NCBI GenBank assembly: GCA_002269645.1
Contig: NIVC01000684.1
Location: 428,576-492,575 of the forward strand
Source of the DNA: Macrostomum lignano
Lineage: Eukaryota
DNA length: 64,000 bases
Direction: 5' to 3'
This document shows positions 1-64,000 of this stretch, piece after piece (positions within the stretch are counted from its first letter, which is position 1; each line of letters starts with the position of its first letter). A program made the translations under genes and the position numbers. Below the pieces are notes generated by a model that did no database searches, had not been told where the DNA came from, and saw only the letters and a program-made list of their open reading frames with translations.

Positions 1-507
1 GGCCGCTTGCTGCAGGCACCGCACGGCCTTCGGTCTCGTGTCTGGCAGCTTGCGGTAGCAGTTCGCAGCCTCTGAGTAATTGTTGGCCGCATCGAGCTCG
101 CATCGCCTCTGCTTTGAGAACTGCTCGGCCGCGGCTTCGAATGCCTGTCCAGCTTCGTGCCAGTTTTGATGAAGCTTCAGCTGGTTGCCCTGCTGCAGAA
201 GCTTGGCGGTGTCAGAGGTTCGCTGTAGGGCCGGCTGGGGCTGCGTCAGCCTGCTTGTTTCTTCATCATCTATAGGAAAGCAACACAGACAAACGCCTAT
301 GGGTAACGTTAAATCTTCAGGTGACGTCATCCTGCTGGCTTCTTCATCTCTAGGAAAGCAACACGGACAAATGCAGCTCCAGCAGCTGTAGCAGCAGCCT
401 TCAGGTGACGTTGTGCTGGTCTCTTTATCTCTAGGAAAACAACACGGAAAAATGCAGCTCCAGCAGCTGCAGCAAATTTTGCGAATGCAACTGCAGATGT
501 TTCCCAT
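1..507 (-). CDS. NAPA-like: alpha-SNAP-like paralog 1 (5' part; runs off the window), N-terminal MG + three Cys-rich repeats
   Basis: Absent from the ORF track. Manual translation from ATG 507 is open for 169 codons to base 1: MGNICSCIRKICCSCWSCIFPCCFPRD...CCYSCWSCICPCCFPRD...CLCCFPID...GNQLKLHQNWHEAGQAFEAAAEQFSKQRRCELDAANNYSEAANCYRKLPDTRPKAVRCLQQAA. The core matches paralogs 3, 4 and 6. Acceptor ttttctacttgcag lies 3 nt before the ATG. Confidence 0.85.
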   Translation of the reverse strand, partial: MGNICSCIRKICCSCWSCIFPCCFPRDKETSTTSPEGCCYSCWSCICPCCFPRDEEASRMTSPEDLTLPIGVCLCCFPIDDEETSRLTQPQPALQRTSDTAKLLQQGNQLKLHQNWHEAGQAFEAAAEQFSKQRRCELDAANNYSEAANCYRKLPDTRPKAVRCLQQAA

Positions 508-772
508 TACCTGCAAGTAGAAAACAGTCTTTCATATGTAATTTTTTGTGTGTCTGCTTTTGCCGCTTTAAGTTTTCAGCTAATTCGTGCAAGGTGGGAA
601 ATGCATGAAATATTGTTGGGTATCTATCAGTACAGCTTCAGCAACTGGCCTACTCAGTTACTACAATAAAAAAACAGTAAAAAGATGGGATCACAAATAA
701 GTAGTTGATAATATAAATAATAATATTTTATTTTTTGACTTGGATCTGCATTTTACTATAGAGGAATTTATT

Positions 773-950
773 GGATTGTGAGGTATGGGTTGGAGATTGT
801 GAGGTATGGGTTGGAGATTTTGAGATATGGGATGGAGATTGTAAGGTATGGGATGGAGATTGTGATATATGGGATGGAGATTGTGAGGTATGGGGTGGAG
901 ATTGTGAGGTATGGGATGGAGATTTTGAGATATGGGATGGAGATTGGGAG
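773..950. repeat. 21-bp minisatellite (ggagattgtgaggtatgggat), about 8 copies
   Basis: Tandem units read directly; they account for the spurious 7-aa-periodic ORFs at 691-996. Confidence 0.9.
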
Positions 951-1499
951 ACATGACTATTCTATTTCCTACATTGATTGTGCAATTTTCCAGTGAATTT
1001 GTGTTTTTTATAGACTAGCAAAAAAGTTTTTAAATAGGTCTATATCGCGTGCAGACAGACGGATTTTATTAACGTTGGTTTTGCGCAAAGCAAAGATCTT
1101 TTGACGGTGGAAAATTTAACATACAGGTTAAACCAGTAAAGAATTTAATGAATTTGAAAAAAGCAGATCATAATTGACGAAATAGGCAAATAAATGAAAA
1201 CTGAAACCAAAATGTTGCTACCTACAATAATAGCGGTTAAAAAAGAGAAAACTCAGTCAATGAAATCATACCAGCAGTAAAGGAAAATTGCAGTAAATTT
1301 TGGCGCCAGAGCAAACATTTAGTTATTACTGAATAAATATGCGCAGAAACTATAACTAATTCGGATATGTTTAACGTAAAATAAAATAAAAGCTATCGTT
1401 AAAATTGACCTACTTTAAAAAGCTTGTACAGGGACTTCTAAAAATATTACCAGGTGGACTGGAAGCTGGAAATAATGCTACGCCTTTAACGAAATCCTC

Positions 1500-1800
1500 T
1501 CACAACCAGCGCTGAGACAATTCTGCGCACTCCGCTGACTCCTCAGCACACACAAGCGCGCCGATACGCTGTGTACGCAGGCACGGCACTCATGCACACG
1601 CTCACACAGGGTGTACAGCGGTCCTGGCTATCTAATCGGTCAGGCATGTGCACTCTGTGCCTTGGGGGTTGGCCCTCATGGCTGTGAATCTCACGACAGC
1701 CTCCATTTTCGTGCACACAAGCCCCAAATGAATGTGTTTGCGTACTCAATCGAACTAGGGGTCGTGGGCGTTTATTACCGCTGAGCAGCTCCGCCTCAAC
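1500..1800 (-). mobile_element. Diverged tRNA-derived SINE (same family as 4265-4630)
   Basis: 1528-1690 aligns by eye to 4345-4500 (cacaagcgcg...gtgtacagcgg...tgtgccttgggggttggccctca). Degenerate A-box (ctgctcagcgg) and B-box (gttcgatt) on the minus strand near 1745-1790. Confidence 0.6.
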
Positions 1801-2954
1801 ACCTTCACTTGGGGATCAAAGGACTCACTTGGTCTAGCCAAATCCAAAACACTGCTTGGGGCGGTAATTTTCAGATATAAGAAATAACAGTAGCCACCAC
1901 ATTGGCGTCAACATGGAGCCGCGTTGCCTTCTAGCTTCCAGTTCAACTCTCTGCTGCTACTTCCAGAAGTCCTTGGCTAGTAAATGATTTGAAAAGCAAG
2001 CCATACAAATGGATAGAGCGCCATATTAGACAGACCATGTAAACAGTAACTAGAGAAGACACTGGGACTAAAAGCAAATTTTAAGACGCAAGAAAAACAA
2101 AAGTACCGGCTGTTAAATAGTAAAGCATTGCTAAATTGACACAGATTGATTATTTTCCTGTTTGATAATAATCTATTTTTGCTAGTTCTCTAATCCAAGT
2201 GTCTAGATGTCCATGTTCAAGTCAATTTGCACTTTTTTCTGTTCTCACGCCCTATTTTTTTCCTACGCGGGTGTCCGCTGGTGGTAAAAACGATGGTGGT
2301 AGGGGCAGAGAGGAGAGAGATAAGCGTTGAGTTAAGAACCGCGGCAGCCAATCAGAATGGAGCGAGGAGAGAGACTAAAATATATGTCTACACAAGGAGA
2401 GAGAGAATTTGAGTGTTCCTGCACTAAAGCAGTTCAAGCCAAACAGACTGAAATAGAAAGTCAGCAAAAAATAAACAAACAAACTTTATACTCGGGTGTT
2501 GTGTTGGTTAATCTAAGATTGGGGCGACTAACAAATTCCAGATTAGCATAATAAACTTTGCAATAGAAATTGGACTCATAACTTTGCGAAAAATACCGTT
2601 TCGAGGAAAATGAAATAAACAATTACATGAAAAAATTACATTGCACAAAACATATGTTGGTAAATTCAAACCACCGTATAATTCAAATGATAAAAAGATT
2701 TTGTCGACAGCAACATATGGAAGAAGATTCCTACAATTTCCACGAAGTTGGCATTATTGCTGAGCCTTGTACTTCGCAGATTTATAAACCAGTAGAATAC
2801 TTATAATAAACTACAACAGCAGAATCATACAATAGAAAGCTGGAGATTTCTCGCCTTATCATCATTATGGCTTTGGCATGCAAACTTAAACCTCCAAGAC
2901 ATAGTAGGATTGAGTCGAGTCCAATGCCGAATATATTAATACTCAGGCTGCTAC

Positions 2955-4034
2955 TTACAGTAACTGCACACTGTCACCAGTAGCTAAAAACTGTCTCAGC
3001 TGGTCCAGCCTCCTCCTGGCGAAGTCGTCCAAGTTGTTGAACCTCTCGAACTCGGACACCGCGGCGTCGACGGCTGCGACGTCGCGAGCGTCGGTAGCCG
3101 AAGCCAGCGACCTCACCAGCGAGAGCTCGTCGGTGTCCTTGAACGAGCCGCACAGCACAGCCAGCTGCTCCGCCTTCTCGCCGACTCCCGCAGCTCCTGA
3201 GCACAGCAGGCACAGACAGCTCTTGGCCAGGTGGTCCTTGGCTCCGAAGCTCAACAGACTGTGCTGCTCAGCCGACACTCCCAGATCCTCAAACACTGCG
3301 GCTGCCTCTGCCAGCCTCCCGCAGTCCGCCATCAACTCTGCGGCCTTGGCGCGGCTGCCCGCAGCGCTGGCCGGACTGTCCTGGCCGCTCCAGAAGTCCG
3401 CCGCTCTCACGTAGACATCGATGGCCTCCTCGACTTGCTGAGATGCAGCCAGCAGGTCTCCAGCCTCCTCCAGCTGTCTGGCAGCGATGCTGAACTGGCC
3501 CTGCTCTGCGTACATCTCGGCCGCTTGCTGCAGGCACCGCACGGCCTTCAGTCTCGTGTCTGGCAGCTTGCGGTAGCAGTTCGCAGCCTCCGAGTAATTG
3601 TTGGCCGCATCGAGCTCGCGATGCTTCGAGAAGCGATCTGCAACAGTCTCAAACTTTTTGCCAGCTTCAAGCCAGTTTTTATCATGTTTGTTCCTGTTGC
3701 CATCGTCGATTAATCGCTGCTGCGATCCGTGCGTTTGACGCTTTCTAAACAACAGAAAGTACAGTACCAGCAGTAGCAATACTACCAAGATGCACAGAAA
3801 CCCGACAAAGATATAGGCTGTATGTAATTTCGCTGGTGGCACAGTTGGCTGAGCTGTTGGAGCTGATGTAGTCGTGTCGATAGTAGTTGTGTTTAAATAA
3901 GACGGATTTGACGTCGTTAGGACACTCGTCGTTGGTCCGGTCGTACTGTTGGCATCAGCAGCAGCGGCACTTTCCACTGCTGCCATTGCGGTACTATTTG
4001 AACTTTTGATTTCGCTGCTATTCGAAGTCTCCAT
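2955..4034 (-). CDS. NAPA-like: alpha-SNAP-like paralog 2: Ser/Thr-rich ectodomain + single TM + cytoplasmic SNAP domain
   Basis: The track start at 4094 is GTG; the first ATG is 4034 (METSNSS). S/T-rich stretch with NSS/NST/NTT sequons, TM YIFVGFLCILVVLLLLVLYFLLF followed by RKR, then alpha-SNAP motifs (W.EAG..F..AA, Y...GQFSIAA, LLSFGAKDHL.KS.LC, F..FNNLD). Ends SVQLL. Confidence 0.9.
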   Translation of the reverse strand: METSNSSEIKSSNSTAMAAVESAAAADANSTTGPTTSVLTTSNPSYLNTTTIDTTTSAPTAQPTVPPAKLHTAYIFVGFLCILVVLLLLVLYFLLFRKRQTHGSQQRLIDDGNRNKHDKNWLEAGKKFETVADRFSKHRELDAANNYSEAANCYRKLPDTRLKAVRCLQQAAEMYAEQGQFSIAARQLEEAGDLLAASQQVEEAIDVYVRAADFWSGQDSPASAAGSRAKAAELMADCGRLAEAAAVFEDLGVSAEQHSLLSFGAKDHLAKSCLCLLCSGAAGVGEKAEQLAVLCGSFKDTDELSLVRSLASATDARDVAAVDAAVSEFERFNNLDDFARRRLDQLRQFLATGDSVQLL

Positions 4035-4264
4035 TCTTGATTCTTGCGAGTTATTAAACAGATGTTCTTTAGTATGCTTTGGGTGAAAATGCACTGAAAA
4101 AAGGGGTGAATAGTGATATTGAAAATAGCGTTAAAATGAAGTTGGAACATAAAGATATTATCTGTTCCTAAGCTCTTTAAACATGGAACGGGAACATAGT
4201 TCTTGGTTTCTTTGATCAACACTGGCAGCTTGTAGGAAGTGAGGCAGACGTTACGTTAAGGTTT

Positions 4265-4630
4265 TAGAGGCATAGGGCTGTGTGCACCCTGGCGCACTTT
4301 AAGCGACATTGTCACACAACCGGCGAGAGGCATTACTGCCCCCATTCCGCCGACTCCCCTGAGCAGGTGCACAAGCGCGGGGATACGTACGCAGTCATAC
4401 GCACAGGCACACACTCACAGGAGTGTACAGCGGCCCTAACTTTGTTTATCGTTAGGCATGTACACTTCACTGTGCCTTGGGGGTTGGCCCTCAAGCTGGG
4501 CGTTAATTGCACGAGCAGAGCCAAGCCGAGGTTCCAATTTAGCTCCAATATTAATGTGACTGCACTTGGAATCGAGCCTGGGCCGCTGGCACACCAGAGC
4601 GCCGCGCTGGACCACTGGGCTACGTCTCCC
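4265..4630 (-). mobile_element. tRNA-derived SINE
   Basis: The minus strand begins gggagacgtagcccagtggt (A-box) ... ggctcgattcc (B-box), has no acceptor-stem pairing, and continues into a ~280-bp body that recurs at 1500-1800. Confidence 0.7.
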
Positions 4631-5324
4631 AACCAATTGCGTAAATTTTTCTGGCGAAAATTCAAACCTGCAGATATGTTTTGCAACTTAGATGAAACGA
4701 GCACAGTATATCGAGGCATTTAAACAACTTTTGGGTCAACTTTTGAATGTAGAAGATTAGAACAACAGTTTCTTTTTTAAACTATTAATTTCTACAACGA
4801 TTGAGACAATTCTTTGCGTACGGCTAAAATGAAAAAACCGACAAATTTTTAGCTAGGAAGCAAGCAATCTAAGAAATAGCACAGTAATTAGCTACATGGC
4901 AACGATCGATGCTAGTTTTCTTTGTCGGGCTCAAGACGGAATAGGCATGATGCGGCACTTAAATTTCACAGCAGCATCATAACCAGCTACAGCTTAAAAT
5001 GATTCAATAATGCAAGCAGACTGAAAAAATATGCAAGTGAAATTACGTACCTTTTGAATTCTGGAGACAAAACAAGCAAGCTACCGAAATATTACAATGC
5101 TATACAACTCGTAAGGATAATGTTTACAGCTTTCTACTAATTCGGTCTTATATAAGTAACGCCACTAATTAAATATAGAGTAAAAAATCACTGGCATAAA
5201 ATTGACGGTCTATAACAAACAAGGATATTAGAACCTACGGTACCTTGAAATAACTATTCAACTTTCGTATGCACACTAAAATGTGTTTCTCAATAAAATT
5301 TGAATCGCACAAAACCCTTTCCAA

Positions 5325-6347
5325 CTACTGCAGCTGCACCCCTCCAGTAGCCACAAACTGCCTCAGCTGGTGCAGCCTCCTCCTGGCGAAGTCGTCCAAG
5401 TTGTTGAACCTCTCGAACTCGGCCACCGCGGCGTCGACGGCTGCGACGTCGCGAGCGTCGGTACCCGAAGCCAGTGACCTCACCAGCGAGAGCTCGTCGG
5501 TGTCCTTGAACGAGCCGCACCGCCCAGCCAGCTGCTCCGCCTTCTCGCCGACTCCCGCAGCTCCTGAGCACAGCAGGCACAGACAGCTCTTGGCCAGGTG
5601 GTCCTTGGCTCCGAAGCTCAACAGACTGTGCTGCTCAGCCGACACTCCCAGATCCTCAAACACCGCGGCTGCCTCTGCCAGCCTCCCGCAGTCCGCCATC
5701 AACTCCGCGGCCTTGGCGCGGCTGCCCGCAGCGCTGGCCGGACTGTCCTCGCCGCTCCAGAAGTCCGCCGCTCTCAAGTAGGCATCGATGGCCTCCTCGA
5801 CTTGCTGAGATGCAGCCAGCAGGTCTCCAGCCTCCTCCAGCTGTCTGGCAGCGATGCTGAACTGGCCCTGCTCTGCGTACATCTTGGCCGCTTGCTGCAG
5901 GCACCGCACGGCCTTCGGTCTCGTGTCTGGCAGCTTGCGGTAGCAGTTCGCAGCCTCCGAGTAATTGTTGGCCGCATCGAGCTCGCATCGTCTCTGCTTT
6001 GAGAACTGCTCGGCCGCGGCTTCGAATGCCTGTCCAGCTTCGCTCCAAGTTTTATCGGCTTTGTGTTTGATTCCTTTGGCAACCAAGTTCTCCGCTGTTT
6101 CTCCTGTTGCAATTTTCTTGACTTGATATAGAAGCCAAAGCATCAATGATGATAGCAGCACTGCTAACCACCATGAGCAAACAACCGAAATTTCATCAGT
6201 AGTTGTCGTAGCCCGATGATGTTCTAGTTCAGTATAGTTGCAGCTCTTTGTTAGATTAGAACTGCCTGATGAAGTATAACGGTAGTAGAGCTGTATGTAT
6301 ATGTGAACACAACTTGCGCTGGAGTTCTGTAGACGTCCAATTTTCAT
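5325..6347 (-). CDS. NAPA-like: alpha-SNAP-like paralog 3: short ectodomain + single TM + SNAP domain
   Basis: 340-aa ORF, ATG 2 nt after acceptor ctcacag. Sequons NSS/NLT/NYT, hydrophobic ISVVCSWWLAVLLSSLMLWLLY then QVKK. Core nearly identical to paralogs 2, 4 and 6. Ends GGVQLQ. Confidence 0.9.
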   Translation of the reverse strand: MKIGRLQNSSASCVHIYIQLYYRYTSSGSSNLTKSCNYTELEHHRATTTTDEISVVCSWWLAVLLSSLMLWLLYQVKKIATGETAENLVAKGIKHKADKTWSEAGQAFEAAAEQFSKQRRCELDAANNYSEAANCYRKLPDTRPKAVRCLQQAAKMYAEQGQFSIAARQLEEAGDLLAASQQVEEAIDAYLRAADFWSGEDSPASAAGSRAKAAELMADCGRLAEAAAVFEDLGVSAEQHSLLSFGAKDHLAKSCLCLLCSGAAGVGEKAEQLAGRCGSFKDTDELSLVRSLASGTDARDVAAVDAAVAEFERFNNLDDFARRRLHQLRQFVATGGVQLQ

Positions 6348-7468
6348 AGCTGTGAGACGCAGGTGGGAGCCGCGGTTTTAAAACAGAAAAACGGGAATGA
6401 AAATGGCAATAAAACGTTTTGAAGTGTTCTTTGATCTACACCGACTGATTTTGAATGCTAAAAATGACTTGATATACACTGAATATAGCTGTCAGCATAG
6501 CATCATCACTTTAACAAATATTCGTCAGATACAGATTCTGTCAAACTATGTAGCTCTAACCACGTGTTCAACTAATTTGTATTCTATTAAATGAGATCTG
6601 ATGGAGGCGGCATTCTTATTTATTTTAAATAGACAAACAAAATACAGCATCCAGACACGAGTATTAGGGAGACGTGAACTAAAAAAGTCTCATTCATTAT
6701 AATCTACAAAATTTAAATAAACAGCTGTCAAACAGGTTTAGTTAGAAACTTATTGTTAAAAATGTCATATTTACGTTTTTAAGCTGGAAGGTTAAAGACC
6801 GCGGTCTATGTAAATTTGATAACTTGTTAAAATCAGCTGGAAAGTTTTTAAAAAACATTTTTTCACTAAACTTTGACACACGTTTTGTTCTGATGAAACG
6901 AATATTTTGAAGTTAAAAATAGTTTAACATGTCAGCCGGTTGCCTGCAAGACTGCTGGATGTTTCACAATACAAAGCGATGTTTTTACAACAAAGGTTAT
7001 TTAATATGAAATCAATGTCACCATGTAAAACACTTCGAAGTATAACAACACCTGTAGTTTAAAGTCGATACTAATGATAAAAAAAATATCTGAATTCGGC
7101 AAAAAATCAATAAAAAAGGATTGGAAAATGGATAAAAACCAGTTTACGAGTAAAAAGCAGAATTCGGCGCATTGGAAACTGAGAGATTGATCAATAATTA
7201 GTCTGATCCTCATGAAACAGGCCGATTCCAGTTTTAATGTTTGTTAAACAATGGATTACTAATTGTGCATCAGATAGATGAAAAATTAAAATAACACACA
7301 ACTAGGATTAGGACTACATACATTTTTGATTAAAAAAATGAACCAAAGTTATGATCAAAGTTATTTAAAAACACGCTAATGTCTGGAAAACGTTCACAAA
7401 ACAGCCTTGCCAATGAATAAAAAACAATCCGTCCGCAACTCTCCTCATTCGCCAAAAACCCTTCCCAA

Positions 7469-8317
7469 CTACTGCAGCTGCACCCCGCCAGAAGCCACAA
7501 ACTGCCTCAGCTGGTGCAGCCTCCTCCTGGCGAAGTCGTCCAAGTTGTTGAACCTCTCGAACTCGGACACCGCGGCGTCGACGGCTGCGACGTCGCGAGC
7601 GTCGGTAGCCGAAGCCAGCGACCTCACCAGCGAGAGCTCGTCGGTGTCCTTGAACGAGCCGCACAGCTCAGCCAGCTGCTCCGCCTTCTCGCCGACTCCC
7701 GCAGCTCCTGAGCACAGCAGGCACAGACAGCTCTTGGCCAGGTGGTCCATGGCTCCGAAGCTCAACAGACTGTGCTGCTCAGCCGACACTCCCAGATCCT
7801 CAAACACTGCGGCTGCCTCTGCCAGCCTCCCGCAGTCCGCCATCAACTCCGCGGCCTTGGCGCGGCTGCCCGCAGCGTTGGCCGGACTGTCCTCGCCGCT
7901 CCAGAAGTCCGCCGCTCTCAAGTAGGCATCGATGGCGTTTCTTTGATCTTGAGATGCAGCCAGCAGGTCTCCAGCCTCCTCCAGCTGTCTGGCAGGGATG
8001 CTGAACTGGCCCTGCTCTGCGTACATCTCGGCCGCTTGCTGCAGGCACCGCACGGCCTTCGGTCTCGTGTCTGGCAGCTTGCGGTAGCAGTTCGCAGCCT
8101 CCGAGTAATTGTTGGCCGCATCGAGCTCGCGTCACCTCTGCTTTGAGAACTGCTCGGCCGCGGCTTCGAATTCCCGTCCAGCTTCGCGCCACTTTTGACG
8201 AAGCTTCAGCTGGTTTCCTCGATTTACACGTTTTTCTGCTGGTTTTCCTCGATATGCAAAATAAATTGAAACTATAATTCCTCCGAAAAATACTAGCAAT
8301 AATAGATAGTTGTCCAT
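7469..8317 (-). pseudogene. NAPA-like: alpha-SNAP-like paralog 4 with an in-frame UGA (pseudogene or readthrough)
   Basis: ATG 8317 gives MDNYLLLLVFFGGIIVSIYFAY (TM). At 8134-8129 the sequence is TGA CGC where paralogs have CGA TGC. The same frame stays open to the stop at 7469 (GGVQLQ). Confidence 0.8.
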
Positions 8318-8475
8318 GATAGGTGCAAAGAAGGAACCAGAGTTATGAGTGCTAGATCTGAAAAGAAGAAAGGTATTATAACAAAAGACAGAGTGAAATA
8401 TCATTGGTCAGTTGGTCAGTTCAAAGTTGTTTTGAGCAGTGTCGCAAATCAAGGGGGCAACAGTCGACTCGGAGC

Positions 8476-8600
8476 CCAATCTAGCTCAGCCAATGAGAGA
8501 GAAGTAAGGCGAGTGGCCAAGCACAGGCGGACGAAACTCATTCAGGGGGGGGCAGGCCCAATCCAGCTCAGCCAATGAGAGAGCAGTAAGGGGAGAGGGT
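8476..8600. promoter_or_regulatory. Two 82-bp units, each with paired CCAAT boxes, upstream of paralog 4 (duplicated at 17567-17700 upstream of paralog 6)
   Basis: CCAAT at 8476, 8490, 8558 and 8572 (ccaatc[t/c]agctcagccaatgagaga). The function is inferred. Confidence 0.35.
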
Positions 8601-9744
8601 CACCGTCAGACACAGGCGGGCAAGAGGAAAGCCTGTTTACCGGCTGTTAGTCGGTCTGAATGGTTGCTGGGGTGCCACCCCTTTGCTCTCTTGCTCGCTA
8701 TGCACACGCACTTGGATTTTGTGCTCTTCAAGTTTTCAAGACTGGGGACCCAAAGCGAGAACTAAGCAGTTTAAACTGCTGCCTAAAAAGTCTAATTAAC
8801 TAACTTAGAATAAGTATCAAATTCTAAACAAGCTTATCAAGAAACAAGAAAAGAAACAAATAGAACATGGTCTTAACACTACGGATCATGTTTCTTCAAT
8901 GATTCTATCTACAAAGTATATAAGCCTTTTTTGGTTATTCAATCAGAAAAACAAAAAACTAATATCACACAATAAATGTCTTAGTCTAAGACTGCTACTA
9001 TTAGGCATATATTGAACCTCATTCTGCGTTTGTTCCACAACATATCGTATCGTTTTAATTTCATCAACGAATATTATTTTAGACATGTATAAAACTCTGG
9101 ATAAATCTGAGATTTGGAGTAAAAATAAGAGTCAAAATAAAACAGACAGATACGATTGAAAATATCATGAAGAAAACTACAAAAGTATGAAAATTACAAC
9201 CGACAATTACAACTTCTAACTGCTGTTTTAACTTCAACAGTTAAAAGTGTGACCAAACAGATTGAACTTCAAGACAACTTTACAATGCAGTTCGGTTAAA
9301 TTTTTAGTCAAGAAAAAAACATTCAAGGTTGTCGCAATATTTAAATATAGCGAATATTATAACAAAATAATCACTTGTTTTGATTGTCAACGGGCCTTTC
9401 CGTTGTTCTAAACTGTACTGAAATATGGACCATCATTAGTCTGATAGGAATTTTATGAAATGAAAACCAATTGATCCCTATCTATACTAACAAAATATTG
9501 TAGAGAAAATATACAAAACACTAAAAAGTTACCAGGGGCTAGGCCAATTAAGTAAATTATTACAAAATACACAGATAATGAGCCTAACATACAATTAGTA
9601 ACAGCATTCTTGTATTTTTGTGTATGTTACTGTCTTCTGTATGCTATTATTGTTATAACATTAGTGTTATTCGTCACTACACAACAGTTTCGCCAAACAA
9701 GAAATTGTAAGTCGGGACGGATTAAAACAGTCAACTTCTTCTCT

Positions 9745-11319
9745 CTAAACAAGCTCAACCGTCGACGGCGTCGAGGCTTGATAATTTTTACGAGCATATT
9801 GTATCCGGCGCATGTCGAACTCGTCCAAATTGTTGAATCTCTCGTACTCGGTCACCGCCTCGTCGAAAGCATCGACACTGTTGGCTGCTGAGAGTCCTTT
9901 GACCAGAGCGAACTCGTCACTTCTAGCGAATGACTCACTCTTGGCTGCCAGTTCATCGGCCTGTTTTGAGCAGGCTTCGGGATTCATTGCAAGGCACAGG
10001 CACGACTTGAGCATGTGATCATTGGCTCCGAACTGAAGCAGATCGTGGCCTTGAGCCTCTTCACCCAGCTTTGCGAATTCGTTGGCAGCAACACGGAGTT
10101 GGCCCGAATCGCCAAGCAAAATGGCCAGTTTGGTTCTACAGCTTGCGGCACTGGCGACACTGTTCTCAGCACTGAAGTGCTCTGCTGCCTTCTGGTAGCG
10201 GTTTATGGCTTCTTGCATTGAATTCACATCGCTTACGAACTCAAAGCTGCTGAGCTCAGGATCGGAACTGTTCTGAGTATTCCAAGCGGGAAGTTTCCTT
10301 GCCAATTCCTCAGTCAGCTCACCGGCTGTCTCCATCAGTCTGGCCGCAATGCTGAACTGGCCGACTTCGCAGTAAAGTTGAGCTGCTCGCTCAAAGCAGT
10401 GAACGGCTTTGGATTTGTCCGTCTTGCAAAAACAGTTGGCAGCATTTTGATAGCAATCCGCCTGCTCGAAAATTGTGTTGCCACCTTGCTGAGAAAATTT
10501 CTCTGCAGCTTGGGAGAATGCGTCTCCGGCTTCGCTCCACTTCTTTTCCAGTTTGAATTTGTTGGCCTTCTGCATCAGCGACTCAGCGGTATCCGCACCA
10601 GGAAGTTTAGCCACGGCTGCATCTTTGAGCCATCTCGAACCAGCTGAAAACTTTTTTCTTAACCATGGTACCCATTGGTTCCCGGCACTCTGATCAGTTG
10701 CTGTCGGATTTTCATTCACTGGTTGACCCAGCTGACCTCCATCCTTTGTTGTCTGACCTTCAATCCTCGCTGTCTGATCTTCAGCCGTTGCTGTCTGACC
10801 TTCAGCTTTCGTTGTCGAATCTTCAGTCTTTGTTTGCTCACCCATCTGACCTTTAGCTCTTGCTGTCTGATCTTCAGCCATTGCTGTCAAAGCTGTACTA
10901 ACGATTGCAGAGATGTTCCAATTTAAAGGATTAAAATTACGCAATGGGCCTTCAGGTGCCCTAGTAGTGTCTTCATGGCTAGATTCGCGCGAGATTACTC
11001 GTAGATTTATGTTTGAACGTTCGCCGCGTTGCCCTTCTAACGAAGGCGTTCTTCCGCGTAAATGTTGAAAAGCGGCCCATATCAGTCCTTCCAATAGTAC
11101 TACTACTATTACTAAACTAATGGAGGAAAAGCTTGCTGCTTCTACTGCTGCTATTACTACTGCTTTTATTACGTCCTTTAGTAAATCTACTACTAACAGC
11201 AGTATAGTGAATAATGTGAGTATTGTAAATAAATACGGTTTCAATTTCCGCAGCAACCAGTACGCGAACTGTAGATCCAATCGAAACAGCCTCGGAACTC
11301 GATCAAATAATGATGGCAT
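9745..11319 (-). CDS. NAPA-like: alpha-SNAP-like paralog 5 (type B): long double hydrophobic N-terminal segment, short heptad linker, SNAP domain with a loop insertion
   Basis: 524-aa ORF, ATG 6 nt after acceptor ttttttcag. Hydrophobic YLFTILTLFTILLLVVDLL...SISLVIVVVLLEGLIWAAF. Core KFKLEKKWSEAGDAF...GQFSIAA...LLQFGANDHMLKSCLC...YERFNNLDEF. Ends STVELV. Confidence 0.9.
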   Translation of the reverse strand: MPSLFDRVPRLFRLDLQFAYWLLRKLKPYLFTILTLFTILLLVVDLLKDVIKAVVIAAVEAASFSSISLVIVVVLLEGLIWAAFQHLRGRTPSLEGQRGERSNINLRVISRESSHEDTTRAPEGPLRNFNPLNWNISAIVSTALTAMAEDQTARAKGQMGEQTKTEDSTTKAEGQTATAEDQTARIEGQTTKDGGQLGQPVNENPTATDQSAGNQWVPWLRKKFSAGSRWLKDAAVAKLPGADTAESLMQKANKFKLEKKWSEAGDAFSQAAEKFSQQGGNTIFEQADCYQNAANCFCKTDKSKAVHCFERAAQLYCEVGQFSIAARLMETAGELTEELARKLPAWNTQNSSDPELSSFEFVSDVNSMQEAINRYQKAAEHFSAENSVASAASCRTKLAILLGDSGQLRVAANEFAKLGEEAQGHDLLQFGANDHMLKSCLCLAMNPEACSKQADELAAKSESFARSDEFALVKGLSAANSVDAFDEAVTEYERFNNLDEFDMRRIQYARKNYQASTPSTVELV

Positions 11320-11463
11320 TTTTGTCTGAAAAAAAGTGTCAGTTTGAATTGTTGTTAGAAAAATGCTGAGCTTGGCTAAACAGGTAATAACGAGCGCACA
11401 CGTTCTTAAATTTTAGCTGCTTTTTTTACTAATTTTCGAGCCAGATAATTTTAAAGTAGTTTA

Positions 11464-12263
11464 CGAGGGCTGTCTCAAAAGTAGTTTTACTTTTCATGAT
11501 ATCTCTGGTTCTGCTGATCCAAATTTTGGAGCTAATATCATTTTGAACAGGTTAATAGCGGCGACTCTCTTCTTCCAGTTAACTTTAACATCCTTAAAAG
11601 CAGACAATGGAAACAAATGTTATAAGTAAAAATGTAGCAGGAGCTCGACCATAGACGTACACTACTTCAACAAGCTAGTGGAAAGTAGCGAAAGTACTTT
11701 TGATTGAATGCATTCAGACCTCCTTGTTAGGCTGCTATGACAAAGAAATATATATAAAAAACTTAAAAAAGAATATAACTTTTAAAGCAACAGAATGGGC
11801 TGGGCTAGAAACTGGGCTTCAGCTTTATTGCTTTTTGTTCCCTCCTTTTGCTGCGCTAAAAGTCCTGGTTGTGCATTCAAGTGTTGTGCAGAGGAGTGTG
11901 ATATACACCCTTTGGAGCACGGGGCACAGTTAGGCCGAGATTCATACTCAACTTTCATCGACTCATGGGTCTATCGCAGTTATTTACTGCAGTCAGTTTG
12001 CAGCATTCACAGCAGCCAGTTACCCGTTTGTCAGCTACCACCTCGAATTTTTGCTAACTTGTTGACTTACTGTAAGTCTATGATCGAGGTCCTGCTACAT
12101 TTTAGTTTACAACTTTCGTTTCCATTGTCTGTTTTTAATGATGTTAAAGATAATACAAAGAAGAGAGTCACCACTATAAATCTGTGCAAAATGATGATGT
12201 CATTTGGATCAGCAGAACGAGAGATATAATGAAAAGTAACATTACTTTTGGGGACAGCCCTCG
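11464..12263. mobile_element. Non-autonomous Tc1/mariner-type element (800 bp)
   Basis: Imperfect TIRs of about 60 bp (cgagggctgtctcaaaagta...gttctgctgatccaaat and its reverse complement ending 12263), flanked by TA at 11462-11463 and 12264-12265. No transposase ORF. Confidence 0.9.
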
Positions 12264-13611
12264 TAGAAACGCCCGGGAGCGAAATGATGGAAGAAAAGGT
12301 GTGGAATATTTTGGATTCAACAGCAAGCTATCGTAGTACGAGTTACAAGCATTCCCTATACCAAAAAAGAGTTTTCCCTATCCATCCAACTCTGAAAGTG
12401 TTTCGTTAAAGTTGAGATGAGCTTGGTTCTTATTAACGTTAAACTTTCAGTCGTTTATTGCTTACTAGAATTGATTGGTAGATATTAGATAAATGTTTAA
12501 GTTGCGAGTAGCTACTAAGAATTACTAGAAACTAAACTACGAGCTAGTTACAAGATTATTAATAACATAATTGCATGCTTACGAAAGATTTTGTAAGAAA
12601 ATTCACGTAAATATGAGGATGTTTTGTCCTAGAACAGTAGCTAGACTCCATAATAATTTCCTAAATTATGAAATAACATCATTAAAACGAAACCGTTTCC
12701 AAAAAAATTCAAACCGAAACAAATAATTTATTATTTCTGTTATTAAGAACGTTTTTTGATCACAGGAAAAAAGAAACTATCACGTATGGAAAATGAACTC
12801 TTAGCGCTAAAGTACATAAAATACAGAAGAAGTACAATAAAATTAGCAGATCTTACAGATAGAATATAAAATTTATGCAGTAGTAGATCGACTGGGGTCA
12901 AAGGAGTCCAGCTGTCTTTCCAACATAAAACGAGTCGTAAGAAACCGTTATTATCCTTGTCTAATTCATGACATAACTCATATAACAATCTGATGCACCC
13001 ACGGATGACAGACATATGAGGGGCCCTCGCGGCTACAAATCCTGAACCTGCTCCTGAATTTTTTATAAAGGCTTACAAAGCACTGTAATCTTAATTTCAA
13101 GCAGAAAGTCTCTCAGTAACCCAATCTTCTTGATAAGAAAAAATCTGCAATTGTTCTGTAAATTCCTACTCTAAATCTTACGAGCTATATTAGAAAGAAA
13201 ATAAATTACAAACAGTTAGGGCGTGCTTGTACAAACTAATGCAAATAAATTCATCTGAATGTAAATCGTAGCTAGTCTTTCAAAATAAAAAAAAATAAAA
13301 TAAAAAAGAAATATTTAAAGGCGTTACTTGAAGAAAATCATAAACTTTTGTAATAAAACGTTCGTAGCACCACTTTTTGATCACTTTAAATAAAAAATAC
13401 ATAATAATTAATCCATATTGTACAGGTAAATACATACTGTTAAAGTGCTCTTTCGTTAAACAAAAGGCACAAATTGGATAGCCCTATTTTATGAATTGTT
13501 ACAGTTTGAGGGGAACATTGACATTATGATGAAATTTTCTGTCTGTGGCGAATGCAGGATTTTAATTAAAGTTGGCCGCCTTAAACTCCAAGGCCCGCAA
13601 ATATTTGGGGT

Positions 13612-15850
13612 CTTAGTGGGCACCCCTGTCTCTTGGTGGGCACCCCTGTCTCTTGGTGGGCACCCCTGTCTTTTGGTGTCACCCCTGTCTCTTGGTGGCA
13701 CCCCTGTCTCTTGGTGTCACCCCTGTCTCTTGGTGGCACCCCTGTCTCTTGGTGGCACCCCTGTCTCTTGGTGTCACCCCTGTCTCTTGGTGGCACCCCT
13801 GCCTCTTGGTGGGCACCCCTGTCTTTTGGTGTCACCCCTGTCTCTTGGTGGCACCCCTGTCTCTTGGTGTCACCCCTGTCTCTTGGTGGCACCCCTGTCT
13901 CTTGGTGTCACCCCTGTCTCTTGGTGGCACCCCTGTCTCTTGGTGGGCGCCCCTGTCTCTTGGTGGGCGACCCTGTCTCTTGGTGTCACCCCTGTCTCTT
14001 GGTGGCACCCCTGTCTCTTGGTGTCACCCCTGTCTCTCGGTGTCACCCCTGTCTCTTGGTGGCACCCCTGTCTCTTGGTGTCACCCCTGTCTCTCGGTGT
14101 CACCCCTGTCTCTTGGTGGCACCCCTGTCTCTTGGTGGCACCCCTGTCTCTTGGTGTCACCCCTGTCTCTTGGTGGCACCCCTGTCTCTTGGTGTCACCC
14201 CTGTCTCTCGGTGTCACCCCTGTCTCTCGGTGTCACCCCTGTCTCTTGGTGGCACCCCTGTCTCTTGGTGGCACCCCTGTCTCTTGGTGTCACCCCTGTC
14301 TCTTGGTGGCACCCCTGTCTCTTGGTGGCACCCCTGTCTCTTGGTGGCACCCCTGTCTCTTGGTGTCACCCCTGTCTCTTGGTGGCACCCCTGTCTCTTG
14401 GTGTCACCCCTGTCTCTCGGTGTCACCCCTGTCTCTTGGTGGCACCCCTGTCTCTTGGTGGCATCCCTGTCTCTTGGTGTCACCCCTGTCTCTTGGTGGG
14501 CGACCCTGTCTCTTGGTGTCACCCCTGTCTCTTGGTGTCACCCCTGTCTCTCGGTGTCACCCCTGTCTCTTGGTGGCACCCCTGTCTCTTGGTGTCACCC
14601 CTGTCTCTTGGTGTCACCCCTGTCTCTTGGTGGCACCCCTGTCTCTTGGTGGCACCCCTGTCTCTTGGTGGCACCCCTGTCTCTTGGTGTCACCCCTGTC
14701 TCTTGGTGGCATCCCTGTCTCTTGGTGTCACCCCTGTCTCTTGGTGTCACCCCTGTCTCTTGGTGGCACCCCTGTCTCTCGGTGTCACCCCTGTCTCTTG
14801 GTGGCACCCCTGTCTCTTGGTGTCACCCCTGTCTCTTGGTGGCACCCCTGTCTCTTGGTGGGCGACCCTGTCTCTTGGTGTCACCCCTGTCTCTTGGTGG
14901 CACCCCTGTCTCTTGGTGTCACCCCTGTCTCTTGGTGGCACCCCTGTCTCTTGGTGTCACCCCTGTCTCTTGGTGGCACCCCTGTCTCTTGGTGGCACCC
15001 CTGTCTCTTGGTGGCACCCCTGTCTCTTGGTGTCACCCCTGTCTCTTGGTGGCACCCCTGTCTCTTGGTGTCACCCCTGTCTCTCGGTGTCACCCCTGTC
15101 TCTTGGTGGCACCCCTGTCTCTTGGTGGCACCCCTGTCTCTCGGTGTCACCCCTGTCTCTTGGTGGCACCCCTGTCTCTTGGTGGCACCCCTGTCTCTTG
15201 GTGTCACCCCTGTCTCTTGGTGTCACCCCTGTCTCTTGGTGTCACCCCTGTCTCTCGGTGTCACCCCTGTCTCTTGGTGGCACCCCTGTCTCTTGGTGGC
15301 ACCCCTGTCTCTTGGTGGCACCCCTGTCTCTTGGTGTCACCCCTGTCTCTTGGTGGCACCCCTGTCTCTTGGTGGCACCCCTGTCTCTTGGTGGCACCCC
15401 TGTCTCTTGGTGTCACCCCTGTCTCTTGGTGGCACCCCTGTCTCTTGGTGTCACCCCTGTCTCTCGGTGTCACCCCTGTCTCTTGGTGGCACCCCTGTCT
15501 CTTGGTGGCACCCCTGTCTCTTGGTGGCATCCCTGTCTCTTGGTGTCACCCCTGTCTCTTGGTGGCACCCCTGTCTCTTGGTGTCACCCCTGTCTCTTGG
15601 TGTCACCCCTGTCTCTTGGTGGCACCCCTGTCTCTTGGTGGCACCCCTGTCTCTTGGTGGCACCCCTGTCTCTTGGTGTCACCCCTGTCTCTTGGTGGCA
15701 CCCCTGTCTCTTGGTGGCACCCCTGTCTCTTGGTGGGCGCCCCTGTCTCTTGGTGGCACCCCTGTCTCTTGGTTGGCGCTCCTGTCTCTTGGTGGCACCC
15801 CTGTCTCTTGGTATCACCCCTGTCTCTTGGTTGGCGCTCCTGTCTCTTTG
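13612..15850. repeat. 19-bp minisatellite cacccctgtctcttggtg[g/t], about 115 copies
   Basis: Read directly. Two major unit variants plus minor ones (ctcgg, catcc, 20-bp gtggg). It generates the long pseudo-ORFs at 13496-15885. Confidence 0.97.
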
Positions 15851-16039
15851 TAGGAGACCGTCTGGATGAGTTTCTGGTTTCCTAAAAACACTCTAATGTC
15901 TTAAAAACTTTAACAAAACAGCCTGGAATATGAACAAAAAACAATCCATCTCGAACTCTCTTTACTCGACGTTAAACAACTATGATAAATATCAGACAAG
16001 CCAATTGAAGTTCCAATATCTTCCAAAGAGAATTAAAGT

Positions 16040-17116
16040 TTAGGTCAGCGGAATTATCTCTCTGGCTGCGATTTTTCTCAGCTGGTGCAGCCTCCTCCTG
16101 GCGAAGTCGTCCAAGTTGTTGAACCTCTCGAACTCGGACACCGCGGCGTCGACGGCTGCGACTTCGCGAGCGTCGGTAGCCGAAGCCAGCGACCTCACCA
16201 GCGAGAGCTCGTCGGTGTCCTTGAACGAACCGCACAGCACAGCAAGCTGCTCCGCCTTCTCGCCGACTCCCGCAGTTCCTGAGCACAGCAGGCACAGACA
16301 GCTCTTGGCCAGCTGGTCCTTGGCTCCGAAGCTCAACAGACTGTGCTGCTCAGCCGACACTCCCAGATCCTCAAACACTGCGGCTGCATCTGCCAGCCTC
16401 CCGCAGTCCGCCATCAACTCCGCGGCCTTGGCGCGGCTGCCCGCAGCGCTGGCCGGACTGTCCTCGCCGCTCCAGAAGTCCGCCGCTCTCAAGTAGGCAT
16501 CGATGGCCTTCTCGACTTGCTGAGATGCAGCCAGCAGGTCTCCAGCCTCCTCCAGCTGTCTGGCAGCGATGCTGAACTGGCCCTGCTCTGCGTACATCTC
16601 GGCCGCTTGCTGCAGGCACCGCACGGCCTTCGGTCTCGTGTCTGGCAGCTTGCGGTAGCAGTTCGCAGCCTCCGAGTAATTGTTGGCCGCATCGAGCTCG
16701 CATCGCCTCTGCTTTGAGAACTGCTCGGCCGCGGCTTCGAATTTCCGCCCAGCTTCGCGCCAATTATGACGAAGCTTCAGCTGGTTTCCTCGATTTACAC
16801 GTTTTTCTGCTTGCTTTCTAGACCTAGTAAAAAACTTTCGAACGCAGAGGCAGAGGTTCTTTGACGTAGAGTACAATCTTTCAACGATGATTATATTGGT
16901 AACGGTATTTTTATGTGTGTTTTTTAGAGTATTTACGTTTTGGAGCCCAAGATAAATCAAAACTATAATTCCAACGAAAAATACGAGCAATAACATATAC
17001 TCGTAGTTGTCCATGATAGGAGCAAAGGACGAACCGGCGTCGGAAACATCGTTGGAAACATTGTTGCCCTGGGTCTTTAAATTAGTCAGGTTGGATCTGC
17101 TTTCGGCTGGCGGCAT
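16040..17116 (-). CDS. NAPA-like: alpha-SNAP-like paralog 6: short ectodomain + single TM + SNAP domain with a replaced C-terminal tail
   Basis: 358-aa ORF. TM YMLLLVFFVGIIVLIYLGL is homologous to that of paralog 4. Core matches paralogs 2-4, but the tail is RKIAAREIIPLT. Confidence 0.9.
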   Translation of the reverse strand: MPPAESRSNLTNLKTQGNNVSNDVSDAGSSFAPIMDNYEYMLLLVFFVGIIVLIYLGLQNVNTLKNTHKNTVTNIIIVERLYSTSKNLCLCVRKFFTRSRKQAEKRVNRGNQLKLRHNWREAGRKFEAAAEQFSKQRRCELDAANNYSEAANCYRKLPDTRPKAVRCLQQAAEMYAEQGQFSIAARQLEEAGDLLAASQQVEKAIDAYLRAADFWSGEDSPASAAGSRAKAAELMADCGRLADAAAVFEDLGVSAEQHSLLSFGAKDQLAKSCLCLLCSGTAGVGEKAEQLAVLCGSFKDTDELSLVRSLASATDAREVAAVDAAVSEFERFNNLDDFARRRLHQLRKIAAREIIPLT

Positions 17117-17291
17117 ACTCTCGGCTTAACGCTTCTGGAGGCTGAGCAAAGTTCTGTATTTTGATTAGTGCTAGAGCTGAAGAGAAGAAATGTATTATAA
17201 CAAAAGACTTGGTATGAAAAATCTTTGTTCAGTTCAAAGTTGTTTTGAGCACTGTCGCAAATCAAGGGGGCGACAGTCGATCCGGAGCCAA

Positions 17292-17565
17292 CTAGGAGGC
17301 AAGCAGTCAGGTCTATTCCACGGGCCGCCATCACAAACCCGAAATACTTCAGTATAACTCGGGAAACCGAAATAGAGTTAGACATTGTTGTCATTTTTGG
17401 AGTTATGATATTTTGGGTTTATGATGGGTGTTGCTAGCAATTTTGGGTTTATGAAATTTGTGATATTTCGGGTTTATGATACGCTCGTATTTGGGTTGAG
17501 GATGGAAATCACTTCCCCCCCCCCTATTCCACAGACGTTTGAACACCCCTCCTGAACAGCTGACC
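17292..17565. mobile_element. Small insertion with internal inverted repeats (MITE-like), absent from the duplicate region near 8475
   Basis: 8461-8495 is colinear with 17275-17290 joined to 17562-17585. The insert has atcacaaacccgaaat (about 17329) and atttcgggtttatgat (about 17466), a 15/16 inverted match. Confidence 0.55.
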
Positions 17566-18868
17566 CCAATCTAGCTCAGCCAATGAGAGAGAAGTAAGGC
17601 GAGTGGCCAAGCACAGATGGACGAAACTAATCTTAGGGGGTAGGCTCAATCCAGCTCAGCCAATGAGAGAGAAGTAAGGAAAGAGGGTCAAAGTCAGACA
17701 CAAGCAGGCAAGAGGAAAGATTGTTTACCGGCTGTTAATCGGCCTGAACTGGGCTTTGCTCTCTTGCTCTCTTGCTTGCTATGCACAGGCACTTGGATTT
17801 TATGCTTTTCAAGTTTTCAGGACTGCAAATCCAAAGCGAGAATTGGACAAACCAGTTCAATGCAGTCGCACTAACTGTTGCCCAGAAATTCTTATAAAAT
17901 TAACTAACTTAGAATAAGTTTAAAAGTCTAAACAAGCTTATCAAGAAACGAGAAAAGAAACGAAAAGAACGGAGTCTTAAACACTACGGATCATGTTTCT
18001 TCACGATTCACCATTCTAAGTATGCCTTATAGCTAGTTAATCAATCAGTGAAACAAAAAAACTAATAACACACAAGACAATATCTTAGTCTGAAAATTGT
18101 AACATTAAGCATATATTTAACCTCATTCTAGCGTTTGTTCAACAACATATCGTTATTTTCATCAACGAATATTATTTTTACAATACATGAAAATTTCTTT
18201 GATAAATCTGAGTTTTGGAGAAGAGCCAAAAAAAAAACAGGGCAAAAAACAAAACAAAAAATTTATTAGAACAGCATGAAGAAAACTCCAAAAGTATGAA
18301 TTGAAAATTACAACAGACGATTACGACTTCTAACTGCTGTTTTAACTTTAACAGTTAAAAGTGTGGCCAGATAGGTTGAACTTCAATACAACTTTATATT
18401 ACCGTGCAGTTCGGTTAAATTTTTAGTCAAGAAAAAACATTCAAGGTTATCGCAATATTTAAATATTTATATAGAAATAGCAAATAAAAAACAAAACAAT
18501 TACTTGTTTTGATTGTTGTTTTGATATGGCATCATCATTAGGCTGGTAAAGGAAGTTTATGAAAATTAACACCAATTGATCCCCTCTCTATAGTGACAAA
18601 ATATTTTAGAGCCAATGTACAAAACACTGTAAAAAGTTACTAGGGGCTTGGGCAAATAAATTATTTAATTCAAAATACACAGATAAAGAACTTATAAAAC
18701 AAGTACTAAGAGCATCTTTTAATTTTGTGTATGTTACGCTCGTACTGTCTTCTGTATACTATTATTGTTATAAAATTATTAGTGTTTATTCATCACCACA
18801 CAACAGTTTCGCCAAACAAGAAAGTATAAGTCGGTCCGGATTTAAAAAACAGTCAATTTCTTCTCTCT

Positions 18869-21800
18869 CTAAGCAAGCTCGACTGTCGACCTCTGCATGC
18901 TTTTACGAGCTTCTGTTATCCTGCGCATGTCGAACTCATCCAAATTGTTGAATCTCTCGTACTCGGTCACCGCCTTGTCGAAATCATCGACACTGTTGGC
19001 TGCGGCAAGACCTTTGACCAGAGCGAACTCGTCACTTCTAGCGAATGACTCGCTCTTGGCTGCCAGTTCATCGGCCTGTTTTGAGCAGGCTTCAGGATCC
19101 ATTGCAAGCTGGCACAGGCACGACTTGAGCATGTGATCATTGGCTCCGAACTGAAGCAGATCGTGGCCTTGAGCCTCTTCACCCAGCTTTGCGAATTCGT
19201 TGGCAGCTTTAACGAATTGGCCCGAATCGCCAAGCAAAATGGCCAGTTTGGTTCTACAGCTTGCGGCACTGGCGACACTGTTCTCAGCACTGAAGTGGTC
19301 TGCTGCCTTCTGGTAGCGGTCTATGGCTTCTTTCATTAAATAAGTTGAATTCGCATCGCTTACGATATCAAAGCTGCTGAGCTCAGGATCGGAACTGTTC
19401 TGAGTATTCGAAGCGGGAAGTTTCCTTGCCAATTCCTCAGTCAGCTCACCGGCTGTCTCCATCAGTCTGGCCGCAATGCTGAACTGGCCGACTTCGCAGT
19501 AAAGTTGAGCTGCTTGCTCAAAGCAGTGAACGGCTTTGGGCTTGTCCGTCTTGCAAAAACAGTTGGCAGCATTTTGATAGCAATCCGCCTGCTCGTAAAT
19601 TGTGTTGCCACCTTGATGACGAAATTTGTCTGCAGCTTCTGAGAATGCGTCTCCGGCTTCGCTCCACTTCTTTTCCAGTTTGAATTTTCTGGCTTTCTGC
19701 ATCAGCGACTCAGCAGTATCCGCACCAGGAAGTTTAGCCACGGCTGCATCTTTGACCCATGTCGAACCAGCTGAAAACTTTTTTCTTAACCATGGTACCC
19801 ATTGGTTCCCGGCACTCTGATCAGTTGCTGTCGGATTTTCATTCACTGGTTGACCCAGCTGACCTCTATCCTTTGTTGTCTGACCTTCAATCCTCGCTGT
19901 CTGATCTTCAGCCGTTGCTGTCTGACCTTCAGCTTTCGTTGTCGAATCTTCAGTCTTTGTTTGCTCATCCATCTGACCTTTAGCTCTTGTTGTCTGATCT
20001 TCAGCCATTGCTGTCTGATCTTCAGCCATTGCTGTCTGATCTTCAGCCTTTGCTGTCTGATCTTCAGTCTTTGCTGTCTGATCTTCAGCCTTTGCTGTCT
20101 GATCTTCAGCCATTGCTGTCTGATCTTCAGCCATTGCTGTCTGATCTTCAGCCTTTGCTGTCTGATCTTCAGTCTTTGCTGTCTGATCTTCAGCCTTTGC
20201 AGTCTGATCTTCAGTCTTTGCTGTCTGATCTTCAGTCTTTGCTGTCTGATCTTCAGCCATTGCTGTCTGATCTTCAGCCTTTGCTGTCTGATCTTCAGTC
20301 TTTGCTGTCTGATCTTCAGTCTTTGCTGTCTGATCTTCAGCCTTTGCTGTCTGATCTTCAGCGTTTGCTGTCTGATCTTCAGCCTTTGCTGTCTGATCTT
20401 CAGCTTTTGTTTGCTCACCCATCTGACTTTCAGCCTTTGCTGCTTGACCTTCAGCTTTTGCTGTCTGATTTTCAGCCTTTGTTGCCTGACCTTCAGCCTT
20501 TGCTGTCTGATCTTCAGCCTTTGCTGTCTGATCTTCAGCCTTTGCTGTCTGATCTTCAGCCTTTGTTGCCTGACCTTCAGCCTTTGCTATCTGATCTTCA
20601 GCCTTTGCTGTCTGATCTTCAGTCTTTGCTGTCTGATCTTCAGCCTTTGTTGCCTGACCTTCAGCCTTTGCTATCTGATCTTCAGCCTTTGCTGTCTGAT
20701 CTTCAGTCTTTGCTGTCTGATCTTCAGCCTTTGCTGTCTGATCTTCAGCCTTTGCTGTCTGATCTTCAGCCTTTGTTTGCTCACCCATCTGACTTTCAGC
20801 CTTTGCTGCTTGACCTTCAGCTTTTGCTGTCTGATCTTCAGCCTTTGCTGTCTGATCTTCAGCTTTTGCTGTCTGATCTTTAGCCTTTGCTGTCTGATCT
20901 TCAGCCTTTGCTGTCTGATCTTCAGTCTTTGCTGTCTGATCTTCAGCCTTTGCTGTCTGATCTTCAGCCTTTGCTGTCTGATCTTCAGTCTTTGCTGTCT
21001 GATCTTCAGCCTTTGCTGTCTGATCTTCAGCCTTTGTTTGCTCACCTATCTGACTTTCAGCCTTTGCTGTCTGATCTTCAGTCTTTGCTGTCTGATCTTC
21101 AGCCTTTGCTGTCTGATCTTCAGCCTTTGTTTGCTCACCTATCTGACTTTCAGCCTTTGCTGCTTGACCTTCAGCTTTTGCTGTCTGATTTTCAGCCTTT
21201 GTTGCCTGACCTTCAGCTTTTGCTGTCTGATCTTCAGCCTTTGTTTGCTCACCCATCTGACTTTCAGCCTTTGCTGCTTGACCTTCAGCTTTTGCTGTCT
21301 GATTTTCAGCCTTTGTTGCCTGACCTTCAGCCTTTGCTATCTGATCTTCAGCCTTTGCTGTCTGATCTTCAGTCTTAGCTGTCTGATCTTCAGCCTTTGC
21401 TGTCTGATCTTCAGTCTTTGCTGTCTGATCTTCAGCCTTTGCTGTCTGATCTTCAGCCTTTGCTGTCTGATCTTCAGTCTTTGCTGTCTGTTCTTCAGCC
21501 TTTGCTGTCTGATCTTCAGCCTTTGTTTGCTCACCTATCTGACTTTCAGCCTTTGCTGCTTGACCTTCAGCTTTTGCTGTCTGATTTTCAGCCTTTGTTG
21601 CCTGACCTTCAGCCTTTGCTGTCTGATCTTCAGCCTTTGTTTGCTCACCCATCTGACTTTCAGCCTTTGCTGCTTGACCTTCAGCTTTTGCTGTCTGATT
21701 TTCAGCCTTTGTTGCCTGATCTTCAGCCTTTGCTGTCTGACCTTCAGCCTTTGCTATCTGATTTTCAGCCATTGCTGTCTGATCTTCAGTCTCTGTTGTC

Positions 21801-22105
21801 TGATTTTCAACCTTTGTTTTCGGATCCTCAGTCTGTGTTTGCTGGCTCATCTGACCTTCAGTCTTTGTTTTCAGATCCTCAGTCTGTGTTTGCTGACTCA
21901 TCTGACATTCAGTCTTTGTTTTCAGATCCTCAGTCTGTGTTTGCTGACTCATCTGACATTCAGTCTTTGTTTTCAGATCCTCAGTCTGTGTTTGCTGGCT
22001 CATCTGACCTTCAGTCTTTGTTTTCAGATCCTCAGTCTGTGTTTGCTGACTCATCTGAACTTCAGTCTTTGTCCGATCGTTGGTCAATGATATGTCAGCA
22101 TTCAT
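18869..22105 (-). CDS. NAPA-like: alpha-SNAP-like paralog 7 (type B): about 700-aa repeat stalk + SNAP domain, no TM
   Basis: 1078-aa ORF, acceptor tttatttcag 33 nt upstream. Five 16-aa repeats (KTEGQMSQQTQTEDLK), then about 85-90 heptads of KAEDQTA type. Core nearly identical to paralog 5. Ends STVELA. Confidence 0.9.
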   Translation of the reverse strand: MNADISLTNDRTKTEVQMSQQTQTEDLKTKTEGQMSQQTQTEDLKTKTECQMSQQTQTEDLKTKTECQMSQQTQTEDLKTKTEGQMSQQTQTEDPKTKVENQTTETEDQTAMAENQIAKAEGQTAKAEDQATKAENQTAKAEGQAAKAESQMGEQTKAEDQTAKAEGQATKAENQTAKAEGQAAKAESQIGEQTKAEDQTAKAEEQTAKTEDQTAKAEDQTAKAEDQTAKTEDQTAKAEDQTAKTEDQTAKAEDQIAKAEGQATKAENQTAKAEGQAAKAESQMGEQTKAEDQTAKAEGQATKAENQTAKAEGQAAKAESQIGEQTKAEDQTAKAEDQTAKTEDQTAKAESQIGEQTKAEDQTAKAEDQTAKTEDQTAKAEDQTAKAEDQTAKTEDQTAKAEDQTAKAKDQTAKAEDQTAKAEDQTAKAEGQAAKAESQMGEQTKAEDQTAKAEDQTAKAEDQTAKTEDQTAKAEDQIAKAEGQATKAEDQTAKTEDQTAKAEDQIAKAEGQATKAEDQTAKAEDQTAKAEDQTAKAEGQATKAENQTAKAEGQAAKAESQMGEQTKAEDQTAKAEDQTANAEDQTAKAEDQTAKTEDQTAKTEDQTAKAEDQTAMAEDQTAKTEDQTAKTEDQTAKAEDQTAKTEDQTAKAEDQTAMAEDQTAMAEDQTAKAEDQTAKTEDQTAKAEDQTAMAEDQTAMAEDQTTRAKGQMDEQTKTEDSTTKAEGQTATAEDQTARIEGQTTKDRGQLGQPVNENPTATDQSAGNQWVPWLRKKFSAGSTWVKDAAVAKLPGADTAESLMQKARKFKLEKKWSEAGDAFSEAADKFRHQGGNTIYEQADCYQNAANCFCKTDKPKAVHCFEQAAQLYCEVGQFSIAARLMETAGELTEELARKLPASNTQNSSDPELSSFDIVSDANSTYLMKEAIDRYQKAADHFSAENSVASAASCRTKLAILLGDSGQFVKAANEFAKLGEEAQGHDLLQFGANDHMLKSCLCQLAMDPEACSKQADELAAKSESFARSDEFALVKGLAAANSVDDFDKAVTEYERFNNLDEFDMRRITEARKSMQRSTVELA
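19985..22070 (-). repeat. Coding tandem repeats of paralog 7 (21-bp heptad units; 48-bp units at about 21810-22070)
   Basis: Read directly. The frame is preserved over about 2 kb. Confidence 0.95.
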
Positions 22106-22367
22106 TTTTCTTAATGCTGCTTTTGAATCTTTGAAATTCTGAAATAAAATGCAAATAATGTTATTAAGTCAGTAAACATTGACCATAGCAGTGAGAAACT
22201 GCTAGGATGATAAAGTATAAAAATTCTAAAATTTTTGGAATGTAATTTAGTACAACTGCGTTGGATTGTTCGCTTCGAAATCGTGCCATGACAACATGAC
22301 ATCGAAGATGATCTATTTTAAAAGCTTTCAAGAAGATGCTTTTTAAAAGCCTACAGACTGAGTATCT

Positions 22368-22680
22368 ACAGACACAGACTGAGGATCTGAAAACAAAGAC
22401 TGAAGGTCAGATGAGCCAGCAAACACAGACTGAGGATCCGAAAACGAAGGTTGAAAATCAGACAATAAAGGCTGAAGATCAGACAGCAGAGAATGAAGAT
22501 CAGACAGCAAGAGCTGAAGGCCAGACAACAAAGACTGAAGGTCAGATGGGTGAGCAAACAAAGACTGAAAATTCGACAACAAAGGCTGAAGGTCAGACAG
22601 CAATGGCTCAAGATCAGACAGCAGAGAATGTAGGTCAGACAACAAAGACTGAAGATTCGACAACAAAGGTCAGACAAATG
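22368..22680 (+). repeat. Inverted partial copy of the paralog-7 repeat region
   Basis: The plus strand translates QTQTEDLKTKTEGQMSQQTQTEDPKTKVENQT...KAEGQTA, near-identical to the minus strand of about 21790-21900 and 19940-20000. Confidence 0.9.
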
Positions 22681-23918
22681 TGTCAATGGCACATTTTTGA
22701 CATATCTAATGACCTCTAAAAACATAAGATACAGATAGCAATCTATGAAGGAATATAATATAGCCACCTCTACTACAATTAGAGAATTTAAATTCATAAT
22801 TGAACTAAAAATCATTAAACTAAATAGAGGTCGAAAGATTTTTGTAATAAAACGAAATTAGTTAATTGAAATTAATGAAAATCTTAGCATTTCTACTAAC
22901 AGTAGAGTTGTTTGAAACTGGCTATCGAAAAAAAGTTACTTCTGCATTGGTTTGAAAGTATCGATTTTATTGAAACTATTGTTTCTTCTGCAGTCTAAAG
23001 CGTACAATACAAACTGTGCATGTGGGTATGTGTGTTTGCACAATGCAAGAAGTGTTCAAACTTTAGCTATGTTTTAAACCCATAGTGAGGAATTATTATA
23101 CTACTAAGAAAAATTAATTCTAGATACTAATTTGATCTCATCTATAGAAAACAGATTGTAATAGCTAGTAGAATTTACAAGATAATTATGAGACTTACAA
23201 TGGCTCAAATATACAAGTTCTTATCAGGTTACTTTAAGTAGATAATGAAGAATAGTGTCTGCCCATAGCTGTGTACAAGTACTTGTAAAGTGTTGTGATA
23301 ATAAACCTGGCTTATCCTGTAATCAGTGCTCGACTCAGAGCTGCTATTAAATCATAGCAGAGTGACCTGAGAGGTCAGCCAACTTTGCTCACTTGCTTGC
23401 ATGCACTAACACAGGCATATTGCGCATTTGTCCCTGGCATTTTCCCTACATGTACAAAAACCCCTCATTAGCTCCTGACAGACTCACAAGAAGACCCAGG
23501 GGTTCACTCAAGGCAGCTGTAGGGCTACTGGACTTACTGGGCTCTGGCGGCGGCAACCCATCCGTAGTCTTGACTTCTGTCTTGGCCCCACTGGGTATGA
23601 GCTCCGCCCGGAAGTGAACCTGTGCGTATCAGGAGGTACCTCTGGCCACGGCTCTGAGGAACAGGTATCACCCTCTGACTTTAACAGGGTATGCGGCCAG
23701 TCCACAGGCTCTGGGGACAGCCTAATTTGTCCCCCTCAAGGGCCCAGTGTAACACCGAGCTGATGGTCCTTTGGTTCGGTCTCTAGTTTCTCCAAGCCAG
23801 GGAGTTTCTCAGTTGATAGCGGTCGGGCCGGTTAGGGCCTAAGGCACCATTGGCGCTTGGGGTTACAGCTCAGCGGCTTCTCAACTCTAGTCCCCACCCA
23901 TTGGCCTTTTAGCGATTC

Positions 23919-25125
23919 ATGAAGTATTCATTTACTTCCGACGCGTCCGTGGCTGCTGGAGCGCCAACCGAGGGTGGTACCGCGGCCCAACTGGACATTC
24001 GCAACACAGGAGCCTCCTGTGACTCTCATTCAGCCCCTGCCGCCACTCAGGACAATACCGAAGTTGGCTGGACAACAGGACAACAGGACAACAAAACCTC
24101 TAAAAAGAAGGCCTGTAGAATTTCTCGCTACAAAGCTTTTCTCCAGCGCAAAGCGAAGGAACGGAGGAGTGCGAAAGCCGCCCCTCCGGCCACCTCCGAG
24201 GAGGGTGCCGGTAACTCTGCGAATCCTGCGGAGGAGCCGACATCCGACAGGGGGCGCGGGACCCGCGCGCCGGTCGGAAGCGTCAGGTGCCGCCAAAGCT
24301 CCTGGTGCGGCTGGCTCCTCCCGTGGTGGGACCTCTGCCCGTGTGGAAACTCCTACGGCCGCGGAGGGATCCAAAGCAGAGGATGTTGGCCAAACCACCA
24401 AGCCAAAGCGCACCTATGCGGCTATGGCCAAATGGCAGCCGGCCCTGATCATCCCAGGCCAGGGGACGCCTCCTTCGGTCAAACAGCTCGACCAAATCTG
24501 GCGCAGGTTATATTCCCATCGGGTCAAGTTGGCCTTGAGCGGTACCATCATTCAAGACCTAAAGACGAAAGTCGAGGACCACGCCCTCCACATCCAGCCC
24601 GCCAGTCTGCTGTCCAAACAGCCAGTTTGGACAGCAGCTCTTCAAGATGCTGAAGCTGAAAGCCTTCGACTGGAATACGGAGCTGTAAACGTGTTCATCT
24701 ACAGGGAGGACGAGCGACCTCGAACACACCGGCACCGTGCCTGGATTCCGGCTCACAGTTCCATAACCAAAGCCGACGAGCTGCGCCACCTGCTAGTGGC
24801 TACCAATCCGGAGCTGCCGGCCAGTGGCGTCGTAGCTCCCGAGAACATCTCCAAGCCAGGCGGAGACGGTTTCACGGCAATCCTCGGACTACTGGATAGC
24901 TGGATGCTCGCGCAAATCCGCAGAGCTTTTGGCGCTACCTGGGGCCTCACCCCCGCCTCTGGTGGATTTACACTGCCGTTGTTAGACCGGCCATCTCCTT
25001 CACCGGCTTCATTTGGAAGTGCCCTCGAGGTGAAAGGGGTTCTTAAGGCTCTAAACAGGGTGCAAGGCCGCGCTTGTCGAGCTGTCATGAGCGCGGCTCC
25101 CTCTACACCCTCAAGGACTACTTAA
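23919..25125 (+). mobile_element. ORF1 of a degraded non-LTR retrotransposon (DUF4780/LOA-like by motif resemblance), with one frameshift
   Basis: The ATG 23919 frame joins the 23974 frame at the G-run near 24250. Low-complexity N-terminus, KRTYAAMAK, then RAWIP...ELRHLLVATNPEL. It lies directly upstream of an RNase H fragment. Confidence 0.55.
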
Positions 25126-25149
25126 CAACTAGTGTGTGTGTGTGTTGTT

Positions 25150-25960
25150 AAGTAGTCCTTGTACACCCTTTGCTGGCATGAACTCCTTCCTGGACATTCC
25201 CCCCTTGACCTTTTTGTCAGAGGGGAGGAAATGAAGACCACCCGCCGTCTGCTTGACGTGGGTGTCCCCACCCAGAAGCAATTCGCCTTCAAAAAGCGGA
25301 ACCTCCGGCCGCACGGCGACCTCAGCCTACGGGACCTTGAAGCAGCGGGAGGCCTGTTGACCCTCTCGGATGAAATTCCGTCCACGCTCTGCCCTCCGCT
25401 CAAATTCAAAACCAGCATTCCACCACGTCACGAGGCTAGGGACAACTGGAAACTCTGTGAAATCCACTGCTTCACTGATGGGTCCCAAATCAACTCCCTC
25501 TGGCTACGGCTACTGCATCGTGTCTGGAGGGAGAACCGTGGCGACCTTCTCCCAGCACACCGGCATCTGCTCCACCGTTTTCCAGAACGAAGTGCTCGCC
25601 ATCAGCTCCTGCGCCATGGAGCTGTACAATCAGCGCGTCTGGGGGAAGGAGATTATCTTCCACTCGAACAGTCAAGCGGCGATCCACGACCTTGAGCGCA
25701 CCACCACCTGCTCGTGTACAGTCTTCGACTGCATCGGGCAGCTCAATCGCTTAAGTGCCTCCAACAGGGTGTCCCTAAGGTGGATCCTCGGGCACTCGGG
25801 CCATCCCGGCAACGAGTTGGCTGATCGCCTGGCTAAGGCTGGCTCGACCGGTTCTTTTACTGGTCCCCTGCCCGTGGCCCCCACCCCACCACCATGGTCA
25901 CCACTCGGATCAACCAGTGGGTGGCTTCAAAACACAGGGAGAGTTGGGCTAACGCCCCCG
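25150..25960 (+). mobile_element. RT connection + RNase H remnant of the same non-LTR element (frameshift near 25490)
   Basis: LPGHSPLDLFVRGE, then CFTDGS...SGYG...TVFQNEVLAI...IIFHSNSQAAI...[24 protein letters not shown], which are non-LTR RNase HI motifs. Confidence 0.85.
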
Positions 25961-27449
25961 ACTGCAATACCCTATGTTTTTATTACATTAGAGAGAAATA
26001 ATAACAAATCAATAAAAAACTGAAAATTACAATTGATTATATTTTAAATATATGATTTGACCTAATTAACTATAGACATTTTCTATACTATAATATACAT
26101 TTTTCTTAAACTTTAGATTCTTTTAGAACTGGTTATCTAATAGAACCTGATGCCCATAGGTCACAAAGCCTTTATCGGAATGCTGATATAATTTAACATT
26201 TAAAATTTAAATTAAAGATAATGTAGCAAATTATTAAATTAGCAACATGCAAATAATAAAGTGATAAAAATATCCTAGTATTGTAAAATATAAATAATTT
26301 GGAGGACATTTGCTTTGGTCCTTCCCAATAAAAACAGGTCCTGAATCAGCCCCTGGCTTCATAACAATATACTTTTCAATTAAATAAGGCATGGCATAGC
26401 ATGCATCATATTGATGGCTATCTAATTTATAAATAAATATTTAGCTATATAATATTAGCATTGTATTAGTAAAAAAAAATTTTTGAAGTCTTTTATAATT
26501 TGTGCATTTTGTCAGGTAGTTATAAACAACTATAAATTATGCAGTAAAAGATAATTGGAAGATCAATACATATTATGCTTGAAACTAAGGAAGTAAAGTA
26601 TACAAATCTAGTTAACACGAGCCTCACGAGGTGCAGCAGATTTGCAAAGTATACTCGTACATTGAATTTTGAAAGTTTTTTAACTATTTTATCTGCATTG
26701 CAAAAAAGGAACTTCGCTTTTTGTTTAGTGTACATTTTAATTTAATTGTACAAAGCCCTTCAACGAAAAATGTACTACGTACTTCTCACGTAGCGTAGTT
26801 TATGAATAACGTACTTCAAAGAAGATAGTACCTTATTTGTGGTGAAAAAATTCGATTCAGCGCCCGAGCACATGTACATTAGTGCTATAATTTTTAAATT
26901 AACTCGGCCAAATTAATTGATCCTAATTGACAAACAATCAGATATTTTGCACTTAAGTTTATTTCGTAAAGCATTTACGAAGAAAAACTAATCATTTTGT
27001 TAAAGTTTAGATCGTAATCTTTGATACACTTTTTAACTTGAGTATTTTTGAGAGAAATTATTTTGCGAAAAAAACAATTCAAACAAACAGCGGGATTGCA
27101 TATTAGTTTGCTTTTTTAATTTTATTTAATTTAAGGAATGCAATGAATATTACAGTTTATATTAGAGACATCTGCTAGAAATAAAACAACTATTGTATTT
27201 ATACATGCAATTCTTTTTACCGTTGCATATGTAAAGCACAAAGCTTCTCGCGGGCCCTAGGTCTGAAAAACTTAATCGCTGGGCGCTCTAGCCTCCCACT
27301 CCTGTCAAATGGTCAGCCAACTAATAGCAAAGATCTGATGAGCAGCTAGTTAATTAAGCTAAGCTATATAGATAGCGAGAGCTGATATCATGCAGATTCC
27401 ATTTAACAATAATTTTAGAATCCGATCGAAAAGACATTATACATGTAAA

Positions 27450-27818
27450 CAGGGGCGTCGCCATGGATTTTTTAGAGGGGGGTAGACAAAGCCAACAATG
27501 ATACACGTACATGTGCATGAATAAATTCCTACATGTACATTATTTTCAAAATAGGTATTGTCAGCACTCATTTTAGCGCCGCGGGAACTCATTTTAGCGC
27601 CACAGACACTTATTTTAGCGCCGCAGGCACTCATTTTAGCGCCACAGGCACTCATTTTAGCGCCACAGGCACTATGCTTTGTCTTCCAGCTGCAAAATTA
27701 TTGATTTCCATAACGGGTCACAAGGTGGGGGGAAAAATTGGCATGTCCCCGGCCCCAGATCTTTTACTGGGGGGGGGGGGGACATGTCCCCTTTGTCCCC
27801 CCATTGGTGACGCCCCTG
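27450..27818. mobile_element. hAT-type MITE (369 bp) with five internal 22-bp tandem repeats
   Basis: TIRs caggggcgtcgcca / tggtgacgcccctg (13/14). Perfect 8-bp TSD catgtaaa at 27442-27449 and 27819-27826. Internal cactcattttagcgcc... x5 at about 27565-27673. Confidence 0.93.
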
Positions 27819-28599
27819 CATGTAAATCATGCATGCAGCTGATCCGGGAGGATTGTGTAATCTGCCTCCTGTGAAAATTGTCTTTCCAAACCAGCTCTCT
27901 CAAAATCTGGTTTCCAAGAAGGAACTCTAAACTACTATAGTAACCTTTTTATGCTGTCAATCTCATTTAAGTATATCTAAAAGCCAAGTAACGTAAGTAA
28001 TCTAAAGTAAAGTAAATTAAAGTAAAGATTCTAAAGTAATCAAAAGTCATATAAAGTATCGAGCTAGACGTACATGTACATGCAGTACTGCTGGGACTGG
28101 ATCGATTGCTTTGACAACATATGGGATTCTTGCAGAGACATATCTGATCGTTCCAAACCGCGGTTGCCCTCTTACTGTCTCAATTCTGTAGTATTAGGAG
28201 AGTCGACCGCGGAGTATCATTTTAACTACTCGCCATTACATGTACAGCTGTATACTTCGATAATGCGCGGCACAAACACCATCAGCCACCCCTAACTATA
28301 GTGGATCAACGAGCCGACCACCCCGGTAAACATCCCAGACTTTCGCGCCTCTGTTTTGAGATACCGCGGCCGGATGTCGAGGGTCGCCGATGCGAACTCT
28401 TGTGTGAACCGCGCCGACTACTCGCGCGGTGCCTGCGAGTAGTATAATTAGTACTCGCATTAAGTACTATAATTATTGTGTGTAGGTGCCTTTGATTTTT
28501 TCAGCGGTCGGAAAACTCAGCAGGCCCTCGAAGTCGATCTCTGTCAGGCCCTCGGGTGCTTTGAAACTTCACAATAGCAATTCACCCGGCCTGCTCAGG

Positions 28600-28845
28600 G
28601 TTTGTCTCTCTGCTCTCTTAATTCTCTTTTCTCTCTCTCACTCTCTCTCTTCTAAACTCTCCGATCCCATCTCCCTAATTCTCCCCTCTCCCTTCTCTTC
28701 TTTTCTTCCCCTCCCATTCTGTCTCTCTCAATCTTCTCTCTCTCTCCGCTCTCCCCTCTCTTCTCTCTCCCGACTCTCCTTTCCTCTTTCCTCTCTCCTC
28801 TATTCTCTTCTCTTATCTTTTCTCTCATCTTATCTCTCGCCCTTT
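28600..28845. repeat. CT-rich low-complexity tract
   Basis: Read directly. Confidence 0.85.
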
Positions 28846-31800
28846 GAGGTAAAAAAGTGGCAAAACCCTGTTTTATATAGCGTTTATAGATTTTGTTTAT
28901 AAGCACGTTAACTTAACAAATATTTCCAAGCAGCAAGATATATAAAATCTGAACTTCAGCTGAACCTTGGCTGAGGGCGATGCTTTTCGTCGAAACTTTA
29001 CTTATAAAAACGCAGTTTTACCGTTCAATAATCTGTGTAGCGACTTAATCTGAGTGCATCTCTATAAAACTGTAAGAGTTTTACGGTTCAAATCTGTATT
29101 GATGTACTTTTCTCGATAGTCTAAATTAAACCTCATAAATTGCCGTCTTATTACTCATGCAGCGAGAACTGTGGTTTATGACTACTCATTCTTTTTCATT
29201 CTTAAAAGTGCAGGTGTGAGCCCGCGGATAGAGTTTATTTCTACTCTGCAATTTTCAAAAAAAAAATTGTTGACTGAACATTCTGTAGATTGCGTGAACA
29301 ATTCCATGCATGGTGTTGCTATCGAGGAGACTGTAACAGGTCGTTTATCGGTAGTCTCTGAAAGGCCTCTCACGCCAACTACCTTACACGCCTGCTACCC
29401 CTCTGCCACGACAGGCAGAAACTTCGAAGAACTGAGACAAGTCCTTTCTTAGGTTTGAGCTCAAACTTTACTCAACTCGGCAGTGGAGGGCCTCGGCTCT
29501 TTCAATTGCATTGTATTTATAATGCTCGACATTGTGCTCGGGGGCAGCGTTGGGGTGGTGGCGTGATATTTTTCCGCTTCACCCATCTTATTTGCTTTTT
29601 TGCATAGTTAGCTAGTTAGATGAATTAACACAGCTAGAGGGCACGCATGGTCTGCGGGGCTGTTTTAGTGCAGGCAAATGGGTGGGTCTAACATTAAATA
29701 TCTATGATAAGTTTGTAATAGCATATCAGCGTTTTGAACGCTGATAGAGACGATCATGATTGGCCAAAATGTAAGCACTAATTCGCTCTAGTGGAAGTCG
29801 TTAAACCTCTTCAATTGCATCTCATAGCTACTCAGAGATATGAGGGAAACATCCTCTCCAATTTAAAACATTGATTTTTCCAAACCCCGCGCTAGCACAT
29901 GGGCTCTAAACTTACTAGCCTACTAACAGTGGGCAATGGGCATTTTTATCCTTTTTCTGCGAATTGTCATAGAATCTATACTAGATATAATGTTTGGTCA
30001 TACTAGTAGTCATAATAACATAGGCGCAGCTTTTTCGGTCATAAATCATCGCTTTCGAAGCTGGTCTGACAGCCACCTGCGCCTCACTCAGTGTTGAGGC
30101 GGGCGCCAGATGGTCTGAGAGGATGCGGGCGGTAGCTTTTTTCTCATCATTTTGACAGGCCATCAAGATTTATGAGGTCAAAGCCTACTGTTCGGGTTCA
30201 CTCAAGCGTGTGACAGCTTTGACAGCTATGCGTTTTACCCCTAAAAGTACTTTGGGATTAGCGATTAGCGGTTTCTCTTCATACTCTTCACTTTCTATTT
30301 AATAAGAGCTTTCTAATGTATATTTTTTCATTAATTTCTGTTAATCCTACGCGAAAAGTCATAAATCATTTTGTTGCGATTTTGATTGATTTATGGCCGC
30401 ACCTGTCATCTTTTTACGACCCTGTGGGAACTGATAGGATCTCCCGGTCACGTGATTCTGGGTAGCAACAAGCTTAGCTAATCAGAAAATTCGGCGCTCA
30501 TTTTACCAAATCGGCTCAGCCAATCAGAATCGACGTGTTCCATTATAACAAACTGCGGTCCAGTTGGCGGATATTTAAACCTGTGTTTTTGGCCCACTCG
30601 GACTCCAACTTGCTCGGGCCCAGCACGCAACTTCTGGTTCCCGGAGCGCGACCGTCGTTTCTTGATCCCCGGATTGCGACTCCCCCCCCCCTCATCATCA
30701 AGGACGAGTCCCCCGGTCATCAGCAGCGAACATCAAAGTTAAGATCATCACCTGCTAGCTATCTGCGAAGATTGTGACAGCATCATCCCGAGTCTACAGC
30801 TGCGAAGCATCAAACCGATTCGGTCACTGTGGATTTCCTGGTCTCTGGCTGTTGAGTTTCTGATTGGTTGGGTGAGAGGCTACCTAGACTTGCTTGATTG
30901 GGTGATTCCTTATCTGTCCCCTGTTTCAGTAGCTGAATTAGGCGCACACTTTTGCTCATTTTGTTCAGTAGCGCTGTTGCTGAGGCAGAAGTCATTCAAT
31001 AATACTGCTAGTAGTCTAAACTCCAATTCAATCTGAAGTGTGAAGTGATCTAAGGAGAAGGTTAAATCTAACAGTTATTTTTATCGGTTTTGTTTCTTTG
31101 TTCGCCGATGGCTCAGATGAGTAGCTAAGCTAGTAGGCGCCGGTCACAGTGGACCAATGGCAAGGCAGTTCTCAGTCAATCAATCTATCAAATCAGTGAG
31201 CAAAATTGCCAGTAGTGCAGAATCGGCGCCAGAGATGTACTTTGTGCACTCTAGGTTCGCCAAGCGGCTCGGGTAATGAATCATGCGGTCTCTGAAGTTC
31301 GAGTTAGTCTATCATCAGCGCTATGAGAGGCTAGTTGGCGCGTTGAAGGCCAAAAGTACAATTCTTCGTATTTAGCAATGTAATAGTACATGTAGTTACC
31401 CCATAGTCTCGCCACTGCAAGAATCCCCTGCACAAGTCCCCTCTGTACCTGCATGGCCAATGCGATCTAGTCCCAGCAGTGTCCCTTAACATCGGCTATG
31501 ACTTCGAGATTGACAGCAAAAAGACACTAGTTGGCAGGTAAGTGCAAAGCCCCTTCTAGTCGGAAGCCCGATTTCGAGAGTCCCGGTGTGGTGAGCCAGG
31601 ACGTACGGGCTGGTGGCAGCGAGTTGGCTAATCTGCGGATTAACTAATTTCTACCTTTAAAATTCTCCCTGCTTGTCTCTCGCTGTCCCTCTCTTAGCTT
31701 CAATTTACAATCACGCAGGTAATACTCGACAGCCAGCCCCGCAAATGGGAAAGTACTAAATTCCGTTTTCTCTGCACTGGGGTAGCACCGCTTGATGAAT

Positions 31801-34800
31801 TCCATCTTAGTTTCTCTGATTTTCAGCATCTGCTTTTGCGTAAAAGTATCCTGGCGTACTCTGCCATCCTCGTACATGTCTTCCAGCTTAAAGATATTTT
31901 GTAGAATTGTCTCATGCGTACGCAGAACTGTCTCGTACTCGGATTGCCGAAGCTTACTGAAATATGCTTCCGTCTTGCCATCGCAAACTTCAGAGAAAAA
32001 CTTGTTTAACAGGACGCGTTGAGCTTGAATCTCGTTGCAGTACGGATGCGCCCGGAATTCTCCGTCGTTGAATTTTAAGCTGCGTCTTTTATTTTGCGCT
32101 TTGTGACACAGATCTATGCTTTCACAGGCAAGTCGTTCCAGCTCTCGGAACGGCAATGGCTTCCCTGAATTTAGGCGGCAGTTAATAAGATGTGCGGATA
32201 AACCTAGCACCACATCGTCATTGCACTGAGTGTATATAAATCCTTCGTCATCTTTCAAGTCAAGAGCTTTCCGAACTAGTTCAAGAGACTTTTCGTAGTC
32301 ATGCGGCCCGTATGAAAATAGGTCGTTTCTCGGAAAATGTTTTTGCAAGCCTAATGAAAACATCTTCAACCTCAGTCCAGGAAAGTTGTTTTTTTGAGGT
32401 GCAGAGATTCAAGATCGACATTATAAAATCAGTAAACAATTTGCGTGGATCTAACAGGCGCTTGTCACAAGTAATAAGATCTTGAACAAGTTTTTGTAGA
32501 CAAGGCAGGAGCTGAGAACATTCTGCCATGCCGCAAATGTCGTCGATAAACGCTCCGAACTCTTTAGTTTCTTTTTCCTCATCAGCAATCTCTCTGAATA
32601 GGCACTCCAGGATGAAATTTCCGACAACAAATACAGGCGCAAACCCAAAGACTCGTGTGTGCTTTTGCACTGTCAACAAGTGTCTCTGCTTGCCGAGAAT
32701 AGCCAGAGTCCGGCTGGGATCGCCTTGCGCAGGTGATAGTCCAACACAGTGTGCAGCGATGGCGAGGTCAAGCGGCTCATGAGTAAAGCGCTGAACCATA
32801 GACGCAACAAACAACAGCTTTTTCTTAGTATCATCAATGTCGGTGAGAAGGAGCTCGACAAATTCTTTGATTCTGCGATAGTCTCTCTTGAAATACCACA
32901 CGCCGAAAAGGAACGGTGTGCATTCGGTCTCGTCACCAACTTCGGTAGCAAACTTTTCAAAATGAACATCGCCTCCTACGCTGTCATAAATAGCAGTGAA
33001 TGCTTCAGTTTCTTCATCGCCAAGCTCCATAGTGAGCACTAGAACTCGGGAATTTGATGGCTGACGAAACGAGTCAAGACCACTAGGAGCCACCTGTTCA
33101 GCAAATAAGGCAACAAATTGTGGGCTTGGTGTAAGCAGTCTTAACTCACTGACAAACGTTTGGACCGTGATGAAGTCAGCGGTATGCGAGTCAAACAGTA
33201 TGAGTACAGGAAGTCCTGATGCCTTGAAAATCAAACGAACAGCCTCAATAATTTCCTTTAGCTTACTGGTGCACATAGACTTTACCTCCAGACAGGGATA
33301 TTCTTGACGCAACTGCCACAAGACGACTCGAGCAATGGTCGTTGCTCCTGAGAGCGGATCATGCGGAAAACGGACGATTTGGTTTTCGAGGACACTTACG
33401 TTTGCAGCATTGCGATCCTTGCAATGATCCAGGGCGTTTTTCACCCGGTTTTTTAGTCTTTCAATTTCTCTGCGCTTAACATAAACTCTTTTGTTTGAAT
33501 TTTTGTATTCCAGCTGTTCTTTAAAGTAGAGCATTTCTCTTGAAAGTTCGCTACCAGCTAGAAACTCACGAATAAGCTCAACAGCCCTACTCTCTCTTTG
33601 CTTTTCGTCCAAATTTAAGTAACCTTTTTCACCAGCTCTGCTGTGATACAGTCGAAGGTACGGTTTGTAGCAAGCGAAGGTCTCGCGTGTAACGTTGAAT
33701 ACGCCAGAGACGCCCGGCAGTTCATAATCTTGTTGCCGACATCCCGATGGGCTTAGGTCGTTTAGCATATAGCCTATTTGATTGTCTGGTGCGACATAGG
33801 ACTCAGAGCCATGCATATTCTTTAAACTATTCTTCACCGCTTCATTAGTGTATAGAGTGATTAGTTGAAACTCTTCCGAGCTACCAGACTCAGACTCATA
33901 GGCGTCCTTCAGTAGGCCAGGTATAATATCGGGTCTGACTGCCGATGATAGGAATTCGTCTGCAGTGGCCGTGATGAATAGTGCGAGACACAGGACTGGC
34001 TTTGGGGTCACGTTCCTTTCAAAAACCGGCTCCAAGGCATTTTAACGGATCAGCTTTTTTACCTTTGCAGGATTTTTAGGCACAGAAATAGAACGCTCTG
34101 TGCAGCCATTGGCTTGAATGTAAATTGTTCGGTCACCTCGTTGGCACTCTTCCAAGTCGCTTATGTCTATTTTTTCTGAGAGCTCTGTGCAAGCCTTCAA
34201 TGAGTAAAGTCGACCTTGTTTGTTCATTTCTTCTTCTATCAATGCACAATGACCACCTGGTTTTCGACTTTCGTGATCGAAATCGATTATTATCTCCCAT
34301 TTGCCGCGACCAAGAGCTCTAGACAGTTTTTCTTTGTCGGCAGGACTGGTCACACCGGAAAACTTTGTTAAAATAAGCACTCGGAAAGATTTCATTGCCG
34401 TTTCCAATTTATTCCTAACGAAATACAGCGCTTTGGCATCGAAACGCTGCTTGAACTGACTGAATACGCGCTCTCGCATCGATTGGTCCCACTCTTCTTC
34501 TGGCAAGTTTTTTGCATCGTTTCTTGTATAAAGTAGTAGATTATCAATTCTGGCTTTGCCCGAAGTTCGTCTAGATCTATTTTTGAAGTACACTGGACCG
34601 CATTCTCCAGCAGGAATTTCGAGCAGACCGTACGATCCTTTGGTGATGCAGCCAACAGATTTAAAGTTCACATCTGCATCAAACTGCACCCGATGAAAGT
34701 ATACCTCAATACTCGGGAGCGTGCTGGAATTAAATAAATCCTGGATCTCTTCTTCCCCTTTGAGATACTGTAAAGGGGAAAAGTTCTTTTTCATGGTTGA

Positions 34801-35399
34801 ACTCTTTCGACTTTCCTCCTCAATGCCGTAGATCACGTAAGAGCTTCCACGACTAGAGTCAGTGATGCTGGGCTCACGGAGATCCGGCTGCAGCCCATTG
34901 TACATGGAGCAGGCAGAGCGCAGCATCCGGTAGTTGATATCATCTGACATCATGGATGATTTAAACTCCACGTGTGTAGACTCTTTCACATTTTTGCTAA
35001 GCAGGTAGATAAAAATCTTCTGTTCTGTGGAGAAATGTAGAAACGCCCTCTTGTCACGACTTAGGCTTGCACCTGAAGATTGAAATAAAAATAATAAAAT
35101 AAATATACTCATTAATTATAGTCAAGCTTTCAAGTATTTCATATTGAAATGTAAAACAGCAAGTACTATGATTTCAGAAAAATATGAATCTGCAGTACAC
35201 GACAGAATGATGAAAGTTTGAACCATGAATTTTGATTACATGTTAAGTAAAATTGTAGCTTTATAAAAAACTATTAATCAGATAAATAAGTAGGATAAAA
35301 GAATAAATAAAGAAATTGCAATGGGGTGCATTTTAATCTATCTTTATTTTAGAAATTACTATTTTATTTCAATCTCCGCAATAAAACTCTTTAAGTATA

Positions 35400-36040
35400 T
35401 ACGTCTATTCGTTTAAATACGCTAGTTAGTTTAACCGAAATGAGTTTTGTTTTGCCGATCTAACTAATTTTGTTTTAACGAAGTTTTGTTTTAATAGCTA
35501 TTTTGTTGTCCAATGGGAGAATATTTCGACAGTATAAATAGAAGGAAAATAGACTCGAGAATAATCAACCTTGGAAGTTAGCCTAACTAGTTAATTGTAT
35601 CTTTGGTTCAAACAAAACGTTAATTAAGCAGTCTTTCTGTCTCAGTTATTTGAGGTGAAAAGTTTAAGTCAGTGATTGTTGAGTAAAGCAGGATTACAGA
35701 GTAGTAAAGCCGTTTTGGATAAACAAAGGGCGTTTTTGCCAGTTGATTGGTAAGTAAGCATTCTGCGGAAGGATTCCCCAGAAGTGGACATAAACTGTTA
35801 CAGCCGAAATAGCGTGATACAGCGCTAAGTCAGGATAGGTAGTGCTGTCATTGGTAACACCGTGTTGGACTGTACAAGTTAGTGCTTAGTAGTCAGCAGT
35901 GTCTTGCTGTTGCTGCTCGGGCACTTAAGCTACCAGGGTAGATCGTACTGACGATAGCCCATTCACAGTTAGTAAGATATTTGTAGTACATTGAGGCAAC
36001 AGAGGTGAGATGAGGTCAAGTAGAAGACTTAGTAATAGCA
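35400..36040 (+). mobile_element. LTR-like leader A preceding PBS-repeat array A
   Basis: Shares blocks with 36440-37200 in the same order: aacgaa...tttgttttaat, tataaata, tgc[t/c]gctcg..cact...gctaccaggg about 110 bp before the array. Boundaries are approximate. Confidence 0.4.
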
Positions 36041-36214
36041 ACTTGGTAACATTGGTGGGATTACAGAAGATAGAATAAGTTTCGCTGTAACAACTTGGTG
36101 GCATTTAAGTGGGATTTATCAGAGAGAAGAAACAGACCTACAACAAATTGTTGGCATTAGTAGGGTGGAGTAACTAAGAGATTATAAGCCTACAACAACT
36201 TGGAAGGAAGGGAT
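36038..36214 (+). repeat. Repeat-spacer array A: four degenerate (ta)caac(aac)t-TGGTGGCAGCGGTGGGAT-like units, period 52-53 bp
   Basis: PBS-like cores start at 36044, 36096, 36149 and 36201, separated by non-identical A-rich spacers. Confidence 0.75.
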
Positions 36215-36439
36215 ACATGAAAAGAACTTTTAAATATATATATATATATAAAACAAACAAACAAGCAACAAATTATTAACTTACAGTTTCTGAGCAAAGT
36301 TGTATCCAAAGGAGTTTCCTGTAGCTCCTCTTCTCCTTCGGATGAATTGGAGTCCTGCAAATCATCTGGAACATTTTTGTTTGGATTATGGTCATAAACA
36401 TCCATAGTATAGATAAAAAAGTATAAGTGAGGCAGGCCC

Positions 36440-37197
36440 GATGTGTTTAAATATTCACGTAACCATGATTTTAAATTTCCGCCAAACTACGCTTAACAAC
36501 GCATTTTTGTTAGAACGAAATCTTTGTTTTAATGGGTTTGTTTTATTCGGGAAAATTATTTTGTTAAACCGCTATAAAGAAATTTGTTTATTCACGACCC
36601 GCGCACCCCACCTCCCCTTTTTGAGACTATAAATACAAGCGATTGCGGGCAACTTTTTCTTTATCCCGCCGTTTCCTTGATTCGGTTAAGCAAAGCAAAA
36701 CGTGTTGTCTTAGTCACTGGAAAGCAAGACAGGAGAGAAAGCTGTAAGAAGCCAGAAAAGGCCGTAAGAGGCCAGGAAAGCTGTAAGAAGCCAGAAAAAG
36801 CCGTAAGAGGCTAAGAAAGCTGTAAGAAGCCAGAAAAGCCGTAAGAGGCCAGGAAAGCTGTAAGAAGCCAGAAAAAGCCGTGAGAGGCCAGGAGAGCTGT
36901 AAGAAGCCAGAAAAGGCCGTAAGAGGCCAGGAAAGCTGTGAGAAGCCAGAAATAGACGGTCGACGAGTCGGGCAACTCCTTCCCAGGGAGCCCGCAACTA
37001 AATATAGGGGATTAATAGTAGTAATAATAATAGTGGTGAAATTCAAACTACATGTAGATCAGTGTTTGCCGCTCGACACTGCTACCAGGGCGACTTGCAT
37101 AGATTCAAGGAGTCCTTAGATTAGAATTCTAGACTTGATATTTTCTAAGAAACAATAATTGACTAAGCAATTTTATGGAGTAATAACTATTCTAAAT
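36440..37197 (+). mobile_element. LTR-like leader B preceding PBS-repeat array B (contains a 39-bp tandem repeat)
   Basis: Homology blocks with leader A. A purine-rich run ends at about 36437, just before tgtg. Boundaries are approximate. Confidence 0.4.
36737..36951. repeat. 39-bp tandem repeat (gccaggaaagctgtaagaagccagaaaaggccgtaagag), about 5.5 copies
   Basis: Read directly. Confidence 0.9.
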
Positions 37198-37410
37198 TAC
37201 AACAACTCGATTCAGCAGCGTGATTATAAACTAGGAAGTGGATAGCCCTACAACAACTTGGTGACATCGGTAAGATAGTCTACAATAGTTAAACACCCCT
37301 GGTACAACTTGGTGGCATAGTGGAATAAAAATACAATAATAGTAAAGACACCTACCACAACTTTGGTGGCAGCAGTGGGATCTTAACAGACAGAAATATC
37401 CCCTACAACA
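37198..37410 (+). repeat. Repeat-spacer array B: four PBS-like units plus a truncated fifth, period 51-54 bp
   Basis: Cores at 37207, 37259 (tggtgacatcggtaagat), 37310 and 37364 (tggtggcagcagtgggat, 17/18 to the tRNA-Leu PBS TGGTGGCAGCGGTGGGAT). Final ccctacaaca at 37401-37410. Confidence 0.8.
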
Positions 37411-38794
37411 TAAGATTTTATATTATTTTGTGCCCCCCCCCCAAATGAAATTCGAGATCCGCCACTGATGACTTACCCATTCGTAAGCTTATATAGTAGT
37501 AGCTAGCTCGCTTAGCAGCAGAGCCACTCTTTCAAAGTAAGAAGGGTATTTACGTTCGAAAGCGTTAACATAGGCCTAGTAATTGATAGCTCGGGTAAAA
37601 TTTACGCTTTTCTACTCTTGGTACGAAAGAATTACTTACAATTAGAGAATAATTTAGTTGATAATTTAGGAAATTATCAACAAAAAGTTACAACACAAAA
37701 ATCCGCATTAAATATTCATATTTACAACTCAATTTAAACTTTTGCGAAGAAGCTTCGACAATCTGTTAAGTATAACAAGTTTAAAGTATATTTGCCAAGG
37801 TGAATACTAAAATAATGACAGCGTTTCAAACTTGATGTCTTCTTTGAAGTTGTTGATTTTATTACTCGTAGTTGTTGACTTCAATGTTTTGACAATATTA
37901 AAATACGACAGGTACATTCATGCTTGCGCTCTTGCACCATGTATTGGTCAGTGTAGTTTTAAATTATTTCACATTCATAGCGGAATAGCAAGTATGAATG
38001 CATGAAAATTATACGCTAAACTTTTTGGCATGATTATTTACAGTAATTAGCTTAATAATTTATTTTATGGAAGAATAATGTAATTCGATACGCGCCTATA
38101 TACCCTGTATACTCGACGCGTTTCAGTAGCTAGTAGCTAGCATTCTACTCGTATTATTTCCCTTTGTAATTAATTGCTCGCAGTTTTGGGATAAGTGTTG
38201 ACGTTGTTGGTTTTAAAATCAGTATAACCATGCAGGATCTGGCACATGAACCTCCCCAATGCATTCGTTAATGCAGCTGAGCTGCACTGCGTCTCGTTGA
38301 TCATATGAGACATTACGTAACTTTTTCTGACTGACTATAATGTATATGACTGTTACCTAAAATTTGAAGGCTTGGCTGCTTTAGTCATGAACAATGTGGT
38401 TTTGCGCGAATAGCATTTAATTTTTTCAGAATCGTACCCTGAAGCTTCAATGGGCAGCTTTTAGTTATAGAAAATCTGATCAAAAACAAATATAGTATTT
38501 TGTCAAATACTAGCCAAAAACTTGACGACGAACTCAGTAATAAAATATGCATGCACATGCATTACAGCTTCAAAATGAGATCGTAATGATTAGGGGGAGA
38601 TTCCAATACTTTGTTCCTCCCCACCCCACCTATAATTGTGTTAAACATGTAACTTTTGAATCAATAATTTTGCTTTCGGACGCCAAAATATATAGTGCTC
38701 TGCTTTCTGTATCAAAATAAGCACCTGTCTACGGCGCCAAAATGAGTGCAAACAAAACCTCATTTCCAAAATTATTTAGGATTCTTCTGACTTT

Positions 38795-40810
38795 GTCCCC
38801 CTACCAAAAAACCAGATGGCAACACTCCTGAAGAACGCAACGTTCAGCAGCAGCACCTTCAGCACCGGCTGTGGGCAGTATGATGTGGCCTTCCAGCTGG
38901 ACTCAGCGCGGAGGCAGGGTTCGATCACGTGCTTGTGAGTCTTCGTGAGCGTCGCCGTGCTGTCAACTGCCGCCATATCACGCCGCTGGCTTTGCGGTCC
39001 GACCATCGGCTCCTCGTCAGCGACCTGCTTGTATACAATCCGCTTTACCGTCCGCCGAAGCAGCCACTGCAGCGCTACTACCGTGCGCTCAAGGAGACCC
39101 AGGCCCGTCGTCATTGCGCTAGTGCCTTTGTCAGCGCGCTTGGCGAGGTAAGCGCCGCAGTTAGAGCAGTCCCGCTGAAGCGACCGGCCCAACGTAGACA
39201 GCCGGTCGGACAGGATGACCCTGCGATTCGGCAAGCGAGGGCAGAGCTGGAGAAGCTCCGTCTGAGCAGGTGGCCAACTCGCGAGGCGGAGGAGACTCTG
39301 GCTGCTGTCTACCTGCAGCGGCAACAGGCCGCTGTTGATGACGCCATCCAGGCCGTCACCGCCGCTGGGACCCGACGCCAAAGGGCGCGTGGCCTGGACC
39401 GCCATGAAGCTCTGACCAGGCGGAAGCGGCGCATCCCGCTCAACCTGGCCGGCGATACTCCGAGAAACGAGCTGCGCGCCTGCGCGAGTTCTTCGCCGCT
39501 ATCTTGAACGCGCCGCCGTTCCCGTTGCCAAACGATCGGCCGCCAAGGGACGCTGTTGCCGGCAGAGGAGAGTTTCAATGTAGCAACAGTCAGCACAGCC
39601 GAGGAAGAGCGCTGGGTCCGGACGAGGTGCCCATCGAAGCGTTGCGACTCCACTGTGTTGCCAGAGAGGTCGCCAGTGTGATGAACCGCGTATGCTTTCG
39701 GTGAGGCGGCATCCAACCAATGGATCACAGCGCACATCATCGCTATTCCAAAGAAGCCGGGCACCACGAGGCTTGAGGAACACACTTGAGTATCTGCCTG
39801 CAGTTCTACGCTACAAAGCTGTTCAACCTGATGCTGCTATCGAGGTAATTGCAGCAGAACGGCTTCCGGCCCCATCGCGGCGCAGTGCAGGCACAGATCC
39901 TGGCTCTTCGCCGAGTCATCGAGGAAGCACGGACCCGCCAGTCGAGCCTGATTGCTCTCTTTATCGACTTCAGGAAGGATTTCGACTCTGTCGTGAGGGC
40001 CGTGCTCCCTATGGTGCTTCGTGCTCACGTGCCAGAGCAGCTGATTTCCGCCTTCATGGCGCTGTATCATGGCACGAACGCTGCTCTACTAACACCAGAC
40101 GGCCTGTCGGATTTCTTTGAGACATCTTCTGAGGTGTTTCAGGGAGATACCTGTTCGTCCTGGTGCTTGACTGGGTGCTGCGGACTGCTCTCTCTCTTTA
40201 CGAAGACGGCTTCCTGCTGCAGCGACGCGTGGGTTGACGTCAACCGGAAAGGAGGCTCAGCGTGCTTGGCTATGCGGACAATCTCGCCCTGCTGTCCTCG
40301 ATCGTCGAGGGCGCCCAGCGCCAGCTGGACCGGCTGGTAAGCATTGCGGCGAGCGTCGCGGCCTGGTGGTCAACACGCAGAAAACCGTCGTGCTCTGCGG
40401 TGCCGGACGACGTTGAGACTGAAATTTTCTGCCGAGGCGCTTACGGACAGGAGACGAGCTGTCAGCAGTTCGTCTACCTCGTCGGTCTGGTGCCTGACTT
40501 TCGCGAGGATCTGCAACGTCGCCGTGGACTTGCTTGGGCTGCCTTGCGTTCCGTCCCAGCGAACTGTTACGCCGTCGGCGACTCCAGCTGGGAGCATGGG
40601 GTAATTTTATTTTTATCTGTTTTTTCTCAGGTCATATTATCCGAGCAGAGTCCTACTGCCCAGAGCCGGTGCAGGAGGTGCTGCTGCTGACGCTGCAGGC
40701 ACCCTACCGGCGGGGCAGGCGCGCACTCGGCGTTTCGTCGACTGCCTGCTGGCTGACGCTGGCGCCCCGGACACTGCCGGCGGTGCGGCCTACATTTGCG
40801 CCCAGGCCCT
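38795..40810 (+). mobile_element. Degenerate, 5'-truncated non-LTR retrotransposon (APE + RT, RTE-like)
   Basis: Frameshifted fragments: SDHRLL (APE end), GPDEVPIEAL, IIAIPKK, QNGFRPHR, FIDFRKDFDSV, VFQGDT, GYADNLALL, FVYL. Confidence 0.88.
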
Positions 40811-42907
40811 GAAACACACCCTGTGACATTGTCCTGGCAATGTATTTTGTTGAGAACCGATATCACTAGTCTAGATCGTCCATATCCATCTGTGCGATCC
40901 TTTTTGATTCGATTTATGTTAACAAAAAACTTTATTTCCACAGGAACACTATGCAATACAAACCGTTCAGAATAATCATCTAGCAACCCAATTATTCGAT
41001 TAATTCACACTTTAATGAATAATTGCACATAAAATCAATGAGTTCCCAATTCCTTAATCTCATGAGACACCTCTTCTCAACTCATTTAAGTTCTCTCAAC
41101 TCTCTCAATCCATTTTTATATACTGTATATGCATGTAATTAATCCTTTCCACATCGGCTCATGTTAAGGACTTGCATGCGGTGCTTTTATAATAAAAACA
41201 AAACTATAGTATCTCAGTAGTGCATTTCTACGACGAAATCGGCCTTCAAAAAAATTCAACGAAAGCTAAAAATGTTTCTTTATCATAGTTTCAATTAGTT
41301 TTGCAAAAAACTATAACAACTGTATTATTTATTTTGTGTTGAATATTTTCTAGAATTTTCTAGAGAAGACACATGAGCTTTTGCTTACTTCAACTGGTTC
41401 TGTGTTTTCTGGATAGATCTGGCTGGAACCTCTACATATATCATTTTATTCAACCATGAATGCATCTTTGTGAATTGTAAGAAGACAAATAGAAAAACTT
41501 CTTATTCGAAATGCCACGTAGCAGCTACACTGCATCTTTCGGTTGGAATAGCTCAGGTTGGATTAGGGCGAATGCTTATTGAAGACAGTTGGGTGGAGGG
41601 CTACTTGAGCTATTCAAAGCAGCCCTATTGTATATGGCCACAAGGTGGACAGTCGCGAGTTCAACCATTGCCAGTTGGAATGCGCTTCGTAAAAGCTATT
41701 CGTTGAAGCAAAAAATGCAGTTTTGGAGGTTACAAAGGCTCGCAGTTGGCTTCATGCAGTTGAAAGGCGTACGGCCCGAACTTGGGGGTAAGAGAATTCT
41801 TACTCAGACAAATAAAGATGCCTTTACTGTCTTATCTAAGCGCGTCACTGCTTTCCAACCGACCTCATGATGGAGAAGAAAGATAACGACACGAGGTTAA
41901 TATAGCTAGCGAGATGCTGAGGAGCCCCCCCCCTCTCCCAGCTGGTTCGAGTTCATGCGTTGGTCATCGGCTGAACTACCGTGCATGCTCTGGGGTTTAT
42001 GAGAACTGCTTGCACTTGGTGCTGACAAACAGTCTTCTGGTTAGAAGCAAATATGAGTTTCTAAGAAATACTTGGCATGCAGCAATACAGCAGGAGAAGA
42101 AAATGTATAACTCGGGTAGAAACAGGGAGACAGAGAAAGAAACGAACAGTTGAAGCCTACGCATATTTGATTTACCTGTCTGTCTCTTCACTCGCATCGT
42201 TCCTTCGTTGCCTCTACCCACTCTCTCAGCCCCTCTCAGGCTGCATGCAGTCAGTTCTCCATAGTAGTTGTTTGTTGAGGCAGCCGCCTGCGGTGTGTGC
42301 AAGTATCGCAGGAGACAATGAGCGCAGACACACAAGCAGCACACTGGGTCAGCTTCTTTAATTCTGTCGGAGCATAGTGAGTACGAGCTTTATATAAGGC
42401 TGGATAGGTTAAGTCAGAGACCCCTCAGCACCCTGACTCTCCCTTTTCTTGAAAGAGATTTTTCCAAATAGCATACCAAATAAATTTGATATTTCGACTA
42501 TATAGTGTGATTAAAGCAACCACAGATAGCTTACGGATTAATAAATCAATTTCATAAATTGAGCGTCATTATCCGGACGAAAGTGGCTGACGCGCAAGAG
42601 TCGAATTACAGTTTGCATCAAACCTTGACTTTTTGTAAGTGTTGTACGTCGTACTTGTTTTTTTTGATTGCTGAGTTACATAAATTATACAGTTTATTAC
42701 CTATCATTACATGTAATTGTACACGGAATGTCAGTAATTGTCAGACATTCAATAAAACAATTTTTTGACATAAAATTAAATGTCAAAATTATAATATATA
42801 AGTTGAATAAAAAACTAAGGGTTTAAACTGTATAAATTGGCATACAAGTTGTTAAAATAACTGTACAAACAAAGAATTTAAACGTTGCTATATTTTCCTG
42901 CACTGTA

Positions 42908-43215
42908 GGGGTTGTAGCCTAGTGGTCAGAGCGTCGGACTCACGACTTGAAGGTCGGGGGTTCGATTCCCGACCCACTCGGAACGATTTGTGTCCTTGAG
43001 CAAGACACTTAACTCTGCATTGCTTCAGTTCACCCAGCTGTAAAATGGGTGCCAGCATTAGCTGGATAATTGAGGGTGTGTGGTGACCCCCCACCAGTCC
43101 TTGGACTGAACAGCCGTACGCAGCCTTCAGATGCGCCGCGCAATAGCTGCGGCTGAGCTGTCGGTTGCACATCTGGCCCAGTTGGGGCAGGTGTAATCAA
43201 TTATTATTACTATTG
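42908..43215 (+). mobile_element. tRNA-derived CORE-type SINE
   Basis: A-box tagcctagtgg, B-box gggttcgattcc, then tgtgtccttgagcaagacacttaac...tcagttcacccagctgtaaaatggg (42989-43049), resembling the MIR/CORE consensus as recalled. (att)n tail. Confidence 0.8.
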
Positions 43216-43377
43216 TTTTTTATTATACTGTAATTTATTAGAAAAATCTAGACTACTCACAATGCACTACTAGCAGTAGTTAAAAGCAAAAATGCCGTAA
43301 ACTATAAAAATAAACTTGACAAACAACACTGATACAGCATCTACAGGAGGTTAAGACAAGACAGCAGCAGCAGCATA

Positions 43378-64000
<20,623 letters not shown>

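What the first reader, a model, noticed from the sequence alone, without database searches (positions are those of the whole stretch)
1..507. Paralog 1, missed by the ORF track, uses lipid anchoring: MG-start plus triplicated Cys-string
Seen: MGNICSCIRKICCSCWSCIFPCCFP, a second CCYSCWSCICPCCFP and a third CLCCFP, produced by internal tandem duplication of a ~29-codon unit. Established: Gly2 with Ser at position 6 fits N-myristoylation, and Cys clusters are palmitoylated in SNAP-25 and cysteine-string protein. Inference: the family reached membrane anchoring by a second, independent chemical route.
Basis: partly seen in the sequence, partly recalled or inferred. Interest (0 to 1): 0.7.

Follow-up and report, generated by a model that had tools for sequence, protein, structure and literature searches.

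The report
Cysteine-string-anchored alpha-SNAP paralog in a flatworm
A flatworm (Macrostomum lignano) gene copy of the vesicle-fusion recycling factor alpha-SNAP has replaced its normal membrane-touching loop with a triplicated cysteine-rich tail. That tail is most likely fatty-acylated, which would make this a naturally membrane-tethered SNAP, but its expression, lipidation and true first amino acid are all unproven.

Summary
Minus strand 507→1 encodes MGNICSC…, with 18 Cys in the first 78 residues. These lie in three clusters made by tandem duplication of an 81–87 nt unit. The reading frame runs straight into a SNAP domain (PF14938) and off the window edge.

The window is Macrostomum lignano. 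A 97%-identical copy in GCA_002269645.1 shows an intact 355-aa ORF. It has a full SNAP domain (E 3e-50) and the penultimate Leu needed for NSF stimulation.

The gene sits in a tandem cluster of very divergent alpha-SNAP-derived paralogs. All of them lack helix 1 and the apolar membrane loop of alpha-SNAP. Most carry TM-grade N-terminal segments; paralog 1 has none and has the Cys-string instead. A lipid anchor (S-acylation) is therefore the best reading.

N-myristoylation is less secure. Three nucleotides upstream of the ATG lies an exact match to the M. lignano SL trans-splice acceptor motif (TTGCAG). The 35-nt spliced leader ends in ATG, and that ATG would be in frame, giving MVMGN… and burying Gly2.

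No transcript, no annotation and no selection signal specific to this copy were found. I rate it a new variant of a known kind, of moderate interest.

The parts
1..507 (-). 5' part (169 codons) of the paralog 1 coding sequence. The C-terminal ~186 codons lie beyond the window start.
   Evidence: Translation. The 97.4%-identical copy L001:16111-17178 is an intact 355-aa ORF.
505..507 (-). Genomic start codon. The context is G at -3 and G at +4 (GtaATGg). The Gly2 codon is at 502-504.
511..530 (-). Putative 3' splice (SL trans-splice) acceptor: pyrimidine-rich tract tgttttctac followed by TTGCAG, cutting 3 nt before the ATG. Use of this site is inferred, not shown.
   Evidence: Sequence. Motif [T/C]TNCAG and an SL ending in ATG are from PMC8629364.
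532..534 (-). In-frame TGA that closes the genomic reading frame 8 codons upstream of the ATG.
439..495 (-). Cys cluster 1 (aa 5-23, CSCIRKICCSCWSCIFPCC, 8 Cys), directly after MGNI.
358..396 (-). Cys cluster 2 (aa 38-50, CCYSCWSCICPCC, 7 Cys).
280..291 (-). Cys cluster 3 (aa 73-76, CLCC, 3 Cys, within VCLCCFP).
397..483 (-). Repeat unit 1 (aa 9-37).
   Evidence: TRF; alignment.
313..396 (-). Repeat unit 2 (aa 38-65), about 88% identical to unit 1 at the DNA level.
229..312 (-). Repeat unit 3 (aa 66-93), diverged; it keeps only the C.CCFP.D.EE…S half.
220..273 (-). Acidic, Pro-rich linker (aa 79-96) between the last Cys cluster and the first SNAP helix.
1..219 (-). Start of the SNAP domain (aa 97-169), corresponding to Pfam profile positions 31-100 of 282. 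This is alpha-SNAP from about residue 40 onward; helix 1 and the apolar loop are absent.
2955..4034 (-). Neighbouring paralog for context: mucin-like N-terminus, TM segment, then SNAP domain.
5325..6347 (-). Neighbouring paralog for context: TM segment plus SNAP domain, 340 aa.

Best explanation
Paralog 1 is a real member of a Macrostomum lignano-specific tandem cluster of genes derived from alpha-SNAP (NAPA/Sec17).

In the whole cluster, the first ~40 residues of alpha-SNAP are missing. These are helix 1 and the apolar loop that normally gives weak, reversible membrane contact. They are replaced by variable N-terminal extensions, most of which contain a transmembrane-grade segment.

Paralog 1 has no such segment. 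It carries a 78-residue module with three hydrophobic cysteine clusters (18 Cys) separated by acidic Ser/Thr/Pro linkers. The module appears to have arisen from a TGC-rich triplet-repeat-like stretch followed by two rounds of tandem duplication of an ~81-87 nt unit.

The most likely mechanism (inferred) has three steps:
- The hydrophobic Cys clusters give weak intrinsic membrane affinity.
- Membrane-bound DHHC enzymes then S-acylate several cysteines.
- This locks the N-terminus on the cytosolic face of a membrane, as in cysteine-string protein or SNAP-25.

The ~20-residue flexible linker would then hold the SNAP domain next to the bilayer. That is the orientation alpha-SNAP adopts on SNARE complexes, where the N-terminus faces the membrane and the C-terminal Leu faces NSF. 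The protein would act as a permanently tethered NSF adaptor on one compartment.

N-myristoylation of Gly2 would add a co-translational first anchor, but only for protein started at the genomic AUG. If the mRNA is SL-trans-spliced at the TTGCAG site, the leader's own AUG is in frame (MVMGN…). Only ribosomes that scan past it would then make a myristoylatable N-terminus.
For: Real coding sequence and paralogy:
- SNAP Pfam match E 3.1e-11 on the fragment and E 3.1e-50 on the full copy, profile positions 32-278 of 282.
- Best solved-structure relatives of a sister paralog are alpha-SNAPs at E 1e-26, against gamma-SNAP at 2.5e-5.
- 29% identity to mammalian and 34% to Hymenolepis alpha-SNAP.

Organism and second copy.

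Lineage-specific family: family representatives score 513-523 bits and the next hit 134 bits. The nearest outsiders are ordinary ~290-aa alpha-SNAPs.

Long-term constraint on the domain: dN/dS about 0.15 between the two subfamilies.

Residue comparison with alpha-SNAP:
- Helix 1 and the FFSGLF loop are absent.
- K93/K94 align to RK, K122 to R, and K167 is kept.
- The penultimate Leu is kept in every paralog.

Anchor comparison across the family: no TM-grade segment in paralog 1, but one in five or six sisters.

Motif and Cys statistics.

Literature:
- Palmitoylated Cys lie near myristoylation sites and among hydrophobic or basic residues. CSP and SNAP-25 rely on intrinsic affinity of hydrophobic Cys-rich domains (PMC3010063).
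- The alpha-SNAP loop F27/F28 mediates membrane binding (PMC6353594).

A cis-spliced upstream coding exon is unlikely: only one 14-aa candidate was found in 2.4 kb.
Against: - There is no expression evidence. The copy in GCA_002269645.1 is unannotated and lies inside an apparently chimeric 419-aa gene model. No protein with this N-terminus is in the 5.8-billion-protein collection.
- The two copies differ by 3 non-synonymous and 1 synonymous change in 169 codons.
- dN/dS against the young paralogs is 0.33-0.70, so no constraint specific to this copy or its Cys-string is demonstrable.
- One neighbouring paralog is already a pseudogene.
- K163, a SNARE zero-layer contact, is Gly in this family (PMC5540461), so canonical SNARE binding is not assured.
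- The in-frame SL AUG could remove Gly2 from the N-terminus.
- No palmitoylation consensus exists, so S-acylation is prediction only.
Confidence: 0.55

Rival explanations
1. The same gene with the same Cys-string anchor, but the mRNA is SL-trans-spliced at TTGCAG|GTA and translation starts at the leader's AUG. The protein then begins MVMGN… and is not N-myristoylated. Membrane binding would rest on S-acylation alone, as in CSP or SNAP-25.
For: - The M. lignano SL (35 nt) ends in ATG, about 30% of genes are trans-spliced, and the acceptor motif is [T/C]TNCAG (PMC8629364).
- The site 511-516 is an exact match preceded by a pyrimidine tract, and the SL ATG is in frame.
- Flatworm SL AUGs can initiate translation: in frame in 28% of S. 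mansoni trans-spliced mRNAs, and required by more than 40 cDNAs (PMC9851317 citing Cheng 2006).
- The annotated 5' end of the neighbouring paralog's mRNA (L001:12258) coincides with an analogous tttcag| acceptor.
Against: - Use of this particular acceptor is unverified.
- The SL AUG has a weak context (U at -3), while the genomic AUG has G at -3 and G at +4.
- In the neighbouring paralog the SL AUG would be out of frame and open a long overlapping uORF. This implies the SL AUG is commonly bypassed.
Confidence: 0.25
2. Paralog 1 is a young, silent or decaying duplicate. The Cys-string would then be a neutral by-product of triplet-repeat expansion and tandem duplication in a repeat-rich, polyploid genome, with no anchoring function.
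For: - The Cys clusters are encoded by TGC/AGC/TGG runs, i.e. CTG·CAG-class repeat-like sequence. TRF finds 9-nt GCAGCTCCA repeats inside them.
- No annotation and no matching protein exist.
- Differences between the two copies are 3 non-synonymous to 1 synonymous.
- dN/dS is up to 0.7 against the closest paralogs.
- A pseudogenised neighbour lies at 7469-~8400.
- The window is full of mini- and microsatellites.
Against: - The ORF is intact over 355 codons in the second copy and open over 169 codons here.
- All 7 aligned Cys are kept between units 1 and 2, and one more is gained.
- The start codon has a good context and sits next to an acceptor-like site, as in the sister genes.
- The anchor-less alternative would leave this the only short paralog of its subfamily without a membrane-binding element.
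Confidence: 0.15
3. The Cys clusters bind metal or act in redox chemistry (metallothionein- or zinc-knuckle-like) rather than carrying lipid. A related alternative is that the first cluster acts as a signal peptide or signal anchor.
For: CxC, CC and CxxC spacings occur. Residues 11-24, following R9/K10, form a fairly hydrophobic 14-residue stretch (own calculation values).
Against: - No Pfam family matches the N-terminal 100 aa even at E ≤ 10, and no PDB relative is found.
- The clusters are rich in Ile, Phe, Trp, Tyr and Pro. By general knowledge this is atypical of metallothioneins and typical of S-acylated strings.
- Maximum KD19 is below 1.6.
- A luminal SNAP domain would make no sense. 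In the TM paralogs the basic residues that follow the TM segment place the SNAP domain in the cytosol.
Confidence: 0.05

Closest known systems
Alpha-SNAP / Sec17 (NAPA; Pfam PF14938)
   Same: - TPR-like SNAP domain: E 3e-50 on the full copy, 29-34% identity.
- Basic residues at the K93/K94, K122 and K167 positions.
- Penultimate C-terminal Leu, the residue needed to stimulate NSF (PMC12019078; PMC5540461).
   Different: - Lacks helix 1 and the apolar membrane loop (F27/F28).
- K163 is Gly and R116 is Gln.
- Carries a 96-aa N-terminal extension with 18 Cys.
- Belongs to a multi-copy tandem cluster, whereas opisthokonts normally have one alpha-SNAP (PMC12019078).
- The family scores 513-523 bits internally against 134 bits to the nearest outsider.
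Engineered TM-Sec17 (Song et al. 2017, eLife, PMC5540461)
   Same: A SNAP protein held on the membrane by an N-terminal anchor. The experiment shows this geometry is functional and makes the apolar loop dispensable for fusion with fully zippered SNAREs.
   Different: It is an artificial construct that uses the Vti1 TM helix. Here the anchors are natural, and in paralog 1 the anchor is a presumed lipid anchor rather than a helix.
Cysteine-string protein (DNAJC5) and the SNAP-25 cysteine cluster
   Same: A hydrophobic Cys-rich stretch in an otherwise soluble cytosolic protein. Weak intrinsic membrane affinity is followed by multiple S-acylation (PMC3010063).
   Different: - No homology: there is no DnaJ domain and no SNARE motif.
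- The string is N-terminal and triplicated, with acidic spacers.
- Acylation has not been tested.
Dually acylated MG…C N-termini (Src-family kinases Lck/Fyn, Gα i/o, AKAP7α/AKAP18α, smAKAP)
   Same: Gly2 with Ser6, and Cys within the first 7 residues (C5, C7). AKAP7α and smAKAP are held at the plasma membrane by Gly myristoylation plus S-palmitoylation (PMC12329089). From memory and unverified here: the AKAP18α N-terminus also contains a CCFP motif followed by an acidic stretch.
   Different: This module is much longer and repeated. The N-terminal exposure of Gly2 is uncertain because of the in-frame SL AUG.
SNARE-machinery paralogs that swap a TM helix for lipid anchors (syntaxin-11/-19, Ykt6, SNAP-25). 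This comparison is from general knowledge and was not tested here.
   Same: Within one protein family, some members use a TM helix and others use Cys-rich S-acylated or prenylated segments for the same purpose.
   Different: Those anchors are C-terminal and belong to SNAREs. Here the swap is N-terminal and in the SNAP adaptor family.

Membership tests
Alpha-SNAP/Sec17 family (PF14938) | SNAP TPR-like helical domain | tested here: met
   Fragment E 3.1e-11. Full copy L001:16111-17175 E 3.1e-50, profile 32-278 of 282. A sister paralog matches alpha-SNAP chains at E 1e-26.
Alpha-SNAP/Sec17 family (PF14938) | Penultimate C-terminal Leu (L294) that stimulates the NSF ATPase | tested here: met
   …GGVQLQ in the L001 copy, and Leu at the same position in all paralogs. 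Not visible in the window itself, because the C-terminus lies outside it.
Alpha-SNAP/Sec17 family (PF14938) | N-terminal apolar membrane-attachment loop (F27/F28) between helices 1 and 2 | tested here: not met
   Homology starts at about alpha-SNAP residue 40. Helix 1 and FFSGLF are absent in the whole cluster. Role of the loop: PMC6353594.
Alpha-SNAP/Sec17 family (PF14938) | SNARE-binding basic residues K122 and K163 | tested here: inconclusive
   K122 aligns to R (kept basic). K163 aligns to G, with an Arg two positions later. K93/K94 align to RK and K167 is kept.
Alpha-SNAP/Sec17 family (PF14938) | Binds SNARE complexes and recruits NSF | not testable with these tools
   Needs binding and disassembly assays.
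N-myristoylated proteins | Motif G-{EDRKHPFYW}-x(2)-[STAGCN]-{P} / MGXXXS/T | tested here: met
   GNICSC matches. About 1.2% of random N-termini would match, or about 0.5% if Ser/Thr is required.
N-myristoylated proteins | Gly is residue 2 of the translated product, exposed after Met removal | tested here: inconclusive
   True for the genomic ATG, with an in-frame stop 8 codons upstream. However, an in-frame SL ATG would give MVMGN if trans-splicing occurs at 510/511.
N-myristoylated proteins | Myristate actually attached by NMT | not testable with these tools
   Needs metabolic labelling or mass spectrometry.
S-acylated cysteine-string type anchors (CSP / SNAP-25-like, functional class) | Cys cluster in a hydrophobic/basic context on a cytosolic protein without a TM helix | tested here: met
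   18 Cys among I/F/W/Y/P with R9/K10. Maximum KD19 is 1.2-1.3, below 1.6. Criteria are from PMC3010063. A signal-peptide predictor was not available.
S-acylated cysteine-string type anchors (CSP / SNAP-25-like, functional class) | Homology to CSP (DnaJ domain) or SNAP-25 (SNARE motifs) | tested here: not met
   Only SNAP/TPR families hit the full copy. The N-terminal 100 aa hit nothing at E ≤ 10 in Pfam or PDB. The resemblance is functional, not family membership.
S-acylated cysteine-string type anchors (CSP / SNAP-25-like, functional class) | Thioester-linked acyl chains on the cysteines | not testable with these tools
   Needs acyl-biotin exchange, acyl-PEG shift or click labelling.
Metallothionein-like metal binders | Match to a metallothionein family; Cys-rich with few aromatic or hydrophobic residues | tested here: not met
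   No Pfam match. The clusters contain W, Y, F and I.

The most novel reading that the evidence does not exclude
Macrostomum has evolved a family of naturally membrane-anchored NSF adaptors. In this alpha-SNAP offshoot, the reversible apolar loop was exchanged for permanent N-terminal anchors of different kinds: TM helices, a mucin-like stalk plus TM, and, in paralog 1, a triplicated S-acylated Cys-string with optional N-myristoylation. Each anchor would address SNARE recycling to a different membrane. For paralog 1, the choice between SL trans-splicing (SL-AUG start, MVMGN) and the genomic start (MGN) would switch the protein between a non-myristoylated and a myristoylated form.
Probability: 0.15. 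Interest if true: 0.8.

Novelty: new variant of a known kind. Interest (0 to 1): 0.5.

Why it matters
Alpha-SNAP is the textbook soluble NSF attachment protein. Its weak membrane contact through an N-terminal loop strongly stimulates SNARE disassembly. Tethering Sec17 artificially with an N-terminal TM helix has been used to dissect that role.

A natural gene family with the loop deleted and hard anchors installed would be an evolutionary replay of that experiment. Within it, a member that uses fatty acylation instead of a helix would add a new protein class to the list of Cys-string-anchored proteins.

It also gives a concrete case in which a flatworm spliced leader's AUG could decide whether a protein is myristoylated. 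M. lignano is transgenic-tractable, so all of this is directly testable.

If the gene proves silent, the finding reduces to a curiosity of repeat-driven sequence turnover in a polyploid genome.

Tried and rejected
- Protein search with the 169-aa fragment found no hits.
- Protein search with the full L001 copy found only three sister paralogs and none with a Cys-string.
- I built a chimeric two-row profile to carry the Cys-string into the 1.84-billion-protein search. HMMER kept only the 258 SNAP-domain columns, so Cys-string relatives elsewhere were not tested.
- Exact look-ups of three complete window paralogs were not on record. The window therefore comes from a different assembly or haplotype than GCA_002269645.1.
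- A third copy was sought through P0179/L004. That contig (NIVC01000685.1) is 99.6% identical to window 1302-8206 but ends there, just short of paralog 1.
- A scan for an upstream cis-spliced coding exon (ATG…|GT[AG]AG, phase 0) across 511-2954 found only one unconvincing 14-aa candidate. I rejected it.
- A six-frame scan for other Cys-rich strings in frame with a SNAP domain in the window and L001-L004 found none. The other Cys-rich stretches are out-of-frame or antisense readings of satellites.
- Selection analysis on the two copies had too few differences to be informative.
- Literature searches for the locus tag and for Macrostomum SNAP/NAPA found nothing relevant.
- The Cheng et al. 2006 paper is not held, so its content is cited second-hand from PMC9851317.
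- Structure prediction was not run. The window holds only 72 residues of the domain, the N-terminal module has no alignment depth, and the Pfam and PDB sequence matches already settle the fold.
Full report
**1. What is in the sequence**

Read on the minus strand from 507 to 1, the window encodes MGNICSCIRKICCSCWSCIFPCCFPRDKETSTTSPEGCCYSCWSCICPCCFPRDEEASRMTSPEDLTLPIGVCLCCFPIDDEETSRLTQPQPALQRTSDTAKLLQQGNQLKLHQNWHEAGQAFEAAAEQFSKQRRCELDAANNYSEAANCYRKLPDTRPKAVRCLQQAA. The frame is still open at base 1.

The ATG is at 505-507. Eight codons upstream there is an in-frame TGA (532-534), with no other ATG in between. The ORF is absent from the mechanical ORF list only because ORFs that run off an end are not listed.

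The first 78 residues hold 18 cysteines in three clusters: aa 5-23, 38-50 and 73-76. The binomial probability is 1e-9 to 2e-14 at a 2-4% background Cys frequency.

TRF reports an 81-nt period, 1.9 copies, 87% matches, at 315-474. Pairwise alignment shows three consecutive units of 84-87 nt. Units 1 and 2 are about 88% identical. Unit 3 is more diverged and retains only the C.CCFP.D.EE…S half.

The first half of each unit is TGC TGC (TAC) AGC TGC TGG AGC TGC. This is a degenerate TGC triplet run, and TRF also sees 9-nt GCAGCTCCA repeats there. The poly-Cys probably began as a triplet-repeat-like tract and was then duplicated. That origin is my inference.

Residues 97-168 match Pfam SNAP (PF14938) at E 3.1e-11.

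**2. Organism, second copy, intact core**

A sister paralog in the window (5325-6347) retrieves 'hypothetical protein BOX15_Mlig022924g1 [Macrostomum lignano]' and two further proteins. All three are on contig NIVC01000090.1 of GCA_002269645.1.

Window 1-950 is 97.4% identical to L001:16617-15665. There the homologous ORF (ATG at L001:16111, stop at 17176-17178) is intact. It is 355 aa, with the same N-terminus apart from K10E and I11M, and it ends …RQFVASGGVQLQ. It scores E 3.1e-50 against Pfam SNAP over profile positions 32-278 of 282.

In that assembly the gene is not annotated. It lies inside a 419-aa model spanning L001:12258-19979, whose length suggests a chimera of the two flanking paralogs.

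A third contig, NIVC01000685.1, is 99.6% identical to window 1302-8206. It ends there, next to the 21-bp minisatellite, and so does not reach paralog 1. None of the window's complete paralogs is on record by exact sequence.

**3. The family**

The window carries at least seven SNAP-domain ORFs, all on the minus strand. They are at 1-507, 2955-4094, 5325-6347, 7469-~8400 (pseudogene with an in-frame stop), 9745-11319, 16040-17116 and 18869-22105. The NIVC01000090.1 copy of the cluster continues with two more, of 350 aa and 359 aa.

In a search of 1.84 billion representative proteins, the family's own representatives score 513-523 bits and the next hit 134 bits. There are 1149 hits at E ≤ 1e-3. 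The nearest outsiders are ordinary ~290-aa alpha-SNAPs of an acanthocephalan, Hymenolepis, Trichinella and amoebae. Identity of paralog 1 is 34% to Hymenolepis alpha-SNAP and 29% to mammalian alpha-SNAP. Gamma-SNAP is far weaker.

The family is therefore a strongly diverged, lineage-restricted offshoot of alpha-SNAP, as far as this collection shows. Published surveys state that opisthokonts normally keep one alpha-SNAP copy (PMC12019078).

Nei-Gojobori estimates give dN/dS of about 0.15, with dS saturated, between the paralog-1-type and the 524/1078-aa-type subfamilies. Within the young subfamily they give 0.33-0.70. The domain has been under long-term constraint, but recent copies are relaxed or homogenised by gene conversion.

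**4. What changed relative to alpha-SNAP**

In a MAFFT alignment the family aligns to alpha-SNAP only from about residue 40.

- Helix 1 and the apolar loop FFSGLF (F27/F28) are absent from every paralog. This loop binds membranes and is needed for efficient disassembly of membrane-anchored SNARE complexes (PMC6353594 citing Winter 2009).
- Kept: basic residues at the K93/K94, K122 and K167 positions, and the penultimate Leu. The family ends QLQ, QLL, ELV, ELA, PLT or QLA, against DLR in alpha-SNAP.
- The penultimate Leu corresponds to the residue whose mutation disrupts the NSF/Sec18 interaction (PMC5540461; PMC12019078).
- Not kept: K163, the zero-layer contact, is Gly, and R116 is Gln.

In place of the lost N-terminus, most paralogs carry a TM-grade hydrophobic segment. 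Maximum 19-residue Kyte-Doolittle means are 2.0-3.5. Paralog 1 reaches only 1.2-1.3, and canonical SNAPs reach at most 1.15.

In the TM paralogs, N-glycosylation-type sequons lie before the helix and basic residues follow it. This places the SNAP domain in the cytosol (inference from the positive-inside rule).

**5. How paralog 1 most likely works**

The N-terminal module is three hydrophobic Cys clusters with mean KD of 1.1-2.4. They are separated by acidic Ser/Thr/Pro linkers, and an acidic ~20-residue linker leads to the first SNAP helix. The module matches no Pfam family and no solved structure, even at E ≤ 10.

It meets the empirical features of S-acylation sites. Those features are proximity to a myristoylation site and hydrophobic or basic neighbours, and there is no strict consensus (PMC3010063). 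CSP and SNAP-25 use exactly such hydrophobic Cys-rich stretches for initial membrane contact before DHHC-mediated palmitoylation.

GNICSC fits the N-myristoylation pattern. Among the aligned family members, only paralog 1 starts with a matching N-terminus. The internal GQSHSK of P0003 also fits the pattern.

The geometry is right. In the 20S particle the SNAP N-terminus faces the bilayer and the C-terminus faces NSF. A Sec17 carrying an artificial N-terminal TM anchor is active and no longer needs its apolar loop (PMC5540461).

I therefore commit to this reading: a cytosolic alpha-SNAP-like adaptor permanently tethered by multiple S-acyl chains, possibly primed by N-myristate.

What is shown:
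- the sequence features;
- homology to alpha-SNAP;
- loss of the apolar loop;
- absence of a TM segment.

What is inferred:
- lipidation;
- cytosolic topology;
- SNARE and NSF binding.

**6.

M. lignano trans-splices about 30% of its genes to a single 35-nt leader, CGGTCTCTTACTGCGAAGACTCAATTTATTGCATG. The top acceptor motif is [T/C]TNCAG (PMC8629364).

Immediately upstream of the start codon the minus strand reads tgttttctacTTGCAG|GTA ATG GGA. This is an exact motif match after a pyrimidine tract. Joining the leader there puts its terminal ATG in frame, giving MVMGNICS….

Flatworm SL AUGs can serve as initiators. They are in frame in 28% of S. mansoni trans-spliced mRNAs, and more than 40 cDNAs depend on them (PMC9851317). 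All known flatworm SLs end in ATG (PMC12582326). If the SL AUG is used here, Gly2 becomes Gly4 and cannot be myristoylated.

Three points argue against exclusive use of the SL AUG:
- Its context is weak (U at -3), while the genomic AUG has G at -3 and G at +4.
- In the neighbouring mucin-TM paralog, the annotated mRNA 5' end (L001:12258) coincides with an analogous tttcag| acceptor.
- In that paralog the SL AUG would be out of frame and open a long overlapping uORF. This suggests ribosomes commonly scan past it.

Sister paralogs also have acceptor-like sites 2-59 nt upstream of their ATGs. One of them, the 524-aa paralog, is again in frame.

Whether this acceptor is used is unknown. The S-acylation hypothesis does not depend on it. 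A cis-spliced upstream coding exon looks unlikely: one 14-aa candidate in 2.4 kb.

**7. Rivals**

- The gene may be a silent or decaying young duplicate whose Cys-string is a neutral repeat product. Evidence for this is listed here:
  - it has no annotation;
  - no protein with this N-terminus is found in the collections searched;
  - the two copies differ by 3 non-synonymous and 1 synonymous change;
  - a neighbouring paralog is a pseudogene.
- The Cys clusters may bind metal, or the first cluster may act as a signal sequence. Composition, lack of any family match and the biology of a SNAP domain argue against both.

**8. Comparison, novelty, verdict**

It works like a hybrid of alpha-SNAP and a cysteine-string or dual-acylation anchor. 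It is a member of the SNAP family by domain and C-terminus. It fails the family's membrane-loop feature and one of the two tested SNARE-contact residues.

It is not a member of the CSP or SNAP-25 families. The resemblance there is functional only.

I found no description of natural SNAP-domain proteins with N-terminal TM or lipid anchors in the literature searched. I therefore rate it a new variant of a known kind.

Interest is moderate (0.5). The family-level picture would surprise trafficking specialists and is readily testable in a transgenic-capable flatworm. For this particular paralog, however, expression, lipidation and the true N-terminus all remain unshown.

Noticed in passing
window 2955-22105 (minus strand): Tandem cluster of six further alpha-SNAP-like single-ORF paralogs with different N-termini. 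2955-4034 has a mucin-like Ser/Thr stalk plus a TM segment. 5325-6347 and 16040-17116 each have one TM segment. 9745-11319 has two TM-grade segments plus acidic repeats. 18869-22105 (1078 aa) has about 45 copies of a 21/42-nt repeat encoding KAEDQTA-type heptads and no TM segment.
   Followed up: partly
window 7469-~8400 (minus strand): A SNAP paralog that is a pseudogene. Its frame contains an in-frame stop (…FSKQR*RELD…), and the listed ORF starts only downstream at an internal GTG.
   Followed up: partly
window 774-950; L004 end: A 21-bp minisatellite (8.4 copies) lies just upstream of paralog 1. Contig NIVC01000685.1 of GCA_002269645.1 is 99.6% identical to window 1302-8206 and ends next to this array. 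This probably explains why that assembly lost this copy of paralog 1.
   Followed up: yes
L001:12258-19979; L004:10001-23371: The deposited gene models (419 aa and 358 aa) span several paralogs. They look like chimeras joining the N-terminus of one paralog to the C-terminus of another, with whole paralogs, including paralog 1, treated as intron.
   Followed up: partly
L003:10001-12372 (protein P0003): Another paralog begins …KMGQSHSK, which also fits the myristoylation pattern. It has only a weakly hydrophobic segment, and an intron containing a GA-rich minisatellite. An in-frame ATG lies 6 codons further upstream in the genome, so its true start is also uncertain.
   Followed up: partly
L001:18927-19979: A 350-aa paralog with an extreme N-terminal TM segment followed by CCC, a likely juxtamembrane acylation site. 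It also has an internal 41-aa duplication inside the SNAP domain.
   Followed up: no
window 23919-26023 and 38776-40340: Retrotransposon remnants: ORFs with RNase H (E 6e-9) and a weak reverse-transcriptase match. The local GC content is higher than in the surroundings.
   Followed up: partly
window 31644-35112 (minus strand): Three adjoining ORFs of 356, 578 and 241 aa. The first has a Schlafen AlbA_2 domain (E 9e-7). They may be one gene split by frame breaks, or by introns.
   Followed up: no
window 53872-64000 (plus strand): A very large 72-nt repeat array (about 113 copies, 55906-64000) sits inside a 2694-aa ORF. The unit encodes 24 aa, [24 protein letters not shown]. The array runs off the window end, and later copies carry frameshifts.
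   Followed up: no
window 13619-15848, 45341-48023, 48519-49139, 51740-52444: Dense satellites: a 19-bp repeat × 117 copies, 22- and 24-bp repeats, a 12-bp repeat and (TATC)n. These generate most of the long spurious ORFs in the six-frame list.
   Followed up: no
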